Shown: positions 1 through 64,000 of the stretch, piece after piece | Layout: every line of letters begins with the position of its first letter | How positions within the stretch are numbered: position 1 is the stretch's first letter | Source: an archaeon | GTDB taxonomy: Archaea; Nanobdellota; Nanobdellia; Woesearchaeales; GW2011-AR15 | DNA: 64,000 bases | Assembly: GCA_043826135.1 (NCBI GenBank) | Contig: JBDRQT010000053.1 | Coordinates: 4,266 to 68,265 of the forward strand | Direction of reading: 5' to 3' | Translations under genes and position numbers: made by a program | The notes under the pieces: generated by a model | The model's input: only the letters and a program-made list of their open reading frames with translations | What the model was told of the DNA's origin: nothing | Databases searched by the model: none

Positions 1-85
1 TTCTGTAAGACATGAAGTAGAGGAAATAAAAAGATTAAGGGGCGAAGAGGGTAATAATCTCTCTTTTTTTCAATAATTATCAAAA

Positions 86-1744
86 ATGCCGACAGTAAAC
101 ATCAACAGAAAAGTAATGGAAAAGATCATCGGGAAGAAATTAACTACTGAGCAGCTCAAAGACAGGATTTCTATGCTCGGCACTGATTTAGAGAGTATCA
201 CTGATGACGAAATAATCGTTGAGATTTTCCCAAACAGACCAGATATGCTTTCTGAACAGGGTTTTGGGAGAGCTTTAAGTTCGTTTCTTGGAGTAAAAAC
301 AGGTCTAAGAAATTATGATATCAAAAAATCAGATGAGAAAGTGTACGTCGCAAAAGGTATGGAGAAAGTCAGGCCTTTCACTGTATGTGCAATTGCAAAA
401 AATCTTGAGCTTGATGATGAAAAAATAAGGGAGCTCATTCAAGTGCAGGAAAAGCTCCATATCACTTTCTGCAGAAAAAGAAAAAAGGCAGCCATAGGTA
501 TGTATCCGCTCGAAAAGATAAAAACACCAATCCATTTCACCGCAAAAAAACCAGAAGAGATTGTTTTCAGGCCGCTGGAATGGCACAAAGAGATAAACGC
601 TAATCAGATACTGGAAAATCATCCTACCGGGATTGAATACAGACATCTTGTCAAAGGACTAAGCAAATATGCCATTTTCCATGATGCTAATGATGAGATC
701 CTAAGTTTCACACCAATAATAAATTCCCACAAGACCGGAAAAATCACTGACAGCACAAAAGAAGCATTTATTGAAGTCAGCGGTTTTGATCTGAATGTCT
801 GCAGCTATGTATTGAACATTTTGGTTGCAGCTATCACTGATATGGGTGCTGATATCTATTCTATGGAAGTCGTATATCCTGATAAAAAAATTGTAACTCC
901 AAATTTTACACCGAAAAAAATGCATCTGGATCTTTCGTTTATCAACAAATGGCTTGGCCTAGATTTGAAACAAAAGGAAGTTAAGTTGCTGCTTGAGAAG
1001 ATGGGATACGGATATGAAAAAGGAACTGTCCTCATTCCTGCATATAGACCTGATATCCTTCATATGGTTGATCTTGCAGAGGATATTGCAATATCTTATG
1101 GCTATGAGAATTTCAAGCCAGAGATCCCAAGCAAGGCAACTGTCGGCGGTGAAGATGAATTTGAAAAATTAAAGAAAAAAGTCTCGCATATCCTAGCTGG
1201 TCTTGGTATGCTTGAGACTAGCTCATATCATCTTTCAAATGAGAAAGTCCAGTTTACCAAGATGAGAACAAAAGCAAATGATAGCGTTAAACTAGCAAAT
1301 TCACTATCAGAGGATTTTGACCTTATGAGATACAGTTTGCTTGCTGGGCTTATGCAGATACTGTCAGAAAACACACATAATGAATATCCCCAGAATCTGT
1401 TTGAGATAGGCTCTGTATTTAAGCTTGGAAAAACCGAGACAGGGGTTGTTGAGCCAAGAAAACTTGCTGGCATTATATGTGAAAGCGAATGCAATTACAC
1501 AAAAATAAGACAGGTTGTAGATTACCTTCTTAAAAATCTTGACATAAAATATGAGATAAAGGAAAGCAATCATGAATCGTTTATCACTGGACGTGCAGGC
1601 GATATTGTAATAGATGGAAAAAAGATTGGGTCCCTCGGTGAGCTCCACCCTCAAGTATTGTCTAATTTCGGAGTTGAGATGCCTGCTTCTGGATTTGAGA
1701 TTGATATGGATCCTATTTTTAATGCTGTTTTAAAGAAAATCTAA
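86..1744 (+). CDS. pheT: Phenylalanine--tRNA ligase beta subunit, archaeal-type (~550 aa)
   Basis: 552-aa ORF. N-terminus MPTVNINRKV...EQLKDRISMLGTDLE and overall length and architecture match archaeal PheT (B3/4 and B5 domains, no bacterial anticodon-binding extension). Confidence 0.8.
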   Translation: MPTVNINRKVMEKIIGKKLTTEQLKDRISMLGTDLESITDDEIIVEIFPNRPDMLSEQGFGRALSSFLGVKTGLRNYDIKKSDEKVYVAKGMEKVRPFTVCAIAKNLELDDEKIRELIQVQEKLHITFCRKRKKAAIGMYPLEKIKTPIHFTAKKPEEIVFRPLEWHKEINANQILENHPTGIEYRHLVKGLSKYAIFHDANDEILSFTPIINSHKTGKITDSTKEAFIEVSGFDLNVCSYVLNILVAAITDMGADIYSMEVVYPDKKIVTPNFTPKKMHLDLSFINKWLGLDLKQKEVKLLLEKMGYGYEKGTVLIPAYRPDILHMVDLAEDIAISYGYENFKPEIPSKATVGGEDEFEKLKKKVSHILAGLGMLETSSYHLSNEKVQFTKMRTKANDSVKLANSLSEDFDLMRYSLLAGLMQILSENTHNEYPQNLFEIGSVFKLGKTETGVVEPRKLAGIICESECNYTKIRQVVDYLLKNLDIKYEIKESNHESFITGRAGDIVIDGKKIGSLGELHPQVLSNFGVEMPASGFEIDMDPIFNAVLKKI

Positions 1745-1757
1745 TTTCTCCGATAGC

Positions 1758-2603
1758 TTACCTACCCTTAAAATATTCCTTTGCAGAATTCTCTATTATG
1801 AATCTCGCGGCAAGATACATTTCTAATTGCTGGCCATGATAAATGTCGGTGTTTGGCACCCATCTTCCATTTTTAATCAACTTGGATGGCCCCGGTCTTG
1901 AATGAGGATAATTATGGTCAAGATACATAACAAATTCAACAAAACAGTCTGGGGTTGGAGCCTTCCCTGCTCTTGAGATTTTTAGTGGTATCTCTCTTGT
2001 TCCGTACTTACTGAATTCTGAAAATATCAGGAAAGCTTCTAATTTTTTAATTGATTCATCATTTGATTCCGCAAGAAGCTTATATATTAGATCAGGAACA
2101 CTTGCATATGCCCCAGTGTCTGCAAATACAACATGCTTCCCATTAAATACTTTTAATTCCCTTAAATAGGATAGTATCTGCGCATAGGTATTTGTTCCTG
2201 GTGAAACATAGTTTTGCTCTATTACTCTTCTCAGTTGCTGCAAAGATACAGGACCAATTAGATTGGGATTTCCTACAATAGTTTTATTTGCATAAATATA
2301 CTTAATATCTATTTGTTGCCATCTTTCATTATCACTATATATTTGTACAGCTCGTATTGCATTTCCAAGCGGTTCTGCTCCAGTACAAAGTACTGCGATT
2401 GTACCTGGCTCACCTTTAAACATCTGAAGAACATCGATTGCAGACTGAATTAACTGAGTCTTATAAGGCAAGTACAATTTCAAATCTGGAATTTCCCCTA
2501 TCAAGGGATTATCCATCCTAAGAAATCTTTTTGGTCTAAGTCCGGCCATGACCACCAATTCTTCTAAGGGGATATTATTAATCTCTACGAAATTTGAGAC
2601 CAT
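1758..2603 (-). CDS. Hypothetical protein
   Basis: 281-aa ORF, tightly spaced (10 nt) with the downstream 380-aa minus-strand ORF. No motif recognised. Confidence 0.4.
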   Translation of the reverse strand: MVSNFVEINNIPLEELVVMAGLRPKRFLRMDNPLIGEIPDLKLYLPYKTQLIQSAIDVLQMFKGEPGTIAVLCTGAEPLGNAIRAVQIYSDNERWQQIDIKYIYANKTIVGNPNLIGPVSLQQLRRVIEQNYVSPGTNTYAQILSYLRELKVFNGKHVVFADTGAYASVPDLIYKLLAESNDESIKKLEAFLIFSEFSKYGTREIPLKISRAGKAPTPDCFVEFVMYLDHNYPHSRPGPSKLIKNGRWVPNTDIYHGQQLEMYLAARFIIENSAKEYFKGR

Positions 2604-2612
2604 GCATTGCGC

Positions 2613-3755
2613 CTATTTCGCTACTGGTATTGCTGATTTTAGATAGTTGAATTCAGGGAGCCCATATTTTTTTACCATTTCTTCTGCATACATCACCACA
2701 CCGGAGAACCTTTCCCTGAAAACACTTAGTATGGGTTCGGGTGTATCCACTCTGATTACAGCAGGCAGATAAGCCAAATCATCGAGTACTGCCCTGACTA
2801 TCCCCGCAGCAGGATAATTACCATCAGGCGCAAATATACCGGAAATCTGTTTCATAGTATCTCTTGTCGCTGCCAGATCATCAAGAATCAGCACAATGCC
2901 ACCTATAATACTGAGTAAATATTTTTTAGACATCATATGATATTTAGGGTCATCGACATTCCATATTCTGGAAGTTGGAAATTTTTCGCTCAGGTAAGAT
3001 AGCCATTTGAATCTTGGCTTTTTGCTGTATTCCGAGGTTGTCTCTCTTTCAACTACATCCTTCAGCATTTTTTGGCCTCTTCCTCTTGTGCTCTCGCCGG
3101 TAACGCTAAGCCTCGACCTGTCCTGTATAGATGACCATCTGGAAGCCCTCTCTCCAATATATAGGATATTAGTGATACCGCAATCCTTTAGTAGCGTGTA
3201 AAGCAAATCTATCACCATATTTGCAGCTGTCTCATTTTTGGTATTTGGAATATTCCCCCCATTAACGGATTCCATCCAGGTGAAATTGACTTTATGGTGA
3301 CCAGGATCATGCGTGATCAAACTAGGCAGATCATATGCTGCGCTGGTCTCTTCTTCCTGCAACTGGCTGATTCCCACCTGAGTCTCTATCATCATATCAA
3401 GATTGGATCCTCTTTCAATTTGATATATCTTATCAGCTTTTCCCTGCGGCGACAAGGCAGTCTTGAATGTGAAACCAAACCCTAAACTTTTTTCGTCCCC
3501 TACATCAATTAAGTACCCATTATCTATCTCGAAAAGGCCGCGCTTGCGCAACTTAAGGAACAATCTTCCGTCTTTTTCAATCATATAGTTAGAACCACCA
3601 TTGAATTCGCTGACTTCAGTATACTGCGCATTCAATGTGACATGCCACTTCTGGCCGCTTCGTACATCAATAAAATCTCTTTCACCGTATCTTCTCAGCA
3701 TTTCATCCAATGTTTGAGATTCTGCAAGCTCTGTTAGTGTCGGATTAAGCGTCAT
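2613..3755 (-). CDS. Hypothetical protein with a weak PRTase-like motif
   Basis: 380-aa ORF. Segment IVLILDDLAATRDTM loosely resembles the type-I phosphoribosyltransferase PRPP-binding motif (hydrophobic x4, DD, TxxT). Otherwise unrecognised. Confidence 0.4.
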   Translation of the reverse strand: MTLNPTLTELAESQTLDEMLRRYGERDFIDVRSGQKWHVTLNAQYTEVSEFNGGSNYMIEKDGRLFLKLRKRGLFEIDNGYLIDVGDEKSLGFGFTFKTALSPQGKADKIYQIERGSNLDMMIETQVGISQLQEEETSAAYDLPSLITHDPGHHKVNFTWMESVNGGNIPNTKNETAANMVIDLLYTLLKDCGITNILYIGERASRWSSIQDRSRLSVTGESTRGRGQKMLKDVVERETTSEYSKKPRFKWLSYLSEKFPTSRIWNVDDPKYHMMSKKYLLSIIGGIVLILDDLAATRDTMKQISGIFAPDGNYPAAGIVRAVLDDLAYLPAVIRVDTPEPILSVFRERFSGVVMYAEEMVKKYGLPEFNYLKSAIPVAK

Positions 3756-3870
3756 ATTATCCCCCCGAATGGATGATGATGGTTTTTTTATTTATATATT
3801 TTTCCAAATGTCATCACTTCAAAATGGAAATGCTTAAATATGTGATATCCTAATACGAATAAATGGTATA

Positions 3871-4593
3871 TTGTTATTCTGTGAGGTTATTCAAATGGCA
3901 GGTGAGATAAATTTTTGTCATCGTTCTTTAACAGATGTTGTTGCTGATTGTTATGATGTCGCTCTTCAGATAGCAAAAAGGGCTGATGAGACGGGTTCCA
4001 AAGAAATTAACTTGTTTTATTTAAGGAATGGTGGGACCTTCCCTGGAGAGACAGTATTCTTGATCCTTACGGAAATTCTAGGATATAATGTCAAAACATA
4101 TACACCTCAATACGAAAAATATGGAGAAGGCAGAGTTGGCAAGAAGGCTATGTTAAACAAAGCAACTGCACTCACTATCGAGCAAAAGAAAGAAGTGGTT
4201 AATGGCATCAATAAGGGAAATTTGACTGTCATCCTTGATGAACTAATTGATCAAGGAACAACAATGCACCAAGCATTTGAAGATATCTCTGTGTATGATA
4301 AAGAAGTCGGATTGACCTACGACCAGAATATGCTTTCCACAATGCTATTTGGCGCAGTCCTCAATAGAAAGACTCCTTATAGGTTTGGTGTGAGAAGGGA
4401 TCATCCACTGAAAAAAAGGATATTGCAGATGCACTCATCGTTTGATGCACCTCCAAGTTGGCTTACCTTTCCATGGGAGACAGAATCATCGCACTATGAT
4501 TCAAACTTAGATAAAATGATTTATCATTCTGGAGGCAATCTGGAACCACTTAGAGAGTATATAAGACCATTGATAAGTCACTTCAAACGCTAA
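3871..4593 (+). CDS. Phosphoribosyltransferase-like protein
   Basis: 240-aa ORF. LTVILDELIDQGTTM matches the PRTase type-I PRPP-binding motif. The true start may be the downstream Met (MAGEINF, nt 3895). Confidence 0.45.
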   Translation: MLFCEVIQMAGEINFCHRSLTDVVADCYDVALQIAKRADETGSKEINLFYLRNGGTFPGETVFLILTEILGYNVKTYTPQYEKYGEGRVGKKAMLNKATALTIEQKKEVVNGINKGNLTVILDELIDQGTTMHQAFEDISVYDKEVGLTYDQNMLSTMLFGAVLNRKTPYRFGVRRDHPLKKRILQMHSSFDAPPSWLTFPWETESSHYDSNLDKMIYHSGGNLEPLREYIRPLISHFKR

Positions 4594-4763
4594 ATTATAC
4601 CTTCTTTCTTTCTCTCTTCTTCCTTGGCTCTTCTTCTGTATTCCCCATATTTATCTTCAGGCGAATACTTTGGAGGCTTGTTTTCAATCGCTGCGCCGCC
4701 GCATTCACAATCTTTCTCCATTGTGTATTTTCCGCAAGTCTGGCATTTAAGAATGTGTTTCAT
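4590..4763 (-). CDS. nop10: H/ACA ribonucleoprotein complex subunit Nop10
   Basis: 57-aa ORF missed by the ORF track (<60 aa): MKHILKCQTCGKYTMEKDCECGGAAIENKPPKYSPEDKYGEYRRRAKEEERKKEGII. Zn-ribbon Cys pairs plus the conserved PP(K/R)(Y/F)SPEDKY motif of archaeal Nop10. Conserved neighbourhood directly downstream of aIF2-alpha. Confidence 0.8.
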   Translation of the reverse strand: MKHILKCQTCGKYTMEKDCECGGAAIENKPPKYSPEDKYGEYRRRAKEEERKKEGII

Positions 4764-5518
4764 ACTCTTTTAAATTCACCATGACCATGGTGCTTTTTCA
4801 TGAATTCAAGGACAGATTCTGTTGCATTTTTTAGAATCGGCTCTGCTTCTTTATAATCAGGGGCTTCAACCGACATCCCGTACTTTCCGCCGCCAAGATA
4901 TTTGACATCAATTCTTTCTCCTGCAAGCGACAGTGCTTCCTTGACAATATCAACACCATTTCCATCATAAGTTGATAATTCCATAATTCCTGCGATGACA
5001 ACATTTTTTACCTTGAATCTCTGAAGCACAAGTTCAGTCATCTCATCTGCAAGCTTTTTATCAAGGATTTTTCCTAGGTCAAACTCACCTGCCACAACAT
5101 CTTCAAATGCATGAAACAAGTAGGCATAGTCGCTTAGAGATTTCATAACCTGATTATAGAGCGCGAGTGGCTGCATATTGTTTTGCTTTGCTACATAATC
5201 AATTACTGCCTCTGCCTTCTGCTCCATCTTAACTTCATTGACTTTAAGCTTTCTTTCTCTTTCATTGACTCTTCTAAGGGAAAGATCAACCTGTCCCCTT
5301 TCTTTGTTGACCCTAAGGACTTTGCAAGCAATCTTCTTGTCTTCCTTTACATAGTCCCTGATATTCCTTATCCTACCTGCTGCAATTTCAGAGATATGAA
5401 TCATTCCTGAAATCCCGTAATCATCAAGCTTTGCAAAAACTGTAGAATACTGGATATTTGTGACTGTGCACATAACTACTTCTGATTCCTCAGGAAGCCC
5501 GGTTTTCTTATAGTACAT
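4760..5518 (-). CDS. eif2a: Translation initiation factor 2 alpha subunit (aIF2-alpha)
   Basis: 252-aa ORF. N-terminal S1 domain (GMIHISEIAAGRIRNIRDYVKEDKKIACKVLRVNKERGQVDLSLRRV) plus the alpha-helical and C-terminal domains typical of a/eIF2-alpha. Sits in the classic S27e-aIF2a-Nop10 archaeal cluster. Confidence 0.85.
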   Translation of the reverse strand: MYYKKTGLPEESEVVMCTVTNIQYSTVFAKLDDYGISGMIHISEIAAGRIRNIRDYVKEDKKIACKVLRVNKERGQVDLSLRRVNERERKLKVNEVKMEQKAEAVIDYVAKQNNMQPLALYNQVMKSLSDYAYLFHAFEDVVAGEFDLGKILDKKLADEMTELVLQRFKVKNVVIAGIMELSTYDGNGVDIVKEALSLAGERIDVKYLGGGKYGMSVEAPDYKEAEPILKNATESVLEFMKKHHGHGEFKRV

Positions 5519-5694
5519 TACTCAAGTACCTCAAGAACTCTTGCTTTAACTCGTATTTTTCCGCCTGTAGGTTCAGCAACTGTTTTGCCGCATACAAGGC
5601 ATTTTATCTCCATTGCTGCCTTTCCGAAGACAACCTGTTCGTTCTTGCACTTAGAGCATCTGATTTTAATAAATTTTGAAGTTGGTTCTGCCAT
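5518..5694 (-). CDS. rps27e: Ribosomal protein S27e
   Basis: 58-aa ORF missed by the ORF track: MAEPTSKFIKIRCSKCKNEQVVFGKAAMEIKCLVCGKTVAEPTGGKIRVKARVLEVLE. C4 zinc-finger (CSKC...CLVC) of S27e. Preceded by AGGAGGT about 7 nt upstream of the ATG. Its stop overlaps the aIF2a start by 1 nt. Confidence 0.85.
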   Translation of the reverse strand: MAEPTSKFIKIRCSKCKNEQVVFGKAAMEIKCLVCGKTVAEPTGGKIRVKARVLEVLE

Positions 5695-5886
5695 GACAAT
5701 TACCTCCTAATCGAGATAGAAAAAGGGATGATTTATAAATATATTGATGGGAAAATTAGGAAAATGTGCTCGACTTCAAAATAATTCAGAAATTAGAATG
5801 CCCAAAAAATGCTGAAAGGTGGCTACTCCAAAACCTTTGGCTGAAGCATTGAGGGTTATTGACTGGGCAAAACAAGGAAATACACT

Positions 5887-8745
5887 TCACCCCAGTAATT
5901 TTTGAGGCGGGATCTTGCGATCCACAAGAAGCGCTGCATATTTACCTACTCCATCACTTGATATATTGTAGTGCTTCATAATTCTAGCTCCTGCCTGTTC
6001 CAATACCTGCCTTGTCTGATCTCTGCCCAAATAATTTGATAGATGACATACTATTTCGGTTTTGTCAAACCCAAGCGTGGGTATCGTATCTTTTTTCCCC
6101 CTATAAAGCCAGTGAGACCGTTCAATCTCACTCCTTTTATTATTGTGCAGTTGCAGACCAATATACTCGCTGTGCGTTGTTTCAATTTCTGGCTCAGGGT
6201 ACAGAACAAATCTGTTGCCTTTTTTTCTCAATTTATGTTTTCCATCAACCCTAACTGGAAATCCGCTCTGCCATAATTGCAAAACCTGGTCTTTAACATC
6301 AGGTTCTGAATCAAACTTAATACTAAAATCAGCAGGCGGCATGTTTTGAAATTTTAGATACGCAGATGAAGGTTTATCATACCTGTCATATCTATCTTCA
6401 TCTATATGTGCGCGTACATAAAGGTTGGATGATGGATTTGGCCAGATATCTGGATTTGCGTCTAACTGGCTTGCCCTTTGGATTATATCAACAACTCGCA
6501 TCCGGGCCAGATATTCAGAATTCCGCTGATCTGCTTGATTCATAAGCGCAAGTTCATCCATAAGAAGGACTGTGCAGATCTGTATATCCAAATCTGAATT
6601 TGTAATGGTTAACAACTGGTAATATCCATCTTCTTCAAAATGTGTTCTTCCAACCCTTTGTCCTGATTTATTTTTTTTATCTGCCAATAGTGATTTTCCT
6701 ACATTTGGCTCTCCAAGCAATCTGAAGCTATCAATCAACCTCACCAAATCATGACGCTCTAGGTAGGGCTCTTTTCCCTGAGCACTTTCCACCCACTCAA
6801 GAGCTGGTGCAAATGCATCGTCCATCTGCGCTGCCCTCATTATGTTCATCGCAGCAGTATATGTCTCAGCATCTACTGCATCAGGATTAGCAAAAAATTG
6901 TTCCATGGATGCAATGATGCTTCCCATAGATCTTCTTCCTTTTGCTTTTTCAAGCATTCTTCTTGCTAGCGGCGAATTTTCAAAGATATTTGCAATTTGC
7001 TTGGCTCTGTAAGATAATAGCTCCTCCAGTGCCAGTGCGAAGAACGGGTGATCTCCAGTCTCCTTCAATATATATTGCCGAATTTCAGTCTCATTAAATC
7101 CATAGGACAATAGAGGTCCAACCACTTCCCTGTCCAGATTGTTCTTGAGTCTATCAAAAAATTCTAAATCAGTTTCATTTGATAATTTGTTTGATTCCCT
7201 TAGCTTATCTTCCAAAAATTCTCTTGCTTCTCCTGCCTTTAAGTTACCTTGATTTCCAAAAAGATGCACCTGAGAGTCAAGAAAATCATGCATTAATTTT
7301 AGTTCATAATGGCTCATAATATTTTGGTATGAGTCAAGTCCAAGAGGAATAATAGTTTCAACTGCAACATTGACAAAGGCTTCTGGATTGAACATGTCTG
7401 TGCATAGGGTTGCACTCAGACCTGCTTCATGCTGGCTGAAATCCTCAAATCCTTTGACATATCCTATAACTTCTGTCCCTTCATCTGTATGTGTCTTTAC
7501 TTTCCGATACATTAATTCTTCTTCCATATCCACTTCTGCAAAACCTGAACCGGAATTGATTGAACCAATTAATTGTTCTTCTGTCATACCGAGCATATTA
7601 GCAGTGCCTGATAACATTTTTCTTCCAAGATTAGTATATTGCATCACTCCTTCCAATATGGTTTCAAGAGGTTGTTTCACTATTGGCTTTAACTGCTTTG
7701 GATCGCATCCGGCAAGTCTGAGCAGAGCTGTTCCATTTACACCATAACTTTCTTGGAATGTCTCAACAATGCCTTGTCCTGATACTCCATTCTGAAGAAG
7801 TGCTACATATTGGCTTCTGAGCTGCATCTGATGATTTGTATACGCTGACCAGAACCTTGGATCTGCAGCATGCTTAATAATAATGGGAGCAATGATATCC
7901 TCCACCTGCCTAGATGTCATGAATGGCATCTTGAAGGTATTATCATCCCATAGGCCAGTTGGCCTAACAATATGCATTTGATCCAAATAATCAAACCTAT
8001 CTTGATGTTGGTATCTATTACTTCTGCTCTCTTCTGCTGCTCGATTGCTTTCAGTTGGAAATAATAGATAAATCATACCTTTTCCATGGGATAAAGGTTC
8101 AATATATATCTTAATTGCATCACCTTCAGAGGATATGTCTTTGATTACTCCCAATCTGTCTTTTGGAGGTATGATTGATCCTAACTCCTGCAATTCTTCT
8201 AGGCTAGTATTCCCATATGGGAATTCTTCGCAAAATACCAGGTCACCTAATTGAGGTTCTTGTTGAAATGGAATAAATGGATTGGCTTCCCTAAATCCTC
8301 TTTTAGCAAGCTGCAGATATCTTTTCAAGGATTCTGCACTGTCAACTAAGATTGGTTTATCAAACATTCTTCGAGATAGTTGTGCTTCAGAAAAGATATC
8401 ATGCCCTACAGAGAATTGAATATAGATGTGACCTGGATATGATTGTTGATGATAGATATTACCCACACCGGGTCCTCCATCGATGAATGCATATTCTAAA
8501 TCTTCATATCCAAATCTCTCAGAGGGCATAGGATAAGGAATCGCTTCAATAAATTTTAATATCGAATCTAAATCCTTAACTATATTTAAGGCTACATTGT
8601 AATAAATATGACCATCTCCTTGAGCCACTAGCGCCTCGTGCGCTGAAGATAGTTGGTTGGAAGTTCTATCTGTTTGCCCTCCTGCAGCAACCAGCAAATT
8701 TTTTCCTCTGCTACTGATTCTACCCATACCCGTCCTCTCCAGCAC
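5887..8745 (-). CDS. Large hypothetical protein (952 aa), last gene of the six-gene Ubl-like operon
   Basis: 952-aa ORF overlapping the upstream 286-aa ORF by 26 nt. No recognisable catalytic motif by eye. Co-oriented and translationally coupled with the E1-like and JAB genes. Confidence 0.5.
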   Translation of the reverse strand: MLERTGMGRISSRGKNLLVAAGGQTDRTSNQLSSAHEALVAQGDGHIYYNVALNIVKDLDSILKFIEAIPYPMPSERFGYEDLEYAFIDGGPGVGNIYHQQSYPGHIYIQFSVGHDIFSEAQLSRRMFDKPILVDSAESLKRYLQLAKRGFREANPFIPFQQEPQLGDLVFCEEFPYGNTSLEELQELGSIIPPKDRLGVIKDISSEGDAIKIYIEPLSHGKGMIYLLFPTESNRAAEESRSNRYQHQDRFDYLDQMHIVRPTGLWDDNTFKMPFMTSRQVEDIIAPIIIKHAADPRFWSAYTNHQMQLRSQYVALLQNGVSGQGIVETFQESYGVNGTALLRLAGCDPKQLKPIVKQPLETILEGVMQYTNLGRKMLSGTANMLGMTEEQLIGSINSGSGFAEVDMEEELMYRKVKTHTDEGTEVIGYVKGFEDFSQHEAGLSATLCTDMFNPEAFVNVAVETIIPLGLDSYQNIMSHYELKLMHDFLDSQVHLFGNQGNLKAGEAREFLEDKLRESNKLSNETDLEFFDRLKNNLDREVVGPLLSYGFNETEIRQYILKETGDHPFFALALEELLSYRAKQIANIFENSPLARRMLEKAKGRRSMGSIIASMEQFFANPDAVDAETYTAAMNIMRAAQMDDAFAPALEWVESAQGKEPYLERHDLVRLIDSFRLLGEPNVGKSLLADKKNKSGQRVGRTHFEEDGYYQLLTITNSDLDIQICTVLLMDELALMNQADQRNSEYLARMRVVDIIQRASQLDANPDIWPNPSSNLYVRAHIDEDRYDRYDKPSSAYLKFQNMPPADFSIKFDSEPDVKDQVLQLWQSGFPVRVDGKHKLRKKGNRFVLYPEPEIETTHSEYIGLQLHNNKRSEIERSHWLYRGKKDTIPTLGFDKTEIVCHLSNYLGRDQTRQVLEQAGARIMKHYNISSDGVGKYAALLVDRKIPPQKLLG

Positions 8746-9580
8746 TTCTCATTATTTGTCCTATACTAAGAACATTATCAAGCGCAGCGTGCATAAGCAT
8801 CCCCATCCATTTAAGTCTATGAGGAATGTTGAGGTACGGAAGGCTCTGTGCATCCTTCTTTAGGATTGGGGACCTTATCTCCTGCGCAGCCCTATATGTA
8901 GCAAGCAAATACGCCAGTTCCTCTGCATCTGCAAGCGTGTGTAATACATCTGTATCATTAAGTATATTATACTTGGCGACCAGAACCTCTGCCACGTCCC
9001 TTGCACCTTCAACTATCTGCACTTCTGGAATCCTTAATAAAAACTGATATCTCTGGGCCAGGACATCGTCCAATGAATCATCATAACTATGTGGACCATA
9101 CGCAAGCGTTATGAAATTGTGAGAATCGAATGGTCCAGCCTCTTCAAGTAGACTTGCCGAGTTCAGATTATAAGGACTTTTTTTTGCAGCTTCGATCAAA
9201 TAATAGTGAAATTCCTTTTCGCCATAAATATGAATGTCTTCGCCTAATCCATGCATCGCCCCTTCAAGAACACTCAAATCAATGCTTTCATGAAAGCGAG
9301 CTTTTCTTGTAATCTTATCTCGCTCATGATAATTATCATCATCTAATCTGAACAACGCTCTAAGCAGTGTAATCTGTGCAAGATATTTTTCACCGGATTT
9401 GCTCATCGACCGATAATACATCTTTAAGGCTTTTTGAACAGTTTTATCCTCAACATAACTATGATTGCATAGTATCTTTGCAACATGGTCAATTGGTTCC
9501 AGATTGAATCTTAATGCCGGTAAATTCTCCTGCGGCACAGTATCCATTGCTTCTAATGCTTTTCTAAGATCATCAAACAT
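8720..9580 (-). CDS. Hypothetical protein (286 aa), operon member
   Basis: ORF overlaps the E1-like gene by 8 nt and the 952-aa gene by 26 nt. No motif recognised. Confidence 0.45.
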   Translation of the reverse strand: MFDDLRKALEAMDTVPQENLPALRFNLEPIDHVAKILCNHSYVEDKTVQKALKMYYRSMSKSGEKYLAQITLLRALFRLDDDNYHERDKITRKARFHESIDLSVLEGAMHGLGEDIHIYGEKEFHYYLIEAAKKSPYNLNSASLLEEAGPFDSHNFITLAYGPHSYDDSLDDVLAQRYQFLLRIPEVQIVEGARDVAEVLVAKYNILNDTDVLHTLADAEELAYLLATYRAAQEIRSPILKKDAQSLPYLNIPHRLKWMGMLMHAALDNVLSIGQIMRSAGEDGYG

Positions 9581-11066
9581 TTTTGCCTACCTCAAATACA
9601 TTTCCAACACTATGATACCAATCATCAAATGGTTTGCCGCATACAGAAATCTGTTCTACCCCTTGTTCAAAATCCCTTGTTACAGTATCGGGCAGCGGTG
9701 GCTGAAATCTTGGGATGTCTACCCCCAGATCCCTGATCCCAGATATCGGAAAGTACTGCAATCTCGGATAACCGAGCATATCATAATAAAATGGCCCTCT
9801 TAATGGCTCGCAGGCAAAATAGTTGATAGCTTCTCCTGCAAGCACAGCTCCTGCAAGCGCAGTAGTCAAAACCTGTGATCCTTCCACCTCAGGATCTGTG
9901 CAATGCCTATGCTCCTGCCTGATTGCACTAAGATAGGCAAGCTCAAGAAAATCATTCTGGAACAGCATCGAGGATGTCATTCCAGGGACATATGCATTTA
10001 CATTTAATGTGAATGGTGTACAGCCGGCAAGAAGCATCGATAATTGCTTCCTTTGTGAGAGATTGATTATTCTCATCTGGTTGTCAAAGCCATCTGCTGC
10101 ACAAATCAGCAGATCAACATCAGGAAGCCTCGAACTTTCAGATATCCTTCTCTTGCTACCAATATACAAAGTCCCATTATTTCTTGCATTGTAATAATCT
10201 GCCATTGCTAAGCTTTTCAGTCTGCCAAGATAATTGGCAAATTGCGGTGCTCTGGATGTATTTGTGAATTCTGCAGTGTCATCATCAAACATATATATCT
10301 TCTCAAACCCTAATCCATCAGTGGCCTCAAGAAAACTTACACCAACAGCTCCAACTCCAACTAGTCCGATTGTTTTATTACGAGGATCAAAATCACGCCA
10401 ATCAAAATCATTGACATAAGAAGTTCTTTTTCTGGACCATAGATTCCAGGTTATAATGTCTTTTTGCGGATTACCCAGTTCTAGTAGATTAGAAATTATC
10501 TCTCCAAGACCAATAGTAGCCTGAGCAATGCTCATAATTCTGCTTGATCTCTGTCCCTCAAATTGTGGCATCAGGTGCTCATTAAGAATTTTTCCGCCAT
10601 GATATGACGCGATTCTGATTTCATGCTCATTTCCGGCACTCAGGGATACATTAGGCTTGCTTTCTGAATGCATGTAGACCCATTGAGACAGCATCATTCT
10701 CTTTTCCTTGCTTGAATTTCCTGCATGGAAAAATACTGGCGAAGCATGCATAACTATCTCCTTTAGTGCATCCGACTTCACCCCAGGATAGAATCCTTTG
10801 ATAGAAACATCCGGGTTTAGTGAATGCAAAATTTGCTCTATCTGTGACGGAGTTTGGCCAGAATCTATTGCTCTTCCCATAAATGCATCATTACCCTGCG
10901 TGACCTCATCGCCAGCATGCACTATCCTGCCAATCTCCAAACAGGCTGCAAATAAGGATGCATATCTAAGTGGCAATCCTTGACCTAAATTCACAAGCAG
11001 GGCTGCATCAAGGATTCCCTGTTCCCATCCTGGGATATATGTCTGTTTGAATGTTCGTCTTTGCAT
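9573..11066 (-). CDS. ThiF/MoeB/E1-like adenylyltransferase domain protein with an unrecognised ~220-aa N-terminal domain
   Basis: 497-aa ORF. Central Rossmann nucleotide-binding signature IGLVGVGAVGVSFLEATDGLGFEKIYMFDDDTAEFTNTSRAPQF (GxGxxG, acidic DDD, N-x-x-R-Q-like segment) as in E1/ThiF/MoeB. Downstream Cys-containing crossover-like loop LLAGCTPFT. Confidence 0.65.
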   Translation of the reverse strand: MQRRTFKQTYIPGWEQGILDAALLVNLGQGLPLRYASLFAACLEIGRIVHAGDEVTQGNDAFMGRAIDSGQTPSQIEQILHSLNPDVSIKGFYPGVKSDALKEIVMHASPVFFHAGNSSKEKRMMLSQWVYMHSESKPNVSLSAGNEHEIRIASYHGGKILNEHLMPQFEGQRSSRIMSIAQATIGLGEIISNLLELGNPQKDIITWNLWSRKRTSYVNDFDWRDFDPRNKTIGLVGVGAVGVSFLEATDGLGFEKIYMFDDDTAEFTNTSRAPQFANYLGRLKSLAMADYYNARNNGTLYIGSKRRISESSRLPDVDLLICAADGFDNQMRIINLSQRKQLSMLLAGCTPFTLNVNAYVPGMTSSMLFQNDFLELAYLSAIRQEHRHCTDPEVEGSQVLTTALAGAVLAGEAINYFACEPLRGPFYYDMLGYPRLQYFPISGIRDLGVDIPRFQPPLPDTVTRDFEQGVEQISVCGKPFDDWYHSVGNVFEVGKNV

Positions 11067-11068
11067 TT

Positions 11069-12217
11069 CTATTTACCGTTCTTTAGTTTCAATACTTGAC
11101 TGTATGATGGAGATAAACTTGCAAGAGCTGTTTGTACTGCAGATAGCTGCGCATCATAGTTACCACCTGGTTGGATTTGTGTGGCTAATAAATCATAAAC
11201 AAATCTAATTGATCTTGCATCCGCACTATCTTCTGCAAATCTTAAATAATCACCAATCAAGTTCAACAGCTCGGTTGCTGTCAACGGCATGTTTTGGTTA
11301 AGGTCTGGCAGCAGATTCGGGGTATTAAATCCTGAACTTGGCTGCGGATAATATACTGCCAGCGCATTGACCAAAGTTTGCACACTTGGTCTTGCCGGCA
11401 GGGCATATTCAATCGGTTTTACATATATCTCTATTTCCTTCTGCATTTTCTGATAGTCTATCTTAGCTCTACAGGGAATATCCTCCACATGAAGAACGAG
11501 TCCATCTTCAGGAGTTAGGAGATGGTATGTATTCCTTCCATTGAAGGATTCCTTTTGACATACACCCACGCCTATCCATGGAGACGCGCCTTCATTAAAT
11601 ATTAGGAAAAGACTATATCCTACTTCGACTTTAAAGACAATCTCACGCTTTGATCCAACTATTGCAGCATCCTTTTTTCTGAGCGCGGCCTGCAAATGTT
11701 CCTCGGACCCTGCCATGGCAAATTCATCAGTAACATCTCTCCACCCATAATGAGTTTGATAATTCATGTTCCATCTAGTGATTTTCTCGAAATCAGTCAA
11801 ATCTCCGTCTAATCCTGAACTAGGAACTAAGAAACCCTGCGGATGATAATGAAAGATGCCTCCCAAATTCAATTGCTGCTTTCTTGTGCTATTTGTACTT
11901 TTGATTTTTTGGTAGACTTCATCTGTCGCTGGTTGTGTCCGAATAACCCTACCGGGTGATACTTGCTGGCCAAACATAACTGCATCCTGAACCACATTTG
12001 TTTCCCTTCCGAACAAAGGCATCATCGCAAGCTCGCATCCAGTAATATCTGGATGATCTTGCATAATTGCTCTCCATGTCTGGATCTTTTCATACACCAA
12101 TGTAGGTAAATACCAATCAAGATGTATTTCAGGAAGAAATTCTTTTTTTGGAGTTGGATTAAAATGAGCGCTTATGGCGTCTGCCAAATCCTTTTCATCT
12201 ACCTTCTGTGCTCCCAT
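11069..12217 (-). CDS. JAB/MPN (JAMM) metallopeptidase domain protein
   Basis: 382-aa ORF containing GGIFHYHPQGFLVPSSGLDGD. This matches the JAMM motif HxH-x(7-8)-S-x2-D with an upstream Glu-containing segment. Confidence 0.6.
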   Translation of the reverse strand: MGAQKVDEKDLADAISAHFNPTPKKEFLPEIHLDWYLPTLVYEKIQTWRAIMQDHPDITGCELAMMPLFGRETNVVQDAVMFGQQVSPGRVIRTQPATDEVYQKIKSTNSTRKQQLNLGGIFHYHPQGFLVPSSGLDGDLTDFEKITRWNMNYQTHYGWRDVTDEFAMAGSEEHLQAALRKKDAAIVGSKREIVFKVEVGYSLFLIFNEGASPWIGVGVCQKESFNGRNTYHLLTPEDGLVLHVEDIPCRAKIDYQKMQKEIEIYVKPIEYALPARPSVQTLVNALAVYYPQPSSGFNTPNLLPDLNQNMPLTATELLNLIGDYLRFAEDSADARSIRFVYDLLATQIQPGGNYDAQLSAVQTALASLSPSYSQVLKLKNGK

Positions 12218-12218
12218 T

Positions 12219-13550
12219 CTATGCAGCCTCCATTATCGGATACATGTTGGTCGGCAGCAGATTCTTTTCCATCACTTCTGCATAAGTTATCCATGACATC
12301 TGCGACATTGGTCTTTTATAAGATTCCCCGTTGCTATGTTGTCTTATTGAAGCATTCGTGAGTCCATTCTGCAGAGTATTCACCCCATACATAATTGTCC
12401 TGATAACGCTTTGCTGCCAGGATTCACCTGGCAATCTATCATATTTTCCAGGTCCGCAAAATGTCCTGTAATCCCCTTTTTTTGACGTGAAATTAAAGTA
12501 CTCAAAATCACCATTAACGTGCACTTCACTAACCTTCATCCCCTCACTTTCTTGATGAATTAATACTCCAATTTCAGGCGGATTGTAGAAAGGATACCAT
12601 TTATGTGTATGTCCTGCTCTGATATCATGCATAGCAAAAGGCAGTGGCTTCAGATAAACGAATAATCCTTCGCCTCCAACATACCTGACACCGGAACCCA
12701 TATAATCTATTTCAGGCTCTTGCTTTAAAGCCATCATGCCGCTTGCTCTGCAATAACCCGCGAATTCATCAATCCTTTTTTTATCCATTTGCCTGACAAA
12801 CTGCCCAAATATTTCTTGAGTCCTGCTTGCTGATACCAATCTCATCTCCCTATCCAAGTCAATTTGGTTTTCAAGTTTCAGCAGTCTGCTGCCTCCATTA
12901 AATGATATGCTGATGTCTCCTATATGAGTTCTATCTGAAAGTCTATAAGTGTTTTCATGTCCGCATAGCAGAAAGTGTTGCTCAAAATCAAATTTAACTG
13001 TATCTTTATCCAAACCAAACGATTTTCTCACAGCTCTCATAATTTGCTGATTTGTGATTTCATTTGACTTCTCGATTGGAGTTTCAGATACAAGTGAGAA
13101 GATCTCCTTTCTTCTGATTTCGAGCAATTCGGATCTCGAGTAATCATTTATCCTTGGGTCTGATTGATCAAGTGCAGGAATGATATCCGTCAGACATAAG
13201 AAATAGGGGATTCCGTTTCCACCTAATGATCCCTTGGATAAAAAAGTTTCATATACACTGCTTAGAGATTCCTCCAAAAATTGTTTTATATCTTGTGATC
13301 TGACAGTCTCTTCAAGACCTAACACATCACGCATGGTGCCTTGATAAGCAAGGCCATATGTTCCCCTTCTTATCGGAGAGTCTGTTGTCATAACCTCTAG
13401 AACAGCATCATTTGAATTTTGATTGAGATAATAAATATGATTATCTAGAACAATTCCACTATGCTCCAACGCATTTTCCAATAAATAAAAATTAAACACT
13501 GGAGGCATTGTGCTATGCAAGACCACCTGCTGGGGGCTGTACTCTAACAC
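12219..13550 (-). CDS. Hypothetical protein; N-terminal region is a possible E2/UBC-like fold (speculative)
   Basis: 443-aa ORF. Segment GSLGGNGIPYFLCLTDIIP loosely resembles the UBC active-site stretch (G-x-[IV]-C-L-D-I-L) with a candidate catalytic Cys. Cannot be confirmed by eye. Confidence 0.4.
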   Translation of the reverse strand: MLEYSPQQVVLHSTMPPVFNFYLLENALEHSGIVLDNHIYYLNQNSNDAVLEVMTTDSPIRRGTYGLAYQGTMRDVLGLEETVRSQDIKQFLEESLSSVYETFLSKGSLGGNGIPYFLCLTDIIPALDQSDPRINDYSRSELLEIRRKEIFSLVSETPIEKSNEITNQQIMRAVRKSFGLDKDTVKFDFEQHFLLCGHENTYRLSDRTHIGDISISFNGGSRLLKLENQIDLDREMRLVSASRTQEIFGQFVRQMDKKRIDEFAGYCRASGMMALKQEPEIDYMGSGVRYVGGEGLFVYLKPLPFAMHDIRAGHTHKWYPFYNPPEIGVLIHQESEGMKVSEVHVNGDFEYFNFTSKKGDYRTFCGPGKYDRLPGESWQQSVIRTIMYGVNTLQNGLTNASIRQHSNGESYKRPMSQMSWITYAEVMEKNLLPTNMYPIMEAA

Positions 13551-14451
13551 TTGTCACTTTCACAGGTGTTGAAATTCCGGAGATTGTGAGCATTCTATCC
13601 TCAAACAAAGTTTTAAATGCTTGACTATCGCGTAGTACACCTGTACTATAGATAGCTTTTTCTCCATTCTCTCCAGCTGCTGAAAGAAAGTCTCTAACTA
13701 CAGAAAGTGAAAGTCTCTCAGGAAAATGAGTTTCATCTCTTAAGTACGCGTAAAAATCTGCTTCCGATGCTGGGACTTCCTCTTCACTAAAAACAACTCT
13801 AGTTGTTCGTCCACTAATTTCCACTGTCACAACATATGGAAGAGATTGAGCCGGTTGAGGGAGTACAACTTTATAATCAGCTTTCCTTTCCTCTTCTGCA
13901 ATGGTTTCTATTCTCTTTTCAATTTGTCCCATATAATCCCGGACACAAGCATCAATTGATTCAAAACCGGCATAAGCATGCACATATCTTCGTTGCTCTG
14001 ATGTTTGTTCATGAGCTTTTTCAAGGTGCTCATGCATACTCAGGGCATCTGCAATTTTGTCTGCATTAAGTCTGTAATTTTTTGATAGTTCTCTCAAAGC
14101 ATGTTCTAACATGCTTGGCTCAATTGTATCTACTTTAGGAAGAGCACTAGCTGCCTTTTCAGTTCTAATAACAAATATCTCAATCTGCTCTGCAGACGCT
14201 GCAAGCTGCTCAAGATAACTAGTTTCAGGTTGCATTACTGCAGAATCGTAAACTCCAGCATACGTACCAAAATCTGATTTTCCCCTTCCTTCCCTGTAAT
14301 CACTTACTCGTACTTGAATACCCTCTACAATTAGGGCATCCGGCACTCCACTAATAAATATTACCTTGCCGCTCTCAAGGTGTGCAGCTGCATCTCCTTG
14401 GCCTCCCCTATTGCCAGCTAGTGTTGCAATTATATTATCTGAACCTGTCAT
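13513..14451 (-). CDS. Hypothetical protein ending in ...VKVTSVRVQPPAGGLA (candidate ubiquitin-like C-terminal module with Gly-Gly)
   Basis: 312-aa first ORF of the operon. The C-terminus carries a GG dipeptide followed by two residues, as in Ubl precursors trimmed by JAB/DUB peptidases. Overlaps the next gene by 38 nt. GGGGGAG SD-like element about 9 nt upstream of the start. Confidence 0.45.
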   Translation of the reverse strand: MTGSDNIIATLAGNRGGQGDAAAHLESGKVIFISGVPDALIVEGIQVRVSDYREGRGKSDFGTYAGVYDSAVMQPETSYLEQLAASAEQIEIFVIRTEKAASALPKVDTIEPSMLEHALRELSKNYRLNADKIADALSMHEHLEKAHEQTSEQRRYVHAYAGFESIDACVRDYMGQIEKRIETIAEEERKADYKVVLPQPAQSLPYVVTVEISGRTTRVVFSEEEVPASEADFYAYLRDETHFPERLSLSVVRDFLSAAGENGEKAIYSTGVLRDSQAFKTLFEDRMLTISGISTPVKVTSVRVQPPAGGLA

Positions 14452-14525
14452 ATTGAATCTCCCCCTCAGTTTTAGAGATAGAGACAGTATTTAATATTTA
14501 AATGTTATGGAAAAGTAGTAACAAA

Positions 14526-14768
14526 CTAGTTTAACTGTTTTTCTGCGAGCTCAATATCCTTATCAATAATAGTGACCCTACCTGCATGAGCCGCATATTT
14601 GGCCGCAAGCCTGCCAATCTTTTCAGCATATTCTTCAAGATAGTCTACCATGGCAACCTTTGCATCCTGAGAAACCCTTTCAGCTCCGAAACCTTCCATC
14701 ATCCTTCCTACTGGTTCGTAAGGTATTATATTCTTTCGTTTCATTTTAAAAGTTGAGTGAAACGTCAC
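14526..14768 (-). CDS. Archaeal histone (HMf-like histone fold)
   Basis: IPYEPVGRMMEGFGAERVSQDAKVAMVDYLEEYAEKIGRLAAKYAAHAGRVTIIDKDIELAEKQL aligns with archaeal HMfA/B histones (PIAPIGRIIK...AERVSDDA...HAGRKTI...DIELA). True start is probably the internal Met (MKRKNIIPYEP, nt 14744). Confidence 0.85.
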   Translation of the reverse strand: MTFHSTFKMKRKNIIPYEPVGRMMEGFGAERVSQDAKVAMVDYLEEYAEKIGRLAAKYAAHAGRVTIIDKDIELAEKQLN

Positions 14769-14906
14769 TACGTTTCAACTCAAGATAAAAAAACCCCTAG
14801 TCTTTGTGCTGATAAGGTTAATTGCACTTCTGCTTTATATATTTTTTGATTGTATGGGCAATAGTTTTTTATAGGTTTCATCCTTATTGATGCATGGGTG
14901 ATTTGA

Positions 14907-16193
14907 ATTAATGCAATAGTTATTGTTGGCAGCCAATTTGGTGATGAAGGGAAAGGCAAAATTACTGATATTCTTGCAGAAAAAGCTGACTGCGTCGTTA
15001 GATATCAGGGCGGAAATAATGCCGGCCATACTGTTGTTGTTGGAGACAATACTTTCAAGCTGCATCTGATTCCATCCGGAGTGATCCATGGAAAAAAATG
15101 CATGATTGCATCAGGAGTTGTTCTTGATCCAGAAGTATTACTGCTTGAGATTGAAAACTTCGAAAAAACAGGAAATAAAATAGATCTTATGATTGACCCC
15201 CTGACCTCTATAATCATGCCTTATCACAAAGTCATGGACGGGATATCTGAAGCATCACTAAAAGACAGCATCGGCACAACCAAGAAAGGTATCGGACCTG
15301 CCTATGAAGATCATTATGGAAGAAGAGGAATAAGATTTATTGACCTCTTTGATAAGGCTGTTTTCAGAAAAAAGCTTCACGACAATTTCGAACTCAAGAA
15401 GAAGATTGCCAAAAATGTGTATAATCAAGATTTTCCACTTGATGAAGAAACAATATTTTGTCAGTATACTGCTTATGCAGATAAACTAGAAAAATATCTT
15501 GGCGATGTCTCGAAATTAGTCTATGAGGCAAAGGATAAGAAAATCATATTCGAGAGTGCTCAGGGCACGTTCCTTGATGTCAGTTTTGGGACATATCCCT
15601 TTGTTACATCATCACACCCGATATCAGGTGGTGTTTTTACAGGTGTGGGCTTGCCTCCGCAGAAACTGGACGTTGTGGGGATTGTTAAGGCATATACAAC
15701 AAGGGTTGGTAGCGGCCCTTTCCTGACTGAGCTGAGAGACAAAACCGGGGTGAAGATACAGAAGATTGGAATGGAGGTCGGAACAACTACAGGCAGGCCC
15801 AGAAGGTGCGGCTGGCTTGATCTTGTTATGCTAAAATATGCACATAGGCTAAATGGATTTACAAGCCTTGCCATAACCAAACTTGATGTGCTGTCCGGAT
15901 TTAATAAAATTAAGGTTGCTGTAAAATATATGTTAAATGGAAAAAATGTTGATTATCCTTTAACTGTTGAGCAGCTAGAAAGATGTACGCCTGTATACGA
16001 AGAGTTTGAAGGATTCACTATCAGCCAAGATACTGCTGATTACAGATCTTTAGATCCAAATGCAAAAAAATATTTGGAGTTCATTGAGAAATATCTTGGA
16101 GTACCAATATCGATTGTATCGGTTGGGCCTAAGAGAGATGAAACTTTGATAAAAGAATTGGCTGATAATGAAAGTGTCCAGAAAACAATATAA
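14907..16193 (+). CDS. purA: Adenylosuccinate synthetase
   Basis: The ORF-track ORF starts at a GTG (15081), but the conserved N-terminus IVIVGSQFGDEGKGKITDILAEKADCVVRYQGGNNAGHTVVV (P-loop GDEGKGK) is encoded in-frame upstream (14907-15080) with no ATG/GTG/TTG after an in-frame TGA at 14904. The start codon is unresolved (ATT 14907 or ATA 14916?). The rest matches PurA (GIGPAYEDH, TTGRPRRCGWLDL). Confidence 0.75.
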   Translation: MNAIVIVGSQFGDEGKGKITDILAEKADCVVRYQGGNNAGHTVVVGDNTFKLHLIPSGVIHGKKCMIASGVVLDPEVLLLEIENFEKTGNKIDLMIDPLTSIIMPYHKVMDGISEASLKDSIGTTKKGIGPAYEDHYGRRGIRFIDLFDKAVFRKKLHDNFELKKKIAKNVYNQDFPLDEETIFCQYTAYADKLEKYLGDVSKLVYEAKDKKIIFESAQGTFLDVSFGTYPFVTSSHPISGGVFTGVGLPPQKLDVVGIVKAYTTRVGSGPFLTELRDKTGVKIQKIGMEVGTTTGRPRRCGWLDLVMLKYAHRLNGFTSLAITKLDVLSGFNKIKVAVKYMLNGKNVDYPLTVEQLERCTPVYEEFEGFTISQDTADYRSLDPNAKKYLEFIEKYLGVPISIVSVGPKRDETLIKELADNESVQKTI

Positions 16194-16225
16194 AGAATGC
16201 TCATATACTTCTGAAAGGTGTTTTC

Positions 16226-17518
16226 ATGGGACTAATGTCAATTTCTCCAATCGATGGTCGCTATAGAATGAAGCTTGGCAATTTATCGGAATATTTCTCA
16301 GAATACGCCCTTATTAAAAAAAGAGTTTATGTCGAACTAATGTATTTAAAGCAGCTTGGCAAAGGCGATTACCTCTTTGTCTACGAAAAATTTGATGAGA
16401 AAGAAGCACAAAAAATAAAAGAGATAGAAGAAAAGACTTGTCATGACCTAAAGGCTGTTGAATATTACATAAAAAACAAAGTGCCTGATAATGTGAAAGA
16501 ATTCGTCCATTATGGCCTGACATCAGAAGATATTAATAATCTTTCTTATGGGTTGTTAATTCAAGAGTTCTTAAAAGAAATCCTTCACAAGAAATTGGCG
16601 AGCCTGCTGGATACGTTGAGGAGTAAAAGCGTCGAGCATAAAAATATCCCGATGCTTGCCAAGACCCATGGCCAACCTGCCTCCCCTACGACAGTTGGCA
16701 AGGAATTTCTCGTATTTAAATCAAGACTTGAGAAACAAATTGAGAAATTAAGGAAGCTGAAATTGACTGGAAAATTGAACGGAGCAGTAGGAAATTACAA
16801 TGCACTTGTGTTTGCAGAGCCGGAACGTGACTGGATCAAATTCAGCAAAGAATTCATAACTAAGCTAAGTCTCCAGCCAAACCTTTTTACAACTCAGATA
16901 GAACCAAAGGACACTTTGGTTGAGCTGTTCCAATGCATTAAAAGAATAAACAACATCATCCTGGATCTTGACAGGGATATGTGGCTTTATATAAGCTATG
17001 GATATTTTCGATTGAATAAGATTGAAGGTGAGGTAGGAAGTTCGACGATGCCGCACAAGATCAACCCAATTGATTTTGAGAATTCAGAAGGTAACATTAA
17101 AATTGCAAACGCTCTTTTTACTGCATTTGAAGATTTGCAGGTATCTAGGCTCCAAAGAGACTTGTCTGATAGTACAATGATGAGAAATATCGGCGTTGCT
17201 TTTTCTCACAGTATGCTGGCATATGATTCAACGCTTAAAGGGCTCAGCAAATCTGAACCAAATATTGAAGCAATAGAAAAAGATCTGAACGAGCATCCAG
17301 AAGTATTGACTGAAGCAATCCAGACTTTTCTAAGGAAATCTGGACAAAAAGATGCGTATGAAAAGTTGAAATCAATTTCAAGGGGCGAGAATATTACGCT
17401 TGACCAATTAAGAAATTTTATAAAAAATCTGGATATAGAAGGCAAAGATAAACTGCTATCACTTGAACCAAAAGATTATATCGGTCTGGCGAATAAATTG
17501 AGTTCACTAGAAGACTAA
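16226..17518 (+). CDS. purB: Adenylosuccinate lyase
   Basis: 430-aa ORF. N-terminal SPIDGRY signature of adenylosuccinate lyase. Fumarase/lyase family length. Preceded by an AAAGGTG SD-like motif. Confidence 0.85.
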   Translation: MGLMSISPIDGRYRMKLGNLSEYFSEYALIKKRVYVELMYLKQLGKGDYLFVYEKFDEKEAQKIKEIEEKTCHDLKAVEYYIKNKVPDNVKEFVHYGLTSEDINNLSYGLLIQEFLKEILHKKLASLLDTLRSKSVEHKNIPMLAKTHGQPASPTTVGKEFLVFKSRLEKQIEKLRKLKLTGKLNGAVGNYNALVFAEPERDWIKFSKEFITKLSLQPNLFTTQIEPKDTLVELFQCIKRINNIILDLDRDMWLYISYGYFRLNKIEGEVGSSTMPHKINPIDFENSEGNIKIANALFTAFEDLQVSRLQRDLSDSTMMRNIGVAFSHSMLAYDSTLKGLSKSEPNIEAIEKDLNEHPEVLTEAIQTFLRKSGQKDAYEKLKSISRGENITLDQLRNFIKNLDIEGKDKLLSLEPKDYIGLANKLSSLED

Positions 17519-18940
17519 CTATGCAACATTTACATCATGGCTTTTGCTTTCCCGAACACCAGCCTGCGTGATCTGGATGAATTCTCCTCTTCCTTTCAGA
17601 TCCTTAATAGTCCTTGCGCCGCAGTAGCTCATTCCGCTCCTGAATCCTCCTACAAGTTGGTTTATGATATCTATTACACTCCCCCTGTAAGGAACTGTTG
17701 CTTCAACTCCCTCTGGAACAAAATCACTTATATCTGAATCAGATTTGGATTTTGCATCCCTGCCAAGTTTTGCGCCAAAAGATGCCATGCCCCTGACTAC
17801 TTTGTATTTTCCTCCATTCTTCAGAATTGGAGTGCCTGGGCTCTCATCAGTCCCTGCAAGCAGACTGCCAAGCATAACTGACGATGCGCCGGCTGCGATA
17901 GCCTTAGTGATATCACCCGACTGCTTGATGCCGCCATCAGCAATTATCGGAATTCCATATTTCGCGCCTTCTTTTGCGCAGGATAGTATTGCAGATAGCT
18001 GCGGATATCCAGCTCCTGTAACTATCCTTGTTGTGCAGATTGATCCTGGCCCTACTCCAACCTTTACACAATCTGCGCCGGCTTTTATCAAATCCCTTGT
18101 GCCATCAGCTGTTGCAACATTTCCTGCCATGACTTCAGTCTTAGGGAAACTGCTCTTCAATCTTTTCAGCACTTCTATCTCAATATCTGAATGGCCGTGG
18201 GCAATATCAATAACGAGCAGATCAGCGCCAGCTTTGATGAGTGCTTTTGCCCTGTCAAGAGCATCTTCCTTTACTCCGATTGCTGCCCCAACCCTTAGGC
18301 TATGCTTAGAATCAAGCGTAGAATTCGGGAATCGTGTCTTATTGTGGATATCCCGACCGGTCACAAGCCCGGCTACAGTCCAGTCATCATTGATTAGCGG
18401 CAATTTCTCAATTTTATGCTTCATCATTATCTGTTTTGCCTTCTCAATCTGAATTCGGTTTTTAGCCACAATAAGTCTTTTTTTGGGAGTCATCAGCTTA
18501 TATATCGGAATATTTTCAGAAGGGTCAAACCAATAATCTCTTGAGGTTAATATTCCGATAAGACGTTTAGAGTCATCAAGCACCAATAGACTTGTTACAT
18601 CATGCTTTTTCATTATTTCTTTGGCTTCTGCAAGGGTTTTTTCCGGAGTTGTCCAAAGAGGATTTTCAATGATTGCATTTCTATGTCGTTTTACTTTTTC
18701 GACCTCTTTTACCTGCTGCATAGTTGTATTGAACCTATGAATAATCCCTATGCCGCCAAGATCTGCAAGAGCAATAGCCATGTCAGCCTCAGTCACAGTA
18801 TCCATGTTAGAGCTGACAATGGGAATTTTAAGTTTGATATTCTTGGTCAAGAAAGTCTCAGTAGAAACGTCTTTCCTGCTTTTTATGGGTGACCTTTGCG
18901 GAATAAGAAGTACATCATCATAACTAAGCCCAAGTTCCAT
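17519..18940 (-). CDS. guaB: IMP dehydrogenase (with CBS pair)
   Basis: 473-aa ORF. LTYDDVLLIPQ-type N-terminus (LSYDDVLLIPQRS), catalytic loop GVGPGSICTTR, CBS-domain insert, and GGIKQSGDITKAIAAGA. Confidence 0.9.
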   Translation of the reverse strand: MELGLSYDDVLLIPQRSPIKSRKDVSTETFLTKNIKLKIPIVSSNMDTVTEADMAIALADLGGIGIIHRFNTTMQQVKEVEKVKRHRNAIIENPLWTTPEKTLAEAKEIMKKHDVTSLLVLDDSKRLIGILTSRDYWFDPSENIPIYKLMTPKKRLIVAKNRIQIEKAKQIMMKHKIEKLPLINDDWTVAGLVTGRDIHNKTRFPNSTLDSKHSLRVGAAIGVKEDALDRAKALIKAGADLLVIDIAHGHSDIEIEVLKRLKSSFPKTEVMAGNVATADGTRDLIKAGADCVKVGVGPGSICTTRIVTGAGYPQLSAILSCAKEGAKYGIPIIADGGIKQSGDITKAIAAGASSVMLGSLLAGTDESPGTPILKNGGKYKVVRGMASFGAKLGRDAKSKSDSDISDFVPEGVEATVPYRGSVIDIINQLVGGFRSGMSYCGARTIKDLKGRGEFIQITQAGVRESKSHDVNVA

Positions 18941-19308
18941 AAAATACCATAGAAGATGATTATTTTTGTGGTTTATATAGCTATTTATTTACCTTACCGA
19001 CCAAATCTTCGATTATATCAACCACAAGATCTGTTATTTGACCTAAAAATGAGGGTGATTCTTTTTCATCCCACGTATAATCTACTCTTCCATTATAGCT
19101 GTAGTGTGACATTTTTTCCCTCCCCTCACAGGCAACCGAACAATGTGCCGCAAGTAATGCATTTATGGCAAAAATAATCCTCCATTGCTTTGCAGTCAGA
19201 TGACTTGCATTTCGGACATATCGGCAGTGACATTTGTTTGATGCTCATTTTAATCTCTCTTTATTTAAGATAAAGTACATGCGCGCAATATATTAAACTT
19301 GCACAAGA

Positions 19309-19322
19309 ATAAGTATTATAAT
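19309..19322. repeat. Direct repeat copy R1 (AATAAGTATTATAA; extended 19307-19353 GAATAAGTATTATAATAATTATTATAAGTATAATAAGTATTTTAAGG)
   Basis: A 14-nt exact match plus a further shared AAGTATTTT with copy R2 at 22508-22531. The two copies bracket a 3.2-kb segment carrying two minus-strand genes. Confidence 0.5.
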
Positions 19323-19347
19323 AATTATTATAAGTATAATAAGTATT

Positions 19348-19905
19348 TTAAGGAATCATTAATTGAGCCAATGCAGCACCAAATCCATTGTAAAAGATTA
19401 TCCAAAAAATAAAATTCAGTATTCTTCTCGGAATCTGTTCTAATGCCTTGCCAGTGCCCACAAATAGGAATTCAAATAAAAATTGCACTGTGTAGCGAAT
19501 TATCAAGAAAACAATACCTACAAAAACAATGGAATATTTACTAAAATAATGCACAAATAATGCCATTACTGTGAGTAACAATTGTGAAAAGATTATTCGC
19601 AGACCGACCCGAGTAGACATTGCAATGCTAATCCATGACGAACTCACCACAATAATTGCCTCCTTCGGACCATAGACATAACCGCACATGGTGGTACCGA
19701 GCGATATTATTTCTAATGGCAATTTTATTCCTGTCCAGGATTTAAAATTTAGGACAATAAAATTAAGTATAATAAAAAATGCCACAAAAAACCATCGTTT
19801 AAACAACAAAAAAAAAGCAAACAAAATAATCAACGAGAGATTAATCTTGAAACGAGTATTATGAAGATAGGATTTACTTACCTTATCATGTCTTCTTTTT
19901 TTCAT
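19348..19905 (-). CDS. Hypothetical polytopic membrane protein
   Basis: 185-aa ORF with about 5 hydrophobic helices. No motif recognised. Its stop abuts direct repeat copy R1. Confidence 0.4.
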   Translation of the reverse strand: MKKRRHDKVSKSYLHNTRFKINLSLIILFAFFLLFKRWFFVAFFIILNFIVLNFKSWTGIKLPLEIISLGTTMCGYVYGPKEAIIVVSSSWISIAMSTRVGLRIIFSQLLLTVMALFVHYFSKYSIVFVGIVFLIIRYTVQFLFEFLFVGTGKALEQIPRRILNFIFWIIFYNGFGAALAQLMIP

Positions 19906-19947
19906 ACATAAATGTAAGAATAAGTCTATATAAAAATATATTCAATA

Positions 19948-22452
19948 TCACAAAAACCTTTCTTCAAGTTGATTATACAAAAACAGATAACTACCTATTA
20001 CTTCAAGCAGATACTTATTTTCAAGCGATTCCGGCAAAGTCAGGCTGCCAAGTTTCTCAATATTTGTCCAAATTCTTTCTGAAAATTCTCCACTCGCGGC
20101 TCCGCCAGCTAATTGTGTTAGATTTAATTCAACTAATCGTTTTTCTGTACTTTGTTTTTTGTTCCAATAGGGCTTACTCTCCCTATAGGAAAACCCATAT
20201 TCCCTGGATAAATCATACAAATTAAGTGCAACTTCGGTTAGCAGCATATTTTCCTTGGAAGAGGAAGGCATTTTGGTTTTGTCCATTCGTCGCAGATATT
20301 TTTCAAATTGTCTTATTACTCCCTGCTTGAGACCTTGCATTGCGCACGATGCGTACCAAAGATCTTCAACTTCACTGCCCCCATGCTCATAAATATAATT
20401 CATGGAGACAAAATCTCTGACAAATCCTACACTTCTGGCATCCCACTCATATACAAAATCCTCAGCTGTTAGTGAAAGCACACTATTATTATAATCAACT
20501 TCAGTTGAATATAATTCATTAAACCACTCTTGGTTGATTCTATTTCCCTGGTTAAATAAGGCTGTTTTGGTCAAAATAGCCTGGATCTGCTGATAATATT
20601 CTGTTTCTATTGATCGAGCACTTGCAGCATTCCACTCATTGCGCAGCGATCTTGTACTAATATCAGTAACTAACATCTGCAACTGATGGATAGCAACATC
20701 TACATCAACCCGCCTATTAGTGTAGTCAGGACCTTCATCCTGAGCTGTCCTAAATAAATAGGAAATCATTCTCGACGATAAATGCAGCGCCAGATTGATT
20801 ACCTTAGCTTTCATAAATTCATATTCTTGTTCAACCATGAATATCGGCGTATTCGGGAATCTTTCGTTTCGATGAATCCACATCGGCCTTTCGAGGTGAC
20901 AGCTTGATTTTTCCTTGAATACCCTTCCAATATCCAGTGCATAAAATACACTACGTATATTCCTTGAGAACTGTTGGAATGACCGTGGTGAGATTTCGTA
21001 TCCCCTTTCCACTGAATTCACGATTTTGGCAATGCCTTCTTTTGATTTTTGGGCCCAAAGGGGTAATTCCTTTCCTTCAAGAATTTCTAGTAGTGTTCTT
21101 ATCCCCTCCGTTTCCAGAACGTACATTGCGAAATTATCTGGGTGAACATCATGTGTGAGGCTAGGCGCTTCAGCAATTGCTCTTGCAACTTCACCCTCCT
21201 CACCAAAAAGTGTTGAGTTAAGTAGTGTTTCCATTTTCCTTACAGACTTGCTTTCCCTAGCTGGCTTTATTCGATCATAATTTCTTAGGAATCTATTAGA
21301 GAAGTCATATGCCTTTCTTGGTCCGATTGAAGAAGGAAGCAAACTTGATGCTTCGGCAGCCATTCTTCCCATCGCATATTCATCCATGGCAGTTAAAAAA
21401 ACTTGAGCTAGCATTTCAGTTTTTTTATCTTTGTGATCTAAAACACAGGAAGTAATTACTTTCGTCATTGGTATGACAGGATATTTTTCAGATGTTGTCG
21501 TAAAATATCCATGCCAGAAGTCTTCGAGTGGTTCTTTGACTCCTAATATATATTTAATTGCTGTATACTGCGGTATGGGAAATGTCTGCAATGAATGCAT
21601 TAGATAATGCAAATGAAGTGAAAATATTCTTTCTACATTTCTTCTTGTGTAAGGTGTATAATTTACGAAAGTGGATTCAGGATCTGGCAATTTAAGAGTT
21701 GTCATAAATTGATGTTGCCCCCTCATAAGCTTAGTTACTCTAGAATTTTGCTCTCTTTCTTCCTTATTTCTTAATTGTTTAGACCACGTATGAGGCCAGA
21801 TTTGCCAAACTCTTTTTTTTGGTTTATTTATGTATTCCACTCTACCAAAGCTAAAAAGCGATGCAGTGGCTGCATAGTTTACATCCGAAAGTAGTGTGTC
21901 TTCACCATGCTGTCTTAGCAGACCACACAATGAATTGTATTCCCTTTTCAAATTAAAATTCTCAGGGAGTTTGATGGGTAATGGTTGCGACATCTTTTCC
22001 ATCAATTGAATCATGCTTCCAATTTCTTCAGTATTGGCTTCATCGGTCGATATCCAACCAATCAATTCTTTGAGCAAAGATGGTTTGTCCATAAAATGTG
22101 GATCAAATCGATATTGAATCAAATTAGATTTCAATTCCTGAGAAAGAGTCAACAATTGTTCAGGTAAGAATGTTTCCAGATAATATGAAAAAAGAATATT
22201 TGGATCATGATTGATCACCTTAATCTGTGGCAGGTAGCAGTCAAGTAGTTCATTATAATTTATCGCATCAACAAACTGTGAAAACATTGCTGCCCTTCCT
22301 ATCCCAACAAGCAGCATCTCGACCCTATCTACTAGAGTAAATCCACGTGAATCAAGATTATCTCGGAGAGATTTATCTTTAAGCAAAGATTTAACCTGAT
22401 TCTTCAAAATAGGTCGATTCAATCCTTTGGCCATTTTTTCAGCAGTTTGCAT
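19948..22452 (-). CDS. Large hypothetical protein (834 aa)
   Basis: Long uninterrupted ORF. No recognisable motif. Bracketed with the 185-aa membrane protein by direct repeats R1/R2. Confidence 0.45.
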   Translation of the reverse strand: MQTAEKMAKGLNRPILKNQVKSLLKDKSLRDNLDSRGFTLVDRVEMLLVGIGRAAMFSQFVDAINYNELLDCYLPQIKVINHDPNILFSYYLETFLPEQLLTLSQELKSNLIQYRFDPHFMDKPSLLKELIGWISTDEANTEEIGSMIQLMEKMSQPLPIKLPENFNLKREYNSLCGLLRQHGEDTLLSDVNYAATASLFSFGRVEYINKPKKRVWQIWPHTWSKQLRNKEEREQNSRVTKLMRGQHQFMTTLKLPDPESTFVNYTPYTRRNVERIFSLHLHYLMHSLQTFPIPQYTAIKYILGVKEPLEDFWHGYFTTTSEKYPVIPMTKVITSCVLDHKDKKTEMLAQVFLTAMDEYAMGRMAAEASSLLPSSIGPRKAYDFSNRFLRNYDRIKPARESKSVRKMETLLNSTLFGEEGEVARAIAEAPSLTHDVHPDNFAMYVLETEGIRTLLEILEGKELPLWAQKSKEGIAKIVNSVERGYEISPRSFQQFSRNIRSVFYALDIGRVFKEKSSCHLERPMWIHRNERFPNTPIFMVEQEYEFMKAKVINLALHLSSRMISYLFRTAQDEGPDYTNRRVDVDVAIHQLQMLVTDISTRSLRNEWNAASARSIETEYYQQIQAILTKTALFNQGNRINQEWFNELYSTEVDYNNSVLSLTAEDFVYEWDARSVGFVRDFVSMNYIYEHGGSEVEDLWYASCAMQGLKQGVIRQFEKYLRRMDKTKMPSSSKENMLLTEVALNLYDLSREYGFSYRESKPYWNKKQSTEKRLVELNLTQLAGGAASGEFSERIWTNIEKLGSLTLPESLENKYLLEVIGSYLFLYNQLEERFL

Positions 22453-22507
22453 CTTTGTATAAAGTTGCTATTTATAACTTTTACTACTTTTTAGTTAGTA
22501 TTGACTA

Positions 22508-22531
22508 ATAAGTATTATAAGTATTTTCCGT
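22508..22531. repeat. Direct repeat copy R2 (AATAAGTATTATAAGTATTTTCCG)
   Basis: Shares AATAAGTATTATAA and AAGTATTTT with R1. Lies in the divergent intergenic region between the 834-aa gene (minus) and the AbrB/PhoU-like gene (plus), adjacent to a TTATATAAAG TATA-like element. Confidence 0.5.
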
Positions 22532-22561
22532 AAATTATATAAAGTAAATAATAATTTAGCA

Positions 22562-23524
22562 TTGAAAATGATAAGAAAGGTATCGAAGGTTGGCCAAAGT
22601 TCACTGGTTGTATCACTACCCTTCGAATGGGTAAGGCATTACAAAATCAAGAAGGGCGATGATATTAATCTCACCCCCAAAGGCAAATCACTAATCATTT
22701 CAACTTCAAATGAAAGTGACGGAGATGATATTACAATCAATCTGGATAATAAGAATACTGGCCTATTATGGAGATATTTCATGGGTGCATATGCAAGAGG
22801 ATTCAAGACAATCAAAGTGGTATTTTCTCAGGAAAATATCGTTGTGACCGATAAGATCTTTAGGAAAAGGGGTTATAAAACAATCAATCCAATGGAACTT
22901 GTAAATGAATCTGTCAAAACAATGATTGGAATGGAGATTGTTGAACAAAGAGCCGGAACATGCACGATAAAACAGCTTGCGAATATCAGCGAGGACGAAT
23001 TCAATGCAACTCTTAGAAGAATGTTCCTAATTGTAAAAGGGATGCTTGAAGATATTTTGAAAACGCCAGAGGATAAAATGATACTTCTGACAAACAATTT
23101 GCTTCTTGTGGATGAGACGATCAACAAATTTACACTATTTTGCAACAGGATAATAGCTAAAAAAGACCTCTCTAACACAACCAATGTGGAACTGTATTAT
23201 TCTATAGTGAACGGTATCGAGAGAATTGGAGACGAAGTAAAAGATATTCCAAAACTCTTACTTAAAAATGATCAAAGATGTACTGCTATCGTACAGTCAC
23301 TGACTGATCTTTTTACGGATTTCTATAAAAATTTTTATGAATATGACGACAAATTGGCAGACAAAGTACTCCAGAAATCAATTGATATCAAGAGGTCATC
23401 TGACAAGCTAGTTGAATCAAGTTCTGAAGATTGGCTAAGTCTGTTCGCGGGCAAGATAAGAAATATTACTGGACTTATCAGGTATCATACAGAAGAAATG
23501 ATTCAATTGCACTTATCAAAATAA
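22562..23524 (+). CDS. AbrB/SpoVT-domain plus PhoU-like regulator (archaeal phosphate-uptake-regulator family)
   Basis: N-terminus MIRKVSKVGQSSLVVSLPFEWVRHYKIKKGDDINL is a swapped-hairpin AbrB-like domain. C-terminal helical region carries the PhoU-like signature IERIGDEVKDI. Confidence 0.55.
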   Translation: MKMIRKVSKVGQSSLVVSLPFEWVRHYKIKKGDDINLTPKGKSLIISTSNESDGDDITINLDNKNTGLLWRYFMGAYARGFKTIKVVFSQENIVVTDKIFRKRGYKTINPMELVNESVKTMIGMEIVEQRAGTCTIKQLANISEDEFNATLRRMFLIVKGMLEDILKTPEDKMILLTNNLLLVDETINKFTLFCNRIIAKKDLSNTTNVELYYSIVNGIERIGDEVKDIPKLLLKNDQRCTAIVQSLTDLFTDFYKNFYEYDDKLADKVLQKSIDIKRSSDKLVESSSEDWLSLFAGKIRNITGLIRYHTEEMIQLHLSK

Positions 23525-23529
23525 ATTAT

Positions 23530-23925
23530 CTAACTCATTAATTTTGCATCTAGGTCATGTCCTGTATACCCTGGTCGCGGAGAACTTTCGATCCAATCAA
23601 GACTAAATAACTGATAGACCTCTCTGACTTCTTCGACCGGAATTCGGTCACCATTTTTTGGATACAACCTAACATGCATCAGAGAAGTAATGTTTCCATT
23701 TCTAGTAAAGGGAGGGCAAAAGGACACAACCGCCAGTCCAGGGGGTCCACCCAAATTATAAAAGGTCTGTCTTGGAAGTGATGCTTCTCCTATATCAATC
23801 GATTCTTTCCTGCTCCAAACATTCATACTTAAACCATATAAATTAGCCAATGTCGGAAGCATTGTATTCAAAACTTGATTGAATATAGCCATTGCTAAAT
23901 CAACCTTGTAGGATGCGACAACCAT
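23530..23925 (-). CDS. Hypothetical protein (131 aa)
   Basis: ORF only. No motif recognised. Confidence 0.35.
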   Translation of the reverse strand: MVVASYKVDLAMAIFNQVLNTMLPTLANLYGLSMNVWSRKESIDIGEASLPRQTFYNLGGPPGLAVVSFCPPFTRNGNITSLMHVRLYPKNGDRIPVEEVREVYQLFSLDWIESSPRPGYTGHDLDAKLMS

Positions 23926-24061
23926 TTCCCCATCAAAATTAAGTGCAAGTATATAAATCTTACCACTTAAAAGTAACTAACTGTATATAATTTTATATAC
24001 TATTAGCCAAAAAAAGTTTTATAGCAAAGATTAAATATAATAACTGAATAGTAGTAGTAAT

Positions 24062-24916
24062 ATGTCACAAGAAGGATTTCAAATTGAAGCAAGAGCAGCC
24101 ATTCTTGCTGCAAATGCAGGAGCTGAAATAATTGCTGAATATGCTCCTATTCTTTCACAACCTGATATAAAGCGAGATTTGGCTGAACAAAAACCAGACG
24201 GTTCATGGAGAACAATTGCTGATATCGAGAGCGAAGAAGCTATACTCAGCATTCTGCATGAAAGATTTCCTCATTCAACAAAAATCGGAGAAGAATCCAA
24301 TCCTATATATGGAGATGATGGAGATATATGGTATATCGATCCATGTGATGGAACAAATGCACTACTTGGCGGTGTTCCATACGTTGCTGTGTGTATTGCT
24401 CTTGAAAGAAAGGGACGAAGAGTTCTTGAAATTATTAATACTCCACTGATTGAGCAGGGAAGAAGCTATCGTGCGATTATTGATGAGAAGCCAACGATGT
24501 TTGATGGTTCACACATACATGCTCTTCCTATAAGTGTACCCAATAGCCTTGATGAAATAACAATCATACCTCATTTTCCAAGAACTCGGACAAGGGATCA
24601 TGAGATTTTAAGCAATTTAGCAAATGGTAGAATCATTCATAGTACAACCTGGAAAGCTGGACATGCCTATCATGTTGCAGAAGTAGCTCACGGGTTCCCA
24701 AATGTATATTTATTTGAGACTCCAAGCAATCTTCCTCCATGGGAAGCAATAGGAAATTTGCTACTTTCATGTATGGGTGGTGTCTATACAAGCTACCAAT
24801 TTGACACTGGTAGCCCAAAATTCACAATTGTAACGACCTCACAAGAGGTTTATCATAAACTTGAAAGTGAACTTCGAAAAGCCAATTTTGGGTATGGTCA
24901 TACTCCAAGGAGATGA
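24062..24916 (+). CDS. Inositol monophosphatase / FBPase family protein (SuhB-like)
   Basis: WYIDPCDGTNALLGGVPYVAVCIAL matches the IMPase metal-binding motif (W-x-x-DP-x-DGT ... FAVSIAL). Upstream EESN acidic motif. Confidence 0.7.
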   Translation: MSQEGFQIEARAAILAANAGAEIIAEYAPILSQPDIKRDLAEQKPDGSWRTIADIESEEAILSILHERFPHSTKIGEESNPIYGDDGDIWYIDPCDGTNALLGGVPYVAVCIALERKGRRVLEIINTPLIEQGRSYRAIIDEKPTMFDGSHIHALPISVPNSLDEITIIPHFPRTRTRDHEILSNLANGRIIHSTTWKAGHAYHVAEVAHGFPNVYLFETPSNLPPWEAIGNLLLSCMGGVYTSYQFDTGSPKFTIVTTSQEVYHKLESELRKANFGYGHTPRR

Positions 24917-25390
24917 TATTTAAATCATTTTTTTGTACTCATCATAGGTGTTATTTAACCAGGTGATATATCCACTGGTCAGATTCTCTTATACCTAAGA
25001 AATAACGCTGTCTTTACACAACCCCAGATGCTAAATCAATTTTATATACTTCAGATAGGGGGGATCCTGCAAACGAGTCCCATTCTTAATAAGTTCAGTT
25101 ATTGTCATTGTATCGCCATCTTGTGCAAAAGTCAACGGTTCAAAGGTATACCTTCTTACTGCAAGTTATCCATTTCTTTGAAATCAACTTTTAGTGTAAG
25201 GTCATTTTTTTAGAACAAATCCTAATTCAGCAATTGTATATCCAGATTCCTAAGATTCATAAAATTAAAGTTATACTTAAATACAATACTTACTATCGTC
25301 GGTACGCTACTAATTCAATATTGTAAGAACCTCCTACTAATAGGGCAAACTCACAGAGGAAAGTCCCTGAAAAATTGAAAATAAAAAAAA

Positions 25391-26683
25391 TCACTGGCAA
25401 TCGAAGCAAGGCCAGTTGTTCATGTTGAAACTGATGTCCTGCGAGACACTATCAGTTCCATCAGATATAGTCACTGTGACTTTCTTCTGGCCGCCTTTCT
25501 CGCCGTATTTGACTGTTTTTTCGCTAGCGTCCATGAAGCCGGAATAGCTTACTTCAAGTGAATCCCCATCTACATCATAAGCTTCCACATTAATTGTTAT
25601 TGTAACTTCGTCACCTGGTTTCTTTAGGACAACTTCTCCTGGAGTAAGGGTAATCGACTTAATTTCAGGAGCTGTATTTTTCTTTGATAGTTCGACAAGA
25701 ACCTCATTGACCACTTCATTTTTTCCGTCTGATGCACGTACTGACACTTCATACTCACCTGCATCTCCTGCCTCTGTCTGCCATTTCCCTTCTGCGTCAA
25801 ATGGCTCTGAATATGAGAAACTTACTATATCTCCGTCTGGATCAGTTCCTTCTGCTTTTATTTCAACCAAATCCCCCTCAGTTGCGATTATCTTTGCAGG
25901 CGAGAGCATATTCACAACAGGCATCCTATTATAAGGATTTACAACAATAGTCACATCCTTAGTTACTATCTCTTTTCCATCATCTGCCCTGATAGTCACT
26001 TTGTATGTGCCAGCATCATCAAATGTTGTCTGATATGTTTTGGAATCAATCCATCCAGAATATATGACAACAACCTCGTCGCCGTCAGAATCGCTTATCT
26101 GAGGGTTTAGTCTTATCAGATCTCCTTCAACAAACTCAAGCTTGTCAGGCATAGCAATCACTGGTGCTTTGTTTTTAACAAGCACATCTATTGTCATCTG
26201 CTTTGTCACAAATGAGTCTTTTCCATCAGTGGCTGATACTATAACTGAATAAAATCCGGCGTCTCCTGCAACTGTCTGCCAAACTCCATCTGCATCAAAT
26301 GGCTCTGTATAACCCATTTTTACAGGATCACCATCTGGATCATTCACAAATGGTTTTAGATCAATCAAGTCGCCTTCATATGCAACTATGTCTGCCGTTT
26401 TCCCGGTTGATTCTTCCTTTACAAGCTCAACTGTATTTTCTGGTTCCTCAACTAATTCAGTAGGTTCCTGGGCTTCTTCAGATGATTCTTCAGGATTTAC
26501 AGCCTCAACAGGTGCACTATTTTCTTCCGGCACACCAGGGCTAATATCAACATTTATTCCTTCAGGCGGACTAACCGCATCACCTGTTGGCTCATATGGC
26601 CTGTACGGTGTGCAGGCTGCAATCATCATTATCAAGACAGAAAATAGCAAGACTATTTTTTTATTCATCAAAACCCCTCCCAT
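25391..26683 (-). CDS. Secreted lipoprotein-like protein with four cadherin-like / DxDGD calcium-binding repeats
   Basis: Signal peptide with a Cys (MNKKIVLLFSVLIMMIAAC; likely start at nt 26668). About four ~90-aa repeats, each with DPDGD/SDSDGD/TDPDGD/YDVDGD followed by a (Y/F)SEPFDA(D/E)GxWQT...GDAGxY...DGK motif. Confidence 0.5.
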   Translation of the reverse strand: MGGVLMNKKIVLLFSVLIMMIAACTPYRPYEPTGDAVSPPEGINVDISPGVPEENSAPVEAVNPEESSEEAQEPTELVEEPENTVELVKEESTGKTADIVAYEGDLIDLKPFVNDPDGDPVKMGYTEPFDADGVWQTVAGDAGFYSVIVSATDGKDSFVTKQMTIDVLVKNKAPVIAMPDKLEFVEGDLIRLNPQISDSDGDEVVVIYSGWIDSKTYQTTFDDAGTYKVTIRADDGKEIVTKDVTIVVNPYNRMPVVNMLSPAKIIATEGDLVEIKAEGTDPDGDIVSFSYSEPFDAEGKWQTEAGDAGEYEVSVRASDGKNEVVNEVLVELSKKNTAPEIKSITLTPGEVVLKKPGDEVTITINVEAYDVDGDSLEVSYSGFMDASEKTVKYGEKGGQKKVTVTISDGTDSVSQDISFNMNNWPCFDCQ

Positions 26684-26775
26684 TATAAAGTAATAATTAT
26701 TTGTTACTCTTCCTAAATGTTAACTAGTATTTATACTTTACGGAAAGAATTAAATACTCCTCTACAAAAAGATAT

Positions 26776-28767
26776 TTGATGAGAAAATTACTTTTTATTT
26801 TCGTAATTTTAATATTGATTTCATTCCCGGTCCCGGCAAAAGAACAAGCTGAAGATATATTCTATGCTGATACTCTTCTCCTTGATTTGAAGATGTCATC
26901 GTATTTTACATTAACTGGAAATTCTAACAAAATAGACTATGCAAAAGCAATAATGTATTTTTTCCCTGAAGAATCAACAACTCAGGAGGTGATATCTCTT
27001 GAGACTGTACCCAACGCAGAAACAAATATAGATTATCTTGAGTATTATTGGAACAATCCGATTGCAAAAAGATATGACTACAGCCTTGACTCGAATGTAA
27101 GAACTCATAACAGATTCACAAAAATCAGCAGCAAAATCAGATTTCCGCTCAGCGGCCTGGATAATGATGCAACTTATTATCTGCAAAAAACTAATAAAAT
27201 TGACATAAATGATGAAATAATCAAGAAGGCATCTGAACTTGCAGAAGGTGAAGATGACCTAAGCGTGATAGTGTTCAAGCTTGCATCCTGGACCAAGGAA
27301 AATGTCAATTACAGTATAACAACTGCGACAGCTGATGCCAGCCAGAAAGCTTCATGGGTTCTTCAGAACAGATATGGTGTCTGCGACGAACTTACCAACC
27401 TTTTCATATCATTTTGCAGAAGCCTGGGTATTCCTGCCAGATTTGTTTCAGGTGTATCTTACACAAATTCACAATTGTTTTCAAGCGAATGGGGTCTTCA
27501 TGGTTGGGCTGAAGTCTATTTTCCAGGCTATGGCTGGATACCTTATGATCCGACATACGGACAATACGGATATATCGATGCAGGCCATATAAAACTCAAG
27601 GATTCCCTTGATTCAGATAAATCATCCACCAAATTCGAATGGCAAGGAGATACCAATCTTGATACCGGAACAATGGACCTCCAGGTTGATGTTCTTGAAT
27701 ATGGCAAAAGGCTACCAAATTATGCAGACATAAGTCTTAGTTCGTTTGCAAAACAGGTTGGACCGGGAAGTTACAATATACTTAGTGCAGAATTTGAGAA
27801 CAAGAATTCATATTATATTGCATTTGAGGCAACGCTCACATCAACAAAAGAAGTCTCAAAAATAAGTCCAAATACAAAGTATCTGATAATGCCTCCTAAC
27901 TCAAAAAAAACAGTGCATTGGCTGGTCAAGGTGGATGGCAGTCTCAAAAAAAGTTATGTCTACACATTTCCTTTTGATATATCTACGTCACTTGGAGGAG
28001 ATGAAAAAAGCTCATTTACTGCTGCAGATAATAAAGTAATTTACAGCTTAAAACAGATGACAACTATCCTTAGTAATCTGGAAGAGCAAGAAAAAAAGAC
28101 TTATTCCGGCAGCTTGGATTTTCAGTGCAACTTTCCAAAAGCAGTCTATATCAATGACACCTTTGAAATTTTCTGCAATTTTGAAAACAAAGGAAATATC
28201 TTTTTGAAAAGCCTAAATGTGTGTATCTCAGGCTGCAGATCCATAGATATTGGCATCTCTCAAAATAAAAATATTACTTTTACTGAGAAATTATCTGACA
28301 AGGGAGATCAGGAACTCATCATCACTGTCAAAAATAAAGACGTGTCTGGCCTAAAAAAATTGGGTATTATTGTTGAGGATTATCCTAAGATTACTATCCA
28401 AAATATTGTTGTCCCAGATCCACTCAAGTATCAAGATTTTGAAATTGATTTTGATGTACTTAAAGAATCACTGAGTAATCCGAAAGACGCAAAGATAAAT
28501 GTTATTTTTAACGGTAGGGCAACTGAATGGAATCTGGCGGAGATTGATGCCACTCAGAAATACACTGTATCTCTGGATCCGACCAGCCTGGCTGCCAGCA
28601 ATAATAGGTTAGCCATCCAAGTAATATATCATGACAGGAACAATAAGATATACGAGGAAATCTATGAAAAAGACCTTGAGATAGAGAATCTTAATCTTTT
28701 TCAAAGATTCATACTTTGGATAAGCGGAGTGGAAAGATATTTCGAAAATTTGCTGCCATCATCATAA
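26776..28767 (+). CDS. Secreted transglutaminase-like (papain-fold Cys/His/Asp) domain protein
   Basis: N-terminal signal peptide. Transglutaminase-core signature RYGVCDELTNLFISFCRSLGIPARFVSG ... HGWAEVYFPGYGWIPYDPT (Cys, His, Asp triad spacing). Confidence 0.65.
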   Translation: MMRKLLFIFVILILISFPVPAKEQAEDIFYADTLLLDLKMSSYFTLTGNSNKIDYAKAIMYFFPEESTTQEVISLETVPNAETNIDYLEYYWNNPIAKRYDYSLDSNVRTHNRFTKISSKIRFPLSGLDNDATYYLQKTNKIDINDEIIKKASELAEGEDDLSVIVFKLASWTKENVNYSITTATADASQKASWVLQNRYGVCDELTNLFISFCRSLGIPARFVSGVSYTNSQLFSSEWGLHGWAEVYFPGYGWIPYDPTYGQYGYIDAGHIKLKDSLDSDKSSTKFEWQGDTNLDTGTMDLQVDVLEYGKRLPNYADISLSSFAKQVGPGSYNILSAEFENKNSYYIAFEATLTSTKEVSKISPNTKYLIMPPNSKKTVHWLVKVDGSLKKSYVYTFPFDISTSLGGDEKSSFTAADNKVIYSLKQMTTILSNLEEQEKKTYSGSLDFQCNFPKAVYINDTFEIFCNFENKGNIFLKSLNVCISGCRSIDIGISQNKNITFTEKLSDKGDQELIITVKNKDVSGLKKLGIIVEDYPKITIQNIVVPDPLKYQDFEIDFDVLKESLSNPKDAKINVIFNGRATEWNLAEIDATQKYTVSLDPTSLAASNNRLAIQVIYHDRNNKIYEEIYEKDLEIENLNLFQRFILWISGVERYFENLLPSS

Positions 28768-28800
28768 ACATTAAATAGTCTAGGTGTTTCATTTTAACTG

Positions 28801-29568
28801 ATGTTTATCAACAATATTAATCCTGATATTGCAACAATTGGGCCGTTCTCCATCAGATTCTATGGGATTGTCTATGCTGCTGGATTTCTCCTGATTAATT
28901 ATCTGCTCGTCAAACTTGCTGAAAACAAAAAAATAAAGAATCTGACAAAAGACAGGGCCGAGAATATCACAATGCTAGCGATTGTCTTCGGAATTATCGG
29001 CGCCAGGCTGTTTCATGTGATAACTGATTTCCAGCTATATAGATATGATTTAATTGGGATATTTGAAGTCTGGAAAGGCGGCCTTGGCTATCACGGAGGC
29101 ATCCTTTTTGGAGGAGCTGCAATCTATTTTTACTGCAAAAAGTATAAAATCAATATCTTAGAGATCCTGGACAATATTTCAATTCCACTAGCGTTAATAA
29201 CCACTTTCGGGAGATTAGCAAATTATGTCAATAGCGAAATGTACGGTGCTCCTACTAATCTTCCATGGTGCGTCATCTATCAGCGGATCGATGATATATG
29301 CAGGCATCCCACTCAGATCTATCAGGCAATCTCCATGCTCATATTATTTTTACTTTTGGTTTTCATAAGCAGGCAAAAATACAGCAAAAAAAACGGCGTA
29401 CTATTCTGGTCATTCATAACCTTATATGGATCTTTAAGGTTCATCACTGATTTCTTTAGGTTTGATTACCACATTTTTTTCCTTGGCCTGAGCCTGAGCC
29501 ATCTTCTAAATTTACTTATGGTCATAATTGGAATTTATTGTCTATCAAAATTAAAGGTGAGAAAATGA
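28801..29568 (+). CDS. lgt: Prolipoprotein diacylglyceryl transferase (Lgt) homolog
   Basis: Matches Lgt blocks: IGPFSIRFYGIVYAAGF, GIIGARLFHVI, EVWKGGLGYHGGIL, FGRLANYVNSEMYG, CRHPTQIYQA, GSLRFITDFFR (cf. E. coli SIGP..WYGLMY, GGRIGYVLF, RVWDGGMSFHGG, GRLGNFINGELWG, RHPSQLYE, GAFRIIVEFFR). Bacterial-type enzyme in an archaeal context. Confidence 0.75.
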   Translation: MFINNINPDIATIGPFSIRFYGIVYAAGFLLINYLLVKLAENKKIKNLTKDRAENITMLAIVFGIIGARLFHVITDFQLYRYDLIGIFEVWKGGLGYHGGILFGGAAIYFYCKKYKINILEILDNISIPLALITTFGRLANYVNSEMYGAPTNLPWCVIYQRIDDICRHPTQIYQAISMLILFLLLVFISRQKYSKKNGVLFWSFITLYGSLRFITDFFRFDYHIFFLGLSLSHLLNLLMVIIGIYCLSKLKVRK

Positions 29569-30302
29569 TAAAATTTTTTGCAGGCAATTGGAAGATGAAT
29601 AAAAATAAGGAAGAAGCTGCAACTTATATGAGGAAATTTAAGCAGCTTGTCCAAGATACCAAATCCGAGATTGTTATTGCTCCTCCATTTACATTGCTTG
29701 AGACAGTGTCCGACGCATGTAAGGGATCAAAGATCAAAGTGGCAGCACAAAATATCTACTTTGAGAGTGATGGTGCTTATACAGGAGAAATATCCTCAGA
29801 CATGGTCAAAGATTTTGCAGAATACGTTATCATTGGACATTCTGAGAGGCGAAAATATTTTGCTGAAACTGATGAAATGATAAACAAAAAAATTAAGGCA
29901 GCACTCTTAGCCGGCCTTAAAGTAATATTCTGTTTAGGAGAAAATCTAACCCAGCGAGAAAAGGGGGATGCAAAAAAAGTTGTCGAGCACCAACTTCTCG
30001 GTGGACTGAAAGACCTAAATGAACTAAATGACATTATTATCGCATACGAACCTGTGTGGGCCATTGGGACAGGAAAGAATGCGACTCCTGAACAAGCTGA
30101 AGAAATCCACGCCTTTATCAAGCTTCAAATTTCAAAATTTTACGGGAAATCTATGGCAAATGGAGTAAAGATAATTTATGGCGGCTCAGTGAACCCTGAA
30201 AATTCTAAGGCTATCCTTAAGATGAAAAATATTGACGGATGCCTTCCTGGCGGTGCAAGTCTTGATCCGGTAAAATTCAGCCAGATTATTCATTCTGTTT
30301 AG
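29565..30302 (+). CDS. tpiA: Triosephosphate isomerase, bacterial/eukaryotic-type
   Basis: MIKFFAGNWKMN N-terminus (AGNWKMN), catalytic IIGHSERR, AYEPVWAIGTG, IIYGGSV. About 245 aa rather than the short archaeal-type TIM. Start chosen at ATG 29565, preceded by AATTAAAGGTGA. The ORF-track start 29538 would overlap lgt. Confidence 0.85.
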   Translation: MIKFFAGNWKMNKNKEEAATYMRKFKQLVQDTKSEIVIAPPFTLLETVSDACKGSKIKVAAQNIYFESDGAYTGEISSDMVKDFAEYVIIGHSERRKYFAETDEMINKKIKAALLAGLKVIFCLGENLTQREKGDAKKVVEHQLLGGLKDLNELNDIIIAYEPVWAIGTGKNATPEQAEEIHAFIKLQISKFYGKSMANGVKIIYGGSVNPENSKAILKMKNIDGCLPGGASLDPVKFSQIIHSV

Positions 30303-30314
30303 CATTAATAAAGG

Positions 30315-30340
30315 ATATGCATTTCCGTGCATATCTTTTC
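30315..30340 (+). terminator. Hairpin plus T-tract downstream of tpiA (ATATGCA-TTTCCG-TGCATAT then CTTTTC)
   Basis: Perfect 7-bp inverted repeat with a 6-nt loop 13 nt after the tpiA stop, followed by a pyrimidine/T-rich run. A second, longer-range CCGTGC...GCACGG pairing (30325-30362) is also present. Confidence 0.3.
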
Positions 30341-30489
30341 GTAAGAGCGCAATGGAGCACGGATTAAAAAAAGATAAATGAGGGTAAAAAACACGATAAT
30401 ATTTGTGGTCGCCTGTATTGATTCTTAGCTCCCTATGCAGCGACATGGTTCAATTTATAATCAAAAAAATAATTGCAGGAAAAAATATC

Positions 30490-31059
30490 TTACTTCACAG
30501 TCACGCTAATCTGCTGTGTCGGTGCATATAGTGAGGGATGTCCTGAGTCGCATTTATCATCAGTATTATCATTAGCATTCAGACACACATTGACATTGAA
30601 GGTGTAGGTGCCGCTTTTGATGCCTCGTGGAGGCCTTATCGGAACCTCAATCACTGTATCATCATTGTTCTCAAGCTCAATTGTCGCGAAGTCAGTGAAG
30701 GTCCAATCTTTTAAAGTGACTGAATTGATTGTCTGGTCATCCAAGGTCAGGCCCCGTCTGAAAGTCACATGCAATTTGAACTCCTTTGTCTGTCCATAGA
30801 TATTGTTTATCACAACACCAAATGAAGTTGTCTTCAGTGTCTCTGCATCCCCCTTAGTCTTTGGGATGCATACCCTATCCCCACGCTGCACACAATTCTC
30901 TCTTTCGACCTCAAAGTAGTCGGGTAGACCCATCTTGGTAATTTCCCCTGAAGCCTTGAAGATGCTTGCAGCAAATATTAGGCCAAGTGAAAGAAGAATA
31001 ATACCTAGTATTATTCCAACCAGGTAGTTTATTGCAAGTTCCATTCCTTTCTTGTTCAT
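30490..31059 (-). CDS. Archaeal type-IV-pilin-like protein (class III signal peptide)
   Basis: N-terminus MNKKG|MELAINYLVGIILGIILLSLGLIF: basic residues, then Gly, then a hydrophobic stretch typical of PibD/FlaK-processed prepilins. Paralogous N-terminus to the 31329-31889 gene (shared LSLGL(I/T)F). Confidence 0.5.
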   Translation of the reverse strand: MNKKGMELAINYLVGIILGIILLSLGLIFAASIFKASGEITKMGLPDYFEVERENCVQRGDRVCIPKTKGDAETLKTTSFGVVINNIYGQTKEFKLHVTFRRGLTLDDQTINSVTLKDWTFTDFATIELENNDDTVIEVPIRPPRGIKSGTYTFNVNVCLNANDNTDDKCDSGHPSLYAPTQQISVTVK

Positions 31060-31286
31060 TTTACGATTTCATACTCCTTTATCAGCAGGAACATGAACAG
31101 CATCAGGATGATTGCTCCTCCAAAAAGGAATGATATCCCTCTGATGAACATCTCTCCGGACCCTGCTAAAAGTATGTAGAAACCATACGCCATAATAGCC
31201 AGTCCCATCCACAAAAATTTATCCAAAACAAGTTTGAGAATCTCAAATTCTTCTGCTTGGGTTAGTCTTTTCTTCATTTTGAGCAC
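31056..31286 (-). CDS. Small membrane protein (76 aa, 2 TM)
   Basis: ORF overlapping the downstream pilin-like gene by 4 nt. Two hydrophobic helices. Confidence 0.35.
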   Translation of the reverse strand: MLKMKKRLTQAEEFEILKLVLDKFLWMGLAIMAYGFYILLAGSGEMFIRGISFLFGGAIILMLFMFLLIKEYEIVK

Positions 31287-31328
31287 CTCAAAATTGAGAC
31301 TACGAACACTAGTGAGTTTGTTTTCATT

Positions 31329-31889
31329 TTACTCCACCTCTATATCAAGATACAGAATTTTTTCCACATTGGATCCGGAGCATGCTCCTTTTACTGAAAC
31401 TTCATACCTGTAGGTTGTTGTCAGCGCAGCGTTCTTTGGAGTTACTTCTATCGGAACAATTGTCTTTTCTTTTGCCTTGACATTTTGTGGGCTAAACGTG
31501 ACAAGTTTTATGTCTGAACATCTATTTCCTGTTGATTCTCCAAGCACCTGGCATTTTGTCCCTTTTTCTCCGATATCAATAGAAAGATCAACATCGCAGT
31601 CTAACCTGTTATTCAGAACCAATAGGTTTTTCTCGAGAGAATTCCTCTTAATCGCCATTGTTGTAAATTCAAGGCATGCGGGGTCTTGACATTTTTGCAT
31701 TAGTTGACTTTTCCGATCTTCTCCAATACCAGCAAGGCTCTTATCCAGCTGGACCGTTGCTCCGCCAAAAGTCTTATTGATAAACGTCAACCCAAGGCTA
31801 AGCATTGTCACCGCCAAAATCAAAACCACTATAGAATTTATCGAAAGGTCCAAAGACGCTTTTTTCATTATTCCACCTCTTTTAAGCAT
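31329..31889 (-). CDS. Archaeal type-IV-pilin-like protein (class III signal peptide)
   Basis: MKKA|SLDLSINSIVVLILAVTMLSLGLTF. The class-III signal begins at the internal Met, so the likely start is nt 31868. Confidence 0.5.
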   Translation of the reverse strand: MLKRGGIMKKASLDLSINSIVVLILAVTMLSLGLTFINKTFGGATVQLDKSLAGIGEDRKSQLMQKCQDPACLEFTTMAIKRNSLEKNLLVLNNRLDCDVDLSIDIGEKGTKCQVLGESTGNRCSDIKLVTFSPQNVKAKEKTIVPIEVTPKNAALTTTYRYEVSVKGACSGSNVEKILYLDIEVE

Positions 31890-31970
31890 TATTAAATCAC
31901 CATGTTTTGGAGTTTTTAAACTTTTCTAATAGGAAACTTTAAGAATGACAACCAATACCTCAGTTTTTTA

Positions 31971-32534
31971 ATGGATAAAATCCGAGCTAAACTCAAGAAA
32001 ATATTCACTCTCAAGCGTGTTCTGTTCGTTACTATTTTCTTCATTGCCTGCCTCGCCTGGTTCAAATATATTGCAGGAATCATACTAGTGGTGATATTTA
32101 CACCAATTACAATAATGATCATCAGATACAGCAGATTCATACCTCATGTGACAGCTGACAATAACCTCGCTTTTGCATGCCTCATGGGCTTTCTTTTTGG
32201 ACCTGTCATCAGTGTTCTTTATGCACTTATAGTTGGTATGATCTCATTAGTGGTTAATAGCCATGTAAAAATACCAAGCCTTGCCAGCCTTATGTTAGCT
32301 GCCGTTGGAAGCGTCTTTTGTACACTTCTTGGAGCACAATTCCATATGTCTTTTAGTACCTCTTTCATGATTGTTGCAGTTGTGAGAACCTTTGTGGCTT
32401 TGCCTATATTTAATCTGCTCGGAGTCAGTCCAATCGAGAACATAAGTCACCAGACATCGCAAATGCTGTGCAATCTTATTATATATCTTCCATTGCTTAG
32501 TCTACTCTATAAAATCATCGCGCCTTTTGTGTAA
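31971..32534 (+). CDS. Hypothetical polytopic membrane protein
   Basis: 187-aa ORF with 5-6 predicted TM helices. Confidence 0.4.
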   Translation: MDKIRAKLKKIFTLKRVLFVTIFFIACLAWFKYIAGIILVVIFTPITIMIIRYSRFIPHVTADNNLAFACLMGFLFGPVISVLYALIVGMISLVVNSHVKIPSLASLMLAAVGSVFCTLLGAQFHMSFSTSFMIVAVVRTFVALPIFNLLGVSPIENISHQTSQMLCNLIIYLPLLSLLYKIIAPFV

Positions 32535-33069
32535 GAAAATCAGCAACCTTCCTGAATGCAATCGCCCGATGAGATATCTTGTTTTTTTCATCCCTGCTGA
32601 TGCCGGAGATCGGTTTGCCGTCTAACATTAGTATACGCTCATATGGTAGGACATCCTTATCCTTATCGTACACCTGAGAAGCTGCAATGCATTTTAGTGA
32701 CCCGGAAAATGTTGTGACTATTCCTTGGTCGCAGTATGAGACTACAGTCCTGAATTCAGCGTTCCTGTCTTCCCCATCCAGAAGTTTCAGAAGTCCTTTG
32801 TAACCTAGCAACTCAAATATCAATTTGGGGTGATTGCCTGGAAAATTCGGAAAAGCTGAGAAAAAAACACCAGTATCATCGACAATTACAGGCTTATTAT
32901 ACTTCTCATTATACATTTTAGCATTGAATTCTGCTGTCTCCAATAAGTCCATCTCCTTGGTCTCGATCTTCTCGTCAGCAATCTGCTTAATCTCAATTCC
33001 ATATTCTGAAAATACTGCTCTTGCCTCTTCAACTTTGTGTTTATTTGACGTAACTATGAAAAGTTCCAT
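32515..33069 (-). CDS. Non-canonical purine NTP pyrophosphatase (Ham1/RdgB/ITPase family)
   Basis: MELFIVTSNKHKVEEARAVF (T-S/G-N-x-x-K motif) and C-terminal ISHRAIAF (SHR motif). Start moved to the internal Met (nt 33069) corresponding to the family N-terminus. Confidence 0.7.
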   Translation of the reverse strand: MELFIVTSNKHKVEEARAVFSEYGIEIKQIADEKIETKEMDLLETAEFNAKMYNEKYNKPVIVDDTGVFFSAFPNFPGNHPKLIFELLGYKGLLKLLDGEDRNAEFRTVVSYCDQGIVTTFSGSLKCIAASQVYDKDKDVLPYERILMLDGKPISGISRDEKNKISHRAIAFRKVADFLTQKAR

Positions 33070-33164
33070 GACCAGATGCAAATCAACGCGATATTTAAGG
33101 TTTAGGTTGCATCCAAAGCCGCAAAACACAACAATATAAAAGCTGCACCAGTTTCCAAATTGAT

Positions 33165-34154
33165 ATGAATTTCCAAAACCTTCAAAATATTGAAACTGCA
33201 GATAAATATCTTGACATGGCTTTTGCTAAAGCTTCTAAAAAAAGTGCTGAACTCAGGAAGAACTTTACAGGAGACAGACTAAAGAAATCCAAGGATATAG
33301 AGACTGAAAAACTAGACATTATAAATAATGTGCTGTGCGACCAGCTGACAAAAATATTAGATTCGTTTCCAAGCATAAATCAGTTGGATGATTTTTATCA
33401 AGAACTGATTAAGATAACACTTGATTATGTCTATCTCAAAAAATCGCTTGGCTCTATCAAATGGGCCGTCGACAGGACAGATAATCTTTTTAGGATATAC
33501 AGAGGAAAAATTGCCAATACTGCTGACATAAAAAAAATAAATTCATACAGACAGGAATTCTATGGTCGAGTATCCAGCGTGATGAAACAGATAAAGAAAT
33601 TTTTGGAATATGTTGAACATGCACGAAAAGTCATGAAAGATTACCCAAGCATCAAAACTTCAATGCCATCTGTATGCATATTTGGTTTTCCAAATGCGGG
33701 CAAAAGTACTCTTCTTAAAAAACTCACTGGCGCAAATCCAGAAATAAAAGCGTATCACTTCACAACAAAACAACTGAATCTTGGGTATATTGACCTCAAG
33801 ACAAGAAAAATCCAGGTCATCGATACTCCAGGTACTTTAAACAGGCAAAAGATGAATCTCATAGAGATGCAGGCATATCTTGCAGTCAAGCATCTTGCAA
33901 GCATGATAGTGTATGTCTTTGATCCAAGCCTTGAGATACCCCTAAAAGACCAGGAAAAACTGCTCAAGAACCTGAAATCAGAATTTAAGACTGAAATTGT
34001 GCTTTACCTGAGCAAGACTGACGTCGCTGACGCAGATATAATTAAGGAGATCAAAGAAAAACATCCGACGATAATGTCACTGGATGATTTGAAAGAATAT
34101 ATCATTAAAAACACAGTAATAAAGAAATCAGAAACAAATAAATTAGAAAATTAA
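33165..34154 (+). CDS. Nog1-type GTPase (archaeal NOG1 N-terminal domain plus GTP-binding domain)
   Basis: P-loop VCIFGFPNAGKSTLLKKLTG, G2 Thr in HFTTK, G3 DTPG, NKxD-like SKTD. N-terminal NOG1-like helical domain. Confidence 0.7.
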   Translation: MNFQNLQNIETADKYLDMAFAKASKKSAELRKNFTGDRLKKSKDIETEKLDIINNVLCDQLTKILDSFPSINQLDDFYQELIKITLDYVYLKKSLGSIKWAVDRTDNLFRIYRGKIANTADIKKINSYRQEFYGRVSSVMKQIKKFLEYVEHARKVMKDYPSIKTSMPSVCIFGFPNAGKSTLLKKLTGANPEIKAYHFTTKQLNLGYIDLKTRKIQVIDTPGTLNRQKMNLIEMQAYLAVKHLASMIVYVFDPSLEIPLKDQEKLLKNLKSEFKTEIVLYLSKTDVADADIIKEIKEKHPTIMSLDDLKEYIIKNTVIKKSETNKLEN

Positions 34155-34672
34155 AGCTTCTTTACTGCTACTGTTGTAGTCATTGGCAGTTTGTTGTTTG
34201 CTCTTCTGAATGCTTTTCTTGCGAGATCTATTCCATTTTCATTCACATAAGCAGACATTACAATCTGGCCAACCTTCAATTGAGCTGAATTTCCGACTGG
34301 TTTTCCAAAAGAATGTGCCATACCTGATGAGAACCTATCTGCTCCTGCTCCTGAAGCAAGTGCATGCTCTCTGACGACATGGTGCGGATATACTCTCACC
34401 TGAAGCCTAAATCCAACTTTTCCAAGCACTTTTTCAAGTGTTCTGTTCGCAGTTGTCCTTGCGGCTTCTATACCATTATCCCTGGCTTGAACATGTTCTT
34501 TTGAGCATAAATCTACTCTGTATTTGAAATCGGATGTAAGATTACCTACGTTAAACTTTACAATCTTGCAAACAGGTGCCCCTCTGACAAATGATTTTTT
34601 CCTGTATTTTGATTTCCTGGTATTAGGCCTTTCTATATTTCTGCAGGTACACCCTTTTCTGATTTTTGCCAT
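34151..34672 (-). CDS. rpl10e: Ribosomal protein L10e (uL16)
   Basis: MAKIRKGCTCRNIERPNTRKSKYRKKSFVRGAP... matches the archaeal/eukaryotic L10e N-terminus (RPARCYR...K.YPKSRFCRGVP) and length (~173 aa). Confidence 0.85.
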   Translation of the reverse strand: MAKIRKGCTCRNIERPNTRKSKYRKKSFVRGAPVCKIVKFNVGNLTSDFKYRVDLCSKEHVQARDNGIEAARTTANRTLEKVLGKVGFRLQVRVYPHHVVREHALASGAGADRFSSGMAHSFGKPVGNSAQLKVGQIVMSAYVNENGIDLARKAFRRANNKLPMTTTVAVKKL

Positions 34673-34775
34673 ATGACCTGAAGAAAAACTAGTGATTTAA
34701 AAAGCTTTTGATACTAAAATACTTACAGAGCAAAAACCTTTTAAACCCCAACCTTTCCCAAAAAACAGGGGTGAT

Positions 34776-35462
34776 TTGTTGAATAGCAAAATTGCACTTG
34801 CAGTGATATTCGTATTTTTTTTCAACGATGCTTTTGCTGTAAATCTCTATTATGGGAATTATAATGAAAACATTCTCTCAGATTATATTGATATCCCTAT
34901 TGTTGCTGTCACAATAGATGAGACTACTGGAATTATCGGCCAGTGCAGGATAGGCATCATAAATGAAGGCGAAGACGGCCTTATATTTGATGAGAGAACT
35001 CCGCTTGACGATAGCGCCATGAGAGCTGCCTTGGATGCCTACTCTTTTGCGCAAGGATATACAGGCAAAAGGCTTACCTATTTTATTTCATATGATCTAA
35101 ACACCCGATCGGTGTCGGGAAGCAGCACAGGAGCATCAATCGCATCGGGCATGATAGCTCTCGCCATGAACAAATCATATAATCAGGATTATATTATCAG
35201 CGGAGCTGTATCTCCTGCCGGTGATATGCTTGAAACAGGAGGGCTTCCAATCAAGATTCTTGCAGTTGCATCAACGACGCCTAAGATGATAATGCCAGAG
35301 CAAGATGAGTATATATATGAAAAAAGAGAAATAGATGGAAAAGAATTCATATATGCAAGAAAATTTAACCTAACTGGATATGCTGCAATTGCTGGAGTGA
35401 GTCTCATAAAAACAGAAAACCTCCTGAATATGCTGCCGATTATCCTTAATGCAAAGGTTTAA
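34776..35462 (+). CDS. Secreted protein with Lon-protease C-terminal (S16) proteolytic-like domain
   Basis: Signal peptide MLNSKIALAVIFVFFFNDAFA. Segment GSSTGASIASGMIALAMNK...IISGAVSPAGDMLETGGLPIKILAVASTTPKMIMPEQD parallels Lon_C (GPSAGIAMATALVS...[39 protein letters not shown]), including the Ser position. Confidence 0.5.
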   Translation: MLNSKIALAVIFVFFFNDAFAVNLYYGNYNENILSDYIDIPIVAVTIDETTGIIGQCRIGIINEGEDGLIFDERTPLDDSAMRAALDAYSFAQGYTGKRLTYFISYDLNTRSVSGSSTGASIASGMIALAMNKSYNQDYIISGAVSPAGDMLETGGLPIKILAVASTTPKMIMPEQDEYIYEKREIDGKEFIYARKFNLTGYAAIAGVSLIKTENLLNMLPIILNAKV

Positions 35463-35505
35463 ATGATATTATATAATCCTAAAGTGCTTAATAAGGTGGG
35501 GTAAA

Positions 35506-36081
35506 TTGAGCTGGACAAAAATTGCTGATTCAAGTGAACTGATTGTCTTTGAAAATGATCTTAGTAGCCATAAATTCAAGATCGAAGCCCGAAGGATAGA
35601 TAATGGTTGGGAGGTTTTCAAGACTAAGATAGAAGGTACAAAATCAAACCTTATATCAGAACACCTACTCGAGAATAAGCATGATGCTCTGCTGCTTATT
35701 GATAAGCTGAAGGAAGACAAATCAGAGGAGCCTGAGAAGAAAACCGCACCCATCCTTTCTCTAAAAAGAGTATACAAGGAAGAATTTACTGAAAAATGGT
35801 TCTTTACCCTGGACAAGGATAATTTCAAGAATTTCGTGTTCATCAAGTATGACAATTATATCAGGGCTGATGTCGTGATGCACGAAAGCTATGCACTCAA
35901 GGAAAAAGCAATCATAAGCCAGATAGAAGAAAAGCTTGGCCTAAAAGAATTCGGAGAAGCTACGCTCTATGAGATTTATTATTTCAAGAGATACAACAAG
36001 ACTGCTGAAAAAAAGCTAAATTTCCCTGAGATGAACTTCATGGATATGGAATTTGATTTTTCAGACGAAGAATATTACTAA
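35506..36081 (+). CDS. Hypothetical protein (191 aa)
   Basis: ORF only. Confidence 0.35.
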   Translation: MSWTKIADSSELIVFENDLSSHKFKIEARRIDNGWEVFKTKIEGTKSNLISEHLLENKHDALLLIDKLKEDKSEEPEKKTAPILSLKRVYKEEFTEKWFFTLDKDNFKNFVFIKYDNYIRADVVMHESYALKEKAIISQIEEKLGLKEFGEATLYEIYYFKRYNKTAEKKLNFPEMNFMDMEFDFSDEEYY

Positions 36082-37565
36082 TGATCAAACAATTCCCCTT
36101 TTATCCCTAACTCTGCTATTTTTTCACTAAATCTTTTAATACGATTCATTCTAATTTCATAAGTATTCTCTTTGGTGCTCCATTTGTTGCCAAGCTTATC
36201 TCCAATGGTTCTGACAATACCATATTCTTGTTCATGGCTATCCATATATGCCCCGGGGGCAAGATAGGGCTGCCTATATGACCTCACCAGATCAATCACA
36301 TCCTTGTTCCTTTCCATAAATTCAAGAGTTTTACTAAACTCCTCTTCATCTTCACCCGGAAATCCAATGATTATGTAGACGACAACCATAATTCCTGCTG
36401 CTTTGCAGTCCTTGAGATTCTGCTCGATAATTTTTATAGAAGCCGGTTTTTTCATTTTTCTTAGGACAAAATCAGATCCAGTCTCTACACCAAATTCAAG
36501 CCTGTAGCATCCTGCTTTTTTCATCTTATTAAATAGTGCAGCAGTCATATTGAGACTTGCAAGAACCTGGCCTGACCACCTAAGACGCACATTTGATCTA
36601 TCAGTCAAGTCGCAGAATATTTCCAGCTCTTGTACATTCCCGTTTATGAGAGAATCAGTTAATGTGACAGTATCAATGCCATATGTGTCGAAGAGATATT
36701 TGAATTCTTCAAACCTTTTTTTGCCGCTTTTAATTCTGTATTTGCCGTTGATGCTTCTGACCTGGCAAAAAACGCAGTTTGCAATGCAGCCCCTTGACCA
36801 TTCGAGCTGTATATTTTTTGGGAGTCTATATTTAGCAAGATCGAATTCCAGATAATCAGGAAAATAAATACCATCAAGGTTGCTCTGCTGAACCCTTGGT
36901 TTATGCTCAATCTCTCCAGTGCTATCCCAGTAAATAATTCCCTCTATCCCCTTAATGGACTCATTTTTCAACACTTTTCTGATCAATTCCAGTGTTGTTG
37001 GTTCTCCATCTCCAAGGATGAAGCATATATCTTTGATTCCAAGCAGGTCCTTTGTAAAAATGTTTCTGGTCTCCTTGTTTTGGGCAGCGCCGCCACCTAT
37101 CAATATCAAAGCAGAACTTTTTTTCCTAATCCTTTTTATCAGTTCAATAGTAAAAAACTCTCTTGGATTATGTGCACTGAACCCAACAATCTTAGGATTA
37201 TGTCTTAGTATATCTTCTGTATATTCATCAAGAAAAGGATTAATATTTACAAGCTCTCTGATTCCTTTTAGACCAATCCAATATTCCTGCGTGTCCATAC
37301 CAAATAAGAATCTTAATGATTTGTTCAAGCGATGATACAGATCAATATTAATATCCAATATTGTTGATTTTATGCCGCTATCCCGCAGGAAAGAGCTAAG
37401 GGTCGCAATACCGAGTGGAGGAATATCCACATTCCAGGGAGGGGGATTTACAAGCAGAATGTCAATGTCTTTATTTTGAAATAGATTATATTCCATTAAC
37501 AAATGCATGATGAGAGTTTTCTTAAATGTTATCTTATACCTTGACAATAACAGAGAGTTCGTCAA
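36078..37565 (-). CDS. B12-binding-domain radical SAM protein (class B radical SAM)
   Basis: CxxxCxxC cluster in WSRGCIANCVFCQ. N-terminal Rossmann-like B12-binding-type region (ILLVNPPPW..., GGGAAQ). About 495 aa. Confidence 0.65.
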   Translation of the reverse strand: MTNSLLLSRYKITFKKTLIMHLLMEYNLFQNKDIDILLVNPPPWNVDIPPLGIATLSSFLRDSGIKSTILDINIDLYHRLNKSLRFLFGMDTQEYWIGLKGIRELVNINPFLDEYTEDILRHNPKIVGFSAHNPREFFTIELIKRIRKKSSALILIGGGAAQNKETRNIFTKDLLGIKDICFILGDGEPTTLELIRKVLKNESIKGIEGIIYWDSTGEIEHKPRVQQSNLDGIYFPDYLEFDLAKYRLPKNIQLEWSRGCIANCVFCQVRSINGKYRIKSGKKRFEEFKYLFDTYGIDTVTLTDSLINGNVQELEIFCDLTDRSNVRLRWSGQVLASLNMTAALFNKMKKAGCYRLEFGVETGSDFVLRKMKKPASIKIIEQNLKDCKAAGIMVVVYIIIGFPGEDEEEFSKTLEFMERNKDVIDLVRSYRQPYLAPGAYMDSHEQEYGIVRTIGDKLGNKWSTKENTYEIRMNRIKRFSEKIAELGIKGELFDH

Positions 37566-38010
37566 TCTTCACAAAATCAAGCATATTTTTTTTCTTAAGC
37601 TTTTCAAGATATCTGTAGAATGTGGCTTTTGAGCAAAGATTTTCAGTGTCAACAATCTGTTCTTTTATATCTGATGCAGACATATTCTTTTTTTCAGCCA
37701 GGCTGAGTATTCTTGACACTATTACGTTTTTTCTGTTTTTATTGATTTTTCTTAAGATTGAGTGATTAGCATTTGCCTTTGGTTGGACATTTTTTAGGGT
37801 TTCTTTGACAATCTTTGTTATAATCTCGCTATCCAGACCAGTACTATCATTTGAAAAAAGCTTCTCCTTTAGTATAATATTTTCCTGCTGAAGCTTTTTA
37901 TGGTCCTGCTTGATAGAATGAAGTTCAGAAGTCAGCTTTTCCATATCTTCCTTTATCTTGGAAAATGCTGCATGAATCGCAGTCCTATCAATATCACCCC
38001 CGACTGTCAT
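37534..38010 (-). CDS. Hypothetical coiled-coil plus winged-helix DNA-binding protein
   Basis: N-terminal heptad-rich region (LTSELHSIKQDHKKLQQENIILKEKL). C-terminal HTH-like segment ATFYRYLEKLKKKNMLDFVKIDE. Confidence 0.4.
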   Translation of the reverse strand: MTVGGDIDRTAIHAAFSKIKEDMEKLTSELHSIKQDHKKLQQENIILKEKLFSNDSTGLDSEIITKIVKETLKNVQPKANANHSILRKINKNRKNVIVSRILSLAEKKNMSASDIKEQIVDTENLCSKATFYRYLEKLKKKNMLDFVKIDELSVIVKV

Positions 38011-38052
38011 CCGGTTTAGATAGAATATCTGCTATATAAATCTTTTCAAAAA

Positions 38053-38248
38053 CTGAGACAAAAATGAAACAGGCTCACACAATATTGAGACAGATTTGAG
38101 ACTCAAAAAAGACATATTTTCCACAGGAAATAAAGGGGTGTCTCAATCACATTTTTGAGACGAGAAGATATTGAAATGAGACAAAAAAAGGCTAAAATTG
38201 ATACTCATGGAAACGAGGATAGAAGTTCCAGATGTTTCCACAGGAAAT
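38053..38248. promoter_or_regulatory. Divergent intergenic region with at least 6 copies of TGAGAC (one inverted) and two copies of the near-palindromic TTCCACAGGAAAT
   Basis: TGAGAC at 38054, 38086, 38097, 38155, 38176 and GTCTCA at ~38141. TTCCACAGGAAAT at 38119-38131 and 38235-38247. Located between the wHTH gene (minus) and the HIT gene (plus). Confidence 0.4.
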
Positions 38249-38287
38249 TATATATAGATTATACTTATACCTAATTAGGGTGATATT

Positions 38288-38701
38288 ATGGAGGATTGCA
38301 TTTTTTGTAAGATAATTGATGGACAAATACCTTGTTCCAAAGTATATGAGGATTCAAATGTCCTATGCTTTTTGGACAACGGACCTGTTAACAAAGGCCA
38401 TCTTCTGGTTGTCCCAAAGCAGCATGCTGAATCAATACTAGATGAATCTGATGAGAATCTCGCTCATTGTATGGTTGCCATAAAGAAAGTTGCGGGTGCA
38501 CTAATGAAAGCTATGAAGGCTGAAGGATTTAATGTAATAAATAATGCAAAACCTGCCGCTGGCCAGGTCATTTTTCATACACATTTCCACATAATACCTA
38601 GATTTGCAAATGACGGCCATAGACACTGGCCTCAAAGTAAATACAGCAGTGCTGAAGAAATGGATGATATAAAATTAAGAATAATTAAGAGTATTGGGTG
38701 A
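38288..38701 (+). CDS. HIT (histidine triad) family hydrolase
   Basis: CIFCKII N-terminal zinc motif and the histidine triad HTHFHIIPR. 137 aa. AGGGTGAT SD-like element upstream. Confidence 0.8.
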   Translation: MEDCIFCKIIDGQIPCSKVYEDSNVLCFLDNGPVNKGHLLVVPKQHAESILDESDENLAHCMVAIKKVAGALMKAMKAEGFNVINNAKPAAGQVIFHTHFHIIPRFANDGHRHWPQSKYSSAEEMDDIKLRIIKSIG

Positions 38702-39248
38702 CCAAATCGAGGATATAAGATTGGAGGAATTTAGGAACGATATGCATTATCTAGTTAGCCTAACAAATCATATTGACGACCAATATTCCAAAAACAACAA
38801 TGATACTTATCATTATCTCAAAAGACTGAGAAAGATAGTTGAAAGATTTAATGAAAAATATCAATACGTGCACGTTGCAGTCCAAAAAACCGATCTGAAG
38901 ATCTCAGTCAAACTATATATCAGAAAAGACAGCATCGAAAAAATTCATTCTGATATAACGAATATTAAAAAAAATATTTTTGATCCGAAATTAAATCCGG
39001 CCGAGGTCAACTTTGCATATAATCCTAACAGAAACATGGTTGAATTAATTCCTTCTCCTGACTCGCTTCTCGATAATTCCTCCCCAGAATTCAGACTGCT
39101 CTCAAAATACGCTTTGCTATCATCCAATTCTGATATCAGCATCAAGGAAGAATGTGACAGCCTGTTCTCATTTGAGACAGACCCGAATCTGGGCAGCGAA
39201 GGAATTGTCTATACACCAAGAAATTTTCCAGGAGATAATGTGTATTAA
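38694..39248 (+). CDS. Hypothetical protein (184 aa)
   Basis: ORF overlapping the HIT gene by 8 nt. No motif recognised. Confidence 0.35.
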   Translation: MGDQIEDIRLEEFRNDMHYLVSLTNHIDDQYSKNNNDTYHYLKRLRKIVERFNEKYQYVHVAVQKTDLKISVKLYIRKDSIEKIHSDITNIKKNIFDPKLNPAEVNFAYNPNRNMVELIPSPDSLLDNSSPEFRLLSKYALLSSNSDISIKEECDSLFSFETDPNLGSEGIVYTPRNFPGDNVY

Positions 39249-39295
39249 AGATAGTTTTATAAAATAAACGGATTTCTCCTCTATTGCCGAGCATT

Positions 39296-39423
39296 TGCGG
39301 GTGTAGCTTAGCCTGGTTATAGCGCTGGACTCATATATGCTTATGAGTGATGAGCCGTTTGGCGATGATATTCATAAGGCGCTAAGAAATCCAGAAGTCA
39401 CGATTTCAAATATCGTCACCCGC
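39296..39423 (+). tRNA. tRNA-Met (anticodon CAT; could alternatively be tRNA-Ile2) with a ~53-nt intron at the canonical 37/38 position
   Basis: Hand-folded. Acceptor GCGGGTG/CACCCGC plus discriminator A. D-arm GCT.AGCCTGGTTAT.AGC. Anticodon stem CTGGA/TCCAG with loop CT-CAT-A(A), interrupted after position 37 by 39335-39387. T-arm ACGAT-TTCAAAT-ATCGT. No encoded CCA. Confidence 0.7.
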
Positions 39424-39516
39424 ACTTATTTATTGGTTGGTGCAAATTGTTTGCTAATCCTAGGATAGAATGGCGAAATAGTATTAATATGACGAGAAGA
39501 GATTCAAGATTGCAGT

Positions 39517-40788
39517 ATGAAAAAAATATTCATAAAAACCTACGGCTGCTCCTTTAATCAGTCTGATTCTGAAATCATGGCAGGGCTGCTTGAACATTCT
39601 GGTAGATACATGATAGTAATAAACGAGAAAAAAGCAGATCTGGTGATAATAAACAGCTGCACCGTGAAGACCAAAGCTGAATCAAAATTCTGGAAAGATA
39701 TCAGAGACATCAAAAAACCAAAGATTCTTGCCGGATGTGTGCCGCAGGCTGATCCGTTCAACACAAAACTTAGTGATTTTTCAGTTATAGGGACCAACAG
39801 TCTGACCTCTATAGTCGATGTAGCGGATGAGACGCTTGCGGGAAATGCTGTAAAACTCCTGAAAAAATCAGCATCGGGAAGGCTAAATATCCCCAAGATA
39901 AGGAGAAATGCCATTGTTGAAATAGTACCTATTAATGAAGGCTGCCTGGGAAGCTGCGATTTTTGCAAAACAATCTTTGCACGGGGTCACCTAAAGAGTT
40001 ACCAAATAGACGACATCGTAAAACATATAAGAAACGCCCTAAATGACGGCGCAAAAGAGATCTGGCTGACCAGCCAGGATACTGCTTGCTATGGCTATGA
40101 CATAAAAACAAACATCGTGGAACTGCTAAAAAGGATACTTGAGATGAAAAGGGATTTTAAGGTAAGGCTTGGTATGGGCAACCCTGATTACATGACTGAT
40201 TATCTGCCTGAATTGATTGAAATCTTTAATGATAAGAGAATGTTTAAGTTCTTGCATATTCCTGTGCAAAGCGGATCAGATAACGTGCTAAAAGCGATGA
40301 AACGAAATTATACTGTAGCCAAATTCAAAAGAATTGTGAGTGCATTTAGAAAAAAGCATCCTGAAATCACAATATCTACAGACTTAATTGTAGGTTATCC
40401 TTGCGAGACTGATGCAGATTTTGAGAAAAGTATGTCTCTCATAAAATCAATCGAGCCTGATGTGCTTAATTTGTCCAGATTCTGGGCAAGGCCTGGAACT
40501 CTTGCTGCGAAAAAAAAGCAGCTTCGGACTGAAATAGTCAAAGAAAGAGGAATAAAAGCAACAAAAATCTGGATTGATACCGCAAAAAATAACAATGCCG
40601 GATGGGAGGGTTGGACAGGCGAGATATTGATAGATGAAATCGGAAAAAATAAGAGCTTTGTAGGAAGAAATTATGCATATAAGCCTGTGATTGTAAAAGG
40701 AGACTTTAGAATCGGTGATACAGTTAGAGTTAAAATCAATAATGCTACAAAAGATGATTTGAGAGGGGAAATAATAAATACTAACTAA
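39517..40788 (+). CDS. tRNA methylthiotransferase (MiaB/MtaB/CDKAL1-like radical SAM MTTase)
   Basis: N-terminal MTTase domain KIFIKTYGCSFNQSDSE...INSCTV. Radical-SAM CxxxCxxC (EGCLGSCDFC). C-terminal TRAM-like region. Confidence 0.8.
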   Translation: MKKIFIKTYGCSFNQSDSEIMAGLLEHSGRYMIVINEKKADLVIINSCTVKTKAESKFWKDIRDIKKPKILAGCVPQADPFNTKLSDFSVIGTNSLTSIVDVADETLAGNAVKLLKKSASGRLNIPKIRRNAIVEIVPINEGCLGSCDFCKTIFARGHLKSYQIDDIVKHIRNALNDGAKEIWLTSQDTACYGYDIKTNIVELLKRILEMKRDFKVRLGMGNPDYMTDYLPELIEIFNDKRMFKFLHIPVQSGSDNVLKAMKRNYTVAKFKRIVSAFRKKHPEITISTDLIVGYPCETDADFEKSMSLIKSIEPDVLNLSRFWARPGTLAAKKKQLRTEIVKERGIKATKIWIDTAKNNNAGWEGWTGEILIDEIGKNKSFVGRNYAYKPVIVKGDFRIGDTVRVKINNATKDDLRGEIINTN

Positions 40789-40803
40789 TTTTAACCTTTA
40801 GCT

Positions 40804-41403
40804 ATGCCAACAATCTCATCAATCGTCGACCTTGTCCTTAAAAAATATTCTTCTGAGATACCCAAGCTAAAAGAAAGCCTTTCATCAAACCTTGAATTCA
40901 GGTTATTCTTTAATATTGATTTGTCAAAACCCTTCAAAGAAGCAAAAAAGGAATTCTTAAAAAATTATATCAATGACATCTTGACACTAAGCCTTGGCAA
41001 CATCAGCCTGGCGGCAAAAAAAGCAAATATACACAGAAGGCATTTCCACAGGATTATAATTGAGCTTGAGGTCGACCCTGAGTTCCATAAAAGAGAGATG
41101 CTTAAGCCCGATGAATATATGAAAACATATGTGCAAAATATTCTTGAGGAGACACTCGCGAGTTTTAGAGAAGAATCAAAAAATAGCAAAGTATATTCAA
41201 ATCTTGATGATATCTCTGTAGTTATTGCCCAAAACATTGATAGCCTTTCTTATGACGATGCCCTTGAAATTTTTGAAAAGGAATACATACAAAGAGCACT
41301 AAAAGATAATGGATATGATATTCATAGAACTGCGCAAGCTATAGGGATGAATGAAAGGACGCTTTACAGAAAGATAAATAAATTGCGGATTACCGGTGTA
41401 TAA
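40804..41403 (+). CDS. Hypothetical protein with C-terminal Fis-type HTH
   Basis: C-terminus ALKDNGYDIHRTAQAIGMNERTLYRKINKL resembles HTH_8 (Fis/NtrC-type). Confidence 0.4.
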   Translation: MPTISSIVDLVLKKYSSEIPKLKESLSSNLEFRLFFNIDLSKPFKEAKKEFLKNYINDILTLSLGNISLAAKKANIHRRHFHRIIIELEVDPEFHKREMLKPDEYMKTYVQNILEETLASFREESKNSKVYSNLDDISVVIAQNIDSLSYDDALEIFEKEYIQRALKDNGYDIHRTAQAIGMNERTLYRKINKLRITGV

Positions 41404-41444
41404 TCAAAGTCTGATTTATATATAAACTATTTCTGCTAGTAGAG

Positions 41445-42386
41445 ATGATATACCGATTTGAATCTGATTCCAGAGAAAACGCCCCCGGGATGCTCGAAAG
41501 ACTGCTTAGTTTGCTGCGTGACCATGAAATTGATTCAATAGACTCTAGCAGACAAACATATCTTCAGTACATTGCGTATCTTGATGCATTTGGCCTTAAT
41601 TTCAATACACTTTCAGTGAAATCCTTAGATCAAAGTCATACTTCCATTTGCGAAATACCCTCTGTGGGTACATTTGAATTGTCAGGAGAATCCTATGATC
41701 TATTTCATAGATTCAAGAAAACACTGAATGGTGATGAGCTTGAGATAGATACAAGCCATGAATTCGAAAGGCCACTTGAAAGCCGAAGATATTGGAGCGG
41801 ATGGAAAAAAGGTGGACATGCATTAAGATATAGACAGTTATATGGTTGGGTCTGCAATGCTGTTTTGCCGATACTTGGCGAATTTAAAGATTTAGACAAG
41901 ATAATCATAGCTGACATATTTGCAGGTGATGGAGAGTTCATAGAAGTACTCGTAAGAGCAATAGCGCAAGCTACTCAAATCAGAAATGTGGAATTCCATG
42001 TTGTAGATAATAATAGAGCTGCATTAACAATTGCGAGGTCAAGAAGTGACAGCGTACATTCATATCTTCCAGAAGCCTCGTATTTTGTTCATAACAGCAA
42101 TTGCGTCAGAAATCCTCTGCCATTCAGGCAAAATCCGCATATTGTGACTGCCATGGGCGCACTTACACAGGAAGTCTGTTCCAGAAAAAATGCAGAAAAC
42201 TCTGCATTCGATGTGTCTTCGCATCAAGATAAGAGTAGTTTTTTTATTGCAGCTGCAGGTGCTGCAGAAATACAGCTTAGTCGTGCTTACTTCGAGAGTA
42301 TCGGTTATGGAATGCACAATATGAGCATCCCTGCTTTGGTTAAGATGGGAATGAAACCCGATCAACTCTATATTATGCAAAAATGA
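41445..42386 (+). CDS. Hypothetical protein, possibly Rossmann-fold methyltransferase-like
   Basis: DIFAGDGEF resembles SAM-MTase motif I (D-x-F-x-G-x-G). Weak. Confidence 0.35.
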   Translation: MIYRFESDSRENAPGMLERLLSLLRDHEIDSIDSSRQTYLQYIAYLDAFGLNFNTLSVKSLDQSHTSICEIPSVGTFELSGESYDLFHRFKKTLNGDELEIDTSHEFERPLESRRYWSGWKKGGHALRYRQLYGWVCNAVLPILGEFKDLDKIIIADIFAGDGEFIEVLVRAIAQATQIRNVEFHVVDNNRAALTIARSRSDSVHSYLPEASYFVHNSNCVRNPLPFRQNPHIVTAMGALTQEVCSRKNAENSAFDVSSHQDKSSFFIAAAGAAEIQLSRAYFESIGYGMHNMSIPALVKMGMKPDQLYIMQK

Positions 42387-42478
42387 CATTTTTGTCACAC
42401 TAATATACTTTTAATCACAATTTTATTTATAAATTAAAGTGCGCAACTTTCGCCTATAATAATTAAAGGTGAAAAATC

Positions 42479-44419
42479 ATGGCAAAAACTGAAAAAAAAG
42501 AGACTAAAAAAGATGAAAATCAGGATAAAACCACTATCGATGCTCTTGATGTGAGCAAACTCAATCTGCCAAAGGAAGCAAAAGAGAAACTCGAGAAGAT
42601 AAAAGGAGAACTTGAAAAATTCAAAAAAGAAGTCGTCGAAAAATTTGATAAATATATCATGGGAATTACTCTGCTTCCGCCAAGAATGCCATTTCCACAG
42701 ATGCAGGGAGGTATGGGAATGCCCCCTGGAATGGGAATGCCATCGATGCCAACAATGGGTATGGGTTCGCCAATGGCACCTGGCCAGATTCAGCAACCAA
42801 ATAAAGATGAAATCTCTATCATGGTACTCGTTGATGATAACGACAGCCAGAAGATGAGTAAATATGAACTTAAAGCAAAACTTTCCCAGATAATCGCAAA
42901 AATTGGAACTGACATAAACCCAAATATTGTTGCTGAAACCATTATCCTAAGCGAACTCTGGCAAAGCTGTTATGATGGCAAGTATGACCTCACTGCAAGA
43001 GTTGCGACAGGAGCCCCGGTATATGATACAGGAATGCTTGCGGCTGTGAAGATCAGCGAAATACATAAACAGATGGTCCTAAAGAAATTTGAAAAATACA
43101 TAGTGACATATGTCCTGGCAGGAAGCCTAGTCCAGGGCAAAGCCAAGCCTGATTCTGACATAGACGTATTTGTTGTCATTGACGACACTGATGTCAAGAA
43201 GATGACCAGGATAGAACTCAAAGATAAGCTGAGAGCAATAATAATCGGTATGGGTCTTGAAGCAGGAGAGATGACCGGAATCAGGAACAAGCTCAATATC
43301 CAGGTATATATCCTTACTGATTTCTGGGAGAATATCAAGGAAGCAAATCCAATAATATTTACATTCCTCAGAGATGGAATCCCCTTCTATGACAGAGGAA
43401 TATTCATGCCATGGAAACAGCTGCTGCAGATGGGACGGATTAAGCCAAGCCAGGAAGCAATTGATTTATTCATCACGTCAGGAGACCAGATGATCTCCAG
43501 GGTCAAATTCAAGCTAAATACAGTCGGTATGGAAGATACTTTCTATGCAATACTTACTCCGAGCCAGGCGGCTATCATGATGTATGGAATAGCTCCTCCG
43601 ACTCCAAAAGAGACACCTGATCTCATGAGAGAGATATTTGTCAAGAAGGAAAAGCTTCTTGAGAATGAGTATGTTGATATTCTGGAAGCTAACATAAAGC
43701 TCAGGAAAGACCTGGAGCACGGAACAAAGAAAGAGCTTACAGGAAAAGAGATAGACAAACTTCTTGAAGATTCTGATAGATACCTGAAAAGGATTAAAAA
43801 ATTGTTCAAGCAGATAGAGAAAGTCAAGGAAGAAGAAAACATAGTGCACCTCTACGACACTTCTGTCACAATGCTTAGGGATGTCCTTAGGCTTGAAGGT
43901 GTTGAATCTGTCAAAGAAGAAGAGCTTGTAAAAGTCTGCGAAAATAACCTTGTCAACAGCGGAAAGATGCCTCAGAAGTATGTGAGGATGATCAAAGAGA
44001 CGCTTAAAGCCAAGAAGGATTATGACGCTGGCAGCCTGACAAAAACAGATATATCAAATGTCCAGAAAGATAGCTCTGAACTACACAGGTTCCTTGTTGA
44101 ATATATACAGAGGAAACGCGGCAAAGAGATGGAAAGGACAAAAATCAGGGTAAAGTACGGGAAACTTTATGGTGAAGTGATTCTTCTTGGAAAGCATGCA
44201 TATGTCATCCATGACCTGGACAGTGAAGAAAAACAGATTTCAAAGGCAGCAATATCTGAAGACGGTGCGCTTGTTGATATGAAAGAGAGCTCACACGAAG
44301 AGCTTGAGAAAGCGCTGACCGAAGAAGCGCTCCCAAACCGTGCTTACATAAAGCAGCCAATCTTTGAGAATCTGAGAGAGATTTTTGGAAAGGATGTTGA
44401 AATAATGGTAAGCCAATAA
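42479..44419 (+). CDS. Tandem nucleotidyltransferase-fold domain protein with coiled-coil N-terminus and Met/Gly/Pro-rich linker
   Basis: NTase signature GSLVQGKAKPDSDIDVFVVIDD. An internal duplication (VLVDDNDSQKMSKYELKAKLSQII vs VVIDDTDVKKMTRIELKDKLRAII) gives two NTase-like units. Low-complexity PPRMPFPQMQGGMGMPPGMGMPSMPTMGMGSPMAPG. Confidence 0.5.
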   Translation: MAKTEKKETKKDENQDKTTIDALDVSKLNLPKEAKEKLEKIKGELEKFKKEVVEKFDKYIMGITLLPPRMPFPQMQGGMGMPPGMGMPSMPTMGMGSPMAPGQIQQPNKDEISIMVLVDDNDSQKMSKYELKAKLSQIIAKIGTDINPNIVAETIILSELWQSCYDGKYDLTARVATGAPVYDTGMLAAVKISEIHKQMVLKKFEKYIVTYVLAGSLVQGKAKPDSDIDVFVVIDDTDVKKMTRIELKDKLRAIIIGMGLEAGEMTGIRNKLNIQVYILTDFWENIKEANPIIFTFLRDGIPFYDRGIFMPWKQLLQMGRIKPSQEAIDLFITSGDQMISRVKFKLNTVGMEDTFYAILTPSQAAIMMYGIAPPTPKETPDLMREIFVKKEKLLENEYVDILEANIKLRKDLEHGTKKELTGKEIDKLLEDSDRYLKRIKKLFKQIEKVKEEENIVHLYDTSVTMLRDVLRLEGVESVKEEELVKVCENNLVNSGKMPQKYVRMIKETLKAKKDYDAGSLTKTDISNVQKDSSELHRFLVEYIQRKRGKEMERTKIRVKYGKLYGEVILLGKHAYVIHDLDSEEKQISKAAISEDGALVDMKESSHEELEKALTEEALPNRAYIKQPIFENLREIFGKDVEIMVSQ

Positions 44420-44464
44420 GAATTTTTTTATAATATTTTTTGCAGAGGGGGTAATTTATTTTTT

Positions 44465-45022
44465 ATGTCAGATAAAATTAATTTTGACTCAATCGAAGAA
44501 TGCTTGGCAGAATCACAGCAGTATTCTATCGAGAGATTGCTTGAAATTCTTGTGAGTGAGGAAAAACCAAAGGCGTATATTATTTCTGAGAACAAACCGC
44601 TGCAGATTGAGGACCTTGATAACAGTGAAATTATTGTTGAAAAAAATTTAGATATCAAGCTCCTGCTTTATGAACTCTCTGACGGAAGTTACTTGGTCTA
44701 CAAAAAGAAGGATGATTCAGAAGAAGGAGAGGAAAAGAATGCAAAGGGAACTTATGCCACAGAATCAGGCAAGGATTATGAATTATTTGTCCCAACTGGG
44801 GTGACTGTAAGAAGGGTGCCTCAGAATGTGCTTGGAAATGGCGTCCTTGGTAGGGCATTCATCCATTCAAATTACATTGAGATATTAGATTCTTTAATGG
44901 GAAATGAATACACAGAAGTCCTAACTCATGAAGTCTATCACATTCTATTTCCTGAAAAAAAAGAGATGGAGATCCGGCAGATGACAATGTATACTCTGGG
45001 GAATGCTACGGTTTATCATTGA
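44465..45022 (+). CDS. Hypothetical protein with C-terminal HExxH motif (possible minimal zincin-like)
   Basis: LTHEVYHILF near the C-terminus. Otherwise unrecognised. Confidence 0.35.
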   Translation: MSDKINFDSIEECLAESQQYSIERLLEILVSEEKPKAYIISENKPLQIEDLDNSEIIVEKNLDIKLLLYELSDGSYLVYKKKDDSEEGEEKNAKGTYATESGKDYELFVPTGVTVRRVPQNVLGNGVLGRAFIHSNYIEILDSLMGNEYTEVLTHEVYHILFPEKKEMEIRQMTMYTLGNATVYH

Positions 45023-45298
45023 ATTAATGTTTGAAACTACATCTTATCCTTGGACTACTAAGCATTGCGAAATAGTCCTTAGTATTTTCCCTCAAGGATT
45101 TTGATAAAAGCCTTGGCATGATGACAAGATAAATATCAAACAAATTAGTAGATTGTTTCTTTTAGAAATTCTAATAAAGTTGTAATTTTTCAAACCTATT
45201 TATTACAATTATATTATCAACGTTATTCTTTGCATCGCCATCTTCAATAATCTTAAATACTAGAAGGTTCTTTAAATATTCAAACAAGGATTTTAAGC

Positions 45299-45814
45299 AT
45301 GGTAGAATACTATATCACGGTTGCAGGTGAATCCATAAATTATGAAGGCCTTTTCACTATGAAAGACCTCTTTAGGATCATTGATAAATACTACAGGACC
45401 AAAGGTTTTGATAAGAAGATTGTTTTTGACGAGGAATACACGACTGATAAGGGCAAATACTTCCATCTCAAAACTCATTATTATAAAAAGGTGGATGCGT
45501 ATATTAGGTTAACGACAAGACTTTGGATTTACGTAAATGACTATGTTGTTGTTGAAAAAGAAGTAGAAGGCAACAAAATCAAGACAGGCCAAGGGAAAAT
45601 ATCTATAACCTTTGATGCATCTCTCCAGACAAATTATTTTGGTATTTATCCAGATACAGTACTTTTTTATTTTTTATTCAGGCTTCTTTATGAGAAGATA
45701 TTTGCCGGTGGAAAGATCAAGTACTGGGACCAAGTATCAAAGCACGTAATCAATGAACTAAAAACTGAAATAAGCAGCTATCTCAACCTGAACAAGTTTT
45801 TGTACGAGAGATGA
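45299..45814 (+). CDS. Hypothetical protein, tandem paralog family member 1 (171 aa)
   Basis: Shares the N-terminal block (INYEGLF...DLFRIIDKYYRTKGFDKKIV) and the C-terminal LNLNKFL(Y/F) tail with the 46435-46944 ORF. Confidence 0.4.
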   Translation: MVEYYITVAGESINYEGLFTMKDLFRIIDKYYRTKGFDKKIVFDEEYTTDKGKYFHLKTHYYKKVDAYIRLTTRLWIYVNDYVVVEKEVEGNKIKTGQGKISITFDASLQTNYFGIYPDTVLFYFLFRLLYEKIFAGGKIKYWDQVSKHVINELKTEISSYLNLNKFLYER

Positions 45815-45886
45815 ACTACAAAATTGTTTTGGATTTTCTCACAAACACAAATTATATAAACCAGTATACTTATTTATATACTGAAT

Positions 45887-46402
45887 ATGAACACAGATCT
45901 GGCAGATTATAGTTTGTACAATTTTCACAGAACCATAAAATTTAGAGGTATCTTTGATTTTGATGGTTTTTACAAATTTATGGTCAAATGGATTAAAGAT
46001 CATGATTTTGACTTCTACGAAACAAAGGTATGGGATTATCCGCCGTATAGGATTCATAAGCTAATGGGAAGGAAAAAAGTGAGTTTTTATTGCATGTTCT
46101 TGCTTCTGCCAGAAATCTGGGTTTGGGAAGCAAAACCAGTGGAGATCATAAAAAATGGAAGTACCCTGCATCTTACAGAAGGCCGCATGAAAGTTGTTAT
46201 AAATGGGGGATATATACTGGATTATGACGGAGATTTCGAAAAGGGTCCTGGTATGAAAAAAGTTGAGAAGTTTTTAATCGACAAATTAATGTATCATGAG
46301 AATCTTCTAAAATATTTTGATTACTTTGATTATTACCTCCATGATTATGTAACTGATGTCAAAAAATATCTGGAAATGGAAACAGCAAGTAACGCCTACT
46401 AG
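45887..46402 (+). CDS. Hypothetical protein, tandem paralog family member 2 (171 aa, divergent)
   Basis: Same size and position in the array. Weaker similarity (KFRGIFDFDGFYKFMVKWIKDHDF vs NYEGLFTMKDLFRIIDKYYRTKGF). Confidence 0.35.
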   Translation: MNTDLADYSLYNFHRTIKFRGIFDFDGFYKFMVKWIKDHDFDFYETKVWDYPPYRIHKLMGRKKVSFYCMFLLLPEIWVWEAKPVEIIKNGSTLHLTEGRMKVVINGGYILDYDGDFEKGPGMKKVEKFLIDKLMYHENLLKYFDYFDYYLHDYVTDVKKYLEMETASNAY

Positions 46403-46434
46403 CTTGCAATATTATTATAGGTAACCCAATAAAA

Positions 46435-46944
46435 ATGATGCGCGATGAGATTCAACATGTTGCGCTTGGAATGAGCGTAAACTATTCCGGACTTTTCAGA
46501 TATGTTGACCTTATGGCCATGATTGACACATTCTTCAAAAAGAAAGGTTACAGGAAACACATCATTAGCCATAATGAGGCTGTGAAAGATAAATTCAGAA
46601 ATGTTTCAATGCGTCTAAGACCATTTAAGCAGATCAAAGGCAACAAACTGGAGATACAAATGTGGCTAAATATTACTGAGATGGAGGATATTTCAAAAAA
46701 GATGGATAACTTAAATGTGAATATGAACAAGGGCAAGGTGAGTATAGTAATTGACTGCTTTGTCCTTACGGATGTTCGAGGAAAATGGGAAGCTCGCGCA
46801 GAATACACATTTATCAGGACCATATTTGATAAACTTCTGTTCCGTTCTAAATCTAAAGACCTTGAAGGTATGGTAAAAAGTGACAGTGTTGAACTCAAAG
46901 ATGAGCTTCAGAGCTTTTTAAATCTTAACAAGTTCCTTTTCTGA
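46435..46944 (+). CDS. Hypothetical protein, tandem paralog family member 3 (169 aa)
   Basis: VNYSGLFRYVDLMAMIDTFFKKKGYRKHII and the C-terminal LNLNKFLF align with member 1. Confidence 0.4.
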   Translation: MMRDEIQHVALGMSVNYSGLFRYVDLMAMIDTFFKKKGYRKHIISHNEAVKDKFRNVSMRLRPFKQIKGNKLEIQMWLNITEMEDISKKMDNLNVNMNKGKVSIVIDCFVLTDVRGKWEARAEYTFIRTIFDKLLFRSKSKDLEGMVKSDSVELKDELQSFLNLNKFLF

Positions 46945-46988
46945 TAAGTATTTAAACTGAAATATATTTAATAATTAAAGGTGATAAA

Positions 46989-47975
46989 ATGGCAGATTCC
47001 GGAAATATGATGCAAGTTCTGAAAAAATTCCCTGAAATGATAAATGAAGCAACTGAACTGGTTGATGATACTACAATAAACAAAGAATTCATTGAAAATA
47101 TTATTATTACGGGGATGGGCGGCTCAGGCTATACAGGTGATTTGCTGAAGGTATACCTACAGGATTTGCCAATCCAGCTGCATGTTGTGAAGGATTATGT
47201 TCTGCCTCCATATGCGACTCGAAAAAGCCTTGTATTTGTCATTTCCTACTCAGGAAATACCGAAGAGACAATATCCGCTTACCGGACAGCAGTAAGAAGG
47301 GGATGCAAGGTTGTCTCTGTGTCATCCGGCGGCAAGCTTTTTGATCTTGCCAAGCTCAATAAAAATTATCATATTGAAGTTCCAAAGAATATCCAACCCA
47401 GACTTTCGACGCCTTACCTTTTCATATCAATTCTCAAAGTCTTGCAACAGGCAGGAATTGTTGATGAACAAGATAGAATTATCAAGGATTGTGTAAATTA
47501 TCTTGAAACCAATCAAAACACTATTGAACAAAAATCAAAGGAACTTGCAAAGAAACTGAAAGGGTATGTCCCAATCATCTATTCTTCTCAAAAAATGTTC
47601 TGCATCGCTGAAAAATGGAAAACTGATATAAACGAAAATGCAAAAGTTCATGCATTCTACAATACTTTCTCTGAATTCAACCATAATGAAATATGCGCCT
47701 ACGAGCATTCCCAGGCTCTGTTTCATGTCATAATCATCAGCGACATACAGGACCATGAAAGGATCAAGAAGAGGATTCAAGTCTTTAAAAAAGTAGTCAA
47801 AAAATACAAGGTTGATGTTACTGAAATTGCGCTAGGCCAGGACAGCATGCTCACTAGGCTATTCTCAGCAATACTTATGGGGTTATATCTGGGGTATTTC
47901 CTTGCATTAGAGTACAAGATAGATCCGACACCAGTGGAGATTATTGAAAATCTGAAAAAAGAACTTGGTAAATGA
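46989..47975 (+). CDS. Bifunctional phosphoglucose/phosphomannose isomerase (SIS domain, archaeal PGI/PMI family)
   Basis: IIITGMGGSGYTGD SIS-domain motif, VISYSGNTEET. About 320 aa, typical of archaeal PGI/PMI. Preceded by AATAATTAAAGGTGA. Confidence 0.65.
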   Translation: MADSGNMMQVLKKFPEMINEATELVDDTTINKEFIENIIITGMGGSGYTGDLLKVYLQDLPIQLHVVKDYVLPPYATRKSLVFVISYSGNTEETISAYRTAVRRGCKVVSVSSGGKLFDLAKLNKNYHIEVPKNIQPRLSTPYLFISILKVLQQAGIVDEQDRIIKDCVNYLETNQNTIEQKSKELAKKLKGYVPIIYSSQKMFCIAEKWKTDINENAKVHAFYNTFSEFNHNEICAYEHSQALFHVIIISDIQDHERIKKRIQVFKKVVKKYKVDVTEIALGQDSMLTRLFSAILMGLYLGYFLALEYKIDPTPVEIIENLKKELGK

Positions 47976-48041
47976 TATTTATAAGGTAAAGTTCATCGTA
48001 TCTCAATAAAGGTTATATATGCCCAGTGCATCCTTTTCAAT

Positions 48042-49115
48042 ATGACTGTAGAAGTTTCTGTAATACTGCCATGCAGGGATGAAGAACTTACGCTGGAGAA
48101 ATGCATTAGGCAGATTAAGGCGGTATTTAAGAACGAGAATATTTCAGGGGAGATAATTGTTTCTGACTCTTCAGGGGATAGGAGTCCTCAGATTGCACGA
48201 GAGAATAATGTAATTCTTGTCAAACATGATGAAAAAGGCTATGGCAATGCAATACTTAAAGGGATTGAAAAATCCAGCGGTAAATTAATAGTAATAGGTG
48301 ACGCAGATGCCACTTATGATTTTTCTGAGATGCCCTTGCTTCTCCGAAAACTGAAAAATTGTGATTTGGTTGTTGGGACCAGAATGCGTGGCAGAATAGA
48401 CAAAGGGGCAATGCCACTACATCACAGATGGTTTGGAAATCCTATCCTCTCATTTATTTTGAACACATTTTTTCATACAAATCTGTCTGACACTCACTCT
48501 GGATTTAGAGCGATCAGAAAAAATAAACTAAAAAAATTGGACCTGAAATCATCCGGAATGGAATTTGCCTCAGAAATGATAATAAAAGCTGCCAAATCAA
48601 ACCTCAAAATATCCGAAGTTCCCATATCTTATCATGTTAGACATGGTTCATCCAAATTAAGGAGTATAAGTGATGGTTGGAGGCATTTAAGATTTATGCT
48701 TATGCTTACACCCACGTACCTATTTTTTGTTCCTGGATTATTATTAATGTTAACAGGATTAACACTGATGGGACTAACCCAATTGCATTTTTTTCCGAGA
48801 TTTGAACTGGTCGGTATGTCCCTAAGCATAATTGGTTTTCAGGTGGTTACTTTAGGGCTGTTTTCAAAGATTTATTCAATCCATACAGGATTTGAAAAGG
48901 ATGACTGGTTCATTGATTTTCTTGCAAAGAAGATTACACTGGAAAGAGGTATTCTAATTGCAGGATTGATGATACTTACCGGAATCATCGGATTTTTGCC
49001 ACCATTTCGAAGCATTGTTTCAGAAATCGCACTTATCACCTTGATAATTCTGGGAATACAATTTTTTTTCTCTGCATTTTTTACGAGCATCATGCTCGTG
49101 GAAAAGATAAAATGA
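48042..49115 (+). CDS. Glycosyltransferase family 2 with C-terminal TM helices (DPM synthase / GtrB-like)
   Basis: VSVILPCRDEE, IVSDSSGD, DADATYD (DxD). C-terminal hydrophobic segments. Confidence 0.7.
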   Translation: MTVEVSVILPCRDEELTLEKCIRQIKAVFKNENISGEIIVSDSSGDRSPQIARENNVILVKHDEKGYGNAILKGIEKSSGKLIVIGDADATYDFSEMPLLLRKLKNCDLVVGTRMRGRIDKGAMPLHHRWFGNPILSFILNTFFHTNLSDTHSGFRAIRKNKLKKLDLKSSGMEFASEMIIKAAKSNLKISEVPISYHVRHGSSKLRSISDGWRHLRFMLMLTPTYLFFVPGLLLMLTGLTLMGLTQLHFFPRFELVGMSLSIIGFQVVTLGLFSKIYSIHTGFEKDDWFIDFLAKKITLERGILIAGLMILTGIIGFLPPFRSIVSEIALITLIILGIQFFFSAFFTSIMLVEKIK

Positions 49116-50872
49116 AAAAACTGTTTTTTGCACTGATATTCATCATGATTTATTTGGTGGCAAAACCGCTACTTTTATTTATAGTTCCTGGTATTTTTGT
49201 CTGGAAATTATTTCCAAAAAAAGAAAATTCAGAGAAAGCCATATATGTTGCATTCATTTCCATAAGCTTTTGGATAGTTTCATTTTGGATACTTAAAATC
49301 CTGCCTATCAGCATGCTTGACTTTTTTAATATTGTAATTGCACTATGTTTTTGTTCACTCTTGATTTGGTATCCAATGATATCATTTAAAAAAAGAGATC
49401 TCATTATAATTGGAATATTTTTCATAATAATCATTGCCAGATGTTTGCCTTTTATCATGGGTCATTTTCCCAGCGGAGCTGATACAAGTTTTCATGTGCT
49501 TACTACAAAAACCATTGTTACCACGAATGGTTTTCCGGAAAAATATAGCATCATACCACTTCCATTTGGTGGTTATCCGATAGGTTTCCACATTTTCTCT
49601 GCTTATATATCTCTGGTCTCAGGAATCCCGGAGTACAAATCAGTGCTGCTTCTCTCAAATTTATCATACGCTCTTCTGTCGCTTGCTGTATTCGTGTTTC
49701 TAAGAAGATATTTTTCTGATACCATTTCACTTGCTGGCGCTGCGCTGGTTCCGCTGATCGCAAATAACCCACAATTCTTCATATCATGGGGAGGTAACCC
49801 TTTTGTATTCTCTCTTTCAATACTTTTTGTGGGAATTTCGCTTCTTGAGGATAAAAAATTAATTTCGCTCGCAGATAGCCTTGTAATCGGACTAGTATTT
49901 TGCGCATCATTTATCGCGCATCTTACTCCGGCCTATGTTTATCTGTATATTTACTTAATCTGGTACATCTATAGTAAGAAATATTTGATTAGATCTTCGC
50001 TAAAATCACACCTAGTTCTGGCACTAATCTGCATCTTGCTTCTGATGCCGTTTATACTTTCTTATGAAACAAGAATATCACCTGATGAAATTACATTTAG
50101 TGAAGAACGGCAGGACACAAAATTCCTGTCTTGGAAAGGAACCTGGCAAGATTCGGTGTTGACAATCCCAAATTTCATAAATTATCTTTTCGGACCAATA
50201 TTAATTACATTCTGTCTTTTGGGCCTATTATTTATGTTCACAGGGAAAAAACTATTGTCAAAAATAGTTGTGTATTTCAGCGTTATATTCATCCTGATTC
50301 TCAGTTCCAGGTATAAGTTCATACCTATATCGGATGTACTGTTCTCAGAAAGGACTGCGATGATTCTGCTTTTGCCCTTATCAATATTGTTTTGTGAGTT
50401 TCTTGCAAATATTACAAACAGAAAATTAACACGTAATTTATTTCCGGATAGCAAACTTGCTATGCCTGTTCTTCTTTCAATTGTTATCGCCTATCTGTTT
50501 TTCGTATCAGCAACAAATTATCAGCACTATCTTAGGATATCTGACACCTACAGTATGGTTACACCCGATGATCTTGACGCGTTCTCATGGATCTTGAATA
50601 ATACTGATAGCACTGATTATTTTATAACAAATTATGGCGATGCTGGTCTTTGGCTGCCAGTTCTGACAGATAGGCCTGCACTTCAGATGCAGCTGCCTCC
50701 TATGTATTTAGATGAATTCAATGAATTCCAAGAAAAACAGGTATCGAAATATATCTTCTTCGGCAGTAAAAAAGTATATGAATGCGACCTTAGAATTGAA
50801 GATTATAAATCAGATGAATATGAAATTGTTTACTCAAAAAAAGGTGTTACAATATTCAAAATAAAGCAATGA
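49112..50872 (+). CDS. Polytopic membrane protein, candidate GT-C-type glycosyltransferase
   Basis: 586 aa with more than 10 TM helices. N-terminal loop HFPSGADTSFH. Translationally coupled (4-nt overlap) between two GT2 genes. Family assignment tentative. Confidence 0.4.
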   Translation: MKKLFFALIFIMIYLVAKPLLLFIVPGIFVWKLFPKKENSEKAIYVAFISISFWIVSFWILKILPISMLDFFNIVIALCFCSLLIWYPMISFKKRDLIIIGIFFIIIIARCLPFIMGHFPSGADTSFHVLTTKTIVTTNGFPEKYSIIPLPFGGYPIGFHIFSAYISLVSGIPEYKSVLLLSNLSYALLSLAVFVFLRRYFSDTISLAGAALVPLIANNPQFFISWGGNPFVFSLSILFVGISLLEDKKLISLADSLVIGLVFCASFIAHLTPAYVYLYIYLIWYIYSKKYLIRSSLKSHLVLALICILLLMPFILSYETRISPDEITFSEERQDTKFLSWKGTWQDSVLTIPNFINYLFGPILITFCLLGLLFMFTGKKLLSKIVVYFSVIFILILSSRYKFIPISDVLFSERTAMILLLPLSILFCEFLANITNRKLTRNLFPDSKLAMPVLLSIVIAYLFFVSATNYQHYLRISDTYSMVTPDDLDAFSWILNNTDSTDYFITNYGDAGLWLPVLTDRPALQMQLPPMYLDEFNEFQEKQVSKYIFFGSKKVYECDLRIEDYKSDEYEIVYSKKGVTIFKIKQ

Positions 50873-51546
50873 TTGCTGTGATAATTCCTTGTCTTAATGA
50901 AGAAGGCTCAATAGGTAATGTAATTATATCTGCAAGATATGCGTTGAAAAAGTCAAATCTTAAGAGTAAAATAATTGTTGTGGATGATTTCTCAGATGAT
51001 GCGTCCCTGACCAAAATTACAGAGGCTGATATAATTATTCCTCTCAAGGAAAGGATGCCTGTAGCTGAGGTAATTAAAGTTGGAATAAATGAAGCAATGA
51101 AGCTGAAGCCAGATATAATCATTCATATGGACGCTGACGGACAGCATAATCCAGAAGATATTCCGAAATTAATCAATCCTATTAGTGAAGGAAAAGCAGA
51201 TATGGTCATAGGAAGCAGGTTTCTTTGCAAAAATAAGATATCGCATCGAGCTGAAAATCTGATATTGACAAGACTAGTGAACATGATCGCAAAAACGCAC
51301 CTTACTGACACCCAAAGTGGTTTTCGGGCTATAAGATATAATATTCTTCAAAAGATCCCATTAATATCTAAGTTTACGTATACTCAGGAAGAAGTTATCA
51401 AAGCAGCAAGATTAGGATGCCGGATAAAAGAAATTCCAATTAAAGTGCTTAGCAGGAAGCATGGCAGGAGCAGAATATCCGGCAATACCTTGAATTATGC
51501 AGCAAAAGCCGGCTTTGACTTGATAAGGATAATGCTAAATAATTAA
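50869..51546 (+). CDS. Glycosyltransferase family 2
   Basis: IAVIIPCLNEEGSIG, VVDDFSDD, HMDADGQH (DxD), SQSGFRAI. Confidence 0.7.
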   Translation: MIAVIIPCLNEEGSIGNVIISARYALKKSNLKSKIIVVDDFSDDASLTKITEADIIIPLKERMPVAEVIKVGINEAMKLKPDIIIHMDADGQHNPEDIPKLINPISEGKADMVIGSRFLCKNKISHRAENLILTRLVNMIAKTHLTDTQSGFRAIRYNILQKIPLISKFTYTQEEVIKAARLGCRIKEIPIKVLSRKHGRSRISGNTLNYAAKAGFDLIRIMLNN

Positions 51547-51571
51547 AAGCAGCTCAATTTACTAAAGTATC

Positions 51572-52708
51572 ATGAAGATTGCCATTGTATACGATCTTAT
51601 TTACCCTTTTTCCATCGGAGGCGCTGAATGGCGTAATTTTTCACTGGCAAAAGAACTTGTGCTAAGGGGACATGAAGTCCATTTGTATGGCACTAGAATG
51701 TGGAAGGGAAATAACACAATAAAAATAGCTGATAGATTTTTTGCTCATGGTATATACTCTTATTCAGGCAAATATGGATTTGGAGGGAAACGGAAAGCGC
51801 TCGAGCCTCTTATCTATTCATTGCATCTGTTTTTTGAACTGTTGAAAAGGGACTACGATATCATTGATGTTTCTTCATTCCCATATTTTCCTGCTTTAGC
51901 ATGCAAGGCCGCATCATTTTTTAGTCGAACACCTGTAATAGTGACATGGCACGAAGTTTGGGATACTTATTGGAGAACTTACAACCGAGGAATGATTGGG
52001 ATAATCGGTCAAATGGTTGAAAAATTTCTTGCGGCCCTATCCAATAAAAATATTGCAGTATCTAAATCAACAAGGCAACGACTTCTTCAATTTCGATGCA
52101 AATCCGTTCTAATAGAGAACTGGGTTGATTACAAAGAGATTGAAAAATTCCGTAACGATAAAAAGATTTATGATATGGTTTCGGTAGGACGGCATTTGAA
52201 ACACAAAAATATTGGAATGATGCTGAGAATTTGCTCTGCTCTCAGTGTGCATAGTCCGAAGTTCAGAGCACTTATCATAGGAGAAGGTCCTGAAACACTT
52301 AATCTGCTGCAGATGAAGCATTCTCTAAAACTTGACAATGTTGAGATAATCAGCTTTACAAAAAACAAAAAGAAGCTATACGAATATATATCAAGCGCAA
52401 AAATTTTTGTACTTGCTTCTGAACTCGAAGGATTCAGCATCGTATCATTTGAAGCAATGGCTCTTGGCCTGCCTGTTATCACAATTGATGCAGCTAGAAA
52501 TGGCCTGACAGACTATATAATTGATGGTTACAATGGTTTTGTCTGCCATAAGAACGAGAGCATAATTGCATCAAAGATTGAGCTTCTTCTCAAAGACAAA
52601 AAACTCTTGAGCAAAGTGAGCATAAATTCGCAAGATTTTGCAAAAGGATTTGATATAAAATCAAAAGTTGAGTTAATAGAACAAGAATACAAAAAACTTG
52701 CAAAATGA
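51572..52708 (+). CDS. Glycosyltransferase family 4 (GT-B fold)
   Basis: EGFSIVSFEAMALGLPVITID matches the GT1/GT4 E-x7-E-like motif. N-terminal IAIVYD...FSIGGAE. Confidence 0.7.
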   Translation: MKIAIVYDLIYPFSIGGAEWRNFSLAKELVLRGHEVHLYGTRMWKGNNTIKIADRFFAHGIYSYSGKYGFGGKRKALEPLIYSLHLFFELLKRDYDIIDVSSFPYFPALACKAASFFSRTPVIVTWHEVWDTYWRTYNRGMIGIIGQMVEKFLAALSNKNIAVSKSTRQRLLQFRCKSVLIENWVDYKEIEKFRNDKKIYDMVSVGRHLKHKNIGMMLRICSALSVHSPKFRALIIGEGPETLNLLQMKHSLKLDNVEIISFTKNKKKLYEYISSAKIFVLASELEGFSIVSFEAMALGLPVITIDAARNGLTDYIIDGYNGFVCHKNESIIASKIELLLKDKKLLSKVSINSQDFAKGFDIKSKVELIEQEYKKLAK

Positions 52709-53625
52709 TATCATTCATAATACCTTATTACAATAGTTACGTAACACTAATAAAGACCTTGGATTCAATTTATTCATGCAAAATAAAAAAATATTTTGAA
52801 GTCATAATTGTTGATGATGGATCAACCGATGGCAGTGTTTTAAAAATAAAAAAATTGTACCCTAGGACGATTATTGTCAGGCAGGCACATTCTGGCGGAG
52901 CAAAAGCCAGAAACACCGGAATTAAAAGAGCAAAATATGAAAAGCTATTTTTTATGGATAGCGATGTTTCAATTGATGAAGGTTCCTTTAAAAAAATTAT
53001 TGGTGCTTTGACAGCAAATCATGACATCGCCTTTCCTCAGATAATATATGAAGATGGAATGATAATGTATCCTGCCAAGCTAAGCGAAGAACGTTATCCT
53101 GGTATTAGCGCATGCTTTGCCATCAATAAATCTTCTCTGGCTAAACTTGATGGGCTGTTTGACGAATATTATAATACTTATCTAGAAGATTATGATTTTT
53201 TCGCAAGATGCAAACTCGCTGGTCTTACTGCTGAATATGTAAAATATGCTGTTGCAGTTCATTTGCTAAAATCCGAAAGAGATTTCACCTCCAGATTTTA
53301 TCTTGAATTCAAAAACCTTGTGTACGGTTATATCAAATTCTCTAAATATCCGGAAAAGTTATATAATCCTTTTACACCATTCAATATATTTAAGGCATCA
53401 ATCTGTTCTCTGTTCAATTTCGCATGGTTTAACTGGCAAGGATATCCAAGAACCTCATCTATTGGCAAATTAAGAGTCATTATTCTTAGAAAAAACAAGA
53501 TATCAAATAATTGGTTTGCTCTCCAGTCAACTTTTTTCAAAGCTGCAGCAACCTTAATTTCTGACAGGAAAAAAATAATGAGAAAAAAACAAAAATTCAG
53601 TCGCTGGTGCCAAGGAATCTGTTGA
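52705..53625 (+). CDS. Glycosyltransferase family 2
   Basis: ISFIIPYYNS, IIVDDGSTDGS, FMDSDV (DxD). Confidence 0.65.
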   Translation: MISFIIPYYNSYVTLIKTLDSIYSCKIKKYFEVIIVDDGSTDGSVLKIKKLYPRTIIVRQAHSGGAKARNTGIKRAKYEKLFFMDSDVSIDEGSFKKIIGALTANHDIAFPQIIYEDGMIMYPAKLSEERYPGISACFAINKSSLAKLDGLFDEYYNTYLEDYDFFARCKLAGLTAEYVKYAVAVHLLKSERDFTSRFYLEFKNLVYGYIKFSKYPEKLYNPFTPFNIFKASICSLFNFAWFNWQGYPRTSSIGKLRVIILRKNKISNNWFALQSTFFKAAATLISDRKKIMRKKQKFSRWCQGIC

Positions 53626-55492
53626 TATCTCCTTCCATAAATGTTTTGTTCCAAAGAATAAAATTAGTGAGGGTCCAGAGCTGCCTTGAATAATACAAAT
53701 TTGTGAGACTATTTAGTTTTAGTAATTTCGAAGAAATGAATCTTTTATGATTAAGGAGATCAGAGACATACTCCTTCTTAAAATATCTCCTGACTGTCTC
53801 CGCCTCTTCTGAAAAAAGCTGTTCTGCATATTCCTTATATCCCCTGTCCATCCAATTGTCTGTCGGCACCAGAAATCTCTGCTTTTTTCTCCTTATGATG
53901 TTTTGCGGCAGAATATCTTTTAATGATTCTCTTATGATTGATTTATCTTCCCATCCTTTGATCTTGTATTTCAAGGGGAGTGATGCGGCAAATTCAGCTA
54001 TCCGATGGTCACAATATGGCACGCGGCCTTCCACTGAGCTTGCCATGGTCATCTTATCATATTTTACAAGCATATTGTCAGGAAGGAATGTAATAATATC
54101 GTGATAGCTCATCTTACTCAGTGGTGAGTGGGCATGCATGAACACCTTGTGCATTCTTTTCTCGACGCGCGGCAAATCAATGGCACCCATAATAGAATCA
54201 TTCACAACTTTCTTTTTTTCGCTCGTGCCAAAAACTGATATAAGGGCATGATAAGATTTTTCCTGCGAATTGTCAGGTGAGATAAAATCCTTAAGTTTCA
54301 TAAAAAACGGCTCATTTGATTTTTTAGTGGCTTCATACACACATGTTCTGAAAATTTTCGGTAATTTAGAGTAATATTCATGCAATTTCATGAGCTTATA
54401 TTGTTCATACCCGCAAAATAATTCATCTGCTCCGTCTCCATTTATTAGTACTTTTACATATCTTGATGCTTTTTTTGAAAGAATATAGTTCGGGATAGAT
54501 GTAGGGTCTGCAATAGGTTCATCCAAATACCAGGTTATTTTTTGCAGATGCTTTATGCTGTCAGGTCCAATAGTAATTTCATGATGCCGGGTCCCAAATT
54601 CTTCAGAAATTTGTCTTGCTAAGTCAAACTCATTATTAAATCCTTCATCAAAACCTGCAGTAAATGTATCTATCTCCTGACTATTATCCATCATTCCAAC
54701 TACAGAACTTGAATCAAGCCCTCCTGAAAGAAGTACTCCGATAGGGACGTCACTGATTGAAACATCCTCTGTTGATTGTTTTAATAACTCTTTAAATCTC
54801 TTCACATAAAAATCTCTGTTGTAGTTGGTAATTTCAAAATTCAGTTCCCAATAACGCTTTACATCCAGAATATTGTTTGCAAACCTTAGATAATGACCAG
54901 GCAGTAGCTTTAAAATGTTTTTCAGCATTGTTTTTTGCCCAGTACAATATCTATAAGTGAGATAATCATTAAGAGCAGGGTAATTAACATGCTTAATGAG
55001 TTCATCATACGCAAGTATTGCTTTTATCTCTGAAGCAAATATAAACACATTGGAATCATGATAATAATACAAAGGTTTTATTCCAAGCCTGTCTCTTGCA
55101 ATGTAAATTTCTTTAGTGTTCTTATTATAAATGACGAAAGCAAACATTCCAGTAATATGTAATGCGCAGCTGTAGCCATACTCTTCGTAAAGATGCAATA
55201 CTACTTCTGTATCTGAATCTGTCTGGAATTTATGGCCTTTCTCCTGCAGCCTCTCTCTGAGTTCCTTATAATTATAGACCTCTCCATTAAAGAAAAGAAC
55301 AAGCGACCCATCCTCGCTTTCCATCGGCTGGTTTCCACCCTCAAGATCAATTATTGATAACCGAGTATAGCCAATCGTCATATTATCATCCTGAAAGACT
55401 GCGTCGTGGTCAGGTCCACGATGATGCAACAGCTTTTTCATGCTAATAGCTAAGTTTGCATCACTAAAATTAAACCCAAAAATCCCACACAT
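53597..55492 (-). CDS. asnB: Asparagine synthase (glutamine-hydrolysing)
   Basis: N-terminal MCGIFGF (Ntn Cys nucleophile), RGPD, PP-loop SGGLDSS, about 630 aa. Confidence 0.8.
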   Translation of the reverse strand: MCGIFGFNFSDANLAISMKKLLHHRGPDHDAVFQDDNMTIGYTRLSIIDLEGGNQPMESEDGSLVLFFNGEVYNYKELRERLQEKGHKFQTDSDTEVVLHLYEEYGYSCALHITGMFAFVIYNKNTKEIYIARDRLGIKPLYYYHDSNVFIFASEIKAILAYDELIKHVNYPALNDYLTYRYCTGQKTMLKNILKLLPGHYLRFANNILDVKRYWELNFEITNYNRDFYVKRFKELLKQSTEDVSISDVPIGVLLSGGLDSSSVVGMMDNSQEIDTFTAGFDEGFNNEFDLARQISEEFGTRHHEITIGPDSIKHLQKITWYLDEPIADPTSIPNYILSKKASRYVKVLINGDGADELFCGYEQYKLMKLHEYYSKLPKIFRTCVYEATKKSNEPFFMKLKDFISPDNSQEKSYHALISVFGTSEKKKVVNDSIMGAIDLPRVEKRMHKVFMHAHSPLSKMSYHDIITFLPDNMLVKYDKMTMASSVEGRVPYCDHRIAEFAASLPLKYKIKGWEDKSIIRESLKDILPQNIIRRKKQRFLVPTDNWMDRGYKEYAEQLFSEEAETVRRYFKKEYVSDLLNHKRFISSKLLKLNSLTNLYYSRQLWTLTNFILWNKTFMEGDINRFLGTSD

Positions 55493-55546
55493 GATTATTC
55501 AAATTGAAAAATTAATTATAAAGTTATGTGTTAAAGAAAGAAAAAA

Positions 55547-56347
55547 TTATATTTTTCTTTTTGTCATTTGTTTCTTTTTGGAAGGCGCAGCTTTCGGCTT
55601 TTTGGCAGATTTGGATTTTTTGCCAGGCTTCTTCAGGTCTTTTTCAAGCTTGCTGAGCTCTTTTTCTATGCTCCTGAAATCATCTTTTGATTTCTTGACT
55701 CTTGCCTTCTTTGTTGATTTCTTTGGCTTCTTCTTTGACTTTCTTCTTTGTGTAGTCTCTTTCATAGTCACTATTCGAACAGGCTTGATTATGTGAGTCG
55801 TCTCTACTACCTGGATTGACTTATTCTTGGTTGAGCCACCAGCGCCCTGCGGTCCCTCCGGAGATGCCACCGGCTCTTTCTGGTCAATATCGCCTTTCTT
55901 AATGTGTCCGGTGTATTTCAGAGTGTCCTCTATTATCATCGCTATCATCTTGTTGTCTTTCCAGCCCCTGGACAAAAGGTTCTGCTTTATCTGAGATGGC
56001 GCCATGTTCTTTGACAGCGCCCATAATGTGTAGTTCTGTATCTTGTATAGATCAGGCGCTAGCCTCTTCAAATATATCGTGTCTGTATCCTCCTCAAGGT
56101 CCGCTATCCCCTTCTGGAACTCAAGCAGGTTCCCTGCTTCCTTCTCCTCAAAACGCTTGATCTCATCAATGTCACTCATCTGATCATGCTCCATGCGTTC
56201 CAGCTCTTCCAGGTCTTTCTGCTCTTCTACTGTCAGCTTCTGAAGCTTCTGAAGCTGCATCAGTATCATCACAAGAAAAAATAAGAAAACTAATACCAGA
56301 ACTAAAAATAGCTCCGGCAGTGGCAGATTTATTCCGAAAATTAACAT
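55547..56347 (-). CDS. Membrane-anchored coiled-coil protein with Lys-rich basic C-terminal tail
   Basis: N-terminal TM helix, acidic coiled-coil, C-terminal KSKKKPKKSTKKARVKKSK...KKPKAAPSKKKQMTKRKI. Confidence 0.4.
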   Translation of the reverse strand: MLIFGINLPLPELFLVLVLVFLFFLVMILMQLQKLQKLTVEEQKDLEELERMEHDQMSDIDEIKRFEEKEAGNLLEFQKGIADLEEDTDTIYLKRLAPDLYKIQNYTLWALSKNMAPSQIKQNLLSRGWKDNKMIAMIIEDTLKYTGHIKKGDIDQKEPVASPEGPQGAGGSTKNKSIQVVETTHIIKPVRIVTMKETTQRRKSKKKPKKSTKKARVKKSKDDFRSIEKELSKLEKDLKKPGKKSKSAKKPKAAPSKKKQMTKRKI

Positions 56348-56355
56348 CTAATCAC

Positions 56356-59300
56356 TCATCCCAATCTGACTTTGATTTCCACTTTTTTTCTTGGCTCCTT
56401 GTCAAGAGACAATTTGCTTGTGCCGCCGACACTTACAAGCTTGGTTGCAAGAGGTTCGTATAGGTATCCATAAATCTCTATACCCTTTCTTTTAGGCAGG
56501 CAGTATGGGTTTGATACAAAGTCACCTGTGGTGATGCCGCTAACATCAACATCTCTCAAATAGTCAACTATAAGCAGTGGACTGAACAACATTTCAGGAT
56601 CAATGATATTTAACTCAATGTCAGCCGCAGTTAGCCCAGGTTTATTTATGACATATTTGAGGTTGAGGCAGCTGCCGTCGTCTTCAGGATCTGGAGCAAT
56701 CTTGATTGCGGGGATATTGACATTAAATGTTATTTCCTTTGTCATAGCAATCCTTCCTTTAACATCAATGGTCATGGCATCGCTTGTCTTTTTGGCATTC
56801 TTTACATAGACTGCAGTTTCTAATTCCTGTTTTTCTCCAGACTGCAAGCTGCCAACTTGGAAACTGTTCCTATCTGCTTTCATCCCGCTAGGAAGCTGGA
56901 CATCTATCGTCATTGCTTCGCTCGTGCTGGTCATCTTATTCTCAACTGTAATACTCAGGTCGAACACACCGAAAATATCTACAGCCTGCATTGAAGTCAT
57001 ATCTATCGTGACCCTTTGACTTGCAGAACAATCTGTTTCAACCGTACCATCGCAGTTTTCGTCGACATCATTTCCGCAGATCTCCTGCATCGCTGGACTT
57101 ATGTTATCGTTGTTGTCATTGCAGTCTGTTCCGTAGTGGCAAGAATCTGATTTTAGATAGTAACCATCATCATCGCTGTCGACACAGTCCCATAAACTCT
57201 CACCGCCGTCAGAAGCTGCACAAAGTTGCACTCCGAAATCACAAATTGCTCCGTCAACGCATGAATCCTGTTTCCCAGCACAGTCAACGCATGCGCATCC
57301 TTCCCATGCCTGACAGACACCATTTGGTGGTCCGATGCAACCAGCTTTTACCATATGATCTTCACAAGTGTCATCACAAGTAGCATCTAGGCAAAGAGTT
57401 GTGCCTGGTTGACATGAAGGTGCATTCCTTGGCATTAAACATACCCTGCTCACCCAATCACATATAAGACCTGTCTTACAGCTATCTTTGTTAGCATAGC
57501 AGTCGTCACAAAGGCAACCCTCTCCAAATTCACATATTCCATTTGGTATTCCGCTACATTCTGTCTTTCCTCCACGTGTTGCACATGTTGCATCACATGT
57601 CTTGTCATTGCACATTGTTGTTCCGCTAGTGCAGCCGCAAATCTGGGCACTGTCGCATGCAGCTCCGTTTGTGCAGCTTCCTTGCTTATCAGTGCAGTCT
57701 ATGCAAGCGCAACCTTCTCCGACTTTGCATACGCCATCTGCAGGACCTACACATCCCATATTAGCTGTATCTGTCTTGCTGCAGTCCTGACTGCAGGTTC
57801 CGTCCCTGCAAAGAGTTGTTCCCGGCATGCATGGGCTAAATATCTCCTCGCATTTCTTTGCTGTTGTATTCCATGAACACAAAAAGTTGGTCTTGGACCC
57901 ATAGCATGTATCAAAATGACAGCTTGCTTCGTTATTGTATTTTGAACAATCCATATTCGCTGGACAGTCCACACAAGTGTCACCGGCATTTGTGAATATC
58001 ATCGACATGATATCATATGTGCTTGCAGTGTCCACCAAATAATCTGAACAATCAAATAGACATTCTTCGTAGTCACAGTTTATTTTCATTCCCCACAGGC
58101 TCTCTCCACAAGCAGTACTAGCTGCACATGACAGTGCACATTTAGGGCTTGACCACTGGAAAGGATTCTTGAGCGGTGTTATTTTTCTTTCTGTCAGATA
58201 GATATTGTTCATTGATTTTGATCCTGAATATTCAAGGTCATATGTCAGCATGGCGCTTGATGAGTATATCATGCAATCTACATCATTGTTTGTCCTGCTT
58301 TCAAATGTGAGCTGGGTACCAGTTGATGTCATCACATCAGTAGGCTCAAATCCTATTGTCTTTGCCTTTTGAATACCTCCTGTGACTTTGCCTTTTGCAA
58401 TATGCTCAGTGCCATCCTGTGAATATGCACATACGTAATAATTGCAGTTTGCTTCCCAGATATAGATTCCATTGTAATCGAAATAGGGTTCATCCACAAG
58501 TCCGTCACAGTCATTATCTTTTCCGTCTATTGTGAACTCAGTAGTCTCGGTCTGCACGCATGCGTTGCCGCAGAGTTCTGTCAGATAATTGCATTCAAGA
58601 CCTGATACGCAGCTATCCTGTTTGTTGCTGCAATCCTTGCATGCGCAGCCTTCTCCAAGTTCGCATATCATATTTTCTGTAATGCATCCCTGGTTTGCAG
58701 TATCAGTTACTGCGCAGTTCGCGCTGCATGTATTATCTACACATAATGCTGTTCCTGCTGGGCAGCCGCAAAGTCCATCCACTGAGCATACTGCGCCCTG
58801 TGTACAGCCCCTGTTCTGGCCTGTGCAATCTGAGCAGCCGCATCCCTCATCTGCTCCGCAAACTCCATTTGGCGCACCAACACACCCGAGTCCTGTGCAT
58901 TCTGGACTGCAGGTTCCATCTGCACATTTGCCTGTTCCAGGTGCACAATTTGTAACTTCGCATGAGCAAGTAAGTTTATTGCACTCTCCGCCAGGACAAT
59001 CTGAATCCTGGTTGCATCCACCGCAATCAAGTTTATTGCAGGTTGCATCATAGCTGCAGCCGCATATCACATCTGTGCATTCATCTTTCCTGACATACTG
59101 GACATGGCTTCCTGCATCACTAGAACAATATGTCTCCTGGCAGTTGAACTGAGGATTTTCGCTTACAATGTCGCATGCCTCATCCGAACCAAGTTCTCCG
59201 TCACCGCATCTCGAACAATCTTCTCCCAAATACTCAGCACAAAAGTCCAGGTCTGCCTGATCAAGAACAGGATCCTGGTTTGCATTATACTGATCAGGGT

Positions 59301-60762
59301 TCACACATGAGCCTTCTGTTGCTTTTTCAGCTAGGATACAGCTCTGGATTGCTGCATAGTCATACTCATCCACAGCGCCATTAGTGTTAATATCACATCT
59401 TTCGCAGCCTGATTTGCAAGTTGTCTGCGCAACAACATTCCATTCAAAATTTGTACATGTGGCTGTTAGTCCACCTTGCTTCAAACAATAATTATAACCT
59501 GCAGGTCTGCAAATCAGATTTTCATCTGCGCAGGCATATGAATCAGAGCAGCATGCGCTGTTTTCCATCTGAGTCCCATCGACATTTGTCATGTATGTTA
59601 TGCCAAATCTGGTTTTTGTTTCAAGCGGGATTTCACCAATATCATCTCCGCAGCACAGGCCAATATCATCATCAGGAAACCCATCCTGTCCCAATGTGCA
59701 CTCGTTATTATGATCGATATCGCAATCAAACCACTTCGAAAGTCTCAAATCAACATTATTTATCTTATCACAGGTAGCTGCATTAATATCTGCATCCGCC
59801 CATCCACCTTGCTTTCCGTCAAAAGACATGCACACTTCATATTCATTATCTGCACCATCGGCATAGACACCTGAATTCGTCTTGTTATATTGCCCATTAC
59901 GTTTGACACAGTCTGTTGGGTTTGGCGAGCACTGGGTTATACTGTCATCTGACAGGCAGCTGCTGTCCATGTCCCATTCTGCATAATAAGGAAGGCCTGG
60001 ATTTAAAACATAATCACTCTGCTGTCCATAATAATCATAAATATTACCGTCAACGCTTGACTCAGGATAGACAGGGCAGTAGAAAAAATTTAGATAAGTC
60101 AGGTCCATGTCTCTCTCTACATGGCAATTATATGTATCTTGGTCCAGTGTCTCTTTTATGGTATTTCTGTTCCCATCAATAGTAATCGTGACTCCTGGTT
60201 CCGGGCTGACATCAACTGTATCAGGAATTGTGAATGCATGCCTGAAGGTATAATCTTCCTGAGTATGGCTTGCATCTGTCCATGTGTCGCTCTGACCTGT
60301 TGAATACGCTACTCTTATAGTAATATCTCCGCAATAATGGCTATTTCCTTGGATTGTAAATGACCTGTTGTTCTCAGCAATACAGGGTTTGCTGACTGCA
60401 ACCCCATCTAAAGACGCGGGATTATACATACAAACATGACTCGTACACTCCGGACTAGCCTTGAATTTGCTTCCGCATTTATTAGTGCATGCATTTCCGC
60501 AGCCATTGCTGCCACATTCCCATGAACCTGGGCAGCTGTTATCACATCCACCCTCTTCACCACCACCACCACCACACTGTGGGCCAAAACAGCTAATGCC
60601 ACCATGGTCATTATAATAAGTTCCATAAGAGTGAACCTCGTGGTTTACTACATCTGCCGTTGTACCAGGATAAATTGTTCCTACCACTGAAACATTAAAA
60701 AATCCCATTGATAACAATAATACTAATACTAAACATACTAAAGAAACTACTTGATTTTTCAT
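56356..60762 (-). CDS. Giant secreted cysteine-rich multi-repeat surface protein (1468 aa)
   Basis: Signal peptide MKNQVVSLVCLVLVLLLSMGFF. At least 5 tandem ~60-aa Cys-rich modules of form C-x-D-x-TC-x3-C-x2-TDTAN-x-GC-x5-G-x-C-x3-EGCAC-x-DC-x2-KQDSC-x-G-x2-CD. Two MopE-like DNDCDG putative metal-binding motifs (GKDNDCDGLVDE; DCNDNNDNISPAMQEICGNDVDENCDGTVE). Cys-free beta-rich C-terminal region. Confidence 0.6.
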   Translation of the reverse strand: MKNQVVSLVCLVLVLLLSMGFFNVSVVGTIYPGTTADVVNHEVHSYGTYYNDHGGISCFGPQCGGGGGEEGGCDNSCPGSWECGSNGCGNACTNKCGSKFKASPECTSHVCMYNPASLDGVAVSKPCIAENNRSFTIQGNSHYCGDITIRVAYSTGQSDTWTDASHTQEDYTFRHAFTIPDTVDVSPEPGVTITIDGNRNTIKETLDQDTYNCHVERDMDLTYLNFFYCPVYPESSVDGNIYDYYGQQSDYVLNPGLPYYAEWDMDSSCLSDDSITQCSPNPTDCVKRNGQYNKTNSGVYADGADNEYEVCMSFDGKQGGWADADINAATCDKINNVDLRLSKWFDCDIDHNNECTLGQDGFPDDDIGLCCGDDIGEIPLETKTRFGITYMTNVDGTQMENSACCSDSYACADENLICRPAGYNYCLKQGGLTATCTNFEWNVVAQTTCKSGCERCDINTNGAVDEYDYAAIQSCILAEKATEGSCVNPDQYNANQDPVLDQADLDFCAEYLGEDCSRCGDGELGSDEACDIVSENPQFNCQETYCSSDAGSHVQYVRKDECTDVICGCSYDATCNKLDCGGCNQDSDCPGGECNKLTCSCEVTNCAPGTGKCADGTCSPECTGLGCVGAPNGVCGADEGCGCSDCTGQNRGCTQGAVCSVDGLCGCPAGTALCVDNTCSANCAVTDTANQGCITENMICELGEGCACKDCSNKQDSCVSGLECNYLTELCGNACVQTETTEFTIDGKDNDCDGLVDEPYFDYNGIYIWEANCNYYVCAYSQDGTEHIAKGKVTGGIQKAKTIGFEPTDVMTSTGTQLTFESRTNNDVDCMIYSSSAMLTYDLEYSGSKSMNNIYLTERKITPLKNPFQWSSPKCALSCAASTACGESLWGMKINCDYEECLFDCSDYLVDTASTYDIMSMIFTNAGDTCVDCPANMDCSKYNNEASCHFDTCYGSKTNFLCSWNTTAKKCEEIFSPCMPGTTLCRDGTCSQDCSKTDTANMGCVGPADGVCKVGEGCACIDCTDKQGSCTNGAACDSAQICGCTSGTTMCNDKTCDATCATRGGKTECSGIPNGICEFGEGCLCDDCYANKDSCKTGLICDWVSRVCLMPRNAPSCQPGTTLCLDATCDDTCEDHMVKAGCIGPPNGVCQAWEGCACVDCAGKQDSCVDGAICDFGVQLCAASDGGESLWDCVDSDDDGYYLKSDSCHYGTDCNDNNDNISPAMQEICGNDVDENCDGTVETDCSASQRVTIDMTSMQAVDIFGVFDLSITVENKMTSTSEAMTIDVQLPSGMKADRNSFQVGSLQSGEKQELETAVYVKNAKKTSDAMTIDVKGRIAMTKEITFNVNIPAIKIAPDPEDDGSCLNLKYVINKPGLTAADIELNIIDPEMLFSPLLIVDYLRDVDVSGITTGDFVSNPYCLPKRKGIEIYGYLYEPLATKLVSVGGTSKLSLDKEPRKKVEIKVRLG

Positions 60763-60848
60763 CCCACAACCCCTCTTTTAATTTTATAAATGACTTATAA
60801 AAAACTCTTTCTACAGAGTTTATAAAGTTTTCGATTGAAACTCTACCA

Positions 60849-62255
60849 TCATTTTGAAACAATCATACCAAGCCCTGCCTTAAAATATCTCAATAATTCT
60901 GACATTGACCTGATTTGTAATATTGTTTTCAGGATAAATCCGGGCCGCATGTAAAATTTCAGGTACGCTTTTCTTATATATTTGTCAAGCTGCTCATCTG
61001 TCAGGGCGCAATTAATCCTGGGCAGTGATTTCTCATTTTTCTTATCAATTATATATTTTTTCCAATAATCTGCTCCAACTTTTTTTTCGACATCAGCGTA
61101 CAATCCAGTGCCGGGAAGTATACTTAGCCTGCTGAACTGTGCATAATCTAGCGGAAGAGAAAGCGCAAGTTTGATGGTTTTTTTGATTGTCGCTTCAGTT
61201 TCGCCGGGACATCCAAACATAAAATAACCAAAGGCCAGAATTCCCTCTCTCTTTGTCAGATTAATTGCTGATTTTATCTTGGCGATGGTTGTAAATTTCT
61301 TAATATTTTTCAGTATCACTTCATCACCAGATTCTATTCCATAGTATATCCGATAGCATCCTGCTGATTTCATCGATCTCAGCATCTCATAATCTATGGT
61401 ATCAACCCTGGACCTGCAGCTCCAATGAATTTTTAATCTTCTTTTTCTTATTTCACTGCAGATTTCCAGCACCCTTTTTTTGTTCAAAGTAAACAGGGGA
61501 TCAAAGATATCTATCTCTCTGACGCCATATCTAACATAGCATTCTTCCATCTCATCTACGACATTTATTGCGCTTCTGTACCTTATATCTCCTGTCCTCT
61601 GTTCACAGAAATTGCAGCTGAACGTGCAACCTCTGCTGGTTATCATGATTGTGTAGTTCCTGTATTTTGATATGAAAGAATAATACTTATCCATCGGAAG
61701 CAGGTTCCTGGCTGGAAACGCCACTTTATCCAAATCCTTGATTTTCTCTCTTTTGGGAGAAATAATCACATGTTCATTTTTTCTATAGCATATTCCTTTT
61801 ATTCCTGCAAAATCTAGTTTTTTGTCTATTGCATTAACAAGTTCAACTACAGTCTCTTCAGCTTCTCCGATTATCCCAAAATCAATTTCTTTGTTCATCA
61901 GTGTCTCTTTGGGATATAATTCAAGATGAGCGCCGCCAACTATGACCTTTGTTTTGATTGTTTTCTTGAAATATCTTATCACATCCAATGTCTCATGGAA
62001 GAGATAGGTAGTCAAGGTGAACATAATTATTTCAGGTGAAAATTTATTACACAGCCTCTGCATATCCTCAAGTGAATATCCCGAAGCCATTGCATCCAAA
62101 AAAATTAGATCATGCCCTGCTTTTTGAAGTGTGCCTGCCACATATGCCATGCTCATGTTCGGATAGATTCCGTAATTATCAGCGACTGCCTTGATGTTCG
62201 GCTGATTTTTGACAGATACTACCCCAAATGAAGGATAAATCAGTGCTATCTTCAT
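60849..62255 (-). CDS. B12-binding-domain radical SAM protein
   Basis: KIALIYPSF... B12-binding-like N-terminal domain. Radical SAM CxxxCxxC in TSRGCTFSCNFCEQ. Same family as the 36078-37565 gene. Confidence 0.65.
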   Translation of the reverse strand: MKIALIYPSFGVVSVKNQPNIKAVADNYGIYPNMSMAYVAGTLQKAGHDLIFLDAMASGYSLEDMQRLCNKFSPEIIMFTLTTYLFHETLDVIRYFKKTIKTKVIVGGAHLELYPKETLMNKEIDFGIIGEAEETVVELVNAIDKKLDFAGIKGICYRKNEHVIISPKREKIKDLDKVAFPARNLLPMDKYYSFISKYRNYTIMITSRGCTFSCNFCEQRTGDIRYRSAINVVDEMEECYVRYGVREIDIFDPLFTLNKKRVLEICSEIRKRRLKIHWSCRSRVDTIDYEMLRSMKSAGCYRIYYGIESGDEVILKNIKKFTTIAKIKSAINLTKREGILAFGYFMFGCPGETEATIKKTIKLALSLPLDYAQFSRLSILPGTGLYADVEKKVGADYWKKYIIDKKNEKSLPRINCALTDEQLDKYIRKAYLKFYMRPGFILKTILQIRSMSELLRYFKAGLGMIVSK

Positions 62256-62340
62256 GCATAATTAAAATCTATCAGACTTTAATAACATTATGTTGAGTGA
62301 TTTAGAAAAGAATATAAGAGATAAGATATTATAATCTGTT

Positions 62341-64000
62341 GTGGGGGTAAATCATTTTGTTGCTGGTTATGGTTCTCTTTATTCTAAAATTGATTCTCCT
62401 GATTTTGAGCATGGTGATTTTGCTATCTTAGCAAGCAACAAGGCCTTCACTAAGGGAGATATTACTGTATTTCTTTTCGGCAGGATAACTAATATGACTA
62501 GCAGCAGTATCAAATTAATAAATTTCCCGCATCAGGAAGAGTTGATTCTTAGATTATTCAAAGAAGAGGGAACTAAATTCATAACAAGACTAGATGGTTA
62601 TTTTTTGATCATGATAATTGATAAAAAAGAATTGTATGTCTTTAACAACAGATATTCAAATACCCAATGCTATTTCCTCAGGCAAAATAATTCTTTCATA
62701 TTATGTGACTCATACAAGCCATTGCTCAGATTTTTGGATAAAAAAGAGATGAACATGGATGTAATATCGCTATTTCTGAATTCAGGTTATTCCTATTCTG
62801 ATAAAATGCCTTTCAAGGATACTTATAGAATGGTACCTGGCTACTACATGATAATCTCAAAAAATAAATTTGATCAGAAACGATATTCTCAGATGAAATT
62901 TAGCAGGCTGCCTGTCAAAGACATCGATGCTGCACTTGATAAATATGAAGAGCTTTGGACCGATGCAATAAGGGATTTCCAGGCATTTAATGGTACAAAA
63001 AACCTCGGGAGCGCGCTATCCGGCGGTCTTGATACATCATGGGTAGTTTTCATGGCTGCAATGACTAGCAAAAAACCGCTTCATACTTATACCTGTTACT
63101 ATCAATATTCATTGTTCAATGAGCTTAAGGAATCATCCTATGTTACAAAAAAGATAAATGGAATCCATCACAAGATACCTGTTACAGAAAATGACCTAGA
63201 CCTGATCCCAGAGATGATTGATATTGCTGAAGAGCCGGTTCTATCATCATCTTTGTCTCTTTTTAAAATGATCAACACCGCAAGCAGTGATGTTGACACA
63301 CTGCTCACCGGAGATGGAGGAAATAATATATTTCATCATCTTTATCCTGTAAGTGAGATTCATAGATACATCAAAGATTGGCCTTATCTTCTCAGAAAAC
63401 TGTTTTTTCTCTTCATTGACGGCCTGGCAAGATTATCTGGAAATGAAAGATTGTGGGAGGCAAGATACCCTTTGCATGCGTTTTCATATCCGGATTTTTA
63501 TAATAATTTTTACAAGAATTTGACTTGCTACAGGCATTTTGACCCAATGCAAAGGAAAAAACTATTCAGGCCAAATGTCCTAAAAGAATTTGATGAAGCA
63601 AATATGGTTGGCCAGATCCCAATCAGGAAAAAAACTTTTAATGATGACCTTGTGAATGCTAGATTCACATGGGGTAATATGCAGTATGTGACAACATTCC
63701 ATGAAAAATTTGCAAAATCAAAAAACATGAATGTTTTTCCACCATACCAGAATCAGGCTCTGATGGACTTCATTTGTTCTCTGCCCTATGAGCTTCTGTA
63801 TAAAGGGAACACCTTAAAACGCCTAACGAACCGTGTATATAAAATGTATTTCCACAAGATGGCACTGAAACGGCATTTTCCCTCTTCCTTTGTTGACAAG
63901 GTCGGTCAGCCGTTTGACCAACCGTTCCACGGTTGGTTCCAAAGAAGGCCGGTAATTATTGAACTATTGATAGATAGCCTGAAGCGAAGAGGCTGGTATA
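62341..64000 (+). CDS. Asparagine synthetase-like PP-loop protein lacking the N-terminal Cys nucleophile (partial, runs off window end)
   Basis: Open frame from GTG 62341 to the window end (not in the ORF track because it is truncated). PP-loop SGGLDTS. N-terminus GVNHFVAGYG has no MCG, unlike the bona fide asnB at 53597-55492. Confidence 0.5.
   Translation, partial: MGVNHFVAGYGSLYSKIDSPDFEHGDFAILASNKAFTKGDITVFLFGRITNMTSSSIKLINFPHQEELILRLFKEEGTKFITRLDGYFLIMIIDKKELYVFNNRYSNTQCYFLRQNNSFILCDSYKPLLRFLDKKEMNMDVISLFLNSGYSYSDKMPFKDTYRMVPGYYMIISKNKFDQKRYSQMKFSRLPVKDIDAALDKYEELWTDAIRDFQAFNGTKNLGSALSGGLDTSWVVFMAAMTSKKPLHTYTCYYQYSLFNELKESSYVTKKINGIHHKIPVTENDLDLIPEMIDIAEEPVLSSSLSLFKMINTASSDVDTLLTGDGGNNIFHHLYPVSEIHRYIKDWPYLLRKLFFLFIDGLARLSGNERLWEARYPLHAFSYPDFYNNFYKNLTCYRHFDPMQRKKLFRPNVLKEFDEANMVGQIPIRKKTFNDDLVNARFTWGNMQYVTTFHEKFAKSKNMNVFPPYQNQALMDFICSLPYELLYKGNTLKRLTNRVYKMYFHKMALKRHFPSSFVDKVGQPFDQPFHGWFQRRPVIIELLIDSLKRRGWY

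Follow-up and report, generated by a model that had tools for sequence, protein, structure and literature searches.

A cassette of six co-directional, tightly packed open reading frames lies on the minus strand of the analysed window, a 64,000-nucleotide stretch of DNA from an uncultured host that was confirmed to be an archaeon. The original prediction placed frames of 312, 443, 382, 497, 286 and 952 aa here; their coordinates and lengths were reproduced, and every peptide string that it had quoted was found in the translations. The flanks were likewise as described, with a histone gene on one side and S27e, aIF2alpha and Nop10 on the other. The cassette and its features are as follows.

5887-14451, minus strand: the six-gene cassette
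14488..14502, minus strand: TATA-like element TTTAAATATTAAATA, 5' of gene 1, read from the sequence, function presumed
14459..14467, minus strand: Shine-Dalgarno-like element GAGGGGGAG, 7 nt ahead of the gene 1 ATG, also read from the sequence
13513..14451, minus strand: gene 1 (312 aa), glycine-tailed protein that may be the modifier or the conjugated substrate
13522..13878, minus strand: gene 1 residues 192-310, conserved C-terminal domain with GG at its end, from homologue alignments
13522-13527, minus strand: the GG of gene 1, followed by an LA tail and stop at 13513-13521
12219..13508, minus strand: gene 2, candidate carrier or E2-like protein (429 aa from ATG 13508; 443 aa from GTG 13550)
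12222..12707, minus strand: gene 2 C-terminal domain, conserved and with its motifs in an E2-like order, from an alignment of 8 homologues
11069..12217, minus strand: gene 3 (382 aa), JAMM/MPN+ metallopeptidase, extended at its C-terminus by an uncharacterised segment
11801..11851, minus strand: JAMM motif HYHPQGFLVPSSGLDGD, from an alignment of 8 homologues
9573..11066, minus strand: gene 4 (497 aa), E1-like activating enzyme, from Pfam ThiF and PDB profile matches
10401..11066, minus strand: inactive adenylation-like domain of gene 4 (residues 1-222), from hhalign
9747..10382, minus strand: active adenylation domain of gene 4 (residues 229-440), from invariant residues in the homologue alignment
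8720..9580, minus strand: gene 5 (286 aa), conserved but uncharacterised partner protein
5887..8745, minus strand: gene 6 (952 aa, start possibly at M7, 8727), large multidomain partner

The gaps between genes 2 and 3 and between genes 3 and 4 are 1 and 2 nt, respectively, and genes 4 and 5 overlap by 8 nt. Upstream GTG starts are needed for the overlaps of 38 nt (genes 1 and 2) and 26 nt (genes 5 and 6); homologue alignments favour ATG 13508 as the start of gene 2, which leaves a 4-nt gap to gene 1, and the M7 start of gene 6 comes from an alternative gene call.

The operon is conserved. The full six-gene set recurs, with its order kept, on at least five other contigs (L006, L007, L009, L010 and L011), and the cassette is therefore more than a chance assembly. 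Partial copies (L002, L004, L014 and L015) agree with the full loci, and gene 5 always lies directly upstream of gene 6. When the window proteins were compared pairwise with those of L006 by BLASTP, E values ranged from 6e-8 to 2e-157. The other contigs with the full set belong to Nanoarchaeia/Nanoarchaeota, unclassified archaeal MAGs and one MAG labelled as a KSB1 bacterium. The suggestion that the cassette is an accessory insertion stood in part: it is extremely rare and its neighbours vary from genome to genome, but a search for bracketing repeats found none, and its GC content (0.39-0.42) hardly differs from that of the flanks. No defence or mobility genes adjoin the cassette at any copy.

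The E1, the JAMM peptidase and their partners

Gene 4 is a genuine E1, as had been proposed. Residues 229-417 match Pfam ThiF at 1.8e-15, and its PDB profile matches are led by UBA3 (1.2e-16) and SAE2 (1e-13), with MccB (3.3e-13), ThiF and MoeB (2-3e-12), Cap2 (1.4e-7) and BubCD (5e-6) below them. In hhalign, the N-terminal domain aligned with the C-terminal adenylation domain over 182 columns (84% probability, E 7.6e-6), and it is devoid of the nucleotide-binding invariants. The N-terminal half thus duplicates the adenylation domain in degenerate form, and the enzyme is therefore an inactive-plus-active (IAD-AAD) pseudo-dimer in one chain. R4 and Q8 of its RxxxRQ motif, a candidate arginine finger, are invariant. 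In the active domain the GxGxxG motif, N269, R272, K284 and D318 are all invariant, as is Cys389 of the crossover loop (codon 9900-9902), which sits about 27 residues past the PG strand, a ThiF/MoeB-like crossover position.

Gene 3 is a JAMM peptidase, again in line with the prediction. Its upstream catalytic Glu (codon 12032-12034), together with the HxHP, S and D of the motif, is invariant across 8 homologues; the HxHx7Sx2D spacing is exact in the homologues, whereas in the window copy 3 residues are inserted into the canonical spacing. JAMM proteases account for 15 of the 16 top PDB profile matches, all aligned on the motif. In addition, two homologues gave weak matches to Pfam Prok-JAB, and the JGI name of one homologue is RPN8/RPN11.

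For gene 2, an E2 fold is only suggested, by the order of sequence motifs, and is statistically unsupported. The C-terminal domain reads WYPFxNPPExGV ... VNGDF ... FCG ... W-helix, and its sole invariant cysteine (codon 12456-12458) sits within YP..P...G / V.G / C / W / NG, the hallmark order of E2 proteins. The hhalign comparisons gave probabilities of 0.2-0.4%, and the only match to verified E2s was not significant (0.4%, E 0.15); it pairs the gene 2 Cys and Trp with the catalytic Cys and the Trp of the E2. No match was obtained with Pfam Prok-E2 or UQ_con in 8 members, in the PDB sequence search or in family searches, and the AF2 model (pLDDT 33.6) was unusable. The UBC cysteine first put forward, in GNGIPYFLCLTDII, is not conserved, being kept in just three of the seven homologues that span the site.

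Neither gene 5 nor gene 6 has an invariant Cys or His. Gene 5 matched nothing in Pfam, the PDB or PADLOC, and gene 6 matched no known family. The model of gene 6 (pLDDT 79) combines barrels of the SH3/Tudor-like kind with bundles of helices and shows no catalytic fold, and no catalytic domain was recognisable in the protein.

The glycine-tailed protein and its possible chemistry

Homologues of gene 1 occupy the equivalent operon position in six other loci. Their N-terminal part is highly variable, with total lengths of 170-541 aa, while a C-terminal domain of about 100 aa is conserved, and family searches gave no match. The glycine tail that had been noticed in the window proved to be conserved: GG occupies the aligned column in 5/7 homologues and is followed by unconserved tails of 2-11 residues, the other two carry AG or GS there, and in four of the seven Gly is the last residue (P about 7e-4 by chance). 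When the C-terminal domain was compared with Ub, NEDD8, ThiS and MoaD by hhalign, the result was negative, with no beta-grasp signal. In several homologues a long, variable stretch, basic or Pro-rich, connects the conserved domain to GG, and in this the protein resembles a CD-NTase tail more closely than ubiquitin.

This resemblance, the large variable N-terminal regions and the missing beta-grasp signal would agree with CBASS-like priming, in which gene 1 would be an effector or sensor rather than a ubiquitin-fold modifier. The E1 and the Cys protein of gene 2 would ligate its disordered glycine tail to a partner or target and so activate that protein; the JAMM peptidase would antagonise the ligation, as Cap2 and Cap3 do with CD-NTases. 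The proposed E1 chemistry on the glycine-containing tail of a partner, opposed by a JAMM enzyme, is also that of Type II CBASS; the E1 cysteine of Cap2 lies in a short crossover loop as well, and Cap2-type 'E1-E2' models are the only PADLOC defence models matched by the cassette. However, these matches are limited to the E1 part (6.5e-8 or weaker), and Cap2 is a homodimeric E2-E1 fusion, whereas the cassette has a pseudo-dimeric E1 and an unfused Cys protein. The cassette has no CD-NTase or effector; no nucleotidyltransferase or other enzymatic domain was detected in gene 1 or any neighbour, and the 170-aa homologue of gene 1 barely exceeds the conserved C-terminal domain and tail. We consider such priming unlikely.

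A sulfur-carrier system is improbable. Gene 1 would then be a CysO/QbsE/MoaD-like protein whose GG is exposed by the JAMM enzyme (as by Mec+ or QbsD), adenylated in the manner of MoeB/ThiF and thiocarboxylated, in the service of cofactor, cysteine or tRNA thiolation chemistry. In CysO/Mec+ and QbsE/QbsD, GG with two extra residues is combined with a JAMM peptidase and a ThiF-family enzyme. The cassette has this layout, which in its extended GG C-terminus, adenylating enzyme and peptidase also recalls archaeal SAMP/UbaA/JAMM1, and the ThiF and MoeB structures are solid matches of gene 4. Against this, no rhodanese, cysteine desulfurase, cysteine synthase, MoaE, ThiG or other sulfur-transfer or biosynthetic partner was found in or beside the six loci, and the E1 scored 11-29 bits with NCBIfam ThiF/MoeB/UbaA equivalogs whose cut-offs are 150-510 (14.6 bits for UbaA, cut-off 450). 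The duplicated inactive domain is typical of conjugating E1s, three additional large conserved proteins, one of them with an invariant Cys, would be left unexplained, and such rarity is unlike that of a core metabolic trait.

The position of MccB among the top PDB matches of the adenylation domain, and the presence of a protein with a conserved C-terminal tail beside an E1-like enzyme and a peptidase, could instead reflect peptide or natural-product chemistry. The E1-like enzyme would adenylate the gene 1 C-terminus, or a fragment released by the peptidase, and the outcome would be a modified peptide, such as a cyclised product or a peptidyl-nucleotide, instead of a protein conjugate. We regard this as highly improbable. 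A degenerate adenylation domain replaces the N-terminal peptide clamp of MccB, and MccB-type substrates have a C-terminal Asn, whereas the gene 1 tail has Gly. Transporter, immunity and tailoring genes are absent, and the precursor would be a protein of 170-541 aa containing a folded conserved domain.

Relation to known systems and a proposed pathway

As the original prediction held, the cassette matches none of Bil, Bub or CBASS; it also falls outside the sulfur-carrier systems. The one-chain inactive-plus-active E1 is shared with BilD of the bacterial ISG15-like Bil systems (BilABCD, Type I/II) and with eukaryotic E1s; like Bil, the cassette lacks a RING or HECT E3, and an extended segment precedes the gene 2 Cys, as an extended loop precedes the catalytic Cys of BilB. 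However, the cassette E1 is without the CYS insertion of about 80 aa, genes 1-3 have no detectable sequence match to Pfam or PADLOC families apart from the weak Prok-JAB matches, the Ubl fold of gene 1, with its large variable N-terminal regions, is a candidate one, and gene 2 (about 430 aa) has an extra N-terminal half. The two further conserved genes (5 and 6) and the mostly DPANN-type archaeal hosts also set the cassette apart from Bil.

Bub (6E/DUF6527) operons are similarly sparse, with Ubl, E2, E1 and sometimes JAB, and the N-terminal domains of their Ubls are diverse. The nearest plasmid match of the cassette E1 is to a Type II Bub operon, with an identity of just 26% over 107 aa. Yet the DUF6527 serine protease is absent, and hhalign gave a negative result for the cassette proteins against both the E2 and the Ubl of Bub. 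The E1 and E2 of Bub have no catalytic cysteines and work through oxyesters, whereas both cassette candidates have an invariant Cys. The eukaryote-like operons for ubiquitin in Caldiarchaeum and Asgard archaea (Ub, E1, E2, RING E3 and Rpn11) share with the cassette an archaeal host and a JAMM peptidase, and among solved structures its adenylation domain is closest to the eukaryotic UBA3 and SAE2. However, gene content and order are different, and no cassette member matches Pfam ubiquitin, UQ_con or RING.

We favour, with a probability of about 0.6, the reading that the six genes form one conserved operon for an E1-driven conjugation system of the ubiquitin type, in which a protein is attached through its C-terminus. 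Gene 1 would be produced as a precursor or in ready form, with a flexible C-terminal tail that contains or ends in Gly-Gly. The JAMM metallopeptidase of gene 3 would remove whatever follows GG, which in this genome is LA, and it probably also reverses the conjugates. The exposed glycine would be adenylated by the E1 and captured on its invariant crossover-loop cysteine, and the tag would then move to gene 2, which would act as an E2-like carrier through its one invariant cysteine, before its attachment to a target. Genes 5 and 6, neither of which bears a catalytic signature, most likely serve as an E3-like adaptor, a scaffold that selects substrates, or are themselves the target.

The cassette, carried mostly by DPANN-type archaea, appears to be related to ubiquitin-type protein tagging but of an undescribed kind. 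Its purpose may be defence against viruses or other mobile elements, and only the analogy with Bil and CBASS makes this plausible.

Organization, distribution and setting of the cassette

Six ORFs encoding proteins of 312, 443, 382, 497, 286 and 952 aa (genes 1–6, in order of transcription) form a cassette of 8.6 kb, exactly where the original prediction had placed them. The features of the window (from a MAG named 'archaeon' by NCBI) that are considered here are as follows:

5887-14451, minus strand: the six-gene cassette
1758-2603, minus strand: family-less ORF, one of three adjoining Nop10
2613-3755, minus strand: second family-less ORF adjoining Nop10
3871-4593, plus strand: third family-less ORF adjoining Nop10
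39297-39424, plus strand: tRNA match by Rfam (128 nt, 53 bits), not called by ARAGORN, probably an intron-containing archaeal tRNA
56356-60762, minus strand: the largest ORF of the window (1468 aa)

The cassette is a real conserved unit and not a chance run of ORFs. All six genes, in unchanged order, were observed on every contig of sufficient length (see the table), and the gene order on four partial contigs (L002, L004, L014 and L015) is consistent with that of the full copies. Comparison of the window proteins with those of L006 gave E values of 6e-8, 1e-76, 7e-46, 2e-157 (the E1), 2e-23 and 8e-105 for genes 1–6, respectively. The KSB1 label of L006 reflects either an archaea-to-bacteria transfer or a mis-binned contig.

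Table. Contigs carrying a full copy of the cassette
L006, 2303-12072: MAG labelled candidate division KSB1 bacterium, GCA_042576465.1
L007: Candidatus Nanoarchaeia
L009: archaeal metagenome contig, with Trm1, aEF-1beta and RTC as neighbours
L010: Nanoarchaeota, a more distant copy
L011: 'archaeon', a more distant copy

Homologues of the cassette are extremely scarce. A word-indexed search of 5.8 billion proteins recovered gene 3 relatives twice, a gene 2 relative once and no relative of gene 1, and an exhaustive HMMER pass over 1.84 billion representatives matched gene 6 to 11 proteins (8 below 1e-30). The E1 scan of GTDB representatives yielded the Nanoarchaeia MAG as its sole match; scans with the JAMM family were empty for GTDB representatives and IMG/VR, and recovered one already-known metagenome contig and no more.

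Within the operon, the tight packing reported earlier holds, with gaps of 1-2 nt or short overlaps; the long overlaps of 38 and 26 nt require upstream GTG starts. The length called for gene 2 varies, being 443 aa from the GTG at 13550, 433 aa in another gene call and 420 aa at NCBI; alignments of homologues prefer the ATG at 13508 (429 aa), with which the 38-nt overlap with gene 1 becomes a 4-nt gap. Gene 6 begins at M7 in another gene call. The TATA-like element TTTAAATATTAAATA and the GAGGGGGAG box can be read upstream of gene 1, and all of the peptide strings quoted in the original prediction are found in the translations.

Housekeeping genes surround the cassette at every locus and differ from genome to genome; in the window, the cassette lies between a histone gene and S27e-aIF2alpha-Nop10, as had been described. 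Neither mobility genes (integrase, transposase) nor known defence genes adjoin any copy. The proposal that the cassette is an accessory insertion is thus supported in part: its neighbourhood does vary between genomes, but in the window no repeats bracket it and its GC content (0.39-0.42) is near that of its flanks. A recent integrative insertion is rejected on the same two observations together with the absence of an integrase. Of the three ORFs adjoining Nop10, the 240-aa one has faint phosphoribosyltransferase-like and DpdD-like matches and nothing else.

The activating enzyme, the peptidase and the glycine-tailed protein

Searches against Pfam, PADLOC, NCBIfam and PHROGs left five of the six proteins without a match, in the window and in its homologues, save for a weak Prok-JAB match among homologues of gene 3. 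The exception is gene 4, which belongs to the E1/ThiF-MoeB superfamily as originally proposed (Pfam PF00899, residues 229-417, 1.8e-15, 57 bits against a cut-off of 28.1). A profile of six gene 4 orthologues matched 64 solved E1-family structures in the PDB, led by UBA3/NAE (1.2e-16), SAE2 (1e-13) and MccB (3e-13), followed by ThiF and MoeB (2-3e-12), then by UBA5 and UBA1/6/7, and lastly by Cap2 (1.4e-7) and BubCD (5e-6). The lead of UBA3/NAE over ThiF and MoeB is modest, at ~14 bits, and MccB-like peptide chemistry, to which the third-ranked match would correspond, is in our judgement very unlikely.

The nucleotide- and Mg-site residues of gene 4 are invariant in six homologues (G237/G239/G242 of GxGxxG, R272, K284 and D318), as is Cys389, which lies in the motif HCTDPEV ~27 residues past the PG strand and is directly followed by an S..TTA...GE helix. 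The ~80-aa catalytic-cysteine domain found in the crossover loop of canonical and Bil-type E1s is absent from gene 4, and Cys389 is assigned to the ThiF/MoeB-type crossover position, not to a separate Cys domain. Residues 1-222 are conserved but carry no nucleotide-site ligands, and over 182 columns hhalign aligned them with residues 223-497 (probability 84%, E 7.6e-6). Since the N-terminal half aligns to the adenylation domain, gene 4 is predicted to be a single-chain pseudo-dimer of an inactive and an active adenylation domain (IAD-AAD). The invariant R4 and Q8 at its N-terminus appear similar to the ThiF/MoeB arginine-finger segment, RxxRQ. Chambers et al. treat an inactive-plus-active architecture as a distinguishing mark of BilD and of the E1s of eukaryotes, as opposed to the homodimers of ThiF, MoeB and Cap2. 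Among the orthologues, a CxC occurs near the E1 C-terminus in L010 6055-7548 (GPCGCGP) and L011 7774-9237 (GACDCLP) and in no other; it could be a remnant or a variant metal site.

These features bear on whether the cassette could serve a sulfur-carrier pathway. No sulfur-transfer or biosynthetic partner genes are present at six loci, the NCBIfam equivalog scores of the E1 are far below their cut-offs (ThiF 29/275, MoeB 11/266 and UbaA 14.6/450 bits), and the E1 has the IAD-AAD layout. A sulfur-carrier role is therefore unlikely, and the cassette is not a member of the MoaD/ThiS/CysO or SAMP/UbaA systems. A PRTRC cassette was also rejected, with its ThiF model scoring 13.5 bits against a cut-off of 144.75.

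Gene 3 is assigned as a JAMM peptidase on the basis of its motif, as first suggested: Glu62, His123, His125, Ser133 and Asp139 do not vary among eight homologues, and the HxHx7Sx2D spacing is exact in the homologues, with a 3-residue insertion after the Ser in the window copy. No Pfam model matched the window protein, so the evidence is drawn from family members. JAMM enzymes, including BRCC36, AfJAMM, Rpn11, CSN5 and other MPN+ proteins, account for 15 of the 16 top PDB matches of the gene 3 profile (N-terminal ~185 residues), all of them motif-aligned, with single E values of just 0.03-0.9. In addition, Pfam Prok-JAB, the sole family matching more than one of the 29 cassette proteins, weakly matched two of eight gene 3 members (best 7.5e-4), the window protein not among them, and one homologue carries the JGI name RPN8/RPN11.

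Conservation of gene 1 is limited to its C-terminal ~100 residues, and its N-terminal part ranges from almost nil (the 170-aa protein of L010) to more than 400 residues. The predicted glycine tail recurs in the family: five of seven proteins have GG in the aligned C-terminal column (AG and GS in the remaining two), followed by unconserved tails of 2-11 residues (LA, SNA, SNGGLTDLLYR, GVG, TRRPG). The final residue is Gly in four of the seven (P about 7e-4 for a residue at 7% frequency), namely in the archaeal proteins of L007, L009, L010 and L011 (PTG, GVG, RPG and PPG), two of which keep the upstream GG; the protein might mature at either of two ends or, in those genomes, need no trimming at all. 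Overall, the tail pattern is that expected of a trimmed, adenylated C-terminus. The conserved domain has no Pfam match in the window or in homologues, and in comparisons aimed at a beta-grasp fold hhalign gave 0.2% against Ub/NEDD8/ThiS/MoaD and 0.1% against BubA, both being low-power comparisons.

Several gene 1 homologues have a long linker, basic or rich in Pro, ahead of the GG, which keeps alive a 'tail only' reading of gene 1, as in a variant of CBASS-like priming. In contrast to type II CBASS, the cassette and its flanks contain no CD-NTase or effector domain, the E1 and the Cys protein are unfused, and PADLOC matches are confined to the E1 part. We regard the priming variant as improbable.

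The candidate carrier and the two large partners

The catalytic Cys that the original prediction had located in GNGIPYFLCLTDII of gene 2 did not hold up, being kept in three of the seven homologues that cover it (window, L006 and L009), with V, L, L and I at this position in the others. The conserved part of gene 2 is instead its C-terminal ~190 residues, which hold its one invariant Cys (FCG; codon 12456-12458, Cys365 in 443-aa numbering) within the series WYPFxNPPExGV ... VNGDF ... FCG ... W ... IMxGVxTLxNG. The order of these motifs matches the UBC hallmarks, namely the YPxxPP strand, HPN-like turn, catalytic Cys, Trp and helix 2. In comparisons with four eukaryotic E2s, all verified UQ_con, hhalign gave a single match at a probability of 0.2-0.4%, in which the Cys and Trp of gene 2 pair with Cys85 and Trp93 of UBE2D2. 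The hhalign comparison with a Bub E2 domain was negative, UQ_con and Prok-E2 of Pfam matched none of eight gene 2 members, sequence-profile searches of the PDB returned nothing, and the AF2 model, with one homologue as input, was unusable (pLDDT 33.6). BilB has an extended loop ahead of its catalytic Cys. On balance, gene 2 is a candidate E2-like carrier, to which role we would give better than even odds.

Gene 5 lies directly upstream of gene 6 in all copies. Neither gene has a family, PDB or defence-model match, and an invariant Cys or His is absent from both. An AF2 model of gene 6 built from 11 sequences (pLDDT 79, pTM 0.67) matched nothing at E<=1e-3 in Foldseek searches of the PDB and viral BFVD; the fold searches pointed to bromodomain-like bundles and START/helix-grip-like domains. 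Judging from this model, gene 6 looks like a binding scaffold rather than an enzyme.

A probable new form of ubiquitin-like conjugation

The cassette, a real and conserved feature, is probably ubiquitin-like conjugation machinery of a new form; two of its components are firmly identified, one is well supported by its tail and one is suggestive. That it fits none of the Bil, Bub and CBASS templates, as originally noted, is borne out. Bil would be its nearest analogue in working, yet the cassette has six genes instead of four, its genes 1–3 have no family match, and its E1 has no CYS domain. Bub systems have a DUF6527 serine protease and an E1 and E2 without catalytic Cys, whereas PF20137 was found in 0 of the 29 cassette members scanned, and both the E1 and gene 2 have an invariant Cys. 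Unlike the Caldiarchaeum-type operons, the cassette has no ubiquitin, UQ_con or RING match. Among plasmids, the closest relative of the E1 lies in a Type II Bub operon of Sinorhizobium numidicum (plasmid NZ_CP120372.1, L013 5040-7061), which encodes a multiubiquitin protein, a ThiF-family E2-E1 and DUF6527. Upstream of it are genes for an HTH regulator and for an ImmA/IrrE peptidase, and an IS110 transposase is close by.

The best-supported reading, to which we give a probability of about 60%, is an E1-driven conjugation pathway, all of whose chemistry we infer. The JAMM peptidase would trim gene 1, which gene 4 would adenylate and load as a thioester on Cys389; gene 1 would then pass to the Cys of gene 2 and be attached to a target picked by, or within, genes 5 and 6. 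A role in antiviral defence, suggested initially as a possibility, is only an analogy.

A broader proposal, to which we would give somewhat less than even odds, is that the cassette represents a complete pathway akin to ubiquitination that has not been described before, has its centre in DPANN-type archaea and stands apart from Bil, Bub and CBASS. Its parts would be a compact, eukaryote-style E1 in which an inactive and an active adenylation domain form a pseudo-dimer with no separate Cys domain, a new family of E2-like carriers, a new family of Gly-Gly modifiers fused to N-terminal modules that vary, and a JAMM enzyme as maturase/deconjugase. An integral scaffold of ~950 aa, made of SH3/Tudor barrels, would act together with a partner of ~290 aa as an E3-like adaptor of a new kind or as a dedicated target. 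No published description of a comparable archaeal cassette was found within the searchable literature. As 8.6 kb and six genes are small enough to reconstitute in E. coli, the proposed steps are directly testable.

To our knowledge, complete ubiquitin-type conjugation outside eukaryotes is confined to few lineages, represented by Bil, Bub, type II CBASS and a small number of archaeal operons, to which the cassette would add a further one, occurring mainly in tiny-genome DPANN-type archaea and with five of its six proteins outside described families. Its E1, which pairs a short cysteine loop like that of ThiF with the inactive-plus-active layout considered characteristic of eukaryotic E1s, is possibly an intermediate architecture, and the two large conserved partners may offer a route to substrate choice without RING or HECT E3s.

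Follow-up and report, generated by a model that had tools for sequence, protein, structure and literature searches.

The tip or priming complex of bacterial type IV pili consists of minor pilins and a large non-pilin adhesin, PilY1/PilC, encoded in the operon fimU-pilVWXY1E. PilY1/PilC is carried by the minor pilins, with attachment via the C-terminal propeller of PilY1, and presumably forms the adhesive end. The S-layer pair SlaA/SlaB of the Sulfolobales is made up of a large secreted protein and an adjacent small, membrane-anchored coiled-coil protein. The type IV pilus tip complex is also mentioned in PMC13190605. In archaea without cellulose degradation (Archaeoglobus fulgidus, ANME; survey by Peer et al. 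2009, summarised in PMC9012536), non-cellulosomal cohesins and dockerins occur on extracellular proteins, and their presumed role is to fix functional proteins to the surface of the cell or to bring about contact between cells.

The window, i.e. the whole 64-kb stretch of DNA analysed, contains a gene, here called BIG (56356..60762, minus strand, as are all BIG and Krich features below), which is a real open reading frame of 1468 residues running from ATG to stop. It is preceded by TATA-like and Shine-Dalgarno signals of its own, the latter an AGAGGGG motif about 8 nt 5' of the ATG, and has full-length orthologues (35–44% identity) in Woesearchaeota-type DPANN archaea, with which it makes up a conserved family. 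Nearly all relatives are from MAGs of Woesearchaeota, Pacearchaeota or Nanoarchaeota, in line with the earlier note on this DNA, which had proposed a giant surface protein of a small-genome archaeon. Sample names place these relatives mostly in anoxic habitats. The sole hydrophobic segment of BIG, residues 1–32 (MKNQVVSLVCLVLVLLLSMGFFNVSVVG), contains a predicted Sec-type signal peptide (aa 1–28, 60679..60762, with a putative cleavage site) and no further transmembrane segment follows, which bears out the claim of a secreted protein; the orthologues carry signal peptides of the same type, with K-rich n-regions, hydrophobic cores and AxA-like ends. The class III motif [KR][GAS]Q is absent from the N-terminus of BIG, and an assignment of BIG as an archaeal type IV pilin was rejected on account of this and of the Sec-type signal peptide. 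The protein is very acidic (net charge of about -130) and, as the earlier note had noticed, extremely rich in cysteine: it has 137 Cys (9.3%, vs 0.94% in the 34 other proteins of the window), one of which sits inside the signal peptide, leaving 136. A phmmer search with the whole of BIG against all PDB sequences gives no match at E<=1.

BIG contains five repeated, cysteine-rich modules of ~61–68 residues. Modules 1 and 2 (aa 606–666 and 667–733, 58564..58947) and modules 3, 4 and 5 (aa 978–1043, 1044–1110 and 1117–1183, 57214..57831) form blocks of two and three separated by a conserved 244-aa domain. Modules 2–5 show 41–52% pairwise identity to module 1. The earlier note had described at least five tandem ~60-aa modules with ten cysteines each; the five repeats stand, while their size, their 2+3 arrangement and their count of invariant cysteines, which is 12, are different. 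The consensus, ~66 residues long, reads C-x2-G-T-T-L-C-x-D-G-T-C-x3-C-x8-C-x7-C-x3-E-G-C-x-C-x-D-C-x4-D-S-C-x2-G-x2-C-x6-C and includes three invariant acidic residues, D10, E38 and D44. Exactly 12 Cys are found in 175 of the 231 full copies across the family, and a profile built from the five copies, run against 1.84 billion cluster representatives, retrieves 126 proteins with E<=1e-3, of which 59 reach E<=1e-10. The repeat is well beyond what chance would give, and the module is a genuine rare family.

The AlphaFold2 model of a single module (module 3, alignment of 96 sequences) is confident, with a pLDDT of 94.7. The module has no match in Pfam (even at E<=1) or NCBIfam, its profile finds nothing in the PDB, and Foldseek against the PDB returns nothing significant (best E of 5.9 over 21 columns), so the earlier view that the consensus belongs to no known family holds, and by these searches the module is previously undescribed. 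Like the eukaryote-type EGF, TNFR, furin-like, Giardia VSP CXXC and LDL-receptor class A repeats, it is a small secreted repeat with fixed Cys spacing, the conserved acidic residues of which might bind Ca, but unlike them it has 12 Cys in ~66 residues and a consensus of its own. EGF, TNFR, furin-like, LDLa and DUF4215 repeats were each considered as an identity of the module and rejected, as neither family model nor fold matched. The module is reused in Peptidase_S8 (subtilase) and VWA proteins that also bear MopE-type motifs.

Residues 453–516 of BIG (59215..59406) are, by their loops, profile and predicted fold, a dockerin. The hallmark of a dockerin is a ~22-residue Ca-binding loop and helix (F-hand) that occurs twice and whose loop has D or N at positions 1, 3, 5, 9 and 12. 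Both copies are present here, with loops DINTNGAVDEYD (aa 457–468) and NANQDPVLDQAD (aa 493–504); the consensus of the orthologues is CDxNxDGxVDxxDxTAI...YDxNxDxxVDxADxxxC. Pfam Dockerin_1 (PF00404) matches 10 of 11 orthologue segments (best E of 2.1e-5). The segment from the window scores 22.3 bits on its own (E of 1.6e-4), marginally under the gathering threshold of 22.9, and 15.4 bits within the whole of BIG. When a profile of the 11 orthologues is run against the PDB, the top 17 consecutive matches are all dockerin or dockerin-type chains, with E-values down to 3.3e-5. The AlphaFold2 model has three helices (pLDDT of 95.2), and its top 21 Foldseek matches in the PDB are all dockerins (TM scores of 0.54–0.69 for the first 20 and 0.46 for the 21st), with a probability of up to 0.98 and E-values of 0.28 or above, which are weak because the domain is short. 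The dockerin directly follows the N-terminal domain in every BIG orthologue that has this domain.

In most relatives, BIG follows a set of pilin-like genes. Of the 13 distinct loci that are informative, 9 show four pilin-like genes, a cohesin-pilin gene, BIG and Krich (the gene downstream of BIG) in that order, the cohesin domain being carried by the last of the five pilin-like genes. Of the eight such neighbours, six score 33.6–41.7 bits with the Pfam cohesin model (PF00963), a seventh 24.9 and the eighth 23.0, which puts seven above and one below the cut-off of 24.1. A cohesin-pilin profile matches solved cohesins in the PDB at E of 8.1e-7, and its top 13 matches are all cohesins. On both counts, threshold and similarity to solved structures, the pilin-like neighbour in the relatives bears a cohesin. 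The N-termini of the pilin-like proteins read [KR][AS]-Q-[IV]-S-x-E-F-I. N-termini such as MRKKSRKA/QISFEFIMIF and MKKRG/QVAVEYIMIV are compatible with the layout of a class III signal peptide, in which a short basic N-terminus and [KR][GAS] precede a Q/hydrophobic residue and a hydrophobic helix.

As in the archaeal non-cellulosomal pairs, dockerin and cohesin are modules of extracellular proteins of archaea; here, the dockerin of BIG and the cohesin of its relatives are recognisable by Pfam and PDB profiles. Unlike in those pairs, the protein that bears the cohesin is pilin-like and has a putative class III signal peptide, while the dockerin lies inside a 1468-aa Cys-knot protein, with cysteines on either side of it, and in the relatives the cohesin gene sits right beside the dockerin gene within a single operon. 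The literature yielded no paper that connects a cohesin with an archaeal pilin. As in the PilY1 operon, four to five small pilin-like genes precede one large (1000–1500 aa), Sec-exported, Ca-binding non-pilin; in contrast to PilY1, attachment would be by cohesin and dockerin, the system is archaeal and has an extra conserved membrane partner, and no sequence or fold relationship was detected.

Because the BIG gene of the relatives directly follows that of a cohesin-bearing pilus subunit, BIG is a good candidate for an attachment device. The reading that we favour, with a probability of roughly one half and on computational grounds, is that BIG is a surface protein knotted by disulfides and attached to a pilus-like fibre through a cohesin–dockerin pair; cohesin–dockerin binding, pilus location, disulfide formation and a role in adhesion are all inferred. 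BIG would be exported via Sec and remain extracellular, and its internal dockerin would plug it onto a cohesin, which in most relatives is that of the last of the five pilin-like proteins. A type IV pilus-like fibre, or its tip or priming complex, would in this way present the protein. The five 12-Cys modules would be compact units, each probably held by six disulfides, and most likely serve as rigid spacers; further secreted proteins of these lineages, e.g. subtilases, use the same module. Several observations count against this reading. In the window, a cohesin-pilin HMM and tblastn detect no homologue of the cohesin or of the pilin set, whether beside BIG or over the rest of the 64 kb, and the gene for any cohesin partner would thus have to lie in another part of the genome; three more loci (L006, L013 and L016) likewise lack an adjacent set. 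The pilin-like proteins of the relatives score 19.4–23.2 bits with Pfam Class_IIIsignal, under the cut-off of 23.7, and none is recognised by NCBIfam. No gene for a pilus assembly ATPase or membrane platform was found beside the loci examined. The marginal Pfam score of the window's dockerin, its weak Foldseek E-values, the mostly anoxic habitats of the relatives and the small part of Krich that would lie outside the cell likewise count against the reading.

The conserved N-terminal domain of BIG (aa 100–452, 59407..60465) has 45 invariant columns, 18 of them Cys, in alignment A5, and would be the exposed end, probably binding a ligand or host. The middle domain (aa 735–977, 57832..58560) begins with half a MopE-type motif and has a mean column identity of 53% in alignment A6. 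No PDB relatives were found for either, in the case of the N-terminal domain by sequence. The C-terminal domain (aa 1248–1468, 56359..57021; alignment A7) has a weak Pfam match to DUF11 and is probably a beta-sandwich. It had been called Cys-free, and with 2 Cys in the last 218 residues it is more precisely Cys-poor.

This C-terminal domain is tied to Krich (266 aa, 55547..56347), which starts 8 nt past the BIG stop codon. The two genes are adjacent in 15 of 15 distinct loci, Krich being directly 3' of BIG, and a search started from Krich alone finds BIG 5' of it wherever upstream sequence exists. Every protein encoded directly 5' of Krich bears a BIG-type C-terminal domain, including subtilase-type relatives that have neither the N-terminal domain nor the dockerin, and of 20 loci with the module but no C-terminal domain, not one has a full Krich. 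Krich has no match in Pfam, NCBIfam or the PDB. It consists of a conserved N-terminal peptide (MxxFGxNLPLPE), one transmembrane helix, a coiled coil, a conserved ~55-aa helical domain and a Lys-rich tail with a charge of about +28 (the pI of the protein is 10.8). The positive-inside rule and an Ada-type Zn domain in some orthologues suggest that most of Krich is cytoplasmic, which would leave only ~12 residues outside to contact BIG. The Cys-poor C-terminal domain would work with this always-adjacent single-pass membrane protein, which perhaps serves as an anchor or as a connection across the membrane. The dockerin, Krich and the pilin/cohesin operon of the relatives had all been missed by the earlier note.

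The same pairing suggests an alternative to which we give a minor share of the probability, namely that BIG is an envelope or S-layer-like structural protein, forming an outer layer that Krich holds to the membrane in the manner of SlaA/SlaB, the dockerin merely cross-linking envelope components. A big anchorless secreted protein is here strictly adjacent to a small membrane-bound coiled-coil protein, as in SlaA/SlaB, the charges of BIG and of the Krich tail are complementary, and Krich and the C-terminal domain are always found together, the subtilase-type relatives included. However, there is no homology to SlaA/SlaB, and none of BIG to any S-layer family was found in Pfam, NCBIfam or the PDB; the transmembrane helix of Krich is N-terminal, and its Lys-rich tail, together with the Zn domain of some orthologues, places its bulk probably in the cytoplasm. 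Archaeal S-layer proteins are usually heavily glycosylated, whereas N-glycosylation sequons are depleted in BIG (5 observed vs 13.7 +/- 3.3 expected). The pilin operon context in nine loci also speaks against a lattice, and L013 and L016, in which the anchor-type C-terminus is joined to a protease, are more in keeping with a general-purpose tether than with a protein that builds a lattice.

That BIG binds or scavenges metals, its Cys clusters and D-x-D-x-DG motifs holding Cu, Zn, Fe or Ca with no disulfides formed, appears unlikely. A MopE-type putative metal-binding motif region (aa 1193–1241, 57040..57186) matches Pfam PF11617 (Cu-binding_MopE) with 45.6 bits, where the cut-off is 27, which agrees with the MopE-like motifs expected by the earlier note. 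The match falls into two stretches, of which only the better, aa 1213–1241, is full-length. Of the two DNDCDG motifs that had been claimed, one is present verbatim (aa 749), within the half motif DGKDNDCDGLVDEP (aa 745–758) of the middle domain; the other sites read DENCDG (aa 1234) and DSDDDG (aa 1195). Besides the motif, the invariant acidic residues of the modules and the dockerin loops, Ca-binding by homology, fit such a role, as do the mostly anoxic habitats of the relatives, where 68 extracellular disulfides are not assured and Cys could bind metals instead. Against it, a motif of ~30 residues, rich in D, N and C, is all that BIG has in common with MopE (they share no other Pfam domain, and phmmer against the PDB is empty at E<=1), and the motif alone does not imply copper binding. 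Many unrelated secreted proteins have the motif, other members of the family combine it with the 12-Cys module, and in the 1468 residues of BIG it appears once in full and once in half. The even Cys counts, 12 per module and 136 in BIG without its signal peptide, and the confident compact fold of the module fit disulfide knots.

The idea, raised in the earlier note, that BIG is a substrate of flanking B12-radical-SAM and Cys-less AsnB-like modification enzymes rests on physical adjacency in this window only (the B12-radical-SAM gene, upstream of BIG, stops 86 nt short of it, and L001, a public assembly with the same sequence, shows the same neighbour) and is very improbable, being largely refuted by synteny. 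A RiPP-like maturation cluster would keep its modifying enzymes beside the substrate gene across genomes, yet in 14 other distinct loci no homologue of the B12-radical-SAM, the AsnB or the Cys-less AsnB-like gene occurs at a distance of up to 10 kb from the BIG orthologue. In addition, the TATA-like and Shine-Dalgarno signals in front of BIG are its own, its sequons are depleted, another B12-radical-SAM gene lies 20 kb away in the window, and the AsnB gene downstream of Krich (53597–55492) sits at the end of a glycosyltransferase island. The neighbours appear to belong to a glycan gene island next to BIG. This AsnB begins MCGIFG and hence has its catalytic Cys; the Cys-less AsnB-like gene is another one, which starts near 62341 on the plus strand and runs off the window end.

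The reading of BIG as a surface protein plugged onto a pilus-like fibre can be extended, more tentatively, to a "plug-in" pilus of Woesearchaeota-type DPANN archaea, in which a pilin with a cohesin socket might capture the dockerin-bearing giant and so arm the tip for attachment to a host or a surface, with Krich coupling the C-terminal domain of BIG to the cell. If true, this would be a new way to arm type IV pili and would provide the first molecular candidate for an attachment organelle of this very abundant, uncultured lineage.

The Cys-rich secreted protein, called BIG here, is encoded on the minus strand at 56356..60762 and is 1468 residues long, exactly as an earlier note on this DNA had placed it. 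The public gene call for an identical sequence (P0001) starts 18 codons later and gives a protein of 1450 residues; the gene is also present in the public run SRR26275510. The longer version is favored because a Shine-Dalgarno-like AGAGGGG motif lies ~8 nt ahead of its ATG (TATA-like TTTATAAA boxes are found farther upstream) and because orthologues open with classical Sec signal peptides. Residues 1–32 form the sole hydrophobic segment, and the hydrophobicity of the whole protein reveals no C-terminal anchor. With a pI of 4.1 and a net charge of about -130, mature BIG is an extremely acidic protein. Its 137 cysteines make up 9.3% of all residues, compared to 0.94% across 34 other proteins of the window, and it carries 5 N-x-S/T sequons against 13.7 ± 3.3 expected. 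The rise in GC content over the gene is due to amino-acid composition, since the excess is found at codon position 2 (46.6% GC) and GC3 (37.8%) is similar to that of the neighbors, which rules out horizontal transfer as its cause. Only three Pfam matches are found in BIG: a MopE-type motif (45.6 bits) and weak matches to DUF11 (residues 1263–1354) and, in a search with the whole protein, to a dockerin (residues 457–512). The NCBIfam and PDB sequence sets give no matches to BIG.

The repeated unit of BIG is present in five copies (residues 606–666, 667–733, 978–1043, 1044–1110 and 1117–1183), which align with 20 invariant columns. Twelve of these columns are Cys, so the unit is a 12-Cys module. 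The earlier description of at least five tandem decacysteine modules thus holds for the number of copies, but each carries 12 cysteines instead of 10, and the layout is not tandem but 2+3, with a conserved domain of 244 residues between the two groups. The duplication that gave rise to the modules is old, because the copies are only 46–61% identical at the DNA level and their positions are kept in orthologues; a recent tandem duplication is ruled out on the same grounds. When searched against 1.84 billion cluster representatives, the five-copy profile matches 126 proteins at E ≤ 1e-3, of which 59 reach E ≤ 1e-10 and 24 reach E ≤ 1e-30. The matched proteins contain 231 complete copies, 175 of which have exactly 12 Cys, with the consensus C-x2-G-T-T-L-C-x-D-G-T-C-x3-C-x8-C-x7-C-x3-E-G-C-x-C-x-D-C-x4-D-S-C-x2-G-x2-C-x6-C, where D10, E38 and D44 are near-invariant. 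Outside BIG, the module is found in subtilases of 2200–2500 residues, with or without a VWA domain and often beside MopE motifs, and in some other secreted proteins with up to 12 copies, often also in the company of MopE motifs. Such reuse across architectures would suit a structural spacer or a generic interaction module. The module and the BIG family were recovered by exhaustive profile search and genome scan and not by word-indexed search, which found only BIG itself with the full sequence, only MopE-motif proteins with a full-length alignment and nothing with an alignment of 96 modules. Likewise, the internal repeats were not reported by self-BLAST of BIG and became visible in the module alignment.

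Full-length relatives of BIG are 35–44% identical to it and share a common domain order: a signal peptide, a Gly/Cys-rich stretch, an N-terminal domain (about 350 residues with 18 invariant Cys), a dockerin, a Cys-rich linker, two modules, a middle domain that opens with DNDCDGLxDEP, three modules, a MopE motif and a Cys-poor C-terminal domain. Orthologues have between 2 and 7 modules. The N-terminal, middle and C-terminal domains were each profiled, and none has a relative with a solved structure. When GTDB was scanned with one genome per species, 35 loci were obtained, nearly all of which are labeled Woesearchaeota, Pacearchaeota, Nanoarchaeota/Nanoarchaeia, Micrarchaeota or Iainarchaeum and one of which belongs to the complete 1.16-Mb genome of archaeon GW2011_AR15. 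The few weak matches in Peribacteria and in two deltaproteobacterial/myxobacterial MAGs involve the module only. Five related loci with the DPANN-type arrangement (L002, L004, L005, L009 and L013) come from records titled 'uncultured Methanosarcinales archaeon'. These are probably mislabeled taxonomically, as the class I aminoacyl-tRNA synthetase encoded beside the locus in L002 and L004 is 64–77% identical to its copies in Woesearchaeota MAGs. One metagenome contig (L038, 1064–9960) has a tandem pair of full-length BIG paralogues and, after them, one copy of the gene for the membrane protein Krich described below.

The window itself has an archaeal look, with a PheRS beta subunit that contains a B1 domain, small proteins with class-III-signal-like N-termini and an intron-containing tRNA. 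The latter (39297–39424, plus strand; Rfam 53.2 bits) was missed by ARAGORN and appears to contain an intron of ~57 nt, since it covers 128 nt where the model has 71 positions; tRNA introns are an archaeal hallmark. Other features of the window include two secreted-looking proteins, a PKD/Big_9 protein (25391–26683, minus strand) and a 663-residue transglutaminase-core protein with a signal peptide (26776–28767, plus strand), as well as a 646-residue nucleotidyltransferase-domain protein with an unusual Met/Pro/Gly-rich insert PPRMPFPQMQGGMGMPPGMGMPSMPTMGMGSPMAPG (42479–44419, plus strand) and three tandem paralogous ORFs of about 170 residues (45299–46944, plus strand), which match no assigned family and two of which end in ...LNLNKFL[YF].

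The assignment of BIG residues 453–516 to a dockerin is well supported. The segment consists of two loop-helix repeats, DINTNGAVDEYD and NANQDPVLDQAD, both with Asp or Asn at the Ca-ligand positions, and both repeats are conserved across orthologues. Pfam Dockerin_1 matches 10 of 11 orthologue segments; the copy in the window reaches 22.3 bits, slightly under the cut-off of 22.9. Among solved structures, a profile of the 11 sequences matches almost nothing but dockerins, with E-values down to 3.3e-5. The AlphaFold2 model (pLDDT of 95.2) has three helices, and its best 21 Foldseek matches in the PDB are all dockerins (TM-scores of 0.46–0.69, probability up to 0.98), with weak E-values owing to the short length of the domain.

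Among 13 informative loci, counted after the removal of three duplicates, nine share one gene order: four small genes, a gene for a ~300-residue protein, BIG and Krich. All five products encoded upstream of BIG have class-III-signal-like N-termini (KRG/Q, KKS/Q, KKA/Y, RKA/QISFEF), and their matches to Pfam Class_IIIsignal fall slightly below threshold. The ~300-residue protein contains a cohesin domain, which Pfam scores at 33.6–41.7 bits in six of eight proteins, 24.9 bits in the seventh and 23.0 bits in the eighth (cut-off of 24.1), and its profile matches solved cohesins with an E-value of 8e-7. In locus L007, for example, this protein is encoded at 8711–9625 and has its cohesin at residues ~140–304, and the dockerin of the adjacent BIG orthologue covers residues 451–510. 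Default HMM search settings were used here, as searches without composition correction produced false cohesin and N-terminal-domain matches on other Cys-rich ORFs. A 5-TM protein of about 180 residues is encoded divergently downstream in 13 loci. It was considered as a prepilin peptidase and rejected for want of a Peptidase_A24 match. The five-gene pilin/cohesin set is found nowhere in the 64-kb window. The window does encode two homologues of the 5-TM protein (31971–32534, plus strand, and 19348–19905, minus strand), the first of which is a 187-residue 5-TM product that matches the small membrane protein of the relatives with an E-value of 6e-9. It adjoins two small pilin-like genes (30490–31059 and 31329–31889, both on the minus strand) with class-III-signal-like N-termini, and these genes are possibly what is left of the ancestral cluster after relocation.

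Krich is a 266-residue protein encoded 8 nt downstream of BIG (55547–56347). With the same duplicates removed, its gene comes directly after the BIG orthologue at every one of the 15 distinct loci. Conversely, when Krich alone was searched against metagenome contigs, the gene directly before it was BIG on all contigs that extend upstream. The association of Krich is with the C-terminal domain of BIG, since 20 loci that have the module and lack this domain also lack a full Krich, and two subtilases (Peptidase_S8) that have the domain are accompanied by Krich. The latter proteins, P0010 and P0020 (2200–2500 residues; loci L013, 4958–12442, and L016, 5579–12262), carry 6–7 copies of the 12-Cys module followed by the BIG-type C-terminal domain and have neither the dockerin nor the N-terminal domain. 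The C-terminal domain and Krich therefore look like a generic tethering device for various cargos. Krich begins with a highly conserved 12-residue peptide (MxxFGxNLPLPE), which is followed by a single TM helix, a coiled coil, a conserved helical domain of ~55 residues and a Lys-rich tail (pI 10.8). Pfam, NCBIfam and PDB profiles return only noise from the TM helix and the coiled coil. In some orthologues (L004, 15950–16912; L013, 12480–13562; L016, 12320–13411), the tail is followed by an Ada-type Zn domain (PF02805, 26.4 bits), a hint of a cytoplasmic tail that may bind nucleic acid. Together with the positive-inside rule, this domain suggests an N-out/C-in topology, under which contact with BIG would be limited to the conserved N-terminal peptide.

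BIG is exported, rich in Cys and built of several domains, one of them a dockerin. It has an invariant membrane partner, and in most relatives a cohesin-bearing pilin-like protein is encoded next to it. The functional interpretation that follows relies on synteny as well as on sequence and predicted structure. In bacteria, the fimU-pilVWXY1 tip complex is encoded by minor pilin genes followed by a gene for a large Sec-exported Ca-binding protein. The logic of the BIG locus, in which several minor-pilin-like genes precede a large Sec-exported Ca-binding protein, is similar, and no homology between the two was detected. The tip complex is mentioned in PMC13190605. Cohesin–dockerin pairs outside cellulosomes are known, archaea included (PMC9012536), and by homology with cellulosomal and archaeal pairs the BIG dockerin would bind the pilin-borne cohesin in a Ca-dependent manner. 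Because of this putative interaction, BIG may be carried on a type IV pilus-like fiber, or on its tip or priming complex. The modules would be six-disulfide spacers, as suggested by the even numbers of cysteines (12 per module, 136 in mature BIG), the N-terminal domain would be the distal binding end, and the C-terminal domain would contact Krich.

There are two other readings: BIG might form part of an envelope or S-layer-like structure to which Krich anchors it, or it might be a metal-binding protein. A third, that BIG is a substrate of neighboring enzymes, goes back to the proposal that the flanking B12-radical-SAM and AsnB-like genes encode modification enzymes, and homologues of the B12-radical-SAM gene, AsnB (53597–55492) and the Cys-less AsnB-like gene occur within 10 kb of BIG in none of the other loci. 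This idea is largely removed by the analysis even if the cohesin–dockerin pairing proves unreal. In the window, the B12-radical-SAM gene lies upstream of BIG and is followed by the AsnB-like gene, which is divergent from it (~62341–64000, plus strand) and runs past the end of the window; this gene has an SGGLDTS PP-loop motif and lacks the N-terminal Cys nucleophile and an ATG start. The AsnB at 53597–55492 starts with MCGIFG and closes a glycan-type island (48042–55492) of GT2, a 586-residue polytopic membrane protein, GT2, GT4, GT2 and AsnB. The polytopic protein has no Pfam match and is possibly a glycan polymerase or an oligosaccharyl-transferase-like enzyme. Another B12-binding radical-SAM gene is found 20 kb from the first (36078–37565, minus strand). 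The adjacency of the radical-SAM and AsnB genes is best explained by a glycan biosynthesis island inserted beside the BIG–Krich pair.

As kinds, extracellular repeats rich in Cys and giant surface proteins of DPANN archaea are already known. The 12-Cys domain, the BIG orthologous family with its fixed membrane partner and the cohesin on an archaeal pilin-like protein encoded beside its presumptive dockerin cargo appear to be undescribed: no description of the module, of BIG and Krich or of a pilin-borne cohesin was found in the open-access literature, nor was the family found under DPANN cohesin/dockerin, DPANN cysteine-rich or GW2011_AR15. If the cohesin–dockerin pairing is false, the analysis has nonetheless delineated a protein family that lacks annotation and a novel 12-Cys domain. 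If it is true, the cellulosome-type connector would be extended to archaeal pili, and protein engineering might gain a small, very stable 66-residue module and an orthogonal cohesin–dockerin pair. The Woesearchaeota and Pacearchaeota groups have no cultured representatives, and little is known about the physical attachment of these DPANN archaea to hosts or their interactions with them. The BIG locus combines a conserved pilin-like operon, a cohesin on one of the pilin-like proteins, a Cys-knot protein that bears a dockerin and an unvarying membrane partner. As a candidate attachment apparatus of an abundant lineage that has yet to be cultured, it is open to testing.
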